Shown here piece after piece: positions 1 through 64,000 of a DNA stretch of 64,000 bases. The notes under the pieces were generated by a model. The model was not told where the DNA came from. It worked only from the letters and a program-made list of their open reading frames with translations, and made no database searches. Within the stretch, counting starts at the first letter, position 1; each line of letters starts with the position of its first letter. This stretch comes from Piromyces finnis finn. Lineage: Eukaryota; Fungi; Neocallimastigomycota. The stretch covers positions 95,191 through 159,190 of the forward strand of contig MCFH01000084.1 in NCBI GenBank assembly GCA_002104945.1, read 5' to 3'. The position numbers were made by a program, and so were the translations under genes.

Positions 1-505
1 ATTATCCATGTCAGCGCAATCTGAAAGGGATTTAATATTTTTGTAAGCCAGATGTTTTTCATGTAATAAGTTTTTGATGTATTGAGGGCAATGGAATGCT
101 GGACCTTTTAAATCTGCAGTCACAATGGCTTTTATATCTTTACCTAAAGTTTTGGAAGTATCTAAAAATTTTGAAACCATATCGTCAGCCGATAGGCTAT
201 CGCAATTAGCTTCAAGCTTAGAAGCTAGAACAGCAAAACGATTACTAGTAAGAATGTCAGAACACTTTGTGTTACAGATATGACTTGACCACTTAAAGGT
301 CTTCTTAGGCTTTTTGAAACCATCAGAAGTCTTTTTTAAAAGACACAAGGATCAGAAACATCGGGAAAAACTTCGCAAACTGAAGATTTGTTTATGTGTT
401 CTGTCATAGCTTTGTTGTATATAATATGGTCAATGCATGAAGATTTAGATCCTTTTTCCCAAGTAAAATTATTACCAGTTAACTCAGCCATAGTCCAATC
501 AAGGA
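1..505 (-). mobile_element. Degenerate LINE family B fragment (endonuclease to linker region), running off the window edge
   Basis: Aligns by eye with 53721-54233 (attatccatgtcagcgcaatctgaaaggg ... aactcagccatagtccaatc), which lies in the decayed APE-RT element at about 52.9-55.2 kb. Confidence 0.85.
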
Positions 506-2270
506 TTTTTTTTTTTTTTTTTTTTTTTTAACGGCATCAAATATTTTTAAACTTTATTATTAATTAAATTAAAATTATAATACATGTTATATAAAAAATT
601 AAAAATTAAAATAAAAATAAAATATTGTTTAAATAAACACAAATGAATAAAAATTGGGTATAATGTATTCTAGTAATTTTAATTAAAGTAAGAAAGCCAC
701 TATTATACTAAAGTATAATAATTGTATTTGACTTCCAATGGGACACCGAGCCAAAGATCAAAATTTTATCATGGGACAAAATTATGATCTCCATTGGTTG
801 CGCTGGCCCTCCTGGCCTGTCTTACTGTTTCTTCAGCATTGACGCTCTTGGATGTTGCTTCAAACCTTTTGAACATTGACCATTGCTGGCCAATAGCAAA
901 AGGCATGATTTTGGTTAGAAGTTCCGCGGTTACCGTCAAGAATGGTGTTCCTTCGTTAGTACCAGATTGAATCTGACGCTTACAAAGTTCTTTCCATTCC
1001 CTTGAATTGTAATTAATATTGTTAAAACTTCTTCCCCCAAAAAAGAATTTAAATATTTTACTGCACAGACTAGAATAATCATACACACTAATATTCACCG
1101 GATTATTAGAACTATTACTATCATTAACTAAATTACTATCTAAATTAGAATTATTATCTTCACTATTGCTATCATTACTAGTATTATTATTTCTATAACT
1201 ACTATTGTTATTATTACTATTTCTATTACTACTATTGTTATTATTACTATTGTTACTATTACTATTGTTATTACTACTATTGTTACTATTACTATTAATG
1301 TTATTACTATCTCTACTGATATTATCAATTTCATTATTATTGATAGGACTATTGGAATTACGTTGACTGAAAAAATTTAATAGCTGGACTATAGAATCAT
1401 AATGTTTAATACGGATATCTCTAAATGTTGGACAATCTAATAACCAATGTTTAATACTTTGATCTCCACACTTGCAACATGGACAGTAGTTAGGACAAAC
1501 TGGATCAACAAATTTGGCAGCTTTGGCAACTCTAGCATCCAACTTGTATCCGCTTCTTGCTTTCAATAGCCAGTAGAAGCCATAGGCAAACTCTGGGTAC
1601 TCATAACATAATTTAATAAAATCTTTAGTTTCAATAAATTTATTATCATCATAATATTGCGCTTTGATTGAATTCCCTTTGAGATCTTTCCAATAAAAGC
1701 TTTTAACTGCTTTAACATCTCCATGCTTCTTTAGTTTTTTATCAAGTGTCCTACTTGATTTGCACCACGTGTATTTTCTAAATTTAGGAATGTAATTGAC
1801 AAGGTATGAGATAATACAATTTGAGTTTTTCCATTTGTTAAAACATCTAACCTGAGCTAATGCACATTTGGCTGACAATGGAGGAATATTCAAATCTTTT
1901 GAAATAGAGTATAAAGATATAAACGATACAGCTTTATGAACTCCAGCAACCCATCGTATTCCTTTGTTAACATGCTTCTGAGCAATCCTAGACCTAGCTT
2001 TGTTGGATCCAAGTAATGGTGCAAAGTATGAAACTCTGCTAATCACTTGTGAGTTAAGTACTAGCTTTTTGAAGGGAATAGGAATATTAGGATTTCTTAA
2101 GAATTTACTGACTGAGAAAAGTCCTTTCAAATCCTTGTTATTAAGAGCTTTAATTACTGGTTTAAGGGACAAATTCTTATCAAATGGAACACCAAGATAA
2201 GTATAACAATCAGTAGTTGGAATGGGTTGTCCTGCTAAGTAAAATGTTGGATCTCTCTTGTTCTGATTTT
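506..2270 (-). mobile_element. Family A LINE copy E1, 5'-truncated
   Basis: Poly(T) 506-529 followed by the family 3' end aacggcatcaaatatt; ORF 769-2172 is the C-terminal third of the 1510-aa protein; similarity stops at ttctgatttt near 2270. Confidence 0.95.
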
Positions 2271-2272
2271 TT

Positions 2273-2359
2273 TTTTCTACTCTCTCAGTACCATGAGCAT
2301 GAGTAGAGCCCCTTGAGAAACTTCATTAATTAAATAATTGAAATCACGTTCCCAAGGGG
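2273..2359 (-). repeat. Diverged 5'-terminal LINE monomer
   Basis: ttctactctctcagtaccatgagcatgagtagagccccttgagaaac...cacgttcccaagggg matches the family A 5' monomer with several substitutions. Confidence 0.85.
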
Positions 2360-2817
2360 TTTTTTTTTTTTTTTTTTTTTTTTTAACGGCATCAAATATT
2401 ATAAACTTTATTATTAATTTAATTAAAATTATAATACATGTAATAAAAAATTAAAAAATAAAAATAAAAATAAAAAAAATATGTTTAAATAAACACAAAT
2501 GAATAAAAATTGGGTATAATGTATTCTAGTAATTTTAATTAAAGTAAGAAAGCCACTATCATACTAAAGTATAATAATTGTATTTGACTTCCAATGGGAC
2601 ACCGAGCCAAAGATCAAAATTTTGTCATGGAACAAAATTATGATCTCCATTGGTTGCGCTGGCCCTCCTGGCCTGTCTTACTGTTTCTTCAGCATTGACG
2701 CTCTTGGATGTTGCTTCAAACCTTTTGAACATTGTCCATTGCTGGCCAATAGCAAAAGGCATGATTTTGGTTAGAAGTTCCGCGGTTACCGTCAAGAATG
2801 GTGTTCCTTCGTTAGTA
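2360..2817 (-). mobile_element. Family A LINE copy E2, heavily 5'-truncated
   Basis: Poly(T) 2360-2384, 3' UTR and the last ~65 codons; flanked by cccaagggg at 2351-2359 and 2818-2826 (about 9-bp TSD). Confidence 0.93.
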
Positions 2818-3094
2818 CCCAAGGGGGTAGATTTTTTTTTTTTTTTTTTTTTTAACGGCATCAAATATTTTAAACTTTATTATTAATTTAATTAAAATTA
2901 TAATACATGTAATATAAAAAATTAAAAATTAAAATAAAAATAAAAAAAGCATGTTTAAATAAACACAAATGAATAAAATTTGGGTATAATGTATTCTAGT
3001 AATTTTAATTAAAGTAAGAAAGCCACTATCATACTAAAGTATAATAATTGTATTTGACTTCCAATGGGACACCGAGCCAAAGATCAAAATTTTA

Positions 3095-6000
3095 TCATGG
3101 ATCAAAATTATGATCTCCATTGGTTGCGCTGGCCCTCCTGGCCTGTCTTACTGTTTCTTCAGCATTGACGCTCTTGGATGTTGCTTCAAACCTTTTGAAC
3201 ATTGACCATTGCTGGCCAATAGCAAAAGGCATGATTTTGGTTAGAAGTTCCGCGGTTACCGTCAAGAATGGTGTTCCTTCATTAGTACCAGATTGAATCT
3301 GACGCTTACAAAGTTCTTTCCATTCCCTTGAATTGTAATTAATATTGTTAAAACTTCTTCCCCCAAGAAGGAATTTAAATATTTCACTGCACACACTAGA
3401 ATAATCATACACATTAATATTCACCGGATTATTAGAACTATTACTATCATTAACTAAATTACTATCTAAATTAGAATTATTATCTTCACTATTGCTATCA
3501 TTACTAATATTATTATTTCTATTATTGTTATTATTACTATTGTTACTATTACTATTGTTACTATTACTATTGTTACTATTACTATTGTTACTATTACTAT
3601 TAATGTTATTACTATCTCTACTGATATTATCAATTTCATTATTATAGATAGGACTATTGGAATTACGTTGACTGAAAAAATTTAATAGCTGGACTATGGA
3701 ATCATAATGTTTAATACGGATATCTCTAAATGTTGGACAATCTAATAACCAATGTTTAATACTTTGATCTCCACACTTGCAACATGGACAGTAGTTAGGA
3801 CAAACTGGATCAACAAATTTAGCAGCTTTGGCAACTCTAGCATCCAACTTGTATCCGCTTCTTGCTTTCAAGAGCCAGTAGAAGCCATAGGCAAACTCTG
3901 GGTACTCATAACATAATTTAATAAAATCTTTAGTTTCAATAAATTTATTATCATCATAATATTGCGCTTTGATTGAATTCCCTTTGAGATCTTTCCAATA
4001 AAAGTTTTTAACTGCTTTAACATCTCCATGTTTCTTTAATTTTTTATCAAGTGTCCTACTTGATTTGCACCACGTGTATTTTCTAAATTTAGGAATGTAA
4101 TTGACAAGGTGTGAGATAATACAATTTGAGTTTTTCCATTTGTTAAAACATCTAACCTGAGCTAACGCACATTTGGCTGACAATGGAGGAATATTCAAAT
4201 CTTTTGAAATAGAGTATAAAGATATAAACGATACAGCTTTATGAACTCCAGCAACCCATCGTATTCCTTTGTTAACATGCTTCTGAGCAATCCTAGACCT
4301 AGCTTTGTTGGATCCAAGTAATGGTGCAAAGTATGAAACTCTGCTAATCACTTGTGAGTTAAGTACTAGTTTTTTGAAAGGAATAGGAATATTAGGATTT
4401 CTTAAGAATTTACTGACTGAGAAAAGCCCTTTCAAAACCTTGTTATTAAGAGCTTTAATTACTGGTTTAAGGGACAGATTCTTATCAAATGGAACACCAA
4501 GATAAGTATAGCAATCAGTAGTTGGAATGGGTTGTCCTGCTAAGTAAAATGTTGGATCTCTCTTGTTCTGATTTTCTATTGATTCAGGACGAATCACCAT
4601 CGTTGAACATTTCTGGATACCAAATTCCATTTCATTATACAAGGCCCATTCATTAACTCTTCTAAGCATCTTTTTTAAGCATCCTCTTGTTGGAGCACAA
4701 ATAACTATATCATCTGCAAAAAGTCCACCACAGCATCGAGTGTCACCTAAACTGACTCCTAGATCTTCGCACTCTCTAAATATATCATTAATAAAGAGAT
4801 TAAAGAGAATAGGAGAAAGAGGGCATCCTTGACGGACTCCTTTCTTCACATCAAAAGATTTCGAGAATTGTCCATCTAATTTGACATTAGCCTTAGATGT
4901 TAAATATAAATTTTTGATAAATTGTAGACTCTTACCTCGGATTCCTAAACAATCTAATTTATGGAGAATATTACCGATTGGGACTGAATCGTATGCTTTC
5001 CTGAGATCTAAAAAGGCCAAATATGTCTCTTTATTATCTAATTGACGTCTACGGCATATTTCTTGGATTGAAATGAAAAGACTGATACTTTCTTCCTTTT
5101 TTCGAAAACCAAATTGTTCAGGTCTAATGAAATTATTCTTTAAACCATATTCTGAGATTCTAGTGGTGACAATTTTGGAAATCAACTTAATACCATTATT
5201 GATAAGTGATATACCTCGATAGATATCACAATCTGTCAAATCTCCCTTCTTAGGAATAGAAACAATACTGGATTCATTCCATGAGTTGGGGAAATCTCCA
5301 TCCCAAATACGGTTGAATAATTTAAGAATAAAATTTAAACCATGAGCATCATTATCTGAAGTAGTATTACCAGAAGAATTATTATCTGTAGCATTATTAG
5401 AATCATTACTTGATGGAATTAATGCTTTGTAAAATTCAATTGGAATACCATCCGGACCTGATGCTTTATAATTTGGAGTAGTGAGGATAGCTGACTTGAC
5501 TTCATCAATACTAATATCTTGGTTGATATCCCACTCATCAAGCATAGGAAGTGAAAAACGTTTATTCGTTGGTTCTTCATACCAATGCTCCAAATCAAGA
5601 CTTACACCACTTGGATCTGATGCAAGATTTTCGAAATGATCATGCCACACATCTAGTTGTTCTTCCGTAGCAACAACTAATTCTCCGTTTTTATTTTTAA
5701 TTGGTTGAGCAATAAAGAAAGAATCTTTTCCAATTTTTGCAGTTTTCTTGATCCATTTCCAGGCCTTCTTAGGATTATGACTCTTCATATACTCACATCC
5801 TGTTTTAATCCAATGAAGATATTCTTGCTTCCTAAATTCATTACATCTTTTGTGGATGTAATCAATGAGTTTACGGTAGATTTTAATTCTTTTAATAAAT
5901 TCATCTATATCATAAATTCTTTCTTTTTTAAATCTCTTATACAACTTCATTTTGATTTTTTGGAGATTAAAAAATTGTTGTGAAATATGAAATGAAGACT

Positions 6001-7618
6001 TTATAACATTATTTGCTGAGGTAATACTGAGCTCGTCTGCAATTGAAAAAGCAGTTGAAGTAAACTCTTTGGAAAGTTCATCTGTAGAAACATTAGGATC
6101 GTTGAATTTTGCTGAAAGTATTTGGAATTTATTATGACTGATAATAGATTCCTTTTCCTCAATACATTTTAATCTATTCCATTTCTGAATTTTCTTAGGA
6201 ACATTAAAGTCATTAGAAAAATCTTCCATAGGAATAATTTTACCATTAATAAGAAGTGGCTTATGGTCTGATACAGGATAAAAATTATTTATAAATGATC
6301 CTGAGTGAATAAGATCTTTCATCTTCGAATTGATAAGAGCATGGTCAATGTCGGAAGATTGATCACCTCGAGTCCAAGAGATAGTAGACCCTCTAAGCGG
6401 AAGAATTTCCCAATCTCCTAATCCATTAGTTGATAACCAGTTGGATAATTTTACTTTAGACATATTAAAATCACCAACAAGAATCGATGGATGGGATGAA
6501 TGAGTTTGTAACCACAAGCGAGCTTCTAACTTTGCATGATCAACATAGATGTTGTGATGACTATGAGGCATATAAACATTACCAATCGAGCATTTGAATC
6601 TATTCCAGAGACTAAAAGTATAAATAGAAATAATATACTTTCCAGAGAAGTTTTCAAGTGAGGCTTGACACGAATTGTGAAAACCTAAATATAAACCTCT
6701 CATTCCCGGAACTGATTCGTCAGCTTTCTTGAAAAAGTGTCTATAGTTTCGCAAAGTAACACGACAAGGATAATCTGTATTCGATCCAGAACCATTACCA
6801 GTTTCTTGGAAACATAAAAATAATGGTTTGAAAATAGCTGTGAAATAGCTAATACTATCTCTCTTTTCGTGATTCCACCCATTGGTGTTCCAACTAAGAC
6901 AAAAAGAAAAGTTATCAGGCTTGTTGGATGAGGAAGAATCGTTGCTATTATTATTATTATTAAAGTCATCGTTATTAATGGATGATGCATCAGAGGAATA
7001 AGTAGAACTATTACTAGATGGCTGTGAAACTGAAGAACTATCAACTATTGAACTGTTATCAGAGTTGATAGAGCTATTAGAATTAATTGTTGAATGTTGA
7101 GATTGAAATTGTGTTTGCTGTAGATCTGGAATATTTTCATGATTGGAAACTTGTTGAAGATCTTGTTGAAGATCTAGTTGAAGATCGGATTGTTGATGAG
7201 ATTGTTGAACTGATTGTTGAAATGATTGTTGAATAGAATGTTGATGTTTATTAGAAACTAAAATTTTACGTTTGAGAGTGGAAAAAGTGTATTTGTGATT
7301 CCTTCTACTACGAGCTGAAAAGGAAATTGAGGTAACTGAAAGTTTCTTCTTTAACATGTGTAAGATTTTAATACAATCTTTCGATGAACCATGAACCTTG
7401 ACTAAGAAAAAGTGATCATTGAAAGTCTGAAAATATTTAACACTAATAACTGAATTAAATTTATCTTCTAGAATAACCTCGAGTTTTTCCCATAGCATAT
7501 TTACTGACCATGATCGAATACCACGGATAAAGAAGGAGCGAATATCATCTAAGGGGATACCATAAGACCGGGTACCACGTCTGATATAATTCTTGTCTTT
7601 AATATAAAGGACTGACAT
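3095..7618 (-). CDS. Non-LTR retrotransposon polyprotein (APE endonuclease, reverse transcriptase, CCHC zinc knuckle), 1507 aa
   Basis: APE motifs SWNTNG, FQET, GNVYMP, VGDFN, DIDH, SDHKP; RT motifs YRGISL, QFGFR, DLRKAYDSV, GVRQGCPLSP, FADD, YLG; C-terminal CPCC-x-KHWLLDC. Confidence 0.97.
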   Translation of the reverse strand: MSVLYIKDKNYIRRGTRSYGIPLDDIRSFFIRGIRSWSVNMLWEKLEVILEDKFNSVISVKYFQTFNDHFFLVKVHGSSKDCIKILHMLKKKLSVTSISFSARSRRNHKYTFSTLKRKILVSNKHQHSIQQSFQQSVQQSHQQSDLQLDLQQDLQQVSNHENIPDLQQTQFQSQHSTINSNSSINSDNSSIVDSSSVSQPSSNSSTYSSDASSINNDDFNNNNNSNDSSSSNKPDNFSFCLSWNTNGWNHEKRDSISYFTAIFKPLFLCFQETGNGSGSNTDYPCRVTLRNYRHFFKKADESVPGMRGLYLGFHNSCQASLENFSGKYIISIYTFSLWNRFKCSIGNVYMPHSHHNIYVDHAKLEARLWLQTHSSHPSILVGDFNMSKVKLSNWLSTNGLGDWEILPLRGSTISWTRGDQSSDIDHALINSKMKDLIHSGSFINNFYPVSDHKPLLINGKIIPMEDFSNDFNVPKKIQKWNRLKCIEEKESIISHNKFQILSAKFNDPNVSTDELSKEFTSTAFSIADELSITSANNVIKSSFHISQQFFNLQKIKMKLYKRFKKERIYDIDEFIKRIKIYRKLIDYIHKRCNEFRKQEYLHWIKTGCEYMKSHNPKKAWKWIKKTAKIGKDSFFIAQPIKNKNGELVVATEEQLDVWHDHFENLASDPSGVSLDLEHWYEEPTNKRFSLPMLDEWDINQDISIDEVKSAILTTPNYKASGPDGIPIEFYKALIPSSNDSNNATDNNSSGNTTSDNDAHGLNFILKLFNRIWDGDFPNSWNESSIVSIPKKGDLTDCDIYRGISLINNGIKLISKIVTTRISEYGLKNNFIRPEQFGFRKKEESISLFISIQEICRRRQLDNKETYLAFLDLRKAYDSVPIGNILHKLDCLGIRGKSLQFIKNLYLTSKANVKLDGQFSKSFDVKKGVRQGCPLSPILFNLFINDIFRECEDLGVSLGDTRCCGGLFADDIVICAPTRGCLKKMLRRVNEWALYNEMEFGIQKCSTMVIRPESIENQNKRDPTFYLAGQPIPTTDCYTYLGVPFDKNLSLKPVIKALNNKVLKGLFSVSKFLRNPNIPIPFKKLVLNSQVISRVSYFAPLLGSNKARSRIAQKHVNKGIRWVAGVHKAVSFISLYSISKDLNIPPLSAKCALAQVRCFNKWKNSNCIISHLVNYIPKFRKYTWCKSSRTLDKKLKKHGDVKAVKNFYWKDLKGNSIKAQYYDDNKFIETKDFIKLCYEYPEFAYGFYWLLKARSGYKLDARVAKAAKFVDPVCPNYCPCCKCGDQSIKHWLLDCPTFRDIRIKHYDSIVQLLNFFSQRNSNSPIYNNEIDNISRDSNNINSNSNNSNSNNSNSNNSNSNNSNNNNNRNNNISNDSNSEDNNSNLDSNLVNDSNSSNNPVNINVYDYSSVCSEIFKFLLGGRSFNNINYNSREWKELCKRQIQSGTNEGTPFLTVTAELLTKIMPFAIGQQWSMFKRFEATSKSVNAEETVRQARRASATNGDHNFDP

Positions 7619-8260
7619 GATAATAAATTCTAATTAAAAATATTGAATATAAAATAAATACTAATAAAAATTATAAATATAACGTATATGGAAAAAAAAT
7701 CTGTCTCTCTCTCTCTTCTTAAAAGTACTGGATAGTACAAAAATTGTTACGATGCTTTGTTTAAAGTTTCTTTTTTTGAATTCTAGTTGTAAATTTTCTT
7801 TAAAAATTCTAGTTTTGGTTTGTTGTTAGTAAATTCGATTCGCTTTTTGACACTAAACTTGTTTGACTTACTTTTCATTAAATATTTAAATTGGTAAAAA
7901 ATTTGAATCAAGAATGTCGACACCAGAAAGCTTGTGAATAGTATTTTTACATGATGTAGAGTGAATCAGTCTCTTACAAGAAACAATACAACAATAGCTA
8001 CATGAATATAAAAATACAATGCAAATGCTAAAGTTGACTACATTGGATTCTTACAAGAGAAGAGTAGTACTACATGAATACATGAATAAAAGAAAAAATA
8101 CAGCAACAAAATGTATTACTCTTCTAATTAAATACTATACAAACTTACCTGAATATCAAACATTCAACTTATTCATCAAATACTTAATTCGATGAATAAA
8201 ATGTTTTTTAATCGCTCAGTACCATGAGCTTAGTCCTAATAATTTTCCCTTAAAGACTAA

Positions 8261-8453
8261 CCAAGCATCCATTGCGCAATGTTTGGATTTAATTCTTTCT
8301 ACTCTCTCAGTACCATGAGCATGAGTAGACCCCCTTGATAAACTCCATTATTAAATAAATGAAGGCACGTTCCTAAGAGGGCACCAAGCATCCATCCATT
8401 GAGCAATACTTGGATTTAATTCTTTCTACTCTCTCAGTACCATGAGCATGAGT

Positions 8454-8456
<3 letters not shown>
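8261..8456 (-). repeat. 5' UTR tandem monomers of E3 (about 123-bp unit; second unit interrupted by E4)
   Basis: ccaagcatcc recurs at 8261 and 8384; the remainder of the second unit lies at 15098-15150. Confidence 0.9.
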
Positions 8457-8491
<35 letters not shown>

Positions 8492-9270
8492 GGCATCAAA
8501 TATTTTAAACTTTATTATTAATTTAATTAAAATTATAATACATGTAATAAAAAATTAAAAATAAATAAAAATAAAAAAAAATATGTTTAAATAAACACAA
8601 ATGAATAAAAATTGGGTATAATGTATTCTAGTAATTTTAATTAAAGTAAGAAAGCCACTATCATACTAAAGAATAATAATTGTATTTGACTTCCAATGGG
8701 ACACCGAGCCAAAGATCAAAATTTTGTCATGGAACAAAATTATGATCTCCATTGGTTGCGCTGGCCCTCCTGGCCTGTCTTACTGTTTCTTCAGCATTGA
8801 CGCTCTTGGATGTTGCTTCAAACCTTTTGAACATTGTCCATTGCTGGCCAATAGCAAAAGGCATGATTTTGGTTAGAAGTTCCGCGGTTACCGTCAAGAA
8901 TGGTGCTCCTTCATTAGTACCAGATTGAATCTGACGCTTACAAAGTTCTTTCCATTCCCTTGAATTGTAATTGATATTGTTAAAACTTCTTCCCCCAAGA
9001 AGGAATTTAAATATTTTACTGCACACACTAGAATAATCATACACACTAATATTCACCGGATTATTAGAACTATTACTATCATTAACTAAATTACTATCTA
9101 AATTAGAATTATTATCTTCACTATTGCTATCATTACTAATATTATTATTTCTATTACTACTATTGTTATTATTACTATTTCTATTATTACTATTACTACT
9201 ATTGTTATTATTACTATTGTTACTATTACTATTGTTATTATTACTATTGTTACTATTACTATTAATATTA

Positions 9271-9336
<66 letters not shown>

Positions 9337-9572
9337 GGCATCAAATATTTTAAACTTTATTATTAATTTAATTAAAATTATAATACATGTAATATAAAAA
9401 TTAAAATAAAATAAAAATAAAAAAAAATATGTTTAAATAAACACAAATGAATAAAAATTGGGTATAATGTATTCTAGTAATTTTAATTAAAGTAAGAAAG
9501 CCACTATCATACTAAAGTATAATAATTGTATTTGACTTCCAATGGGACACCGAGCCAAAGATCAAAATTTTA

Positions 9573-12500
9573 TCATGGGACAAAATTATGATCTCCATTG
9601 GTTGCGCTGGCCCTCCTGGCCTGTCTTACTGTTTCTTCAGCATTGACGCTCTTGGATGTTGCTTCAAACCTTTTGAACATTGACCATTGCTGGCCAATAG
9701 CAAAAGGCATGATTTTGGTTAGAAGTTCCGCGGTTACCGTCAAGAATGGTGTTCCTTCGTTAGTACCAGATTGAATCTGACGCTTACAAAGTTCTTTCCA
9801 TTCCCTTGAATTGTAATTAATATTGTTAAAACTTCTTCCCCCAAGAAGGAATTTAAATATTTTACTGCACACACTAGAATAATCATACACATTAATATTC
9901 ACCGGATTATTAGAACTATTACTATCATTAACTAAATTACTATCTAAATTAGAATTATTATCTTCACTATTGCTATCATTACTAATATTATTATTTCTAT
10001 TACTACTATTGTTATTATTACTATTGTTACTATTACTATTGTTATTATTACTATTGTTACTATTACTATTAATATTATTACTATCTCTACTGATATTATC
10101 AATTTCATTATTATTGATAGGACTATTGGAATTACGTTGACTGAAAAAATTTAATAGCTGGACTATGGAATCATAATGTTTAATACGGATATCTCTAAAT
10201 GTTGGACAATCTAATAACCAATGTTTAATACTTTGATCTCCACACTTGCAACATGGACAGTAGTTAGGACAAACTGGATCAACAAATTTGGCAGCTTTGG
10301 CAACTCTAGCATCCAACTTGTATCCGCTTCTTGCTTTCAATAGCCAGTAGAAGCCATAGGCAAACTCTGGGTACTCATAACATAATTTAATAAAATCTTT
10401 AGTATCAATAAACTTATTATCATCATAATATTGCGCTTTGATTGAATTCCCTTTGAGATCTTTCCAATAAAAGTTTTTAACTGCTTTAACATCTCCATGT
10501 TTCTTTAGTTTTTTATCAAGTGTCCTACTTGATTTGCACCACGTGTATTTTCTAAATTTAGGAATGTAATTGACAAGGTGTGAGATAATACAATTTGAGT
10601 TTTTCCATTTGTTAAAACATCTAACCTGAGCTAATGCACATTTGGCTGACAATGGAGGAATATTCAAATCTTTTGAAATAGAGTATAAAGATATAAACGA
10701 TACAGCTTTATGAACTCCGGCAACCCATCGTATTCCTTTGTTAACATGCTTCTGTGCAATCCTAGACCTGGCTTTGTTGGATCCAAGTAATGGTGCAAAG
10801 TATGAAACTCTGCTAATCACTTGTGAGTTAAGTACTAGCTTTTTGAAGGGAATAGGAATATTAGGATTTCTTAAGAATTTACTGACTGAGAAAAGTCCTT
10901 TCAAAACCTTGTTATTAAGAGCTTTAATAACTGGTTTAAGGGACAGATTCTTATCAAATGGAACACCAAGATAAGTATAACAATCAGTAGTTGGAATGGG
11001 TTGTCCTGCTAAGTAAAATGTTGGATCTCTCTTGTTCTGATTTTCTATTGATTCAGGACGAATCACCATCGTTGAACATTTCTGGATACCAAATTCCATT
11101 TCATTATACAAGGCCCATTCATTAACTCTTCTAAGCATCTTTTTTAAGCATCCTCTTGTTGGAGCACAAATAACTATATCATCTGCAAAAAGTCCACCAC
11201 AGCATCGAGTGTCACCTAAACTGACTCCGAGATCTTCACACTCTTTAAATATATCATTAATAAAGAGATTAAAGAGAATAGGAGAAAGAGGGCATCCTTG
11301 ACGGACTCCTTTCTTCACATCAAAAGATTTCGAGAATTGTCCATCTAATTTGACATTAGCCTTAGATGTTAAATATAAATTTTTGATGAATTGTAAACTC
11401 TTACCTCGGATTCCTAAACAATCTAATTTATGGAGAATATTACCGATTGGGACTGAATCGTATGCTTTCCTGAGATCTAAAAAGGCCAAATATGTCTCTT
11501 TATTATCTAATTGACGTCTACGGCATATTTCTTGGATTGAAATGAAAAGACTGATACTTTCTTCCTTTTTTCGAAAACCAAATTGTTCAGGTCTAATGAA
11601 ATTATTCTTTAGACCATATTCTGAGATTCTAGTGGTGACAATTTTGGAAATCAACTTAATACCATTATTGATAAGTGATATACCTCGATAGTTATCACAA
11701 TCTGTCAAATCTCCCTTCTTAGGAATAGAAACAATACTGGATTCATTCCATGAGTTGGGGAAGTCTCCATCCCAAATACGGTTGTATAATTTAAGAATAA
11801 AATTTAAACCATAAGAATCATTATCTGAAGTGGTATTACCGGAAGAATTATTATCTGTAGCATTATTAGAATCATTACTTGATGGAATTAATGCTTTGTA
11901 AAATTCAATTGGAATACCATCCGGACCTGATGCTTTATAATTCGGAGTAGAGAGGATAGCTGACTTGACTTCATCAATACTAATATCTTGGTTGATATCC
12001 CATTCATCAAGCATAGGGAGTGAAAAACGTTTATTCGTTGGTTCTTCATACCAATGCTCCAAATCAAGACTTACGCCACTTGGATCTGATGCAAGATTTT
12101 CGAAATGATCATGCCACACATCTAGTTGTTCTTCCGTAGCAACAACTAACTCTCCATTTTTATTTTTAATTGGTTGAGCAATAAAGAAGGAATCTTTTCC
12201 AATTTTTGCAGTTTTCTTGATCCATTTCCAGGCCTTCTTAGGATTATGACTCTTCATATACTCACATCCTGTTTTAATCCAATGAAGATATTCTTGTTTC
12301 CTAAATTCATTACATCTTTTGTGGATGTAATCAATGAGCTTACGGTAGATTTTAATTCTTTTAATAAATTCATCTATATCATAAATTCTTTCTTTTTTAA
12401 ATCTCTTATACAACTTCATTTTGATTTTTTGGAGATTAAAAATTTGTTGTGAAATATGAAATGAAGACTTTATAACATTATTTGCTGAGGTAATACTGAG

Positions 12501-14099
12501 CTCGTCTGCAATTGAAAAAGCAGTTGAAGTAAATTCTTTGGAAAGATCATCTGTAGAAACATTAGGATCGTTGAATTTTGCTGAAAGTATTTGGAATTTA
12601 TTATGACTGAGAATAGATTCCTTTTCCTCAATACATTTTAATCTATTCCATTTCAGAATTTTCTTAGGAACGTTAAAGTCATTAGAAAAATCTTCCATAG
12701 GAATAATTTTACCATTAATAAGAAGTGGCTTATGGTCTGATACAGGATAAAAATTATTTATAAATGATCCTGAGTGAATAAGATCTTTCATCTTCGAATT
12801 GATAAGAGCATGGTCAATGTCGGAAGATTGTTCACCTCGAGTCCAAGAGATAGTAGACCCTCTAAGCGGAAGAATTTCCCAATCTCCTAATCCATTAGTT
12901 GATAACCAGTTGGATAATTTTACTTTAGACATATTAAAATCACCAACAAGAATCGATGGATGGGATGAATGAGTTTGTAACCACAAGCGAACTTCTAACT
13001 TTGCATGATCAACATAGATGTTGTGATGACTATGAGGCATATAAACATTTCCAATCGAGCATTTGAATCTATTCCAGAGACTAAAAGTATAAATAGAAAT
13101 AATATACTTTCCAGAGAAGTTTTCAAGTGAGGCTTGACACGAATTGTGAAAACCTAAATATAAACCTCTCATTCCCGGAACTGATTCGTCAGCTTTCTTG
13201 AAAAAGTGTCTATAGTTTCGCAAAGTAACACGACAAGGATAATCTGTATTCGATCCAGAACCATTACCAGTTTCTTGGAAACATAAGAATAATGGTTTGA
13301 AAATAGCTGTGAAATAGCTAATACTATCTCTCTTTTCATGATTCCACCCATTGGTGTTCCAACTAAGACAAAAAGAAAAGTTATCAGGCTTGTTGGATGA
13401 GGAAGAATCGTTGCTATTATTATTATTATTAAAGTCATCGTTATTAATGGATGATGCATCAGAGGAATAAGTAGAACTATTACTAGATGGCTGTGAAACT
13501 GAAGAACTATCAACTATTGAACTGTTATCAGAGTTGATAGAACTATTAGAATTAATTGTTGAATGTTGAGATTGAAATTGTGTTTGCTGTAGATCTGGAA
13601 TATTTTCATGATGGGAAACTTGTTGAAGATCCTGTTGAAGATCTCGTTGAAGATCGGATTGTTGATGAGATTGTTGAACTGATTGTTGAACTGATTGTTG
13701 AAATGATTGTTGAATAGAATGTTGATGTTTATTAGAAACTAAAATTTTACGTTTGAGAGTGGAAAAAGTGTATTTGTGATTCCTTCTACTACGAGCTGAA
13801 AAGGAAATTGAGGTAACTGAAAGTTTCTTCTTTAACATGTGTAAGATTTTAATACAATCTTTTGATGAACCATGAACCTTGACTAAGAAAAAGTGATCAT
13901 TGAAAGTTTGAAAATATTTAACACTAATAACTGAATTAAATTTATCTTCTAGAATAACCTCGAGTTTTTCCCATAGCATATTTACTGACCATGATCGAAT
14001 ACCACGGATAAAGAAGGAGCGAATATCATCTAAGGGGATACCATAAGACCGGGTACCACGTCTGATATAATTCTTATCTTTAATATAAAGGACTGACAT
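9573..14099 (-). CDS. Non-LTR retrotransposon polyprotein (APE-RT-CCHC), 1508 aa
   Basis: Same APE, RT and CCHC motifs as 3095-7618; uninterrupted ORF. Confidence 0.97.
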   Translation of the reverse strand: MSVLYIKDKNYIRRGTRSYGIPLDDIRSFFIRGIRSWSVNMLWEKLEVILEDKFNSVISVKYFQTFNDHFFLVKVHGSSKDCIKILHMLKKKLSVTSISFSARSRRNHKYTFSTLKRKILVSNKHQHSIQQSFQQSVQQSVQQSHQQSDLQRDLQQDLQQVSHHENIPDLQQTQFQSQHSTINSNSSINSDNSSIVDSSSVSQPSSNSSTYSSDASSINNDDFNNNNNSNDSSSSNKPDNFSFCLSWNTNGWNHEKRDSISYFTAIFKPLFLCFQETGNGSGSNTDYPCRVTLRNYRHFFKKADESVPGMRGLYLGFHNSCQASLENFSGKYIISIYTFSLWNRFKCSIGNVYMPHSHHNIYVDHAKLEVRLWLQTHSSHPSILVGDFNMSKVKLSNWLSTNGLGDWEILPLRGSTISWTRGEQSSDIDHALINSKMKDLIHSGSFINNFYPVSDHKPLLINGKIIPMEDFSNDFNVPKKILKWNRLKCIEEKESILSHNKFQILSAKFNDPNVSTDDLSKEFTSTAFSIADELSITSANNVIKSSFHISQQIFNLQKIKMKLYKRFKKERIYDIDEFIKRIKIYRKLIDYIHKRCNEFRKQEYLHWIKTGCEYMKSHNPKKAWKWIKKTAKIGKDSFFIAQPIKNKNGELVVATEEQLDVWHDHFENLASDPSGVSLDLEHWYEEPTNKRFSLPMLDEWDINQDISIDEVKSAILSTPNYKASGPDGIPIEFYKALIPSSNDSNNATDNNSSGNTTSDNDSYGLNFILKLYNRIWDGDFPNSWNESSIVSIPKKGDLTDCDNYRGISLINNGIKLISKIVTTRISEYGLKNNFIRPEQFGFRKKEESISLFISIQEICRRRQLDNKETYLAFLDLRKAYDSVPIGNILHKLDCLGIRGKSLQFIKNLYLTSKANVKLDGQFSKSFDVKKGVRQGCPLSPILFNLFINDIFKECEDLGVSLGDTRCCGGLFADDIVICAPTRGCLKKMLRRVNEWALYNEMEFGIQKCSTMVIRPESIENQNKRDPTFYLAGQPIPTTDCYTYLGVPFDKNLSLKPVIKALNNKVLKGLFSVSKFLRNPNIPIPFKKLVLNSQVISRVSYFAPLLGSNKARSRIAQKHVNKGIRWVAGVHKAVSFISLYSISKDLNIPPLSAKCALAQVRCFNKWKNSNCIISHLVNYIPKFRKYTWCKSSRTLDKKLKKHGDVKAVKNFYWKDLKGNSIKAQYYDDNKFIDTKDFIKLCYEYPEFAYGFYWLLKARSGYKLDARVAKAAKFVDPVCPNYCPCCKCGDQSIKHWLLDCPTFRDIRIKHYDSIVQLLNFFSQRNSNSPINNNEIDNISRDSNNINSNSNNSNNNNSNSNNSNNNNSSNRNNNISNDSNSEDNNSNLDSNLVNDSNSSNNPVNINVYDYSSVCSKIFKFLLGGRSFNNINYNSREWKELCKRQIQSGTNEGTPFLTVTAELLTKIMPFAIGQQWSMFKRFEATSKSVNAEETVRQARRASATNGDHNFVP

Positions 14100-14745
14100 G
14101 ATAATAAATTCTAATTAAAAAATATTGAATATAAAATAAATACTAATAAAAATTACAAATATAACGTATATGGAAAAAAATCTGTCTCTCTCTCTCTTCT
14201 TAAAAGTACTGGATAGTACAAAAATTGTTACGATGCTTTGTTTAAAGTTTCTTATTTTTTGAATTCTAGTTGTAAATTTTCTTTAAAAATTCTAGTTTTG
14301 GTTTGTTGTTAGTAAATTCGATTCGCTTTTTGACACTAAACTTGTTTGACTTTACTTTTCATTAAATATTTAAATTGGTAAAAAATTTGAATCAAGAATG
14401 TCGACACCAGAAAGCTTGTGAATAGTATTTTTACATGATGTAGAGTGAATCAGTCTCTTACAAGAAACAATACAACAATAGCTACATGAATATAAAAGTA
14501 CAATGCAAATGCTAAAGTTGACTACATTGGATTCTTACAAGAGAAGAGTAGTACTACATGAATACATGAATAAAAGAAAAAATACAGCAACAAAATGTAT
14601 TACTCTTCTAATTAAATACTATACAAACTTACCTGAAAAATCAAACATTCACTTATTCATCAAATACTTAAATTTGATGAATAAAATGTTTATTAATCGC
14701 TCAGTACCATGAGCTTAGTCCTAATAATTTTCCCTTGAAGACTAA

Positions 14746-15059
14746 CCAAGCATCCATTGCGCAATGCTTGGATTTAATTCTTTCTACTCTCTCAGTACCA
14801 TGAGCATGAGTAGACCCCCTTGAGAAATTACATTTATTAAATAAATGAAGGCACATTCCTAAGAGGGCACCAAGCATCCATTGCGCAATACTTGGATTTA
14901 ATTCTTTCTACTCTCTCAGTACCATGAGCATGAGTAGACCCCCTTGAGAAACTACATTTATTAAATAAATGAAGGCACGTTCCCAAGAGGGATGAGCATG
15001 AGTAGACCCCCTTGAGAAACTACATTTATTAAATAAATGAAGGCACGTTCCCAAGAGGG
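14746..15059 (-). repeat. 5' UTR monomers of E5 (2 x 124 bp plus a 68-nt partial unit)
   Basis: ccaagcatcc at 14746 and 14870; the terminal aagaggg ends at 14867, 14991 and 15059. Confidence 0.92.
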
Positions 15060-15784
15060 AATATTATTACTATCTCTACTGATATAGCATGAGTAGACCC
15101 CCTTGAGAAACTACATTTATTAAATAAATGAAGGCACGTTCCCAAGAGGGACAAGGGGGTAGAAACAATGAAAGCAGAGTTCTATTTCAAAGAAAAGGAA
15201 CATTCCAAATTTATTAAAAATTAATAAGACATTTCCAAATATTATTGCTTAAACAAAAAACTCTTAAAACACAAATCGATCATATCTAAAAACCTAATTA
15301 TTAAGCCTTTTAAAAAAATGCATTTCTCACATACAGCCAAATTATTAAATACTCAATTTTAAATCCACTTAAAAAAAATTATAATTAAACAAAAGCATTT
15401 AATTTACAACATAACCAAAAAATACCTATATATATTTTAATTTTTATCTTTATTAAAATTATATTAATAGAATTATTTCTATTTTTTCTATTTCAATACA
15501 TTATTTTTAAGAATTTCAAATAATTTATTATTATTATATAAAATTCATTATTATTTTATATGTATTATTACTTAATTAAGAATATAATTTCAATAATTTT
15601 TAATTTATATGAAATATATATTTTGTATTTACACTTTCGGATTATTAATTATTATAATCCATAATTTTAAACTAAATTAATTTAGGATTGCTTACTAATC
15701 AACAAATTTAAACTAATTTAAGTTAATTTAAGCATTTTTTTAGTTGCTTTATGATCATTTCATTCATACATTTATGCGATAAAT

Positions 15785-17224
15785 TTATGCGTCATCAGCC
15801 TTGTGGTTACGCTTTTCAATTTCCTTGTTGATTTCATCAATCTTTTCATCAGTTAATGAATAGAAGGAAATGATAATCATCATAACAATCATTAAAATAG
15901 CTGGAATAATAGCAACATTCCAACGAATACATTCCTTAGTAGAATCGGCTTGGTGCTTCATCTTATAGAACCAACCAACGGAAGTATTGTGGATATTCAT
16001 ACAACAGAAAGCAGTAACGAAGTAGAAAGCAATAACACGTAATGGTCCGTTACGAATAAATTCAATCCATAAATCACTAACCTTAACATTTTCAGTTTCC
16101 TTGTCTTCCATAACAACACGTTCCTTAGACTTAACGAAACAGAATACAAGAAGTAAGAAACCAACAACAGCGTAAAGAATCATAGCAGAGAACCAAGCCT
16201 TTGAATTAGTAGTGTAACCACTACCACCATCATTAGCTTCAAGGTCTGCATCGTAGTGGAAGAAGTAAAGGAGCCATCCTGGAATAGCACCACCAAGAGC
16301 AAAACCGGCCTTGAAGAAAATACCAGTAAGAGCATTGATAATACCGGCAATACGACGACCAGTAGTATATTCAGCATAAGAAATAACTTCTGGAACAATA
16401 GCCCACATGTAACCAGTAACAGTGGTAAGACCAGTTGACTTGATAAAGTTGGCAACTAACATCCAGACACTCTTATCAGAGTCGGCAAGACCCATTCTAC
16501 TGAAGATGTATAATAAGGCATAACCGATAATACCAATAACACCAAAGGAATAGAATAATCCCTTCTTACCAGTGAACTTCTTAATGTATGGAACAAATGG
16601 CATGATGACAAAACCTGGAAGAGCACCAATAAAGTTGAATAAAACAACATTCCAATCAATAGCTTGTTTGGAGAAGAGACCAGCAACAATTGGGAAACCA
16701 GTCCAGACAAATAAACCACCAATGTTAGCCATAGTCATACGAATAGAGGTAAGAACTGTAATTTCTTGAGTATCTCTAGTCATTGAAGCATTTAAGGCAC
16801 CGTATGGAACGTTAGTAAGAGTGTAACACATTTGTAATAAAGTGTAGGTAATAGCGGCGTAAGTAATACTACCCTTGAAAATATCCCAGTAACAAAGAAT
16901 AGCAAGAACACATAATGGGAAACCAGCTGTAACTAAATAGGAACGGTACTTACCCCAACGTGGGTTGTGCTTATCAACAAAGGCACCAACAAATGGATCC
17001 CAAATAACATCAAGTAAACGAACAACAAGCATAAGTGCACCTGATACAGCTGTTGCCTTCTTTGAATCATTACCAATAATATATACATTAGTGTAGTAGA
17101 ATGCAATGAAACCACTAACATTTTGGTAAATAAAGTTTTGTGCCATATCACCAGCACCATAACCAATTCTGGTTAACCATGAAAGCTTGAAAAAGCCATT
17201 GGCTTCGTCCTTTACTGTACTCAT
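15785..17224 (-). CDS. GPH-family (MelB/XynT-like) MFS sugar or oligosaccharide:cation symporter, copy 1, intronless, permuted helix order
   Basis: 479 aa; motifs GYGAGDMAQN, DVIWDPFVGAFVD, WGKYRSY, TNVPYGAL, TSIRM, GKK, EVISYAEYTTGRRIAG, KERV, YSLT; 12 hydrophobic segments. Confidence 0.93.
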   Translation of the reverse strand: MSTVKDEANGFFKLSWLTRIGYGAGDMAQNFIYQNVSGFIAFYYTNVYIIGNDSKKATAVSGALMLVVRLLDVIWDPFVGAFVDKHNPRWGKYRSYLVTAGFPLCVLAILCYWDIFKGSITYAAITYTLLQMCYTLTNVPYGALNASMTRDTQEITVLTSIRMTMANIGGLFVWTGFPIVAGLFSKQAIDWNVVLFNFIGALPGFVIMPFVPYIKKFTGKKGLFYSFGVIGIIGYALLYIFSRMGLADSDKSVWMLVANFIKSTGLTTVTGYMWAIVPEVISYAEYTTGRRIAGIINALTGIFFKAGFALGGAIPGWLLYFFHYDADLEANDGGSGYTTNSKAWFSAMILYAVVGFLLLVFCFVKSKERVVMEDKETENVKVSDLWIEFIRNGPLRVIAFYFVTAFCCMNIHNTSVGWFYKMKHQADSTKECIRWNVAIIPAILMIVMMIIISFYSLTDEKIDEINKEIEKRNHKADDA

Positions 17225-19803
17225 TTTTTTTCTTAAATTAACTTAAATGTAAAACTATTAGTTTAAATTTTAATTTTTTACTTAAATTATTATCTTAAAA
17301 TATTAAGTAATTTTATTACTTAATTTATTTTATTGAATATTAAAAAAATAGTCTTTTCGTTTTACTTTTATACTTCTTTTTTATTAAAAAACTTTTGTAT
17401 ATATTACATTATTAATATAATATATATTTATTATTAAAAAAATAAATTAATTATTGTGTAATATATTAAAATTTACACAAATATTAACATAATATTTTAT
17501 AATAAATTATAAAATTATATATGTTTAAAAATATATTTTTTAAAGTTAAATATACCTTATTATGTTAAATAGCACAATAATGAAAAATGATGGTTTATAA
17601 ATAATAAATATAATTTATAATATCTATAAAAAAATATACATTTACACATATCATTTTTATAATTGCAATAATAAAAATAATTTTATAAATATTTATTCAT
17701 TTATTCTAATCTTTGATTAATAATTAAGTTAAAACTTACAAATCTGCTCCTATATTCAACTAATATTCAATCACATAGTAAATAGAGTTTATTTTTGGAA
17801 ACTTTAATTTATTATTTATTAAATTTTTAATTTATAATATTAAGCACTTTTTATTAAAATGAGTAAGGTCTATTCATTATTTTTATTAAATTGAATAATA
17901 GAAATGTAGAAAAATAAGTTATTTAAACGATATATTTATCTTTTAAATATATATACAATATATATTGTATAATTAATTAAAATAAATATTGAAAAATTAA
18001 TCAAATATTGAATATATATGAATATATAAATCTTATTGAATGTAAATAAATTATTTATCTAAAAATAGAAAATAATTACACAATACAAAATTAAATTGAT
18101 GTAATATATATTATAACATTGATGAAATTTAATGTAAATAATTATTCTCATATATTACTTATAATAAATCATATATACATATAAAAAAAAAATTAACATC
18201 ATTATATTATTAACAGATTAGATCTTAATATTATTCTATTATTTTAAATGCTAACATGCATATATTTTTAAAATTTAATTCGATTGATAGTTATTATATC
18301 TATAGTATTACATAAGAATAAGAAAATACATTTATTTTAATATTTTATGAAAAATCAAAGAAATTTAGTTTTTATTAATTTAAAACCTAAGAAGTGAATT
18401 ACTTAATAAGAATCATTAATATAAAAATATTTATAATAAGCATTGTAACATTGTAACTCCACAATTATATTTATGGTAATATAAGTTTACTAATGAAGTA
18501 AATTTTTTTTTACTTTCTTAAAATAATTAATAACAATATTAATTCAAAAAAAGTTTATTTTTATAAATTTTTAATTTAAAATTTAATTAGTGATTGTAAA
18601 CTCTATTATATATTAAATCAGATCAAATCAAATGTCATTATTGGATGAACAAAATAATAAGGGAATTTAATCAAAATGTAAACTTTATTTTATATTAAGA
18701 AATTGTTTTAATTCATCCTTATTTTATGTTAAATTAAACTTTGCTAATCAAGATAAATAAAGATATATGTATAACGGTAAAGTAATGATTTAATAATAAA
18801 TAAACTTTTTACTTTAATTTTAAAATGATATATTTAATAATTACGTAACTATGGTTAATGGATGAATTATTATTATTATAATCATAATGTAAAAAAAAAG
18901 TAAACTGTAATTAAAGAAAAATTAAGATTTTCTTTGATTTATAAAAAATAAATGTAATAAAGAAGGTAACTATAAGGAAAATGTTTATATGAATCTTTTT
19001 TTATGAAATAATGTAATATATTTTATTAATTAATAATTAGTAATGTACAACTAATATTTATCAAAATTCCTATCCTCAAATATATTAATACATTGGCGTT
19101 TATTTTGTTCATTCTCCAGTCAAATAATAAAATATAAAAGAAAAAAGAAATAAAAATTTTATTAATTTAATAATGAATCATTTTAGGAAATATTTCATAA
19201 AATTAAAAATTGTGTTAATAAATACAATTTATTATATTTTAAAAATTATTGGAGAGGTTTTTTTAAGAAATTTAGAAAATTATGTTAATTTTTTTATTAA
19301 ATAGAATATTCAAAAGAATTTTGTTAATGTTTATTTAAAAATTTTGTTAATTAATAAATATTGCATTTATAATAAAAGCATTTGAATAAACACTTTATTT
19401 CCTTTTCATGGAGATATATTAAAATAATCATACTTAAAGCAAATGTTTAACAATAGTATTATCATTTTAAAAAAGATTAAAATTATGACTTTAATCGATA
19501 CTTGTTAAAGTTAAAATTTTATTAAAAAGTAGTAACCTCCTAGATATAGTTAGATAAATTAAATTTAAAAATTTTTTATGGAAAAATTAAAAAGAAATTC
19601 AATTAAAGAAACTTGATTTTAATTATTTTTTTAATTTTGTTATATTCTTTGTTATTATAAATATTAAGAAGTAAAAAAAAAAAATAAAGTTCTTTTCACT
19701 TTTTTTTTTTTTTTTTTTTTTTAATTAAAAAAATAATATTTATATTGCCATTTTGGAGGAATGAGGAATTTATTGTTATTATATAATAAAGAAAATAAAA
19801 ATT

Positions 19804-22800
19804 GAGATACAGCTCGGTTCACTTTACTCAGATTTTGTGGAACGACTTATATACTTTATTTATAAATTATTAAAATACATTTTTAATATTTTTATATATG
19901 ATCGTAAGAATATCTTTTCCTAATTATTATAATCTTAAATAAAGTTTTATTTATATTTTCTACTAATTTAACTATAAAGTTTGTGTTTGTTTATCTGTTT
20001 ATATTAAATACTATAATACTTTATGATATGAAATTAATATGTCTAGCTACATATTCGTCCTATTTAAAATAATTTTTATTATTTAAAATATTCAATTTCA
20101 TATTTAAAAATTTATATCAAATATTTTATAATAATAATAATATAATAATTGATATATATTAATTATAGAATTAATGTACATATTTCATCATATTCTTATA
20201 TATTAATATATATATTAGTATATCATTCATATTGTTAAATGTAGAGTTACATTTTATTGTAATATTAATTTGTATTACATTATTATAGTAATATTTCATT
20301 TAAATATATTGTAAAATATATTGTATTATATTATATTTAATTATTTTCATATATTATGAATGCACTATATTATATAATTGACATTCAATTATATTTAATT
20401 ATAGGAATTTTATAATATAAAGATATTCACGTATAATAATTAATTAGAGGTTTTTATATAAATAAATTAAAATAGTCATGTAATAACGTGACTAATAGCA
20501 ATTGAGGCGTAGAGATATTCACAAGATAAAATAAATTTAAGTGATAACATAAATTTATTAATTATAAATTTAAATAATAAAAACATAAAATTATAACATA
20601 ATTTTATGTTATATAAATAATTTCTTTTGTTTATTATTTTTATTTCTAATGTTTTATATTTATATTTTATTATATTTTTATTATACTTTAATATTTTTAT
20701 ACTTTTTATACTAGTTTATTATAAATTATTAATTAAACAAACAAAATGTAATTTTGTAATTTATAATATTAAAAGATGATATGAAATACTATATAAAACT
20801 CTAATTATTAATAAAATTATTTTATTAATAATTACATAAAATAAATTAAAATAGTCATGTAATTACGTGACTAAAATAATTGAGGCGTAAGTAAATTCAC
20901 AAGATAAAATAAATTAAGTGATAGCATAAATTTATTTTATTAATTTAAATACTTAAAAAACATAAAATTATAACATAATTTTTTGTTATGTAAATAATTT
21001 CTTTTATTTATTATTTATTATTTTTATTTATAATATTTTATATTTTATATTTATTTTATTATATTTTTATTATACTTTAATAAATATTTTTATACTAGTT
21101 ATTATATATTTATTAATTAAACAAACAAAATATAGTTTATACTTATTAAAAGATGTATAAATGTATTATTATTTCTTGTAATTAATTCTTTGCTTCTTTG
21201 TTATATTATAGCCAAATTTATATTTAATAAAATTAATTTTAAAAACATTAATACATAAAGTTTCCCCCTAAAAAGGAAATAGAACCGAGTTATATCAAAG
21301 ATATATAAATGTATTTATTATTTCATTTATATTTAATTCTTTTATTGCCAAATGATAATATTTAATAAAAATTAATTTAAAAATTTATACAAAAAAATCA
21401 CACATGGGTGACAAAGATAAAAAAGTAAATATTTTAAAATAAAAAATGGGAGAAACTTTCTTACCAAAGTAAACTATTAAAGGGAGATGTGATAAATAAA
21501 ATTATACTTTTGTTTTTGTTGATTTTTATTGAAAGTAGTAAAAGATGGTAAAAGAGTAATATTTTTTGGGTTTATTTGTTATATTTTCTATTATACTAAA
21601 ATCTAATTATAAATTTTTATTTATTTTCATTCTTCCATCTTTAATAATTTCCATTTTAGAAAGATGTTATAAAATGGAATAAAAATATAAAAACTTTATT
21701 TAATAATATAATTAAATATTACTATAAATGTTATATAAGCATAGATTAAAGTAAGATTAGAATAGATTATAATGTAGTTATATTTTAAATCATGTGATAT
21801 ATAAAGTGATATATGTTTCTTTTATGTTGTATTAAGAACAATAATATTATATTTTTCTCAGTTTATTATATTAAGTGAAAATATATTATAATTTGATATA
21901 AAATGAACATAAAAACCTTAATTAATAATATTGTGATATAAATTTTATTAATAAATAATTTTATTAATAAAGTTAACAAAAAGAAAAAGTTCCATTTTAA
22001 AGTTATATAATAAGATGTAAGGACATGTGATAATAAAAATAAAATAAAATAAATAAAAAAATAACTATCTCTACAACACGTAGACATTACGTTTACAATA
22101 CTTTTAATATTTTATGTTTTTATAAGTTAGTCACACAAATATAATTAATATCAAAATAATAATGTAGTTTTTAGTACATTTCATTTAGTACATTAATGTA
22201 TTTATCATATTTTATAATCATGTGATAAATTAAATGATACGGGTTAATTTTATGTAGAAAGAATTAAACTTTAAATAATATATGTTTTATTAATAATTTT
22301 ATTTATTACGTTCCAACTAAAAAGTTCTGTCGTTGTCAAATATTAAAATTCTAACTAAAACAAGAAGTCCTTTTTAATAATATTTATTCTAATCTATTTA
22401 TACTAATGAGGCTTACTTTATAATTAATTGTCCAATTATAAGGCTGGAACTATATGGATTCTACATCTACATTATTCCTTTACAGTACATGATATTACAT
22501 TTGTCATACATTTTCATTACATTCTTGTACATTGTAGAAACAATTAATATTATAATAAAACTATATAAATTTAATATTAGGAAAAATTACTAATATAATA
22601 ATATGTTCAAGTCACATATTATTTTTATATCATAAAGTATTTAAATTATAGCATTTAATATTAACAGATAAGCAAACAAATTTTATAGTTAAATTAGTAG
22701 AAAATATAATAAATAAACCTTTATTTAAGAATATGATAGTTAGTAAAAGATATTCTTACGATCATATAATATTAAGTATTTTAATAATTTATAAATAAAG

Positions 22801-22850
22801 TATATAAGTCATCCCACAAATCTTGAGTGTATTGAACCGAGTTGTATCAA
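19804..22850. mobile_element. Putative non-autonomous DNA transposon with about 240-bp imperfect terminal inverted repeats
   Basis: 19804-20045 (gagatacagctcggttcac...gatcgtaagaatatctttt...ttatctgtt) is the reverse complement of about 22612-22850 (aacagataag...aaaagatattcttacgatc...tgaaccgagttgtatcaa); no transposase ORF inside. Confidence 0.6.
20461..21140. repeat. Two diverged direct repeats with about 379-bp spacing
   Basis: aataaattaaaatagtcatgtaa..acgtgacta...attgaggcgta...ttcacaagataaaataa starts at 20461 and at 20840. Confidence 0.8.
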
Positions 22851-23019
22851 ATTAAAAGTAACTTTTCTTACCTAATAATTTCACTTCTATAATTATTTAT
22901 ATATTTTCATATTAATTATAAAACATAAATAATTTTATATTATAAAATTCCAATAACTAAATATAATTGAATATCAATTATATAATATATTTTATTCATA
23001 ATATATGGGTAATAATTAA

Positions 23020-23160
23020 ACACTAAATTATTTGATTTTACTTTTCATTAAATATTTAAATTGGTAAAAAATTTGAATCAAGAATGTCGACACCAGAAAG
23101 CTTGTGAATAGTATTTTTACATGATGTAGAGTGATTCAGTCTCTTACAAGAAATAATACA
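23020..23160 (-). mobile_element. Solo fragment of the family A 5' UTR
   Basis: tttacttttcattaaatatttaaattggtaaaaaatttgaatcaagaatgtcgacaccagaaagcttgtg...ctcttacaagaaa matches about 14335-14470. Confidence 0.9.
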
Positions 23161-23718
23161 TTAAAGATAATAGATATAATAATTTCAAAAGATATTTTAT
23201 TTATAATTTCATTTTTAAATACTGGAAACATTCAAAATAATATCATTTATAGAAAAGCAACTACAACAGCATTTACTCATTATACTACTAACCAGATTTT
23301 TAAAAAATAAGACTTATATCATAATTAATACAAAACACATTATTATATATTTTTAATAATTACTATATTTTATTATTTTATTATATATAATATTACCATT
23401 ATAAAATATATATTTTTAATTAATATTATTATTTTATTTTTATTATATTTATTTAAAATATCTTAATAATAGTCTATAATATATAATATATTATATTTTA
23501 TCTTTTTAATAATATTTAACATTACATTACTTTTTTTTTTTTTGTTATTTACATTTTTCATTATTCTTATTAATTTAAACTAATTTAAATGATTTAATTT
23601 TTTATTATTATTTTCTATCATTATATTCATCATTATTAAACTAATTTAAATTTAAGTTAATTTAAGCATTTTTTTAGTTGCTTTATGATCATTTCATTCA
23701 TACATTTATGCGATAAAT

Positions 23719-25158
23719 TTATGCGTCATCAGCCTTGTGGTTACGCTTTTCAATTTCCTTGTTGATTTCATCAATCTTTTCATCAGTTAATGAATAGAAG
23801 GAAATGATAATCATCATAACAATCATTAAAATAGCTGGAATAATAGCAACATTCCAACGAATACATTCCTTAGTAGAATCGGCTTGGTGCTTCATCTTGT
23901 AGAACCAACCAACGGAAGTATTGTGGATATTCATACAACAGAAAGCAGTAACGAAGTAGAAAGCAATAACACGTAATGGTCCGTTACGAATAAATTCAAT
24001 CCATAAATCACTAACCTTAACATTTTCAGTTTCCTTGTCTTCCATAACAACACGTTCCTTAGACTTAACGAAACAGAATACAAGAAGTAAGAAACCAACA
24101 ACAGCGTAAAGAATCATAGCAGAGAACCAAGCCTTTGAATCAGTAGTATAACCACTACCACCATCCTTAGCTTCAAGGTCTGCATCGTAGTGGAAGAAGT
24201 AAAGGAGCCATCCTGGAATAGCACCACCAAGAGCAAAACCGGCCTTGAAGAAAATACCAGTAAGAGCATTGATAATACCGGCAATACGACGACCAGTAGT
24301 ATATTCAGCATAAGAAATAACTTCTGGAACAATAGCCCACATGTAACCAGTAACAGTGGTAAGACCAGTTGACTTGATAAAGTTGGCAACTAACATCCAG
24401 ACGCTCTTATCAGAGTCGGCAAGACCCATTCTACTGAAGATGTATAATAAGGCATAACCGATAATACCAATGACACCAAAGGAATAGAATAATCCCTTCT
24501 TACCAGTGAACTTCTTAATGTATGGAACAAATGGCATGATGACAAAACCTGGAAGAGCACCAATAAAGTTGAATAAAACAACATTCCAATCAATAGCTTG
24601 TTTGGAGAAGAGACCAGCAACAATTGGGAAACCAGTCCAGACAAATAAACCACCAATGTTAGCCATAGTCATACGAATAGAGGTAAGAACTGTAATTTCT
24701 TGAGTATCTCTAGTCATTGAAGCATTTAAGGCACCGTATGGAACGTTAGTAAGAGTGTAACACATTTGTAATAAAGTGTAGGTAATAGCGGCGTAAGTAA
24801 TACTACCCTTGAAAATATCCCAGTAACAAAGAATAGCAAGAACACATAATGGGAAACCAGCTGTTACTAAATAGGAACGGTACTTACCCCAACGTGGGTT
24901 GTGCTTATCAACAAAGGCACCAACAAATGGATCCCAAATAACATCAAGTAAACGAACAATAAGCATAAGTGCACCTGATACAGCTGTTGCCTTCTTTGAA
25001 TCATTACCAATAATATATACATTAGTGTAGTAGAATGCAATGAAACCACTAACATTTTGGTAAATAAAGTTTTGTGCCATATCACCAGCACCATAACCAA
25101 TTCTGGTTAACCATGAAAGCTTGAAAAAGCCATTGGCTTCGTCCTTTACTGTACTCAT
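23719..25158 (-). CDS. GPH-family MFS symporter, copy 2
   Basis: 479 aa; differs from copy 1 at 3 residues (V67I, N331K, N340D). Confidence 0.93.
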   Translation of the reverse strand: MSTVKDEANGFFKLSWLTRIGYGAGDMAQNFIYQNVSGFIAFYYTNVYIIGNDSKKATAVSGALMLIVRLLDVIWDPFVGAFVDKHNPRWGKYRSYLVTAGFPLCVLAILCYWDIFKGSITYAAITYTLLQMCYTLTNVPYGALNASMTRDTQEITVLTSIRMTMANIGGLFVWTGFPIVAGLFSKQAIDWNVVLFNFIGALPGFVIMPFVPYIKKFTGKKGLFYSFGVIGIIGYALLYIFSRMGLADSDKSVWMLVANFIKSTGLTTVTGYMWAIVPEVISYAEYTTGRRIAGIINALTGIFFKAGFALGGAIPGWLLYFFHYDADLEAKDGGSGYTTDSKAWFSAMILYAVVGFLLLVFCFVKSKERVVMEDKETENVKVSDLWIEFIRNGPLRVIAFYFVTAFCCMNIHNTSVGWFYKMKHQADSTKECIRWNVAIIPAILMIVMMIIISFYSLTDEKIDEINKEIEKRNHKADDA

Positions 25159-26269
25159 TTTTTTTTCTTAAATTAACTTAAATGTAAAACTATTAGTTTA
25201 AAATTTAACTTTTTTTTAATTATTTTATATACTACTTAAATTATTTTATTTTTTTAAATATTAAGTAATTATATTACTTATTATTTATGTTTTTTAAAAT
25301 TCAGTCTTCTTTTTTCGCTTTTATACATTTCAACTGTTGTATAATTTTATTTAATAATTTTATTAAAAAACAATAACAAAAAATAATATTTAATTTTTAT
25401 TATAAATTTAAATTAAATATATATTGTATTTATATTAATAATTAATTTATATAATGTAATTATAATAATATTTAATTTATATTGTATTACATAGGAATAG
25501 TAAACTTACATTGTACTACATATTAAAATTTACACATTAATATAATAAATTAAGATATTTTTAATATAGAAATTTTTAAAATAAAAAAGTAATAATGTGG
25601 AGTTTAATATTATAATACCAAAAAACAAAAGTACAAAAGTTAAATTTAAGGAACATATTAAAATATTCTAAATATATAATGTATACAATGTCTATATTTA
25701 TAGAAAAAGTTTATTGTATTAAAAGTATTAATTAATATTTTGTAGATGGTAGATGGAAATGATTTTTTGATAGATTGCACAAAAAATGTAATATAAAATA
25801 ATATATAAATAAAAATATAGAATATATAAAACAATAATTAGATTTAATCTAAAATTCTATTTATCATTTATTATTATCTTTTTAATATTATCATAAATAA
25901 AAGATAAATAGAATATTAATTAGTAAAGTGTATAATGTACATAAAATTAATATGCCTTCGTTTATAATTTGTTAATAATGATATGCATTTATGCCTATTT
26001 AAATTTGAACTATTTTTATATTTTTTCTATGACATGAATGATGAAATGATAAAATGATGCATGACATATCATTTCATAAATACTTGAATCATAGGGGTTA
26101 AGTATAATTAAACTTTATCACATTATTTATAAAATAAAATATAATTATAACAATATCAAATTAAGTTATATTTATATAAGATTCTAATACTTTTACCTTT
26201 TTTATATTATTTTTTAATTTATTATATATTACTACTAACAAAGATATTATAATGCAAATGATGGTTATC

Positions 26270-26601
26270 AAAGCGGTTAAATTAGATATTTGTAATTATT
26301 TTAATATTGTTAATTAAAGAAATTGTTTTATTTTTACAATAAATAATTTTTAAATAATAATTAGATTGAAATAGGCAAAATAATAAAAAAAAATGAACTA
26401 TTTTAATATTGAATAGAAATTTTATTATTAGATTTAAAGCGGTTAAATTAGATATTTGTAATTATTTTAATATTGTTAATTAAAGAAATTGTTTTATTTT
26501 TACAATAAATAATTTTTAAATAATAATTAGATTGAAATAGGCAAAATAATAAAAAAAAATGAACTATTTTAATATTGAATAGAAATTTTATTATTAGATT
26601 T
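26270..26601. repeat. Tandem duplication, 2 x 166 bp
   Basis: aagcggttaaattagatatttgtaa at 26271 and 26437, near-identical throughout. Confidence 0.9.
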
Positions 26602-27129
26602 TAAGATTTTTATTAATTAAATTTCAAACATTGATTATATGATTATATTTAATTATATATTAAAATATTTAATAATTATTATAATTAAATATGTATAATT
26701 GAAATGTTCAAAAAAGTTAAAAAAAAGTTTCTTGAAAGTAATTGAAAAATATTATTAACTAAATATCTTTCTTAGCTTTATACTCATGAGAAAAATGCAA
26801 AATATGGAAAAGCCAGTATTGTCTTTAAAATCATTTATATAAATGAATGGGATAACCTTGATATATTATAAATCGCTACTATTTTAAACTCAAAATTGCA
26901 GTATATAACTTAGATTAAAATTGATGGGTTTATTCATAATTATTTCACATATATTAATACTGAAAGGCATTTTATTTAAATTATCAGTAATCATCACATA
27001 AATGTTTATTCCCTATTCGATTTTTTTTTTAAAGGTGTAAGGTTAAAAAAAAAAAAGCAAACATAAGTAACTTTTTCTTTGAAAAAGTTTATCTGATAGA
27101 TATAAATAGATTACTGTGTTCTTCTATAT

Positions 27130-27354
27130 TTATTGAAAATAGTTATAAAACATTTGATTAATGTTCTTTCTTAAGTTCTTGATTGCGAAAGGTAGCTTTA
27201 AAAATTCAATTGGGATACTGTCAGGACTGGAAGCTTTATTACTCTTTATAAAAAGAAATGTATCTCTACTCTTTTCAATAACTTTTTTAAATAAATAATT
27301 AATTAATGAATATGTCATTTTTTTAGATTTGTAAAATATTTGTTCTGTTTTCAA
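27130..27354 (-). pseudogene. Decayed LINE RT fragment
   Basis: Translation NKASSPDSIPIEFLK resembles NYKASGPDGIPIEFYK of family A. Confidence 0.6.
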
Positions 27355-27551
27355 TCTGTATTACATTTTAAGTGAAATTGGCTACTAACATTTCAGTTAT
27401 ATTTTTTATTCAATTGTTATTCTATTTTTGATAAAATAATTTTTGGTGAAATAGTATTTTATACTATTTTATTGTAACATATTTTAGCGTGTATTTTTAT
27501 ATATCATATTGATATATTATTTAATAATTCTATAGGTATGTTTTTTATTTA

Positions 27552-27897
27552 AAGAATTTTCTTAGTACATTCAACAGTACTTTTATTATTTAATTTCTTT
27601 AATGGAGCAACTGTGTTTTGCTTTTTTGACTACCATTATTATGTATCTTAAGAACTTTCTTAGTACATTCAACAGTACTTTTATTATTTAATTTCTTTAA
27701 TGGAGCAACTGTGTTTTGCTTTTTTGACTACCATTATTATGTATCTTAAGAACTTTCTTAGTACATTCAACAGTACTTTTATTATTTTATTTCTTTCATG
27801 GAGCAACTGTGTTTTGCTTTTTTGACTACCATTATTATGTATCTTAAGAACTTTCTTAGTACATTCAACAGTACTTTTATTATTTTATTTCTTCCAT
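27552..27897. repeat. Minisatellite, 98-bp unit x about 3.5
   Basis: cttagtacattcaacagtac at 27561, 27659, 27757 and 27855. Confidence 0.92.
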
Positions 27898-27914
27898 GCT
27901 TTTCTGGCTACTGC

Positions 27915-27945
<31 letters not shown>

Positions 27946-28384
27946 CTTAATGTTTATTCATATTTATTAAATATTCGTTTCGCTATTATACCAATAAATA
28001 AGGATAAATTTAATTATTTATTTTTTTTATTATATTACATTATATGATTTATATAATTAAAATAAAATATTTATTTCTGTTAGTCAAATCAAAAGGTATG
28101 ATTTAAAATCATTTAATGTTAGTTTTTTGTTGTGCTATGCTATAGATTTTATATATATAAATTTTGGTAATATATAATTAAATTTATTAATAAAAAATAA
28201 AATATATAAAAATTAAAATGAAATATAAATTAATAAAAGAAAACTACATAGTGAGTAAAGAGGACGAATGAGCCTCTAATTCTTTCCATTCCTTGATGAT
28301 AATTCTTGTATATTATAATTATCATTTAATTCTATATCAGAATTTATGAATGCAATTGATTAAGGTAAGAAATAATACAATTAT

Positions 28385-28600
28385 AGTTTTTCCATTTGTT
28401 GTAATACCTAATCTGAGCTAATAAGCATTTTACCAATAACGGAGAACTATTCAAATCTTTTTGAAATGGAATATAAAAATGGAAATGATACATCTTTGAA
28501 AATTTTTTTATTTTAACAGCATTTAAAATTATAATACATATTATAAAAAAAAAAAATTAAAAAATAAAAAATAAAAAAAAAATATACGTTTAAATAAAAC
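28385..28600 (-). mobile_element. Old LINE relics related to family A (post-RT coding piece and 3' UTR piece)
   Basis: tttttccatttgttgtaatacctaatctgagctaat...ttcaaatctttttgaaat resembles about 1825-1920; ttttaacagcat...aaattataatacat...tttaaataaa resembles the family 3' UTR. Confidence 0.6.
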
Positions 28601-29278
28601 TTTGAGAACTATCGTTAACTCAATAACTATTTAAACTATAATAATTATTCAAACTTTAATGAATTATCATACAATATTTATAAATATTATTCCTTCCAAT
28701 ATAATTTATAATATTAATAAGATCATTAAATCATATTACTACTTAAATAATAATAAAAAAAAGAAAATCTAAACTTTTAATACATTTTTTAAATATTTTT
28801 TTCAAACACGATATTTAAAACATCAACATCCTTAAAAAATTTTATTTTTTAATTTTTAATTTTTATTTATTTTATTTATTTTATTTATTTATATTATTTT
28901 GTTTATTTTATTTTACTTATTTTATTTACTTACTTGCTTATTATTTATTTATAGTTTTATTTATTCCTTTACTTATTTATTTATTTGTTTATTTACTTAT
29001 TTTTTTTTAAAAAAAAAAAAAAGAAATACAGCATCTTTACATTTTTCTGATGATTAATTAATAAACAAGACTATTCCAAATACTTTTCATATATAAACTT
29101 AATTTATACCAATTAAGTAGTGTTTTTGGTTAATCTTTAAAATGCTGTAAATTATATATATATATATATATTATATTCCTTTCAAACTAATGCCCACACA
29201 TTTGTTATGAACATTGTTTTTAACAGAATTTTTTTTAAATTATAATAACTTGTATTTTAAATTTTATACATCAAAAAT

Positions 29279-30763
29279 CTATACATATAATGGAGAAAGA
29301 GTTTTAACAACCTTGCAGTATTCTTCGTAAGCCTTGTCATAGACAGCAACATTTTCGGCAATTGGGTTAGCGCTCTTTGATTCATCAAGCTTAATGTGTT
29401 CAGTGCAAAGCTTGACAATATCACATTCTCCCTTTTGGCTGTTAAGACACCATAAAGCTTGAACAGCACCACCAAGAGCAGCAGCTTCATCTAAAAGTGG
29501 AACTCTAATTGGAAGGTTCATGATATCAGCAGCAATTTGTCTCCAAAGTGGGGATTTAGAACCACCACCAATAAGACGAATTTCTTTTGGCTTGAAACCT
29601 AACTTACGGAAAGCATCTAATCCACCACGCATAGCGAATACAGCGGATTCGAAACTAGCACGAGTAATGTTAGCACGGTTGGTGTTAGCAGAGGTAAGAC
29701 CAGTAATGCTAGCACGACCATTTGGTAAGTTTGGAGTTCTTTCACCATTGAAGAATGGAATAACTAAAACACCTTCACTACCGCATGGAGATTTGGCAGC
29801 TTCTTCATTAAGTTGTTTAATATCCATTTGGAAAAGATCACGAACAAATTCAGTAGCAACAGTACAGTTCATGGTACAAAGTAATGGAAGCCAACCACCA
29901 GTAGAGGAACAGAAACCACTTAAACCGTTAGCTGGGTCAGCAATTGGCTTGTCACTGTAACCGTAAAGAGTACCAGAAGTACCCATAGACATAGTAAGGA
30001 AACCATCAGCAACAGTACCAGTACCGACGGCACCCATCATATTATCACCACCACCAGCAGAAACTGGAATATCGGCTGGAATACCATAAGCCTTAGCAGC
30101 TTCAGCATTAACCTTACCAGCTGGAGCACTTGGTTCAATTAACTTTGGAAGTAAACCTAAAAGCTTTGGATCAATAATATCACAAATCTTCTTTGACCAG
30201 CAACGGTTCTTAGAATCAAAGAGAGCAGTACCAGAGGCATCACCATATTCCATAACGTAATCACCAGTAAGTTTCCAGTTTAAGTAATCGTGTGGAAGCA
30301 TGATGTATTTTAAAGCATCAAAAGCTTCTGGCTTGTTACGCTTGAGCCAAAGGATCTTTGGAGCAGTAAAACCAGTAAGCATAAGGTTTCCAAGAGCATC
30401 AACAACTTCGTTTTCACCACCAGCAGCTTCAGTGATGATCTTACATTCTTCAACTGTTGAAGTATCACACCAAAGCTTGATGTTGTATAAGGCCTTACCA
30501 TCAGCACCAAGTGGAACAAAACCGTGTTGTTGTCCGGAAATACCAATAGCTTCAACAGTCTTTTTGTTTTCAGCACTGAGTTTACCGAAACAAACTTCTA
30601 AACCCTTATCAAACCATTCAGTAGTTTGTTCACGAGTACCATCACTTTCGGAAATTAATTCCATTGGGCAACTGGCAGTTTCAATAATTTCCTTCTTTTC
30701 ATAGTCGTATATAACGACTTTCATACTTTGTGTTCCAAGATCAATTCCAGCAACAGTTCTCAT
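29279..30763 (-). CDS. xylB: Xylulokinase (FGGY family), 494 aa, intronless
   Basis: Starts MRTVAGIDLGTQSMK at the ATG 30763; FGGY motifs SGQQHG, LWCD, TAPKILW, DASGT, GGGDN, SMGTSG, FFNGERTP, GGGSKS. Confidence 0.95.
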   Translation of the reverse strand: MRTVAGIDLGTQSMKVVIYDYEKKEIIETASCPMELISESDGTREQTTEWFDKGLEVCFGKLSAENKKTVEAIGISGQQHGFVPLGADGKALYNIKLWCDTSTVEECKIITEAAGGENEVVDALGNLMLTGFTAPKILWLKRNKPEAFDALKYIMLPHDYLNWKLTGDYVMEYGDASGTALFDSKNRCWSKKICDIIDPKLLGLLPKLIEPSAPAGKVNAEAAKAYGIPADIPVSAGGGDNMMGAVGTGTVADGFLTMSMGTSGTLYGYSDKPIADPANGLSGFCSSTGGWLPLLCTMNCTVATEFVRDLFQMDIKQLNEEAAKSPCGSEGVLVIPFFNGERTPNLPNGRASITGLTSANTNRANITRASFESAVFAMRGGLDAFRKLGFKPKEIRLIGGGSKSPLWRQIAADIMNLPIRVPLLDEAAALGGAVQALWCLNSQKGECDIVKLCTEHIKLDESKSANPIAENVAVYDKAYEEYCKVVKTLSPLYV

Positions 30764-33700
30764 TTTATTTACCTTTTTACTTTTCTTTTTAAATAAATTT
30801 AAAATTTTTTTGTGAAAAGAGCGTTTGAACGACAACTTGGAAAATATTTAGATATTAAAAAACTTTCTATAATTTATTTTAATTATTTTAATAATAATAA
30901 AAATTATATTATTATTAACTTTGGTGACTTTAAATTCCAAAAAAAAAAAAAAATAAATAAATATTTAAAAAAATTTTATAAAAAGAGAAACAATTAAGTT
31001 TATATAATTTATTTAGTAATTTATCTATTTTATTATTTATTTATTTATTTACTTTATAATAATGTACTATTGTGGCTTATATTTTATTAAATGAAAAAAA
31101 AACAAAATTATAAATAAAAATAAATAATGTAAACTAATTTACTACAAATGATTAAGCCACAAAAATTAAAAATGAAGATCAATAAATTTTCATTTATATA
31201 TTTCATAAAATTTTGTTATATTAGTGTTTACTTCCATATCTGGAATTGTTATACGAAGTAAAATATAATTATTAAAGTTATTTATTAAAATCTGATTTAA
31301 TTTATTAATTAAATAGAACTATATGCTTTTTAATGATATAATCCAACCAATAAATCGTTAATACTTCATTTAAATATGGATAGAAGATAGAAGGAAGCTA
31401 TTATTTATTTAATATCAATAAATTCTCTAATAAGCATAAAAAGAAAAATGATAATGATTTAGTTATTCTAATTATCCTAATAAATAAAGCGAACATTAAT
31501 ATCAATAAGATAATATAAAATAAATAATAAAATAGATAAGAAGAAATAACAAAAAAATATTCTTCATAACCTAATTCATTTGGTAATAAAATGAATATTA
31601 TCCAATAAGAATTTCATATATCCAAATTTTAAGTTTATTAAATATAAATACCATCTATTAAAATTTATTAAATGTTAATTTAATAAATTTTAATAGATGG
31701 TATTTATTATCAATATAATATAATATGTTGCTTTAATATATTAAAAATAATAATTATAGTTATGAAATTTTGTTTATTATTTATTAATTTTTAACTTCTT
31801 TTTAAATATGGTCTATTATTATTAAAAAGTAAATATTTTAAATTATTTATTAAATTTATTAAATTTTATTTATCAATTTATTTATTCACTTATCCATTTA
31901 TTTATCATTTATTTAATTATTATTCATTTATTTATGTTTATTTATTTATTTTATTATTTAACTTACTCTTTATTTTTAATAATATTTTGTATTCTTTTAA
32001 ACATTTTTATTAAAAATAAATTATGTTTTGCGATTTTCCATTTACTTATTATTTTATAAACATAAATAATAAATATATAAAATTTTAATCTTAACAAAAA
32101 AAGAAAGATTAAACAATATAAAATATAACTTTAATTTTTTAATCTTTATAATAATCGATCATTAAATTAATTTTTAATATATATTCAATTCTTCGGATTT
32201 TGTTGTGTTATTTTTAATTATTAGTAATGCGTATTTTAATTAAAATTTTAATTAACATTTTTAATTAAAATCCTTTTAATAATGAGTAATTTTTAATAAA
32301 TCAAAACAGCGGTAAGGATAAAATAAATAAAAGTAAAAGAACATTGTAGAAATCAATATAAAAGACTTTAAAGGATAATAAACTATAATTTCTATTGGAC
32401 ATTAATTTATGTAATATACACAATAGTATATTTGTCCACGTGATTGTGGATTGTCTTTACATTTTTATCTAGGGTATTAATAGTTTTTAAGTTGTAACAT
32501 TCATATCTATTAAATTTTAAGGCATTTTCTATGGCCTTTCAAGAATGAAAAAAAAATAGTAATATAAGTTTTTAAAATTTTTCCTATTATTCACCTTCAC
32601 AATTAACATTTAAACCATTTATAAAAAATAAAAATTCAAGATAAATTAGATGTGTCACTTCATAATAAATATTCCAAATATAGTAATAATTTAAAAATTA
32701 ATAACAATGATTTAATTATAAATATTTAATATATCCTTTTATATTTATTATACATTTAGTTATATTAAATTTATAATATTAAAAATTGACATTGTACTAC
32801 TAAAAAATTATGTAGTTTAAATTACGAATAATAATAATGATGGATGATTTAGGATAAAATTCCATATTCTCTCAAATAATAAATTTTTAAATATAGCAAT
32901 TGTTCATGATAGAAAGGTAATATAAATAAAAATATTTTTATATATAGGAAGTCAATACTATCTATCTTGAACAATTTTTTATATATATAAAATGAATATT
33001 ATTTATCTATAACAAAATTTTTATATATAATCTTTATATTAAATTTTAAAATTCATATTTTAAAAATTCAACTCTTTTGTTTAACATATAAAAAGTAGAT
33101 TTAAATGGTTTAGTATATTGTTTTATATAGCAAATTTAATAATTATTATTATAGTTTAAAATTTATTTTTCATTATATTTTTAATTTTAGTATAGAAATA
33201 TATATTATTAAAATAGGAATATCCTTTTTTTTTTCCTTTTTTTTCTATCAACCCAAATTTTATTATGTTACCCAAGAATTATTATTTACTATTATTATTT
33301 TAATGTTACTCAAATTTTAATAATGAATCATTACAATTCAAATTAGATCGTGATGATAGATGATACTATCTTTCATTTATCCATAGATTGAATAAAAATT
33401 ATAAAGTGTTCAAAGTACATTACCATCGATGTTAATTTAACAACAAATATAATAATATATTTGTATATGAAATTAAATAATTATCACTTTAGGTGATTCA
33501 AATTTCATTTACTCTCACATTTTCTTTGAGTACTTTTCTTAGAGGTTAATAAATGCAATTGTAAAATAATATATATTGTTTAATGATTATGACTTGCTTT
33601 CTTTTTAAATGAAATATAAAATATATCTATTTTTATGTATAAATAAATGGTATTTATAATTAATATATAATAGTTTAAAAACTTCTTATTCATAAAATTA

Positions 33701-34901
33701 ATAATTTTATCCGACCTTATAATTAAATAGTTGATAATAAAGCGTTGATTTTTTATTAATTTTCACTCATTTTTTGCAATGTCTATTTATTAATGGGATT
33801 GAGGAAAAACTCTAATTTTAATAATATTAAAAATTAATATATATTATATTGTAAAAACTAATTATTTTAATTGATACAATATATTTATTAATATATAAAA
33901 ATTATAAACTATTTAATATATTACTTATTTAGTTAAATTAACAAAAGCCTTCTTATATTTGATAAAGTTAATGCATACAAAAATTTCATTAAATTAAAAT
34001 ATTTAATATAATTCAATTAATGATTTAAATGTATTTATATATAATATACATGAGTAAATATATTTAATATATTACGAATAATATTTTTATATATAACAAA
34101 ATAATAATATTATAATTATTAAAATAAATATATTAAATACATACCTTTTTTAATGTTTAAATATGGTCTTTTTAAAAAATAATTATTTATTTATACTAAA
34201 GTATAGATGTATAAAAAAGAAATAGTTATATTACAGCATTTAAATAAAATATATAATTATTTTTATTATTATAAAAATAAAATTATTAAAAAGTTTAATA
34301 ACTATTTAATCGATAAATTTTACTTTATAAACAATAATATATAAAAAGTTATGCCAATATATTTAATTATATTTTTTTGATTTGTAACTTCTTCCTAACT
34401 AACTTAAAAGTTCACTTTTTTTTTAATTAATCTTCTCGAGAATTATTAAAACTTAAATTAATATATTTTACTATATAATAATTCATTTATTATATTATAT
34501 TTTTTTATTTTATAAAACTAATTAATAAAATTAATTTATTTCATTAGATGGTAAAAACATACATACAGATATAATAAAATGGTTATAATATATTAATATG
34601 ATTTAATATATGATTGCAATATATAAATTCAAATGCAAATATTTTAATATCTATATTATTAAATTATTAATCAAATATAATTAATTAAAATTATTATATG
34701 TATACATTATGGTTTTTCATACATTTGTATTTATTTACAAGTGGAAAATTTTACCATCAATTTTTTGGTAATTATTTTTAATAATAATTAGAGTTTAAAA
34801 TCATATAAAATTTATGGGATTCAAAAAAATATAAATAGACCAATAATTTCTTTTTTTTTTTTTCATCATTATACTTATTTATCAATAAAATATAATATAA
34901 A

Positions 34902-36215
34902 ATGGCTAAGGAATACTTCTCCGGAATTGAAAAGATTAAGTTCGAAGGTAAGGATTCTAAGAATCCAATGGCTTACCACTACTATGATGCCGAAAAGGAA
35001 ATCATGGGTAAGAAAATGAAGGATTGGTTACGTTTCGCTATGGCCTGGTGGCACACTCTTTGTGCCGATGGTGGTGACCAATTCGGTACTGGTACTAAGA
35101 CTTTCCCATGGAACGAAGGTAAGGATGCCATTGAAATTGCCAAGCAAAAGGTTGATGCTGGTTTCGAAATCATGCAAAAGCTTGGTATTCCATACTACTG
35201 TTTCCACGATGTTGATCTTGTTTCTGAAGGTAACTCTATTGAAGAATACGAAGCCAACCTTAAGGCTGTTGTTGCCTACCTTAAGGAAAAGCAAAATGCC
35301 ACCGGTATTAAGCTTCTCTGGAGTACTGCCAATGTTTTCGGTAACAAGCGTTACATGAACGGTGCCTCCACCAACCCAGATTTCGATGTTGTTGCTCGTG
35401 CTATTGTTCAAATTAAGAACGCCATCGATGCTGGTATTGAACTTGGTGCTGAAAACTACGTCTTCTGGGGTGGTCGTGAAGGTTACATGAGTCTTCTTAA
35501 CACTGACCAAAAGCGTGAAAAGGAACACATGGCCACTATGCTCACCATGGCTCGTGATTACGCTCGTTCTAAGGGTTTCAAGGGTACTTTCCTTATTGAA
35601 CCAAAGCCAATGGAACCAACCAAGCACCAATACGATGTTGACACTGAAACCGTTATTGGTTTCCTTAAGACCCACAACTTAGACAAGGACTTCAAGGTCA
35701 ACATTGAAGTTAACCACGCTACTCTTGCTGGTCACACTTTCGAACACGAACTCGCTGTTGCTGTCGACAACGGTATGCTCGGTTCTATTGATGCTAACCG
35801 TGGTGACTACCAAAACGGTTGGGATACTGATCAATTCCCAATTGACCAATACGAACTCGTCCAAGCTTGGATGGAAATCATCCGTAACGGTGGTCTCGGT
35901 ACTGGTGGTACTAACTTCGATGCTAAGACTCGTCGTAACTCCACTGATCTTGAAGATATCTTCATTGCCCACATTGCTGGTATGGATGCTATGGCCCGTG
36001 CTCTTGAAAACGCTGCCAAGCTTCTTGAAGAATCTCCAATTAAGAAGATGAAGGCTGAACGTTACGCCTCCTTCGACAGTGGTATGGGTAAGGACTTCGA
36101 AGATGGTAAGCTTACTCTTGAACAAGTTTACGAATACGGTAAGAAGAACGGTGAACCAAAGCAAACCTCTGGTAAGCAAGAACTTTACGAAGCCATTGTT
36201 GCTATGTACCAATAA
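34902..36215 (+). CDS. xylA: Xylose isomerase (class II), 437 aa, intronless
   Basis: Motifs [47 protein letters not shown]; closely resembles Piromyces and Bacteroidetes XylA. Confidence 0.99.
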
Positions 36216-37032
36216 ATTAGTTAAATTGATAAAAATAATAAGTAATAATTATTACTTATCTTGACTTGTTTTTTCAAGTTTAGAAACTATCTTTACAGTA
36301 CTAATTAAATATAGTACAAAAATATAAATAAGTATAAAAAGTCTTTAAAACACAAAAATTTTGATTTAGGGAAAATAAAATAAATATAAAATAATTAGAA
36401 AAATCTATTAAGACAATATTATTATTTTCGTTTCTATTTATAAAGAAAGTAAATAATAAGTAATAAAAACAAAAAGAAATAAAAATAATGAAATAAAAAT
36501 ATTTTTATTTTCATTTTTTCCCTTTTTTGTAATAAAATGTATGCAAATAAAAAATAAATATTAAATAATATAAAATTTTATTTTTTGTTTTAAAAATAAA
36601 CATAATAAAATTGTAAATAAAAAAAAATTGAAGTTTTATTTTTAAGAACTTTTGTGTTTAAAAAAATATTAATAATATATTTATTATTTATAATATAAAT
36701 ATATAATATTTAATTGAGAGAGAATATAATTAAAAAATATTTTAAATAATAATGATGTTTAAAAATATTTAGAGTGTGTTTATGATAATATTTAATATTG
36801 GAAAGATGACTTTAAAAAGTAGTTAGCATTACAAAAAAAGATAAATTTTTAATATATTTTAGATTTAGTTGTTAGCAGAAATATTTTTTTTAAAAAAGCG
36901 AAAATAATTCCATTAAGAATAAAAAATAAATGATAAGAATTTATTGTTTAATTTAACAAATATACCATATAATCATACCGCGGAACTTCTAACCAAAATC
37001 ATGCCTTTTGCTATTGGCCAGCAATGGTCAAT

Positions 37033-37279
37033 CCCTCTTGGGAACGTGCCTTCATTTATTTAATAAATGTAGTTTCTCAAGGGGGTCTACTCATGCTCAT
37101 GGTACTGAGAGAGTAGAAAGAATTAAATCCAAGTATTGCGCAATGGATGCTTGGTGCCCTCTTAGGAATGTGCCTTCATTTATTTAATAAATGTAATTTC
37201 TCAAGGGGGTCTACTCATGCTCATGGTACTGAGAGAGTAGAAAGAATTAAATCCAAGCATTGCGCAATGGATGCTTGGT
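37033..37279 (+). repeat. 5' UTR monomers of E6 (124 + 123 bp), candidate internal promoter or structured RNA
   Basis: ccctctt at 37033 and 37157; each unit contains three inverted repeats. Confidence 0.9.
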
Positions 37280-37924
37280 TAGTCTTCAAGGGAAAATTAT
37301 TAGGACTAAGCTCATGGTACTGAGCGATTAAAAAACATTTTATTCATCAAATTTAAGTATTTGATGAATAAGTGAATGTTTGATTTTTCAGGTAAGTTTG
37401 TATAGTATTTAATTAGAAGAGTAATACATTTTGTTGCTGTATTTTTTCTTTTATTCATGTATTCATGTAGTACTACTCTTCTCTTGTAAGAATCCAATGT
37501 AGTCAACTTTAGCATTTGCATTGTACTTTTATATTCATGTAGCTATTGTTGTATTGTTTCTTGTAAGAGACTGATTCACTCTACATCATGTAAAAATACT
37601 ATTCACAAGCTTTCTGGTGTCGACATTCTTGATTCAAATTTTTTACCAATTTAAATATTTAATGAAAAGTAAAGTCAAACAAGTTTAGTGTCAAAAAGCG
37701 AATCGAATTTACTAACAACAAACCAAAACTAGAATTTTTAAAGAAAATTTACAACTAGAATTCAAAAAAAAAGAAACTTTAAACAAAGCATCGTAACAAT
37801 TTTTGTACTATCCAGTACTTTTAAGAAGAGAGAGAGAGACAGATTTTTTTCCATATACGTTATATTTGTAATTTTTATTAGTATTTATTTTATATTCAAT
37901 ATTTTTTAATTAGAATTAATTATC

Positions 37925-40900
37925 ATGTCAGTCCTTTATATTAAAGATAAGAATTATATCAGACGTGGTACCCGGTCTTATGGTATCCCCTTAGATGATA
38001 TTCGCTCCTTCTTTATCCGTGGTATTCGATCATGGTCAGTAAATATGCTATGGGAAAAACTCGAGGTTATTCTAGAAGATAAATTTAATTCAGTTATTAG
38101 TGTTAAATATTTTCAAACTTTCAATGATCACTTTTTCTTAGTCAAGGTTCATGGTTCATCAAAAGATTGTATTAAAATCTTACACATGTTAAAGAAGAAA
38201 CTTTCAGTTACCTCAATTTCCTTTTCAGCTCGTAGTAGAAGGAATCACAAATACACTTTTTCCACTCTCAAACGTAAAATTTTAGTTTCTAATAAATATC
38301 AACATTCTATTCAACAATCATTTCAACAATCAGTTCAACAATCAGTTCAACAATCTCATCAACAATCCGATCTTCAACAAGATCTTCAACAGGATCTTCA
38401 ACAAGTTTCCCATCATGAAAATATTCCAGATCTACAGCAAACACAATTTCAATCTCAACATTCAACAATTAATTCTAATAGTTCTATCAACTCTGATAAC
38501 AGTTCAATAGTTGATAGTTCTTCAGTTTCACAGCCATCTAGTAATAGTTCTACTTATTCCTCTGATGCATCATCCATTAATAACGATGACTTTAATAATA
38601 ATAATAATAGCAACGATTCTTCCTCATACAACAAGCCTGATAACTTTTCTTTTTGTCTTAGTTGGAACACCAATGGGTGGAATCATGAAAAGAGAGATAG
38701 TATTAGCTATTTCACAGCTATTTTCAAACCATTATTCTTATGTTTCCAAGAAACTGGTAATGGTTCTAGATTGAATACAGATTATCCTTGTCGTGTTACT
38801 TTGCGAAACTATAGACACTTTTTCAAGAAAGCTGACGAATCAGTTCCGGGAATGAGAGGTTTATATTTAGGTTTTCACAATTCGTGTCAAGCCTCACTTG
38901 AAAACTTCTCTGGAAAGTATATTATTTCTATTTATACTTTTAGTCTCTGGAATAGATTCAAATGCTCGATTGGAAATGTTTATATGCCTCATAGTCATCA
39001 CAACATCTATGTTGATCATGCAAAGTTAGAAGTTCGCTTGTGGTTACAAACTCATTCATCCCATCCATCGATTCTTGTTGGTGATTTTAATATGTCTAAA
39101 GTAAAATTATCCAACTGGTTATCAACTAATGGATTAGGAGATTGGGAAATTCTTCCGCTTAGAGGGTCTACTATCTCTTGGACTCGAGGTGATCAATCTT
39201 CCGACATTGACCATGCTCTTATCAATTCGAAGATGAAAGATCTTATTCACTCAGGATCATTTATAAATAATTTTTATCCTGTATCAGACCATAAGCCACT
39301 TCTTATTAATGGTAAAATTATTCCTATGGATGATTTTTCTAATGACTTTAATGTTCCTAAGAAAATTCTGAAATGGAATAGATTAAAATGTATTGAGGAA
39401 AAGGAATCTATTCTCAGTCATAATAAATTCCAAATACTTTCAGCAAAATCCAGCGATCCTAATGTTTCTACAGATGAACTTTCCAAAGAGTTTACTTCAA
39501 CTGCTTTTTCAATTGCAGACGAGCTCAGTATTACTTCAGCAAATAATGTTATAAAGTCTTCATTTCATATTTCACAACAAATTTTTAATCTTCAAAAAAT
39601 CAAAATGAAGTTGTATAAGAGATTTAAAAAAGAAAGAATTTATGATATAGATGAATTTATTAAAAGAATTAAAATCTACCGTAAACTCATTGATTACATC
39701 CACAAAAGATGTAATGAATTTAGGAAGCAAGAATATCTTCATTGGATTAAAACAGGATGTGAGTATATGAAGAGTCATAATCCTAAGAAGGCCTGGAAAT
39801 GGATCAAGAAAACTGCAAAAATTGGAAAAGATTCCTTCTTTATTGCTCAACCAATTAAAAATAAAAATGGAGAATTAGTTGTTGCTACGGAAGAACAACT
39901 AGATGTGTGGCATGATCATTTCGAAAAGCTTGCATCAGATCCAAGTGGTGTAAGTCTTGATTTGGAGCATTGGTATGAAGAACCAACGAATAAACGTTTT
40001 TCACTTCCTATGCTTGATGAGTGGGATATCAACCAAGATATTAGTATTGATGAAGTCAAGTCAGCTATCCTCACTACTCCAAATTATAAAGCATCAGGTC
40101 CGGATGGTATTCCAATTGAATTTTACAAAGCATTAGTTCCATCAAGTAATGATTCTAATAATGCTACAGATAATAATTCTTCTGGTAATACTACTTCAGA
40201 TAATGATGCTCATGGTTTAAATTTTATTCTTAAATTATTCAACCGTATTTGGGATGGAGATTTCCCCAACTCATGGAATGAATCCAGTATTGTTTCTATT
40301 CCTAAGAAGGGAGATTTGACAGATTGTGATAACTATCGAGGTATATCACTTATCAATAATGGTATTAAGTTGATTTCCAAAATTGTCACCACTAGAATCT
40401 CAGAATATGGTTTAAAGAATAATTTCATTAGACCTGAACAATTTGGTTTTCGAAAAAAGGAAGAAAGTATTAGTCTTTTCATTTCAATCCAAGAAATATG
40501 CCGTAGACGTCAATTAGATAATAAAGAGACATATTTGGCCTTTTTAGATCTCAGGAAAGCATACGATTCAGTCCCAATCGGTAATATTCTCCATAAATTA
40601 GATTGTTTAGGAATCCGAGGTAAGAGTCTACAATTTATCAAAAATTTATATTTAACATCTAAGGCTAATGTCAAATTAGATGGACAATTCTCGAAATCTT
40701 TTGATGTGAAGAAAGGAGTCCGTCAAGGTTGCCCACTTTCGCCTATTCTTTTTAATCTCTTTATTAATGATATATTTAAAGAGTGTGAAGATCTCGGAGT
40801 CAGTTTAGGTGACACTCGATGCTGTGGTGGACTTTTTGCAGATGATATAGTTATTTGTGCTCCAACAAGAGGATGCTTAAAAAAGATGCTTAGAAGAGTT

Positions 40901-42475
40901 AATGAATGGGCCTTGTATAATGAAATGGAATTTGGTATCCAGAAATGTTCAACGATGGTGATTCGTCCTGAATCAATAGAAAATCAGAACAAGAGAGATC
41001 CAACATTTTACTTAGCAGGACAACCCATTCCAACTACTGACTGCTACACTTATCTTGGTGTTCCATTTGATAAGAATCTGTCCCTTAAACCAGTAATTAA
41101 AGCTCTTAATAACAAGGTTTTGAAAGGGCTTTTCTCAGTCAGTAAATTCTTAAGAAATCCTAATATTCCTATTCCTTTCAAAAAACTAGTACTTAACTCT
41201 CAAGTGATTAGCAGAGTTTCATACTTTGCACCATTACTTGGATCCAACAAAGCTAGGTCTAGGATTGCTCAGAAGCATGTTAACAAAGGAATACGATGGG
41301 TTGCCGGAGTTCATAAAGCTGTATCGTTTATATCTTTATACTCTATTTCAAAAGATTTGAATATTCCTCCATTGTCAGCCAAATGTGCGTTAGCTCAGGT
41401 TAGATGTTTTAACAAATGGAAAAACTCAAATTGTATTATCTCACACCTTGTCAATTACATTCCTAAATTTAGAAAATACACGTGGTGCAAATCAAGTAGG
41501 ACACTTGATAAAAAACTAAAGAAACATGGAGATGTTAAAGCAGTTAAAAACTTTTATTGGAAAGATCTCAAAGGGAATTCAATCAAAGCGCAATATTATG
41601 ATGATAATAAATTTATTGAAACTAAAGATTTTATTAAATTATGTTATGAATACCCAGAGTTTGCCTATGGCTTCTACTGGCTATTGAAAGCAAGAAGCGG
41701 ATACAAGTTGGATGCTAGAGTTGCCAAAGCTGCTAAATTTGTTGATCCAATTTGTCCTAACTACTGTCCATGTTGCAAGTGTGGTGTTCAAAGTATTAAA
41801 CATTGGTTATTAGATTGTCCAACATTTAGAGATATCCGTATTAAACATTATGATTCCATAGTCCAGCTATTAAATTTTTTCAGTCAACGTAATTCCAATA
41901 GTCCTATCAATAATAATGAAATTGATAATGTCAGTAGAGATAGCAATAACAGTAATAGTAATAGTAACAATAATAATAATAACAATAGTAATAATAACAA
42001 TAGTAGTAATAGTAATAATAGAAATAGTAATAATAACAATAGTAGTAATAGAAATAATAATATTAATAATGATAGCAATAGTGAAGATAATAATTCTAAT
42101 TTAGATAGTAATTTAGTTAATGATAGTAATAGTTCTAATAATCCGGTGAATATTAATGTGTATGATTATTCTAGTGTGTGCAGTAAAATATTTAAATTCC
42201 TTCTTGGGGGAAGAAGTTTTAACAATATTAATTACAATTCAAGGGAATGGAAAGAACTTTGTAAGCGTCAGATTCAATCTGGTACTAATGAAGGAGCACC
42301 ATTCTTGACGGTAACCGCGGAACTTCTAACCAAAATCATGCCTTTTGCTATTGGCCAGCAATGGTCAATGTTCAAAAGGTTTGAAGCAACATCCAAGAGC
42401 GTCAATGCTGAAGAAACAGTAAGACAGGCCAGGAGGGCCAGCGCAACCAATGGAGATCATAATTTTGTCCCATGA
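37925..42475 (+). CDS. Non-LTR retrotransposon polyprotein (APE-RT-CCHC), 1516 aa
   Basis: Intact ORF with all APE, RT (FADD) and CCHC motifs. Confidence 0.97.
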   Translation: MSVLYIKDKNYIRRGTRSYGIPLDDIRSFFIRGIRSWSVNMLWEKLEVILEDKFNSVISVKYFQTFNDHFFLVKVHGSSKDCIKILHMLKKKLSVTSISFSARSRRNHKYTFSTLKRKILVSNKYQHSIQQSFQQSVQQSVQQSHQQSDLQQDLQQDLQQVSHHENIPDLQQTQFQSQHSTINSNSSINSDNSSIVDSSSVSQPSSNSSTYSSDASSINNDDFNNNNNSNDSSSYNKPDNFSFCLSWNTNGWNHEKRDSISYFTAIFKPLFLCFQETGNGSRLNTDYPCRVTLRNYRHFFKKADESVPGMRGLYLGFHNSCQASLENFSGKYIISIYTFSLWNRFKCSIGNVYMPHSHHNIYVDHAKLEVRLWLQTHSSHPSILVGDFNMSKVKLSNWLSTNGLGDWEILPLRGSTISWTRGDQSSDIDHALINSKMKDLIHSGSFINNFYPVSDHKPLLINGKIIPMDDFSNDFNVPKKILKWNRLKCIEEKESILSHNKFQILSAKSSDPNVSTDELSKEFTSTAFSIADELSITSANNVIKSSFHISQQIFNLQKIKMKLYKRFKKERIYDIDEFIKRIKIYRKLIDYIHKRCNEFRKQEYLHWIKTGCEYMKSHNPKKAWKWIKKTAKIGKDSFFIAQPIKNKNGELVVATEEQLDVWHDHFEKLASDPSGVSLDLEHWYEEPTNKRFSLPMLDEWDINQDISIDEVKSAILTTPNYKASGPDGIPIEFYKALVPSSNDSNNATDNNSSGNTTSDNDAHGLNFILKLFNRIWDGDFPNSWNESSIVSIPKKGDLTDCDNYRGISLINNGIKLISKIVTTRISEYGLKNNFIRPEQFGFRKKEESISLFISIQEICRRRQLDNKETYLAFLDLRKAYDSVPIGNILHKLDCLGIRGKSLQFIKNLYLTSKANVKLDGQFSKSFDVKKGVRQGCPLSPILFNLFINDIFKECEDLGVSLGDTRCCGGLFADDIVICAPTRGCLKKMLRRVNEWALYNEMEFGIQKCSTMVIRPESIENQNKRDPTFYLAGQPIPTTDCYTYLGVPFDKNLSLKPVIKALNNKVLKGLFSVSKFLRNPNIPIPFKKLVLNSQVISRVSYFAPLLGSNKARSRIAQKHVNKGIRWVAGVHKAVSFISLYSISKDLNIPPLSAKCALAQVRCFNKWKNSNCIISHLVNYIPKFRKYTWCKSSRTLDKKLKKHGDVKAVKNFYWKDLKGNSIKAQYYDDNKFIETKDFIKLCYEYPEFAYGFYWLLKARSGYKLDARVAKAAKFVDPICPNYCPCCKCGVQSIKHWLLDCPTFRDIRIKHYDSIVQLLNFFSQRNSNSPINNNEIDNVSRDSNNSNSNSNNNNNNNSNNNNSSNSNNRNSNNNNSSNRNNNINNDSNSEDNNSNLDSNLVNDSNSSNNPVNINVYDYSSVCSKIFKFLLGGRSFNNINYNSREWKELCKRQIQSGTNEGAPFLTVTAELLTKIMPFAIGQQWSMFKRFEATSKSVNAEETVRQARRASATNGDHNFVP

Positions 42476-42686
42476 TAAAATTTTGATCTTTGGCTCGGTG
42501 TCCCATTGGAAGTCAAATACAATTATTATACTTTAGTATGATAGTGGCTTTCTTACTTTAATTAAAATTACTAGAATACATTATACCCAGTTTTTATTCA
42601 TTTGTGTTTATTTAAACATATTTTTTTTATTTTTATTTTTATTTTTAATTTTTTATTACATGTATTATAATTTTAATTAAATTAAT

Positions 42687-42692
42687 AATAAA
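42687..42692 (+). terminator. Candidate polyadenylation signal of the LINE
   Basis: AATAAA 22 nt upstream of the poly(A) start; all copies except E8 end ...ttgatgccgtt-poly(A), and E8 ends ...ttgatgccatt-poly(A). Confidence 0.5.
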
Positions 42693-42711
42693 GTTTAAAA
42701 TATTTGATGCC

Positions 42712-42754
<43 letters not shown>

Positions 42755-45700
42755 CTATTGGCCAGCAATGGTCAATGTTCAAAAGGTTTGAAGCAACATC
42801 CAAGAGCGTCAATGCTGAAGAAACAGTAAGAATAATTTTGTTCCATGATAAAATTTTGATCTTTGGCTCGGTGTCCCATTGGAAGTCAAATACAATTATT
42901 ATACTTTAGTATAATAGTGGCTTTCTTACTTTAATTAAAATTACTAGAATACATTATACCCAATTTTTATTCATTTGTGTTTATTTAAACATATTTTTTT
43001 TATTTTTGTTTTTATTTTTAATTTTTTATATTACATGTATTATAATTTTAATTAAATTAATAATAAAGTTTAAAATATTTGATGCCGTTAAAAAAAAAAA
43101 AAAAAAAAAAAACATATAATCATAAATACTATTATTATTAAAAATAAGAATATTAAATAGCATAGAAAATGTTTCAAACTCTTTATACTTTTCTATTCAA
43201 ATTGTATTCAAATTGTACCATTGAATAGCTTTTTCATAATAAATACAATAATTAATTCATCACTTACTTCCTGAAATGGAAGTAAGAAAAACAATTTATA
43301 ACTATATTTTTACATTCCTTCTTGGTGGAATTTTTGCTTATGATGAGCTACAAATCGATAAAGCGGAACAAAGGCATTTGAATGAACAGCTTTACAGTTC
43401 ATCGGGGGTCTTATGTTCCATAGGTAGAGGGTCTCGTAGCTTTTCTTATTAAAACAATCCTTATCATTAGTAGCCCTATGAAGCTACTTTTTGATAAGAC
43501 ACCTAACGTAATCAAAAGCGCCGACGTCGTTACGGCAAAAGAGCATTCCTAATGTTCCGTACACAGGGTCCAATGCTAGTATTTCTTCAAATGAAAACAT
43601 TATGAGTTCATGAGAGAGTTTAGTGGACACCACACTATCCTACCTGATGTTACTTTTCATTTTTATTTCATTTAATTTATTAGGTAGGGATCAATCCCAC
43701 ATAGTACAAATTTCAGAGTTCATTGAACTTTTATTATTATTTTTATTTATCATTTATTATAACAACATGTATTATCATCTAATATAATATAATATCTCAA
43801 ATAAATAAAAGAAGAAATGTATTCTCTTCCAACTCTAAAAAAAAAAAAAAAAAAATATTGAATAGAATATTAATATTAATATATATAATAATTTTTTTTT
43901 ATTTTTCAAAGTTTTTTGATATTTTTATGTTATATGTTTTTTAAGGTAGTAAATTCTATAAAAGAAATTTAACACCCTGTATTAAAATACTTATTTAACC
44001 TTGTTTTTTAAATTATATTGTTTTAATAGTAAATTTATATTTCAACTCTAATATAGAAAAATAAGTTTACACTTTTTAAAAATATAAAACTCCTAATACT
44101 ATTTAACTCAATTGATATAAAAGTTTTATCAATTTTTATTTTTATTTATTTTTTTTTATTCAGAAAGGTTTAAATATTAGCCTTTAACCCATACAAAATT
44201 TTTATAGGATTAAAATAAATATAGACATATAGGATTAGGTAATTTATAATTTAAAAAAAAAAATTATTAAATATATAGGATTAGGAAACTTTAAATTTTA
44301 AACTAAGAAATAACCTATGGTGTGTGTGAATAAATAAATTTAATAACAAGTTTTCATAAAAATATATATTTTTATAATTTATATATATAATATTGAATGT
44401 TTTTTCCTTATTACAATAAAAATACATTTTATTATTCTAATTTATTATTATATATGTTTTTAAGTTTTACTAATTTTTCATTTTATTAATAGAAAACAAC
44501 ATTATATCTCTTTTTATTATATAGTGTTGTTAGTTTTATTATATTTTTATTGAATACTACAAAGAAACTTATTATTACATTTAAAATATAAACATTTTTG
44601 TTATGAGTGAAGGAGTTTAAATAATGAAATGGATTAACAAGTTTTTATTAACTTTCTTTTATGTAATTCTTTTATTTAAAAAATATTATTTCATTTTTTG
44701 AATTCTTTTTAATTTAAATAATAGTAAAATTGATATAGGAATAGGCCATTTAATACTAGATATAGAGTTTTGAAGTATTATACATTTTTTTATAAATAAT
44801 AAATATTATTAAAAAGATTCAGTTTATATTTTAACTAAATGATGCTTTCTAGATGATTTACATAACAATAATATAAAAATTGTTTTAGTTGTTTGTAACA
44901 ACAGTAACGACAACAATAATAAAAATAATAAAACACACAAACACACATACAAAAAAAAAAAAAATAAAATAAAGTAGTAATAAAATTTACTATTCAATAG
45001 TAAATAGAATTACTTTATAGAATTATTATATATCAAAAGTATTCATTCTTTATAAAAAAAGAATCAATTAATGTTAGTTTTCTAATAAATTAGAATAAAA
45101 TTGATATTTCAAATGAGTGCTTTTTGCACAGCTAAATTAGTATTAACTACTCATATAAACAATATAAAATACTATATAATCATAAAGTTATTAACATACA
45201 TATTATTTTTAATCAAAGTTATTAGTGATTATTGTTTATTATTAAAATTTCCCACTATTACCTTTCTTTTTTACTTTTATTATTTTAAATGTTTTATTTT
45301 TGCTGATCTAATTTATGATAATATTATTTTTACTGGCTTTTATTATGATGATGATAAATATTATTACATTGTCAACATTTAAAATTAATAATATTTAAAA
45401 ATAAACATATTATCAAATATATTATTAAATAAAGTTTATTCCGTTATATTGATCTTGTTGATTTAATATATATTTTTTAGTTTTGATATATTATCAATAT
45501 AATATAATAAATAAAATAATTAAATTTTATTAAAATATAAATTAAATTTTATAATTTAATAATAATAAGATTTTAATTTTTTGTCTATTTCTATTTTGCG
45601 AATGTTATACAAACAAAATTATAAAGAAGAGATAATTAATATTAGTAATTATGAATAACTTTTTTTAAAAAAGACATTTATATATTTAATTTATATTAAT

Positions 45701-48264
45701 AACTATACATTATTAAATATTAAATACTTATTTTTTAAATGAATTTTCCATATAGAAAATAGAACTTTAAAACAAAGTTAAAGGATACTTGAATTAAAAA
45801 AAAAAGTTTAAATTTTAATATGAAATTAAAATATATAAATAATAATGTATATTTCATAATCAAATGTTATTTTCTTTTAATTAATTATTTAAATAATCAT
45901 ATGATATATTAAATATATCCTTATAAAGAAAATGAATTTAAAGTTTTTGTTTCTTCCTTTTTTGTAGTATAATTAAATTTATCGATAAAATATATCTTAA
46001 AAAGTAATAATAAAAAAAAGTGATCATATGATTATTATTGTCATTCATAAAAAATGTTATTGCTTTTATTTATTATAGTTTTTAAAAGCATTAATCATTT
46101 ATATCAAATATTTTTATCATTCATACATATTACTTTTAGAAAATGCTTAAAAGTAATATTTTTTTATATATCATTAAATCTTTACTAATGAAAACTAGGT
46201 ATAATATCTATCCAATTAAAATACATTTTAAAAATTCTTATCCATCGTTATAGTTTATAAAGTTTTTAATTTTTTTGACAAAGTATAATAATTAATGCTC
46301 TGCTTTAATATATATTTGTACTAATGAAAAATGTCACATTAATTTTCTATTACTATTTAAGGATCGATTTAATCTATTATCTAATTAATCTAATAATTTA
46401 TTATTAATCGTTAAATAACCGATACCTCAACAAAAAATACTAGTCTTATTTTTTGTTTAATACTTGATTCTATTTAAACTATATATAATTGTTAAATAAT
46501 ATTCCTATTATATAGTATTAAATATTAATGTTTTTTTTACTATCCTTTTTTTTCTATTTATTTTTTAAAATATATAAATCATTCCTTTTATGTAAAATGT
46601 CACCATAAATTAATTATATAATTTGTCACCCAAATTGTTCTATCCATTAGCAACAAACAACAACAAAAAATTAATATTATCTATCCTAATAATTATTTTA
46701 ATATTATAGTTTATATTTAAAACATAAAGTGAGCAACAATAACTAAGACAACAACAACTACAACAACAATAAAAAAACAAAGGAGTAGAATAATTTTAAT
46801 TATATTGTTTTGAAGATACATTCAAAATATTAATAAGGAGATTAGAATATACAATTATATAAAAAAATTAAATTAAAATCTAAGTATTTCTTTCGTTTTT
46901 ATTATGGTTTTAGTTTAGCCAATCCTAAATAAAATTTAATTATTGTTTAAATTATATTTTGTATTCATTAATAAACACAATATTTAATGTAGTAGGATAA
47001 CAATGTGTTTTTTATAATAACAAAGACTTTGAGTGATATTAGATAGTCAATTTTTCAATATTAATAAATTTAATAGACAAATATACCGTATTTTATTAAT
47101 ATTTTTTTTTATGATACAAAACCAAAAAATTGGGTAATATTATTAAATTTGTTATAACGTCTTTTTTTAAGAAGAGAAAAAAATAAAGCATAGTGGAATT
47201 TTATTTTTTTTTAAATTTTCATTCAAACTTTATTAAATAATAAAATTAAATGTGGACTTTATTAATAAAATAAATTAATATTGAAATATATAATACTTAA
47301 TTGTATACTTTATGATTTTTTGATATTTTTTAAAAATAAAATATTCACAATATTTAGATATTAAATATATATTTTGTTATACTTTCCATATATCGTAGTA
47401 ATCTTAAAATTTTTATATATAACAACAAACCTGAATATAGATTTGAAAGATTTAATATTAAAAAAGTATATTAAATTTATTACTTTATTAAGTTTAATTA
47501 ATATTGTTATTAATTTTACAATAGAATGATATTATTCTTATATTAATTTATATATTGATTTATATATACATTATAATATATAGATAATATAATATACAAT
47601 ATATATTAAAAATAATAATATAATTTAATTTATTTTGTAATCTTTAAAACTTTTATAATAAATGATATTTCCTTAAAAGGAAAATTATATTAAAATGATA
47701 AAAGTAATTAAATATTTTAATAATAAAAGTATTGAAATATAAGAATAATTTTTACAAATAAGGAAGTTCCTATGAAATTACTTGATCACACTATAAAGAA
47801 GGCTCCATTAATATATTAAAATAGTTAATTTAATAGTATCATACATATTTTAATAAAAATATATGTAATATATGTATTAATATATTAACAATATACAAAT
47901 AAAATTAAAAATATACTTTATCGATAAAGCCTATTCATTTTCAATAATTCCTTTTATAAGTAATTAAATTTTAAAATAAAGTAGTAATATGAAGATAGAA
48001 ATTTGGTACAATTCCATATTTTTTATTATTAATATTCTATATATGTAAAATCATAAAAACATTTTATATATTACTTTTTATAAAATAGCCTTCAATATCA
48101 TAATAAACAAAATTTTATATAAATCATAAATTATTTATTAATTAAAATTAATTAATATTATAATAAATTAATATTTTATATTGCAATTAAATTAAATTTT
48201 TTTATATAAAATAAAGAAAATTTTCCAAAAATAAATTTTTAATTCAAAATCAAAATTTATTAAA

Positions 48265-49245
48265 ATGGCTAGCATCCAAAAGAAACCTTTAATTACTGAT
48301 ACCTACACTGCAGACCCATCTGCTCACGTTTTCAACGGTAAAATTTACATTTACCCATCTCATGACCGTGATATTGAAACTATTGATAACGATAACGGTG
48401 ATCAATATGATATGAGAGATTACCACGTCTATGAAATGGACGATGAAAACACTCTTCCACGCGATTGTGGTAAGGTTTTAGATATTGAAGAAATCCCATG
48501 GGTTTCTAAGCAACTCTGGGCTCCAGATTGTGCTGAAAAGGATGGTAAATACTACTTCTACTACCCAGCCCGTGATAAGGATGATTTCTTCCACATTGGT
48601 GTTGCTATTGGTGACAGTCCAAGAGGTCCATTCAAGCCAGAACCAAACTACATCGAAGGTACTTACAGTATTGACCCATGTATCTTCCCAGATACTGACA
48701 AGAACTACTACCTTACTTTCGGTGGTATTTGGGGTGGTCAACTTGACAAGTACCGTAACAACAAGTACGACGAAAACAACAACGAACCAACTGGTGAAAC
48801 TCCAGCTGTCTGTGCTAAGATCGCTAAGATGAACCCAGACATGAAAACTCTCGCTGAAGAACCACGCGATATTGTTATTGTTGATGAAAATGGTAAGCCA
48901 CTTGAAGGTAAGGACCACGACAGACGTTACTTCGAAGGTCCATGGCTCTTCAAGAAGGACGATACCTACTACTTCACTTACTCTACTGGTGATACCCACT
49001 TCTTAATCTGGTCTACTTCCAAGAATGTTTACGGTCCATACACTTACGGTGGTAAGATCTTAACTCCAGTTCTTGGTTGGACTACTCACCACTCTATCCT
49101 TGAATTCAAGGGTAAGTGGTACTTATTCTACCACGATTGTGAACTTTCCAACGGTGTTAACCACAAGCGTAACGTTAAGTTCCGTGAACTTAAGTTCGAT
49201 GACAAGGGTGGAATTATCTGTATGGATGGTACTCTTGGTGCTTAA
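48265..49245 (+). CDS. GH43 beta-xylosidase/alpha-L-arabinofuranosidase (probably subfamily 1), 326 aa, no signal peptide or dockerin
   Basis: Catalytic motifs TADPSAH, QLWAPD, SIDP, YFEGP, WTTHHSI; hydrophilic N-terminus; intronless. Confidence 0.93.
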   Translation: MASIQKKPLITDTYTADPSAHVFNGKIYIYPSHDRDIETIDNDNGDQYDMRDYHVYEMDDENTLPRDCGKVLDIEEIPWVSKQLWAPDCAEKDGKYYFYYPARDKDDFFHIGVAIGDSPRGPFKPEPNYIEGTYSIDPCIFPDTDKNYYLTFGGIWGGQLDKYRNNKYDENNNEPTGETPAVCAKIAKMNPDMKTLAEEPRDIVIVDENGKPLEGKDHDRRYFEGPWLFKKDDTYYFTYSTGDTHFLIWSTSKNVYGPYTYGGKILTPVLGWTTHHSILEFKGKWYLFYHDCELSNGVNHKRNVKFRELKFDDKGGIICMDGTLGA

Positions 49246-51796
49246 ATAAATTTTTAATTTTCGAAGCTTAATTTTGATTTGTAAATTTTATAAAAAGTTT
49301 TAAGGTTTTTTCTTTTGAAATTTACAAAAAACTTTATAAATTTAGCTATCTTTTTAAAATCTTTTTTTTATACAATTTTAGTAGAAAAAAAGTACGAAGC
49401 ATATGTAAAAATTTAAAAAATATAAAAAGAATAAAAAATGTAATATATCTTATCGAAATAGTAAATAATATATATAAAATATATATTATAAACAATTAAA
49501 ACTAAAGCAAACATATTAAATAATCAAATTGCAATTATTAATAAAAAATAAAATAAATAATTATAAAACAAACAAAAAAAAATAGTCTTTGGATATATAA
49601 AGTGTTTAATTTTAATTATAAATAAATTTATTAAATTGTTGTTTATACAATAATTATTTTTATTATATCATTAAAAATCAAAAACTATATTAATATTTTA
49701 GCAATAACTTTTTTTTAAAAGTAAGTTTTTAAAATACTTTTCAATATTTATTTATGTTTAAATTTATTTTTATAATAAATGCAACGCTAACTTTCAAATT
49801 ATTTAGTAAACAAAAAAATAAAGACAAAGTAATAAATTGAAAAAATCTTTATAAAAGCAACTAATTTTTTAATACTATGTATTAATTAATTTTTCTTTTT
49901 GTTATATACACTTTATATAAATATTAATCAATACTATTTATAGGTGTTAATATAAATAAATAAATATTACCTTGAAATTATATGTTTTAATAATAAATTA
50001 AAAAACTAAATAATCTTTTATCAATAAATATTATAATTTATAATAACGAAAACTTTTATTTATAAATGGAAATGGATGGAATAACAATAACAAAAAATAA
50101 CAATGAAGATTATGTATACAATTCAAACAATTATTAGTAAGTTTTATCCATTCACATATTTACACAATTTAATATACAAAACATGAGATATATAAGGTAC
50201 ATTAATTAATCATTGGTCATCGTTATAATAATTAAAACAATAATTGAAATTATTCCTACTTTCAATAATTTATTATCATCATTATTAGTATAAAAATAAT
50301 ACTAACTAATTTTATAGTATAAATATCATTATATTTACTTTTCCTTTTCAATAAAATTTTAATAGATTTTATATATTTTAATATACCTTTCATTTAATAA
50401 TAGTTTTGTGTTAGAAAATATAAAACCCAATTTCCGTTATAATTAAAAAGCTATAGAAGTAAAAACCAAAATAAAACCAATTAGTAAGATGTATAATAAA
50501 ATCATTAATTCATTTTATTCATAAATTTATATCATAAATTTATATAATTAACAAAGATTTTATTATTAATTCAATTATAAAGAAAATTCTACCAATTAAT
50601 CTATATTTGGATGCTCCATAAAACACTATTTAGAATAATTTTGACTTTTTTTAGCATAATTAAATAATATATTATCATTGTAATAACTCATATATAAAGC
50701 TTTTTAAATGAAATATAATCAAGATAACTTTAGATTTGATGTGGTCAATATATTTTACATATATTAAATTAAATTAAACTTTAATTCTTTCATAGCTTAT
50801 AAAATTTAATTAAAAATAAATTAAATAAAACTTTTTTCTTTTTCATAATAATAATAAAAAAGTCATGAGTTATCCTTTTTAATGAAACTTTAATTAAATT
50901 AAAACTTAATATTTTAATATCTTAATGTAATTATTGAGGTTATAAAATTTATTTATTTACGGATAAATTAATATTTAAAAGATTAAATTTAGATTTAATC
51001 TACAATAAAATAACATTCAGTAAATAGGATAAAAAAGATTTTTTTTAAAAAGTAATATTTTGGGTTGTTATGGGATATATTCTTAAATTTTGGTCAGTTT
51101 ATAATATAATTATATAATAATTATTGATTTTTTTTTTAAATGAAAAGTATCATTTATTGATTGATGGTTATAGTTATTCTAGCTTTATTAATATTACGCA
51201 CATTATTACGTTTAAAAATATATAATTTAATAAAAATATATTATTATATTATTATATATTACTATATATTATAATAATAAATAATAAAATGTTTATATAT
51301 GTGCTATTTTATTTGAAGTAAAAAGTATTATTTTTTTATCATAAAATAAAAAAAAAAGAAATTACAAGTGCATATCCTTTAATATAAAAAAAGTTAAATA
51401 TTATTATAGTAATATTACAACATTTTTTAATATTTATATATATTATTTATTATAATCTAATATGATAATGTATGATTCATCCATTTATTTTTATTAAACT
51501 TTAATTAAGAATATTAATAATTTTACTTTAAAAATCTAAAAAGATTTTATTTATAAATTAATAGAACCTAATATATTAATATTTTTTATTTTTAATAAAT
51601 GTGGTGAAAGCTTAATATATTAAATATTTCTATTTATCTTTATAAATCGTATGACTCAGCTTTTTAAACAAATTATAGTTATTATGTGTAAGCCACAATA
51701 CGTTAATATAATGTATCTTTAAAATATTTAATGTTTAAAGGTATATTCATATCTATTTTTCTATTTTTTAAAAATAGATAATATTTTTTTTCTTCC

Positions 51797-51797
51797 A

Positions 51798-51843
<46 letters not shown>
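51797..51843. repeat. (TAAA)n microsatellite
   Basis: About 11 perfect units. Confidence 0.9.
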
Positions 51844-51845
<2 letters not shown>

Positions 51846-52899
51846 GTTTATTGCTTGAAAATTTCTAAATAATTAATAAATAAAAATAAAAAGACTGAAA
51901 ACGAAAAGATATAATGTTAAGATTAATGTATAATATATTATATAATATTTATATTTATAATTAAGGATTGATGAATTTGCTGATAGAGAGACAAAATATT
52001 AATTTTCAACTCTTTTTTTTTATATATATACTTAAAGAACAAGATTAAATTTAAATAAGCAACAAAAAACATTATTTTGAGAGATGAAAAAAGTTTTCAA
52101 TATTATAAATAAATGAAAATGCTGAAATAATTATCGTTTTTAGAATTTTTAAATTGATTTTCTATTCCTTAATAAATATTACATTTTTTTTTTTCTTAAA
52201 AAAAGGAAATTATTTTTTTAATTTTATTTTTTTATTTTATTTTATTTTTTTTTTAATTCATATTAATATACATATTTATTTATCTTATTAAAATTACTTA
52301 TTAGTATTAAATTAATTTATTTTTGATGTTATTTTAAAGTTATTAATTTTAAATAGCCATTATTATGTATATTTTAAAAGCCTAATTCTAAAATATCAAA
52401 AATTGATATTACTTTTTTTTGCTAATGTTATAATAAGTACATTTCAATTAACATCCATGTTATTATATAATTTGTTAAAAAAATATCTTAAATTCCTTAA
52501 AAAGACAAAATCTTCATACTACTATGTGCTATATTTATCTATTTAATAAACATGTGTATAAAAAATACAAATTTATAAAAATATATTATGCATTTTTGTA
52601 GTTTTTAAATATTTTGTTTTTTATTTTAGGACCTGATATTTTTATATTTTATATTTTTTATAAATCTTATTTTTTAATTAGGTTACACAAAATATTTTAC
52701 AATATCTTTACTTTTATTTACTATTACTACTTTGGCTGATTCTACTTGTGATCCAGTATGTTTTAGTATTTATAAAAATGGTTTTATGTATCTTACATGG
52801 ATCACATGCCTAATGATGTTGTTGTTAATTACTATCAAATATATGATTATAAGTTTATTGCTAATGATATTATTATTGTTTATTAGGTTAATGGTACCG

Positions 52900-55154
52900 A
52901 TAATTGAGTTGGATTTAAAACAAAAAAGGAAAAAACTAGAAGATGTACTAGTGATTTATGTAAACAACCTTTGGAATCGAGCACATACAGATATAAAATG
53001 TTGGGTCTACATAACTAGAGGATCTAATAAAATTGATAGGGTTAATAATAATAGTTGCACACTTATTTATTCCAAAGGGCATTTCATTTAAATTAGCCCA
53101 ATCAAGGACTAGATTAAGCATTTTTTGAAGGTTTTTCTTGCTAGGCGCATTCAGAACAATGCTATCGGCGAAAAGGCCACCACAGCAACGTTTATTTCCT
53201 AAGCTAACACCAAGCCTTTCACATTTATTTAAAATATCATTGATGAAGAGATTAAATAGAATAGGAGAAAGAGGACATCCTTATCTTACACCACGGTGGA
53301 TAGGGAATTCATTGACAGAACAGTATTTCTAATTTCCTCAATAGAGATGAGATCATTAATATCCCATGCTATTTGATTGATATGATTGAATTGGAAGGCT
53401 CTTTCTCAGTAACCACGATTTAAGCTGTGATTTGTAACATCAGATGCAAGATTTTCATAATGTTCAGCCTAACGTTTTAATTGTTCTTGAGGAGTAAATA
53501 AATCCTTGCCATTCTTGTCCTTATGAGTTGAAACATGAGAGGATGAATAACTTGGTTTGGCAAGTTTTTTAAGGCCTTTCCAACCTTGTCTAAAGCTTTT
53601 ATCAATAAAATGTTTACCGATAGAAACAATATTAGCTTTATAGAGATTGGATCTGAATTTACTCTTAACCTTTTTGATGGTGTTACATAGATTTTGGCAT
53701 ATGGAGAACTGGTTAAGATAATTATCCATGTCAGCGCAATCTGAAAGGGGCTTAATATTTTTTTAAGCCAGATGTTTTTCATGTGATAAGTTTTTGATGT
53801 ATTGAGGACAATGGAATACTGGACCTTTTAAATCTGCAGGCACAATGGCTTTTATATCTTTACCTATAGTTTTGGAAGTATCAAAATATTTTGAAACCAT
53901 ATCGTCAGCCGATAGGCTATCTCAATTAGCTTCAAGCTCAGAAGCTAGAACAGCAAAACGATTACTAGTAAGAATGTCAGAACACTTTGTGTTACAGATA
54001 TGACTTGACCATTTAAAGGTCTTCTTAGACTTTTTGAAACCATCAGAAGAGTCTTTTTTACAAGATATAAGGATCGGTTTGTGATCAGAAACATCGGGAA
54101 AAACTTCGCAAACTGAAGATTTGTTTATGTGTTCTGTCATAGCTTTGTTGTATATAATATGGTCAATGCATGAATATTTAAATCTTTTTTCCCAGGTAAA
54201 ATTATTACCAGTTAACTCAGCCATAGTCCAATCCGGGAAGTGTTGTGATATATAAGATCTGATTTTAATAGCTGACATATTAAAGTCTCCCACAAGGATA
54301 GCTGGGTGGTTGAATTTGTTATGCGTTGTTAACCACTTATCAAGTTCATCAAAGGCAATTAATCTAGCATCCGGCCATCTAGTTTACGGGAAGTAAATAT
54401 TACCGATGGTACATCTCTGGTTCCAAAATGACAATATTGTAACTGAAATGATGTACTTATATAGAAGAGGTTCAGGAGTAAAGGAACAAGAGTTATGAAC
54501 ACCAATGTAAAGTCCTCTCATACCTGGAACTTTAAGATTAGCACGTCTGTGTACTGGTTTATAGTTCGGTAGGCATGGGGAGGAAATTGCATTACCACAG
54601 AGGAATTGGCTGTTACCTACTTCTTGAAGACAGACACATACAGGTTTGAAAACAGAGATGAAGTATAAAACACCGTCCTTTTTCTCAGGGTTCCAACCAT
54701 TGATGTTCCAACAAGTACATAAGTTGAAAAAGGAAGCATTAGAACTTAAGTAACTAAAATAGAAATCGTCAGAGAGTGGACCAGTAGTAGATTTGATAGA
54801 TCATTTGTTTTTGTATGATCTATTGTTTTTGAGCTTATCAATGAATTTCCAAGATATTTTACTAGAGATAGGGAGTTTATTAGAATGTGAGTGTATAAGT
54901 AACATGACTTTAAGCGGATATTTTCCATTGACTTTTAGAATGAAATAAGTACCGAGTGATTGTGAATATTTCTTGGTAAGGGATTGAAGAATATCATTGA
55001 AAGGTTGAATGTCCTTTAAAAGAAATTCCATTAGTCGTTGTTTGGACCATGAACTAAGATCATGGATAAAAATTAGATATGATTTATTGGAGTTAGATCC
55101 GAAGAAACGAAGACCACGACGTAAGGTAGGTACAGTTTAATTGGTATTTTTCAT
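52900..55154 (-). mobile_element. Degenerate, internally deleted LINE family B
   Basis: Broken frames with APE motifs (CWNING, LQEVG, VGDFN, CIDH, SDHKP), an RT piece (GCPLSPILFNLFINDI...CCGGLFAD at about 53150-53300) and an N-terminal RRG..FG motif; many stops and frameshifts. Confidence 0.85.
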
Positions 55155-56391
55155 TTTGAAAGAACTTATTATGACAATAGATATTAATAAATTGAAGAAT
55201 TGAATATATTGATATAGATAAGATAAAGAAATAAAATATTTAGTAGAATATAAATAATATTAGTAAAGACGGATATATTATATAGCTAGTGGATTATTTG
55301 TCAAACAATATTTTAAATTTTATAACTGGAAAAGTGGCTAAGTTGTTGACAAACTTATTTCTAACTCTACTGAAGACTTTAAACGGGAAAATAAATTTTA
55401 AATATCTATCACTTTGGATTTCTGTATTATAACTGGATTTTGAAAGCTCTTTATATTTATAAGATTTGTATAATTTATTGGATGATTATTGTATTGTGTT
55501 GATTCTGATTGTTGAATTTGAACATTCATTTAGGTTGTTTATGTTGTAAGGTAGAGAGATAAGAGTGAAAAGTTGTTATATCAAAAATAATGGAAAAAAG
55601 TTGAAGAATTTTGGGTAAACATAATAAATTTTTTTTTTTTTTTTTTTTTAAAGATAAAATTGAAACAAGAGTAGTATTTATAATATAAAAATAGAATACT
55701 CGATTTTCCAGGTTAGAAGCTTTGATAATAAAAATGTTAAAAAAAAGGTGTTAATACTTACCATAATAGTCCATAATAAACCTAATAAAGTTATACAAAT
55801 ATAGAAATATACATATAATATAAAGTATAAAAAATATATATATAAAAAAGAGATAGAAAAAGTATACAAAAGAATGTTAGTAGGAAAGTGATTCTTTGGA
55901 AAATCTAGAGTTTCAAAAAATAAGAAATAAAAAAGATATTACTAGAATCATATAAAATCATAAAGGAAAAATAAAAAAGCCGCGCCCCTCGAAAAAATAA
56001 AAATAGAAATAGAAAAAATAAAAAGATTAAATATGATTATAGTAATGAAAGCCGCACCCCACAACGAAACTCAAGAATAAATGAGAGGAATAACAAACTA
56101 ACTGAAAAAACAAAACTATCTGACTAATCAACATATAGAGAATAAAAAAGGAATAAAAGAACAAAGAGAATAAGTAGTAAACTGGGGTAACAAATTATCG
56201 ATGAAAGCTAAAATAAAAATGAAATCAAGAAATATTCAAAATCAGTATTTAATACTACCGAATCAAACAATTTAAAGTTTAAAATAATATGTTATAAAAG
56301 CTGTTAAAGCAACTACTATCTAAAATAAGTTGAAGGTGTAAGGGATATATGATATAACAACTAACACTCAAATTATCGACTCTATTTGCCC

Positions 56392-56433
56392 AGTACCATG
56401 AGCTTAGTCCTAATAATATTTCCAAATAAAGAC
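56392..56433 (-). repeat. Diverged LINE 5' UTR segment (target of E8)
   Basis: cagtaccatgagcttagtcctaataa is identical to the family A pre-monomer segment, then diverges (tatttccaaataaagac versus ttttcccttaaagac). Confidence 0.75.
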
Positions 56434-59400
56434 TTTTTTTTTTTTTTTAATGGCATCAAATATTTTAAACTTTATTATTAATTTAATTAAAATTATAATA
56501 CTAGTAATAAAAAAATTAAAAATAAAAATAAAAAATAAAAAAAAAAATATGTTTAAATAAACACAAATGAATAAAAATTGGGTATAATGTATTCTAGTAA
56601 TTTTAATTAAAGTAAGAAAGCCACTATCATACTAAAGTATAATAATTGTATTTGACTTCCAATGGGACACCGAGCCAAAGATCAAAATTTTGTCATGGAA
56701 CAAAATTATGATCTCCATTGGTTGCGCTGGCCCTCCTGGCCTGTCTTACTGTTTCTTCAGCATTGACGCTCTTGGATGTTGCTTCAAACCTTTTGAACAT
56801 TGACCATTGCTGGCCAATAGCAAAAGGCATGATTTTGGTTAGAAGTTCCGCGGTTACCGTCAAGAATGGTGTTCCTTCATTAGTACCAGATTGAATCTGA
56901 CGCTTACAAAGTTCTTTCCATTCCCTTGAATTGTAATTAATATTGTTAAAACTTCTTCCCCCAAGAAGGAATTTAAATATTTTACTGCACACACTAGAAT
57001 AATCATACACATTAATATTCACCGGATTATTAGAACTATTACTATCATTAACTAAATTACTATCTAAATTAGAATTATTATCTTCACTATTGCTATCATT
57101 ACTAATATTATTATTTCTATTACTACTATTGTTATTATTACTATTGTTACTATTACTATTGTTATTATTACTATTGTTACTATTACTATTGTTATTATTA
57201 CTATTGTTACTATTACTATTACTGTTATTGCTATCTCTTATACAACTTCATTTTGATTTTTTGGAGATTAAAAATTTGTTGTGAAATATGAAATGAAGAC
57301 TTTATAACATTATTTGCTGAGGTAATACTGAGCTCGTCTGCAATTGAAAAAGCAGTTGAAGTAAACTCTTTGGAAAGTTCATCTGTAGAAACATTAGGAT
57401 CGTTGGATTTTGCTGAAAGTATTTGGAATTTATTATGACTGAGAATAGATTCCTTTTCCTCAATACATTTTAATCTATTCTATTTCAGAATTTTCTTAGG
57501 AACATTAAAGTCATTAGAAAAATCTTCCATAGGAATAATTTTACCATTAATAAGAAGTGGCTTATGGTCTGATACAGGATAAAAATTATTTATAAATGAT
57601 CCTGAGTGAATAAGATCTTTCATCTTCGAATTGATAAGAGCATGGTCAATGTCGGAAGATTGATCACCTCGAGTCCAAGAGATAGTAGACCCTCTAAGCG
57701 GAAGAATTTCCCAATCTCCTAATCCATTAGTTGATAACCAGTTGGATAATTTTACTTTAGACATATTAAAATCACCAACAAGAATCGATGGATGGGATGA
57801 ATGAGTTTGTAACCACAAGCGAACTTCTAACTTTGCATGATCAACATAGATGTTGTGATGACTATGAGGCATATAAACATTTCCAATCGAGCATTTGAAT
57901 CTATTCCAGAGACTAAAAGTATAAATAGAAATAATATACTTTCCAGAGAAGTTTTCAAGTGAGGTTTGACACAAATTGTGAAAACCTAAATATAAACCTC
58001 TCATTCCCGGAACTGATTCATCAGCTTTCTTGAAAAAGTGTCTATAGTTTCGCAAAGTAACATGACAAGGATAATCTGTATTCGAACCAGAACCATTACC
58101 AGTTTCTTGGAAACATAAAAATAATGGTTTGAAAATAGCTGTGAAATAGCTAATACTATCTCTCTTTTCGTGATTCCACCCATTGGTATTCCAACTAAGA
58201 CAAAAAGAAAAGTTATCAGGCTTGTTGGATGAGGAAGAATCGTTGCTATTATAATTATTATTAAAGTCATCGTTATTAATGGACGATGCATCAGAGGAAT
58301 AAGTAGAACTATTACTAGATGGCTGTGAAACTGAAGAACTATCAACTATTGAACTGTTATCAGAGTTGATAGAACTATTAGAATTAATTGTTGAATGTTG
58401 AGATTGAAATTGTGTTTGCTGTAGATCTGGAATATTTTCATGATGGAAAACTTGTTGAAGATCCTGTTGAAGATCTTATTGAAGATCGGATTGTTGATGA
58501 GATTGTTGAACTGATTGTTGAAATGATTGTTGAATAGAATGTTGATGTTTATTAGAAACTAAAATTTTACGTTTGAGAGTGGAAAAAGTATATTTGTGAT
58601 TCCTTCTACTACGAGCTGAAAAGGAAATTGAGGTAACTGAAAGTTTCTTCTTTAATATGTGTAAGATTTTAATACAATCTTTCGATGAACCATGAACCTT
58701 GACTAAGAAAAAGTGATCATTGAAAGTCTGAAAATATTTAACACTAATAACTGAATTAAATTTATCTTCTAGAATAACCTCGAGTTTTTCCCATAGCATA
58801 TTTACTGACCATGATCGAATACCACGGATAAAGAAGGAGCGAATATCATCTAAGGGGATACCATAAGACCGGGTACCACGTCTGATATAATTCTTATCTT
58901 TAATATAAAGGACTGACATGATAATTAATTCTAATTAAAAAATATTGAATATAAAATAAATACTAATAAAAATTACAAATATAACGTATATGGAAAAAAA
59001 TCTGTCTCTCTCTCTCTTCTTAAAAGTACTGGATAGTACAAAAATTGTTACGATGCTTTGTTTAAAGTTTCTTTTTTTTTTGAATTCTAGTTGTAAATTT
59101 TCTTTAAAAATTCTAGTTTTGGTTTGTTGTTAGTAAATTCGATTCGCTTTTTGACACTAAAATTGTTTGACTTTACTTTTCATTAAATATTTAAATTGGT
59201 AAAAAATTTGAATCAAGAATGTCGACACCAGAAAGCTTGTGAATAGTATTTTTACATGATGTAGAGTGAATCAGTCTCTTACAAGAAACAATACAACAAT
59301 AGCTACATGAATATAAAAATACAATGCAAATGCTAAAGTTGACTACATTGGATTCTTACAAGAGAAGAGTAGTACTGAATATCAAACATTCAACTTATTC

Positions 59401-59799
59401 ATCAAATACTTAAATTCGATGAATAAAATGTTTTTTAATCGCTCAGTACCATGAGCTTAGTCCTAATAATTTTCCCTTAAAGACTAACCAAGCATCCATT
59501 GCGCAATGCTTGGATTTAATTCTTTCTACTCTCTCAGTACCATGAGCATGAGTAGACCCCCTTGATAAACTCCATTATTAAATAAATGAAGGCACGTTCC
59601 TAAGAGGGCACCAAGCATCCATTGCGCAATACTTGGATTTAATTCTTTCTACTCTCTCAGTACCATGAGCATGAGTAGACCCCCTTGATAAACTCCATTA
59701 ATAAATAAATGAAGGCACGTTCCTAAGAGGGCACCAAGCATCCATTGCGCAATGCTTGGATTTAATTCTTTCTACTCTCTCAGTACCATGAGCATGAGT

Positions 59800-59802
<3 letters not shown>
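56434..59802 (-). mobile_element. Family A LINE copy E8, internally deleted and defective
   Basis: Poly(T) 56434-56448; about 2.3-kb deletion at atctct 57233-57238; stop codons at 57480 and 58476; about 79-bp deletion in the 5' UTR; three monomers (59488, 59611, 59734), the third interrupted by E9. Confidence 0.92.
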
Positions 59803-59840
<38 letters not shown>

Positions 59841-62800
59841 GGCATCAAATATTTTAAACTTTATTATTAATTTAATTAAAATTATAATACATGAAATATA
59901 AAAATTAAAATAAAATAAAAATAAAAAAAAATATGTTTAAATAAACACAAATGAATAAAAATTGGGTATAATGTATTCTAGTAATTTTAATTAAAGTAAG
60001 AAAGCCACTATCATACTAAAGTATAATAATTGTATTTGACTTCCAATGGGACACCGAGCCAAAGATCAAAATTTTGTCATGGAACAAAATTATGATCTCC
60101 ATTGGTTGCGCTGGCCCTCCTGGCCTGTCTTACTGTTTCTTCAGCATTGACGCTCTTGGATGTTGCTTCAAACCTTTTGAACATTGACCATTGCTGGCCA
60201 ATAGCAAAAGGCATGATTTTGGTTAGAAGTTCCGCGGTTACCGTCAAGAATGGTGTTCCTTCATTAGTACCAGATTGAATCTGACGCTTACAAAGTTCTT
60301 TCCATTCCCTTGAATTGTAATTGATATTGTTAAAACTTCTTCCCCCAAGAAGGAATTTAAATATTTTACTGCACACACTAGAATAATCATACACATTAAT
60401 ATTCACCGGATTATTAGAACTAATACTGTCATTAACTAAATTACTATCTAAATTAGAATTATTATCTTCACTATTGCTATCATTACTAATATTATTATTT
60501 CTATTACTACTATTGTTATTATTACTATTGTTACTATTACTATTGTTATTATTACTATTGTTACTATTACTATTAATATTATTACTATCTCTACTGATAT
60601 TATCAATTTCATTATTATTGATAGGACTATTGGAATTACGTTGACTGAAAAAATTTAATAGCTGGACTATGGAATCATAATGTTTAATACGGATATCTCT
60701 AAATGTTGGACAATCTAATAACCAATGTTTAATACTTTGATCTCCACACTTGCAACATGGACAGTAGTTAGGACAAACTGGATCAACAAATTTGGCAGCT
60801 TTGGCAACTCTAGCTTCCAACTTGTATCCGCTTCTTGCTTTCAATAGCCAGTAGAAGCCATAGGCAAACTCTGGGTACTCATAACATAATTTAATAAAAT
60901 CTTTAGTATCAATAAACTTATTATCATCATAATATTGCGCTTTGATTGAATTCCCTTTGAGATCTTTCCAATAAAAGTTTTTAACTGCTTTAACATCTCC
61001 ATGTTTCTTTAGTTTTTTATCAAGTGTCCTACTTGATTTGCACCACGTGTATTTTCTAAATTTAGGAATGTAATTGACAAGGTATGAGATAATACAATTT
61101 GAGTTTTTCCATTTGTTAAAACATCTAACCTGAGCTAATGCACATTTGGCTGACAATGGAGGAATATTCAAATCTTTTGAAATAGAGTATAAAGATATAA
61201 ACGATACAGCTTTATGAACTCCGGCAACCCATCGTATTCCTTTGTTAACATGCTTCTGTGCAATTCTAGACCTGGCTTTGTTGGATCCAAGTAATGGTGC
61301 AAAGTATGAAACTCTGCTAATCACTTGTGAGTTAAGTACTAGCTTTTTGAAGGGAATAGGAATATTAGGATTTCTTAAGAATTTACTGACTGAAAAAAGC
61401 CCTTTCAAAACCTTGTTATTAAGAGCTTTAATAACTGGTTTAAGGGACAGATTCTTATCAAATGGAACACCAAGATAAGTATAACAATCAGTAGTTGGAA
61501 TGGGTTGTCCTGCTAAGTAAAATGTTGGATCTCTCTTGTTCTGATTTTCTATTGATTCAGGACGAATCACCATCGTTGAACACTTCTGGATACCAAATTC
61601 CATTTCATTATACAAGGCCCATTCATTAACTCTTCTAAGCATCTTTTTTAAGCATCCTCTTGTTGGAGCACAAATAACTATATCATCTGCAAAAAGTCCA
61701 CCACAGCATCGAGTGTCACCTAAACTGACTCCTAGATCTTCGCACTCTCTAAATATATCATTAATAAAGAGATTAAAGAGAATAGGAGAAAGAGGGCAAC
61801 CTTGACGGACTCCTTTCTTCACATCAAAAGATTTCGAGAATTGTCCATCTAATTTGACATTAGCCTTAGATGTTAAATATAAATTTTTGATGAATTGTAA
61901 ACTCTTACCTCGGATTCCTAAACAATCTAATTTATGGAGAATATTACCGATTGGGACTGAATCGTATGCTTTCCTGAGATCTAAAAAGGCCAAATATGTC
62001 TCTTTATTATCTAATTGACGTCTACGGCATATTTCTTGGATTGAAATGAAAAGACTGATACTTTCTTCCTTTTTTCGAAAACCAAATTGTTCAGGTCTAA
62101 TGAAATTATTCTTTAGACCATATTCTGAGATTCTAGTGGTGACAATTTTGGAAATCAACTTAATACCATTATTGATAAGTGATATACCTCGATAGTTATC
62201 ACAATCTGTCAAATCTCCCTTCTTAGGAATAGAAACAATACTGGATTCATTCCATGAGTTGGGGAAGTCTCCATCCCAAATACGGTTGAATAATTTAAGA
62301 ATAAAATTTAAACCATAAGCATCATTATCTGAAGTGGTATTACCGGAAGAATTATTATCTGTAGCATTATTAGAATCATTACTTGATGGAATTAATGCTT
62401 TGTAAAATTCAATTGGAATACCATCCGGACCTGATGCTTTATAATTCGGAGTAGAGAGGATAGCTGACTTGACTTCATCAATACTAATATCTTGGTTGAT
62501 ATCCCATTCATCAAGCATAGGGAGTGAAAAACGTTTATTCGTTGGTTCTTCATACCAATGCTCCAAATCAAGACTTACACCACTTGGATCTGATGCAAGC
62601 TTTTCGAAATGATCATGCCACACATCTAGTTGTTCTTCCGTAGCAACAACTAATTCTCCATTTTTATTTTTAATTGGTTGAGCAATAAAGAAAGAATCTT
62701 TTCCAATTTTTGCAGTTTTCTTGATCCATTTCCAGGCCTTCTTAGGATTATGACTCTTCATATACTCACATCCTGTTTTAATCCAATGAAGATATTCTTG

Positions 62801-64000
62801 TTTCCTAAATTCATTACATCTTTTGTGGATGTAATCAATGAGCTTACGGTAGATTTTAATTCTTTTAATAAATTCATCTATATCATAAATTCTTTCTTTT
62901 TAAATCTCTTATACAACTTCATTTTGATTTTTTGGAGATTAAAAATTTGTTGTGAAATATGAAATGAAGACTTTATAACATTATTTGCTGAGGTAATACT
63001 GAGCTCGTCTGCAATTGAAAAAGCAGTTGAAGTAAACTCTTTGGAAAGTTCATCTGTAGAAACATTAGGATCGTTGAATTTTGCTGAAAGTATTTGGAAT
63101 TTATTATGACTGAGAATAGATTCCTTTTCCTCAATACATTTTAATCTATTCTATTTCAGAATTTTCTTAGGAACATTAAAGTCATTAGAAAAATCTTCCA
63201 TAGGAATAATTTTACCATTAATAAGAAGTGGCTTATGGTCTGATACAGGATAAAAATTATTTATAAATGATCCTGAGTGAATAAGATCTTTCATCTTCGA
63301 ATTGATAAGAGCATGGTCAATGTCGGAAGATTGATCACCTCGAGTCCAAGAGATAGTAGACCCTCTAAGCGGAAGAATTTCCCAATCTCCTAATCCATTA
63401 GTTGATAACCAGTTGGATAATTTTACTTTAGACATATTAAAATCACCAACAAGAATCGATGGATGGGATGAATGAGTTTGTAACCACAAGCGAACTTCTA
63501 ACTTTGCATGATCAACATAGATGTTGTGATGACTATGAGGCATATAAACATTTCCAATCGAGCATTTGAATCTATTCCAGAGACTAAAAGTATAAATAGA
63601 AATAATATACTTTCCAGAGAAGTTTTCAAGTGAGGCTTGACACGAATTGTGAAAACCTAAATATAAACCTCTCATTCCCGGAACTGATTCGTCAGCTTTC
63701 TTGAAAAAGTGTCTATAGTTTCGCAAAGTAACACGACAAGGATAATCTGTATTCGATCCAGAACCATTACCAGTTTCTTGGAAACATAAGAATAATGGTT
63801 TGAAAATAGCTGTGAAATAGCTAATACTATCTCTCTTTTCATGATTCCACCCATTGGTGTTCCAACTAAGACAAAAAGAAAAGTTATCAGGCTTGTTGGA
63901 TGAGGAAGAATCGTTGCTATTATTATTATTATTAAAGTCATCGTTATTAATGGATGATGCATCAGAGGAATAAGTAGAACTATTACTAGATGGCTGTGAA
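59803..64000 (-). mobile_element. Family A LINE copy E9 (continues beyond the window)
   Basis: Poly(T) 59803-59837 directly after agcatgagtaga; ORF pieces 60077-62761 and 63151-63726. Confidence 0.95.
60077..64000 (-). pseudogene. Disrupted APE-RT-CCHC ORF of E9
   Basis: 1-bp deletion in a T run near 62900 and a TGG>TAG stop at 63151 break the ORF. Confidence 0.88.

Follow-up and report, generated by a model that had tools for sequence, protein, structure and literature searches.

Can a LINE use its own 5' unit as the preferred landing site for new copies? The question is raised by two junctions of a 5.7-kb LINE family, denoted family A, in the window (the whole 64,000-nucleotide stretch of Piromyces finnis DNA that was analysed, to which all positions refer). 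At 8456/8457 and at 59802/59803 the 16-mer catgagcatgagtaga runs directly into a poly(T) tract, T32 from 8457 and T35 from 59803, and both tracts lead on into the LINE 3' end aacggcatcaaatatt. On the sense strand the junction reads caaggggg/tctactc, which is 37085/37086 in the intact copy E6 and corresponds to the bond between positions 53 and 54 of a 124-nt 5' monomer. The original prediction, that the poly(T) tracts of E4 and E9 begin at an identical nucleotide of the monomer, was thus correct to the base. It had also claimed that this bond is the boundary of two inverted repeats, that the poly(T) of E3 follows gtaga and that the tail of E8 follows aaagac in a related 5' UTR. All three statements held: RNA folding of the monomer yielded three hairpins (z = -4.7), and the bond falls precisely where hairpin 1 (positions 1-53, with a 12-bp stem) gives way to hairpin 2 (positions 54-85); the E3 tail was found at 2832; and the E8 tail at 56435 adjoins a 47-nt block that is 89% like the 5' UTR of family A. 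An Rfam scan of the monomers returned no ribozyme and no other family.

Monomers differ according to their place in the element. Where 37033-37279, 14745-14991 and 59486-59802 were compared, terminal monomers begin with ccctcttGgg and form a perfect hairpin-1 stem; internal monomers begin with ccctcttAgg, which introduces an A-C mismatch into this stem. The 'aataatggagtttatc' variant in internal monomers is common to E3 and E8.

The window is AT-rich (74% A+T), and about 44% of it consists of family A. In the reference copy E6, two 124-nt 5' monomers precede a single ORF of 1516 aa, and the copy ends in a poly(A) tail. In this single polyprotein the APE domain (Exo_endo_phos, residues 245-456, E 6e-6) lies upstream of the reverse transcriptase (RVT_1, residues 792-1047, E 1e-35), and human L1 ORF2p is the nearest solved relative of the ORF (E 1e-32). 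The ORFs of E3 (1507 aa), E5 (1508 aa) and E6 are intact; those of E8 and E9 are broken. Poly(A) tails of 15-59 nt were observed, three copies (Ex, E4* and Eold) are 5'-truncated, Ey/E0 is internally deleted, and the TSDs vary in length (7-9, 11, 12, 12, 12 and 26 bp). By its domain order, poly(A) tails, 5' truncation and variable TSDs, family A is an L1-like, APE-type LINE.

The best database relatives of the family A ORF, from gut metagenomes and anaerobic gut fungi (Orpinomyces, Neocallimastix), show only 63% identity; the retrieved relatives L001 and L002 are single copies of 45-60% identity that carry no junction information. No database record was found for the ORFs of E6, E5, E3 and E9, two metagenome scans gave no match to the 3' end of family A, and a literature search for LINEs of this fungus returned no paper. 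Contig sets from one DNA-type run and three RNA-type runs were compared with E6 (5,951 letters). The DNA-type contigs give very deep coverage of the element, and each of the three RNA-type runs also contains family A contigs, a result that fits expression of the family.

Besides the copies described below, an isolated 142-nt family A fragment (96% identical to reference positions 551-692 in the 5' UTR region) was found at 23020-23160, far from every other element part. Ordinary genes of the window are exemplified by a transporter gene at 15785-17224, which is included in a 1.6-kb duplication (15715-17317 and 23649-25250, 98.6% identity). Near-perfect tandem repeats are located at 26270-26605 and 27552-27893 (two units of 166 bp at 99%, and 3.5 units of 98 bp at 98%).

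Table 1. Positions of LINE copies, flanking duplications and target sites in the window; a caret marks the nick.
Feature	Positions	Strand	Description
Family B-like LINE fragment	1-505	-	End of APE coding region; 93% identical to 53721-54233
Ey + E0	506-2359	-	One internally deleted copy; 5' terminus at 2359
Ex	2360-2819	-	460-nt 5'-truncated copy, inserted exactly at E0 5' terminus; TSD of 7-9 bp (2351/2353-2359 and 2818/2820-2826)
E3 TSD copy A	2820-2831	.	caagggggtaga; 12 nt identical to copy B
E3 host copy	2832-8456	-	From poly(A) to monomer position 54; ORF of 1507 aa
E4* insertion TSD copy A	8445-8456	.	agcatgagtaga; monomer positions 54-65, nick after 8456
E4* main part	8457-9274	-	T32 tail and LINE 3' part
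E5 insertion TSD copy A	9264-9274	.	Last 11 nt of E4* main part
E5	9275-14991	-	Full-length copy; T59 tail, two monomers, 5' end at monomer position 1, ORF of 1508 aa
P1 leader of E5	14992-15059	-	68 nt; monomer positions 1-68, ahead of E5 position 1
E5 insertion TSD copy B	15060-15070	.	aatattattac; exact repeat of 9264-9274
E4* 5'-most 15 nt	15071-15085	-	Collinear with E5 and E9; microsatellite edge
E4* insertion TSD copy B	15086-15097	.	agcatgagtaga; repeats 8445-8456
E3 terminal monomer, positions 53 to 1	15098-15150	-	Forms a complete monomer with 8382-8456
E3 TSD copy B	15152-15163	.	Repeats 2820-2831 after one extra base
Eold 5' part	36978-37032	+	Old 5'-truncated copy; own 12-bp TSD (36966-36977 and 43113-43124)
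E6	37033-42750	+	Full-length reference copy; 1516-aa ORF (APE and RT), inserted in Eold with a 26-bp TSD (37007-37032 and 42751-42776)
Eold 3' part with poly(A)	42751-43112	+	Split from 5' part by E6
47-nt 5' UTR block of related LINE family	56388-56434	-	Target of E7/E8, nick after aaagac
E7/E8	56435-59802	-	One internally deleted copy; 2.6 monomers, ends at monomer position 54, ORF broken
E9	59803-64000	-	T35 tail, at least 4.2 kb, runs off window end; ORF broken; sister of E5
Eold target site			tatatg^g; AT-rich non-LINE DNA; TSD-proven
E6 target site			gcaaa^agg; 3' UTR of Eold; TSD-proven
Ex target site			caagggg^g; at 5' terminus of E0; TSD-proven
E3 target site			ggtaga^aac; 5 nt outside E0 5' terminus, non-monomer DNA; TSD-proven
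E4* target site			gagtaga^ccccc; terminal monomer of E3; TSD-proven
E5 target site			attac^t; microsatellite edge of E4*; TSD-proven

The first of the two junctions is part of a three-layer stack of copies. Its outermost layer is E3, a full-length host flanked by a 12-bp TSD. E4*, with a total length of 833 nt and a 5' truncation point at an internal microsatellite's edge, sits in the terminal monomer of E3 at bond 53/54 and is flanked by a 12-bp TSD. E5 and its 68-nt leader P1 sit 15 nt inside the 5' end of E4* and are flanked by an 11-bp TSD. We accept the three-layer nesting because the segment 15060-15085 is made up of a TSD copy followed by collinear LINE sequence, which matches both E5 and E9 exactly. 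With the inserts taken out in order, the two parts of E4* join into a sequence collinear with E5, and the E3 monomer becomes complete and matches E6 across bond 53/54. The insertion of E4* in E3 is a proven nested insertion.

Three other expectations for this region were discarded. The segment 15060-15085 is not filler, its first 11 nt being the TSD copy of E5 and the next 15 nt the continuation of E4*. The joint between E4 and E5 is not a template switch, E5 being a TSD-flanked insertion in E4*. The 5' half of the E3 monomer was expected to be of the 'atggag' type, as in the second monomer; the restored monomer is of the consensus type.

For the second junction we infer that E9 inserted into E8 at bond 53/54, with its TSD lying beyond the window end. 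A single origin of both junctions would require one nested dimer whose junction was then copied by read-through retrotransposition, gene conversion or segmental duplication. Such a history would agree with the 11 subfamily sites common to E3 and E8 against E5 and E6, with the variant 5202C seen in E4 and E9 alone, and with the similar lengths of the junction poly(A) (32 and 35). However, E4*, whose TSD and host remainder are in place, is 833 nt long and cannot yield E9 with its length of at least 4.2 kb. The host 3' flanks also differ (caagggggtaga for E3, aaagac in the UTR of another family for E7/E8), as do the number (1.6 in E3, 2.6 in E8) and type of the monomers, and the host monomers next to the bond are three SNPs and a 4-nt indel apart within 155 nt. 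A block duplication predicts equal divergence of the two pairs; the host pair E3/E8 differs by 1.31%, about twice the 0.67% of the invader pair E5/E9 (10 and 9 private changes), which argues against copying. In addition, a copy inserted at bond 53/54 with a 15-bp TSD would have upstream of it precisely the stretch of host monomer that makes up the P1 leader, and this footprint, as opposed to the 12 bp in place around E4*, points to an event distinct from the E4* insertion. Judged from these comparisons, the E9/E8 junction cannot have been copied from that between E4* and E3. Segmental duplication of E3/E4 and E8/E9, a possibility raised along with the original prediction, is ruled out by the lengths, flanks, monomer number and SNPs. 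The subfamily common to E3 and E8 and the private variant of E4 and E9 leave room for some shared history, and we consider a single origin of the junction unlikely. Another way to produce the junction, without endonuclease targeting, is a stall of the reverse transcriptase at the base of the very stable hairpin 1 followed by a jump to the poly(A) of another LINE RNA, or the insertion of a copy truncated at position 54 into a poly(A) tail; the constant junction would then reflect the RNA. The bond does coincide exactly with the 3' base of a GC-closed stem of 12 bp, and internal deletions with jump-like joints are found in Ey/E0 and E7/E8. Nevertheless, we regard this explanation as very unlikely: host positions 1-53 and the 12-nt duplication are present exactly upstream of E4*, the layers of the stack follow a strict last-in-first-out order and carry exact duplications, as expected of nested insertion but beyond what a stall and jump can produce, the apparent switch from E4 to E5 is the TSD-flanked insertion mentioned above, and no other family A nick lies in a poly(T) run.

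Bond 53/54 has therefore been used in at least two independent events, one with a 12-bp TSD and one with a 15-bp TSD as judged by its footprint. With about 10 monomers in 64 kb, a second event would hit the identical bond in one of them with a probability of approximately 1e-4, and the background of GTAGA outside family A is 6e-4 per position and strand; chance thus does not explain the repeated use of the bond. E9, the sister of E5, may be the source of the leader-type event. If the TSD of E9 proves to be the 15-nt tctactcatgctcat, the E9-in-E8 arrangement is likely the parent of E5 and its leader. P1 looks like a 5' transduction from the host monomer in which the source copy of E5 was nested.

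The remaining copies add to the catalogue of landing sites. E6 sits 29 nt inside the 5' end of Eold. The poly(A) of Ey adjoins the 5' end of the family B-like fragment at 1-505, and a TAGAAA microhomology links the 3' 1.77 kb of Ey to part of a divergent 5' monomer (positions 1 to about 89). Ey/E0 is thus probably a chimeric copy; no TSDs were resolved for it or for its junction with the family B-like fragment. An expanded A run is seen at the Ey joint (2255-2285 compared with 40975-40990), where the monomer piece is 87-90% identical to family A. A second, related LINE family occupies 51000-56434 and 1-505 on the minus strand; its APE part lies at 53721-54233, and its 5' UTR has a 47-nt block in common with family A. 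In E7/E8 the deletion joins the 3' 800 nt to reference position 2624 and upstream. This joint and the truncation point of E4* are about 10 nt apart (9230-9274, 15071-15085 and 57225-57240), both at the upstream edge of an ORF-internal (TAATAG)n-like microsatellite, and this edge may be a hot spot at which reverse transcription stops or jumps.

The six TSD-proven sites of family A have six different sequences. Only E3, E4* and E9 have GTAGA^ in common (three of nine nick sites), and no other clear motif was found. Hence, family A is not strictly site-specific. A partial, local preference of the endonuclease for GTAGA^ is likely, given the reuse of the bond and the E3 nick in non-monomer DNA against the background frequency of this motif. 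What the sites have in common is their position. Measured from the host 5' end, the nicks lie at 0 (Ex), -5 (E3), 53 (E4*), 15 (E5) and 29 nt (E6), so that all five TSD-resolved nested events fall between -5 and +53 nt whatever the sequence. Three hosts have a known length (5.7 kb, 833 nt and about 390 nt); if nicks were placed uniformly along them, the probability of this outcome would be 0.0099 x 0.067 x 0.14, or about 9e-5. Of nine insertions in the window, eight lie against or within LINE sequence, and in all eight the orientation is that of the adjoining LINE, including Ey beside the APE fragment of the related family (chance about 0.004). Each new copy is located in the tip of its immediate predecessor. 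This evidence on targeting comes from one 64-kb window with 8-9 events. The feature common to the nested events is nearness to a resident 5' end in the same orientation, and not the monomer sequence.

Two further explanations stand at opposite extremes with respect to targeting. Strict sequence specificity, with the monomer of the element as its dedicated target, was the strong version of the original prediction. Reuse of the bond at least twice and the presence of GTAGA^ at the E3 site as well speak for it, but TSD-proven insertions were also located at the edge of a microsatellite, within a 3' UTR, at a 5' terminus and in AT-rich DNA outside LINEs, and we find this version highly improbable. 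The claim that the element targets its own 5' monomer accordingly stands in part: the insertions are TSD-flanked and of the endonuclease type, and the bond was reused, whereas a preference for the monomer sequence did not bear out, with E5, E6, Ex, E3 and Eold located at other TSD-proven sites. Conversely, there might be no preference at all, insertions being random and only copies in dead repeats surviving selection in a compact genome. With family A accounting for so much of the window, nesting is expected often; yet survival bias leaves the identical bond, the nearness to the tip and the uniform orientation unexplained, and this explanation is hardly credible to us.

We therefore favour as probable the reading that family A is an L1-like LINE that uses ordinary target-primed reverse transcription at non-random targets near resident 5' ends, with a favoured bond in the terminal monomer. 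According to this proposal, the APE endonuclease and reverse transcriptase would insert a new copy by target-primed reverse transcription, in the same orientation as the resident copy and about -5 to +55 nt from its 5' end. The rule would hold for full-length monomer ends and truncated ends alike. Where the tip is a terminal monomer, nicking of the antisense strand would favour GAGTAGA^CCCCC, between hairpins 1 and 2. The leader of E5 would stem from transcription that started in the host monomer. The original prediction had suggested that a nested copy gains an upstream 5' end, and the 68-nt leader fits transcription from the host 5' end.

As a tentative possibility, the LINE recognises position and not sequence, the landmark being the 5' boundary of any resident copy, so that each copy becomes the next landing pad. 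Insertion would then take place within about 55 nt of the boundary and in the same orientation, into full-length and truncated hosts; copies nested in a terminal monomer could use the start site of the host, as the E5 leader suggests. Our best guess at how the tip is recognised, conceivable though doubtful, is that LINE RNA pairs with the resident copy's antisense strand as far as homology extends. Such pairing would explain why orientation is uniform, why only related families serve as hosts and why the boundary matters.

Other LINEs provide points of comparison. R1, TRAS/SART and Tx1 are strictly site-specific APE LINEs, with nearly all copies in one target sequence. Family A resembles them in having an APE-type endonuclease and in the reuse of an exact bond, but most of its TSD-proven sites differ in sequence. 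Dictyostelium TRE5-A is position-specific; its landmark is the tRNA gene, which is recognised through the Pol III machinery. In TRE5-A the target depends on the distance to this landmark and not on sequence; the same appears to apply to family A, where the landmark is the 5' end of a resident LINE copy instead of a tRNA gene. Self-targeting, which the original prediction had considered unusual, is less so than it seemed, since tandem-oriented insertion into their own copies has been described for Cnl1 and Zepp (PMC9942834, PMC8226300). Cnl1 of Cryptococcus neoformans and C. deneoformans has a preference for G/C-rich targets and produces short, variable TSDs of 1-12 bp (10.1101/2021.08.11.455996). 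Like family A, Cnl1 is L1-like and self-nesting, and it can also land elsewhere. Its arrays are subtelomeric, and the papers on Cnl1 that were consulted describe neither the reuse of one 5' monomer bond nor a rule of landing at the host 5' tip. Family A is also longer (5.7 kb versus 3.5 kb), carries 124-nt hairpin monomers and comes from another phylum of fungi. Green algae have the L1 LINEs Zepp and ZeppL; Zepp is confined to one cluster per chromosome, at putative centromeres. At the scale of the window, family A shows two self-nesting traits of Cnl1 and Zepp, namely landing in related copies and tandem orientation.

Taken together, same-orientation self-nesting was already known from Cnl1 and Zepp, and an early-diverging fungal phylum is now added. 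The three-deep stack, with a TSD for every layer, offers unusually clean evidence at the nucleotide level. Stacking on its own copies spares the genes of a compact host genome and produces long arrays with a single orientation. The proposed 5'-tip landing rule, combined with a favoured bond, could also explain the growth of arrays in Cnl1-like and Zepp-like elements.

Follow-up and report, generated by a model that had tools for sequence, protein, structure and literature searches.

A GPH-family MFS symporter of the anaerobic gut fungus Piromyces finnis carries its TM6-7 block behind TM11, and its gene very probably originated in bacteria and reached the fungus by horizontal transfer. No family of secondary transporters is larger than the MFS, in which the order of helices along the chain is treated as fixed. 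In the protein described here, encoded in the 64,000-nucleotide stretch of fungal DNA that we analysed (the window), the region from TM6 to TM11 reads TM8-9-10-11 and then TM6-loop-TM7, with TM1-5 and TM12 unmoved. The product would be a functional GPH symporter, most likely for xylosides or xylo-oligosaccharides. We are inclined to regard it as the first documented natural non-circular permutation of TM helices within the MFS fold, the protein being functional, abundant among the Prevotellaceae of rumen and gut, and strongly expressed in anaerobic fungi.

Helix order of the window protein

The gene is a single open reading frame of 479 amino acids with its frame intact. Family profiles placed its product in the GPH family (TC 2.A.2) above curated cutoffs: Pfam MFS_2 (PF13347) matched at 2.3e-69 (234.4 bits against a cutoff of 27) and TIGR00792 gph ('GPH:cation symporter') at 4.5e-80 (269.4 bits against 231.35), each in four separate stretches. 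The first and best profile stretch equated residues 21-186 with profile positions 1-163 of 427 only. Judged by sequence, the protein is a member of this known family but does not have the helix order that the family is assumed to have.

When the protein was compared by BLASTP with the canonical Prevotella protein P0270, four non-collinear segments were obtained, with E-values far beyond chance: query 1-195 with subject 1-190 (9e-72), 187-383 with 280-468 (5e-44), 329-444 with 182-299 (block C; 2.8e-32, 47% identity) and 416-474 with 414-472 (1.6e-13). The canonical Escherichia coli GPH genes melB, yicJ, uidB and yagG served as further references, and UidB, YagG and YicJ showed the same pattern more weakly; non-collinear matches to canonical GPH proteins had been predicted in a preliminary description of this DNA. 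Against the MelB chains of the PDB, residues 14-177 corresponded to MelB 3-162, and the next alignment, a weak one, paired residues 196-325 with MelB 272-397 and so jumped some 90 residues. A bacterial relative, Prevotella P0057, matched UidB in the segments 12-172/5-163, 208-330/282-398, 343-423/187-268 and 418-472/395-449.

To classify helix order, we made HMMs of blocks A, B, C and D (Table 1) from the query family and ran them on every collected protein. The order A-B-C-D was found in the window protein and 157 others, giving 158 full-length proteins; A-C-B-D was found in UidB, YagG and 218 further relatives, and A-C-B was detected in YicJ. Motifs within the window protein start at residues 219 (GKK), 285 (EYTTGRR), 367 (KERV) and 391 (RNGPL), in agreement with the first reading of the sequence. 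BLASTP segments and block HMMs together show the order TM1-5, TM8-11, TM6-7, TM12 that had been proposed. The chain does not follow the sequential TM1-12 order, with two six-helix halves and one central loop. It is also not circularly permuted in the sense of having new termini and its old termini joined; blocks A and D are in their usual places. As read from these alignments, two adjacent internal blocks have changed places, a non-circular permutation of the protein. The swap amounts to a circular permutation of an internal segment, in which each helix keeps its in/out orientation. Of the new links, TM5-TM8 and TM11-TM6 are as foreseen in the preliminary description, which had counted two; TM7-TM12 is a third.

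The window holds a second permuted copy of the gene, and the claim that both copies share one order and an intact frame holds: 476 of 479 residues are common to the two, and 5 of their 8 nucleotide differences are synonymous. The duplicated unit around them is 93.5% identical, flanks included, and those flanks are extremely AT-rich (GC 13-19% in 2-kb windows).

Table 1 Features of the window. Positions count from the first letter of the window; residues are those of the 479-residue protein.
Feature	Position	Strand	Residues and remarks	Basis
Permuted GPH/MFS_2 sugar:cation symporter, whole gene	15785..17224	-	no intron	ORF, profile matches, collinear RNA contigs
Block A, TM1-TM5, canonical place	16661..17191	-	12-188; TM2 Asp pair D72/D76 and R162	HMM and BLASTP
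New link TM5-TM8, outer side	16649..16669	-	186-192; 5 non-helical residues in model	AlphaFold2
Block B, TM8-TM11, moved forward	16247..16648	-	193-326; GKK loop, EY..G.R loop and K305	HMM and BLASTP
New link TM11-TM6, outer side	16205..16261	-	322-340; about 19 residues	AlphaFold2
Block C, TM6, KERV central loop and TM7, behind TM11	15959..16213	-	338-422	HMM, BLASTP and model
New link TM7-TM12, outer side	15947..15967	-	420-426; 7 residues	AlphaFold2
Block D, TM12 and C-terminal helix, canonical place	15803..15943	-	428-474	HMM and BLASTP
Second permuted copy	23719..25158	-	99% identical to the first	Comparison of the two window ORFs
Duplicated unit around both copies, ~1.87 kb	15701-17522 and 23639-25482		coordinates approximate	Alignment
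FGGY-family sugar kinase, xylulokinase-like	29279-30835	-	518 aa	Window ORF
Xylose isomerase-like TIM-barrel ORF	34902-36215	+	437 aa	Window ORF
GH43	48265-49245	+		Window ORF
LINE-like retroelement ORF with reverse-transcriptase domain	3095-7618	-	one of three of about 1,507-1,516 aa, around the sugar genes	
LINE-like retroelement ORF with reverse-transcriptase domain	9573-14099	-	one of three of about 1,507-1,516 aa, around the sugar genes	
LINE-like retroelement ORF with reverse-transcriptase domain	37925-42475	+	one of three of about 1,507-1,516 aa, around the sugar genes	
LINE-like retroelement ORF with reverse-transcriptase domain	60077-62761	-	894 aa, around the sugar genes	

The kinase, the isomerase-like ORF and the GH43 gene near the transporters resemble a fungal chromosomal neighbourhood for the use of pentoses and xylosides. 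The GH43 product is 46% identical (2e-108) to that of L006:9465-10496, a gene directly downstream of a permuted transporter in a Prevotella MAG.

Permuted and hybrid genes in bacteria and fungi

The 158 permuted full-length proteins were mostly from rumen and gut Prevotellaceae, so the survey of bacterial homologues that had been suggested did find the same order there. A large set of permuted proteins from Prevotella, Prevotellaceae and Bacteroidaceae is ~56% identical to the window protein over 98% of its length. On the fungal side the permuted order was present in Piromyces and Anaeromyces proteins, and also in many sequences from JGI whose contigs have the size of an mRNA (about 1.4-2 kb). 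The bacterial genes stand in xylan loci: behind the P0057 gene come three GH43 genes and an esterase, and a hybrid two-component regulator is close by; the P0443 gene has GH10 and GH43 behind it and GH67 upstream. From the gene context (GH10, GH43, xylose isomerase, xylulokinase), the putative substrate is a xyloside or xylo-oligosaccharide.

Equivalent xylan loci house two canonical Prevotellaceae clades, P0270/P0272/P0285 and P0383/P0455. The P0383/P0455 cluster has 3,724 members, and the canonical form was found in the genomes of Segatella copri, S. sinensis and Hoylesella loescheii. The permuted clade and the two canonical clades are roughly equidistant, with 69-80% identity per block among bacterial sequences and 52-60% between the canonical clades and the fungal permuted proteins. 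GH10, GH43, GH67 and the hybrid two-component regulator are neighbours of both forms; unlike the canonical clades, which run TM1-12, the permuted proteins have TM6-loop-TM7 behind TM11. A tblastn-based scan of genome contigs, whose first sequence was a 14-helix protein that favours collinear canonical genes, kept 80 loci, all 80 of them canonical, and returned no permuted locus.

In a backbone tree the fungal permuted sequences formed one clade (99-100 SH-aLRT) adjoining Prevotella P0057. Because the fungal sequences make a single clade beside or inside Prevotella and the gene has no intron, it looks to have been acquired horizontally by fungi from bacteria, already permuted, and then amplified in the fungus. 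The GH43 gene may have come along with the transporter gene in one transfer. The preliminary description had noted that the same order in bacterial donors would make the swap inherited and not fungal. Prevotellaceae do have this order, and on the present sequences the swap is bacterial, arising in Prevotellaceae and inherited by the fungus. The rearrangement would thus have taken place in a tight group of xylan-locus transporters within Prevotellaceae, with a per-block identity of about 70-78%, followed by horizontal transfer to anaerobic gut fungi and amplification there.

Four collected proteins have 14 helices in the order A-C-B-C-D (P0027, P0092, P0101 and P0332). Were they surviving duplication intermediates, the permuted form would have arisen by loss of the first TM6-7 copy, and several of their properties are what such intermediates should have: both TM6-7 copies are present, the first of them runs into the canonical TM7-TM8 loop, two samples yielded contigs that encode P0101 identically, and P0332 is without a near-identical parent among the sampled sequences. 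We nevertheless consider this unlikely, and dropped the 14-helix proteins as evidence when a second canonical clade and mismatch profiles exposed three of them as hybrids. P0092 is nearly identical over residues 1 to ~317 to the abundant canonical clade P0371/P0412 and has 0 mismatches to permuted P0443 from ~320 to 561; over nucleotides 1094-4292 (3.2 kb) of its contig, which take in the downstream GH10 gene, DNA identity to the P0443 locus is 99.4%. In P0027, canonical P0270 continues into a permuted tail of the P0074 type; P0101 agrees with canonical P0412 at every position up to residue ~300. All four are single-member clusters on contigs of 2-6 kb, whereas membership of the parent clusters runs into the thousands at most. 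The AlphaFold2 model of P0092 was also poor (pLDDT 70, pTM 0.58, with one helix of each copy below 50), and was left out of structure searches for its low confidence.

The permuted protein P0352 is likewise a mosaic, with a canonical-clade block A. From their match profiles, P0027, P0092, P0101 and P0352 arose where a canonical and a permuted gene crossed over within the conserved block B, and such hybrid genes are either natural recombinants or metagenome assembly chimeras. The genes for P0092, P0101 and P0332 are carried on contigs L005, L011, L012 and L010. Early trees, which had seemed to favour the intermediates, were distorted by the 14-helix mosaics. Among the collected homologues, no reliable duplication intermediate was found.

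Predicted fold and direction of the swap

An AlphaFold2 model of the window protein, made with 51 homologues, reached a pLDDT of 84.6 and a pTM of 0.83. It has 12 long TM helices, plus loop helices and a C-terminal helix, and so differs from the 14-TM MFS proteins; both helices of block C are predicted with a pLDDT of about 89-97. Using VIA-align, 358 residues of the model superposed on MelB (Z 23.8). This number equals the summed length of blocks A, B and D, which fits ten helices aligned in sequence order with TM6-7 excluded by the sequential alignment. Foldseek comparisons with solved MelB and with AlphaFold models of canonical GPH proteins gave TM-scores of 0.42-0.62, and each side of the alignments carried ~80-100 additional gap columns, which corresponds in length to block C. 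The functional residues of MelB, which form its cation and sugar sites, have counterparts: D55 and D59 (TM2), R149 (TM5) and K377 (TM11) align with D72, D76, R162 and K305. In the alignment of 51 homologues, D76 is conserved to at least 90% and the other three do not vary. Identity between canonical and permuted bacterial clades is 80/73.5/74.5/73% for blocks A/C/B/D, and block C ranges from 72 to 75% between them. The moved block is as conserved as B and D, which suggests that it is under the same constraint as the rest of the protein. The earlier expectation that the fold can survive the swap thus draws on two kinds of evidence, the confident model and the conservation of sequence.

The relocated helices might still not occupy the canonical TM6 and TM7 positions, whether through altered packing or because the helix after TM5 takes the place of TM6, and the modest TM-scores that sequential aligners give against canonical GPH models (0.42-0.62) could be read in this way. 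This seems to us improbable, a little more so than the survival of intermediates. A new environment should speed divergence, yet block C is 73-75% identical across canonical and permuted clades, like B and D. By sequence reading TM6 of the window protein is uniformly hydrophobic and TM7 has polar residues, as expected for a peripheral helix and a cavity helix, respectively. The superposition of ten helices on MelB (358 residues) leaves two empty positions to fill. Conservation, helix character and the ten-helix superposition together lead us to infer that the moved helices are in their usual TM6 and TM7 positions. With all helices in their usual MFS places, the N and C halves would be joined by three linkers and not one: TM5-TM8, TM11-TM6 and the old TM6-TM7 central loop. 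The first two would be new tethers on the outer face.

We take the direction of change to be from canonical to permuted because all other GPH proteins examined are canonical. The opposite reading is that the permuted order is ancestral in this Prevotellaceae subfamily and that two canonical clades regained theirs, for example by recombination. Rooting of a concatenated tree on distant canonical outgroups did indeed place the two canonical Prevotella clades inside permuted sequences, and with all rows included an AU test marginally rejected a single origin of the permuted order (p-AU 0.035). When the mosaic P0352 and two long-branch rows were removed, a single origin was no longer rejected (p-AU 0.36). 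Fungal sequences, P0123 and P0125 are on long branches that the outgroup probably attracts, and the nesting of canonical clades is probably due to long-branch attraction and mosaics. An exact reversion of the block swap is also mechanistically improbable, and, set against the canonical order of every other GPH protein examined, ancestral permutation appears very unlikely. As a guide to the order of events the rooted tree was confounded by the long fungal branches and by recombination, which is evident among these genes.

For a change from canonical to permuted, the route may have begun with a tandem duplication of TM6-TM11 inside the gene, after which the outer redundant parts were lost; alternatively, a copy of TM6-7 may have been inserted in the TM11-12 loop and the original deleted. 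Motifs at the junctions fit a copy-then-delete route, although they are only suggestive. The permuted clade and the second canonical clade both have 'LPKD' before block C, an 'LP' is left at the permuted A|B junction, and the '..QTP-LA(Q/E)EGI' lead-in to TM12 is retained behind the inserted block.

RNA contigs from four RNA or probable-RNA runs cover positions 15705-17243 without joints, and a 1,479-nt metatranscriptome contig is collinear with the ORF; the preliminary description had named a different helix order in cDNA as the result that would speak against it, and the RNA contigs keep the order of the ORF. The probability that this order is a mere product of faulty assembly or annotation of the fungal genome is negligible, given two copies within the window, collinear RNA contigs from four runs, and the same order in 158 proteins from independent sources that include NCBI records of Piromyces, Anaeromyces and Prevotella.

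Word depth in the contigs of the RNA runs was 10^4-10^5 over the ORF and about 0 in its flanks. The contigs suggest that the transporter transcript is among the most abundant in those small runs, although their type is given as 'RNA?' and expression is poorly measured by contig depth.

Relation to known transporters and implications

MelB, a melibiose:Na+ symporter, is the structural type of the GPH family. The window protein resembles it (PDB 7L16, 9OLD, 4M64) in the superposed fold and the four functional residues described above; it departs from the canonical order of MelB at the jump opening at residue 196, and sequence identity in the structural alignments is 14-19%. The best structural match in Swiss-Prot was YnaJ of Bacillus subtilis (P94488; 27% identity), which we take to be the protein known as XynP, encoded beside xynB. 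Like YnaJ, UidB, YagG and YicJ, which are glycoside/xyloside symporters encoded next to glycosidases, the permuted transporters would serve the uptake of such sugars. Unlike UidB, YagG and YicJ, they have the permuted order, and structural comparison with these proteins gave TM-scores of 0.43-0.61 with gaps the size of block C.

Some known MFS proteins already depart from the standard chain layout. A 2021 Chemical Reviews survey of the MFS gives 14-TM proteins (for example, PepTSt) and the 11-TM ENT1 as deviations from 12 TM helices (PMC8154325). In those proteins helices are added or lost, whereas the window protein keeps 12 and changes their order. No word starting with 'permut' occurs in the text of that review (PMC8154325).

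Closer in spirit is the 'evolutionary mix-and-match' hypothesis of rearranged triple-helix repeats in the MFS (Madej and Kaback 2013, cited in PMC8154325). In both cases helix units are reordered within the MFS fold. The hypothesis builds on distant structural comparison of three-helix repeats, whereas the TM6-loop-TM7 unit straddles two repeats and both domains, and its displacement is shown by sequence homology (47% for residues 329-444 against P0270, and 72-75% between bacterial clades). Mix-and-match has reportedly been disputed by Vastermark and Saier.

The preliminary description knew of no non-circular permutation of this kind in an MFS protein, and our literature search on MFS permutation and rearrangement found none either. 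We found no published account of a permuted helix order in the MFS, GPH or anaerobic-fungal transporter literature, in a search whose coverage left out most subscription-journal papers, so that an earlier account is possible.

For sequence analysis, the consequence is that collinear alignment, Pfam domain calls and sequential structure searches under-score permuted proteins or split them. The permuted transporter is also a candidate xylo-oligosaccharide importer for the engineering of pentose-using yeast. If the proposed arrangement is true, three linkers tie together the two rocking halves of this symporter, and TM6-7 are made and inserted only after TM8-11. The permuted protein and its canonical sisters, at 69-80% identity, would then form a ready-made pair for folding questions. 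They open the question of how much weight helix order has in membrane insertion and folding, and that of how two extra inter-domain tethers on the outer face affect the rocker-switch cycle. They also bear on the debated point of whether helix units of the MFS can be reordered in evolution.
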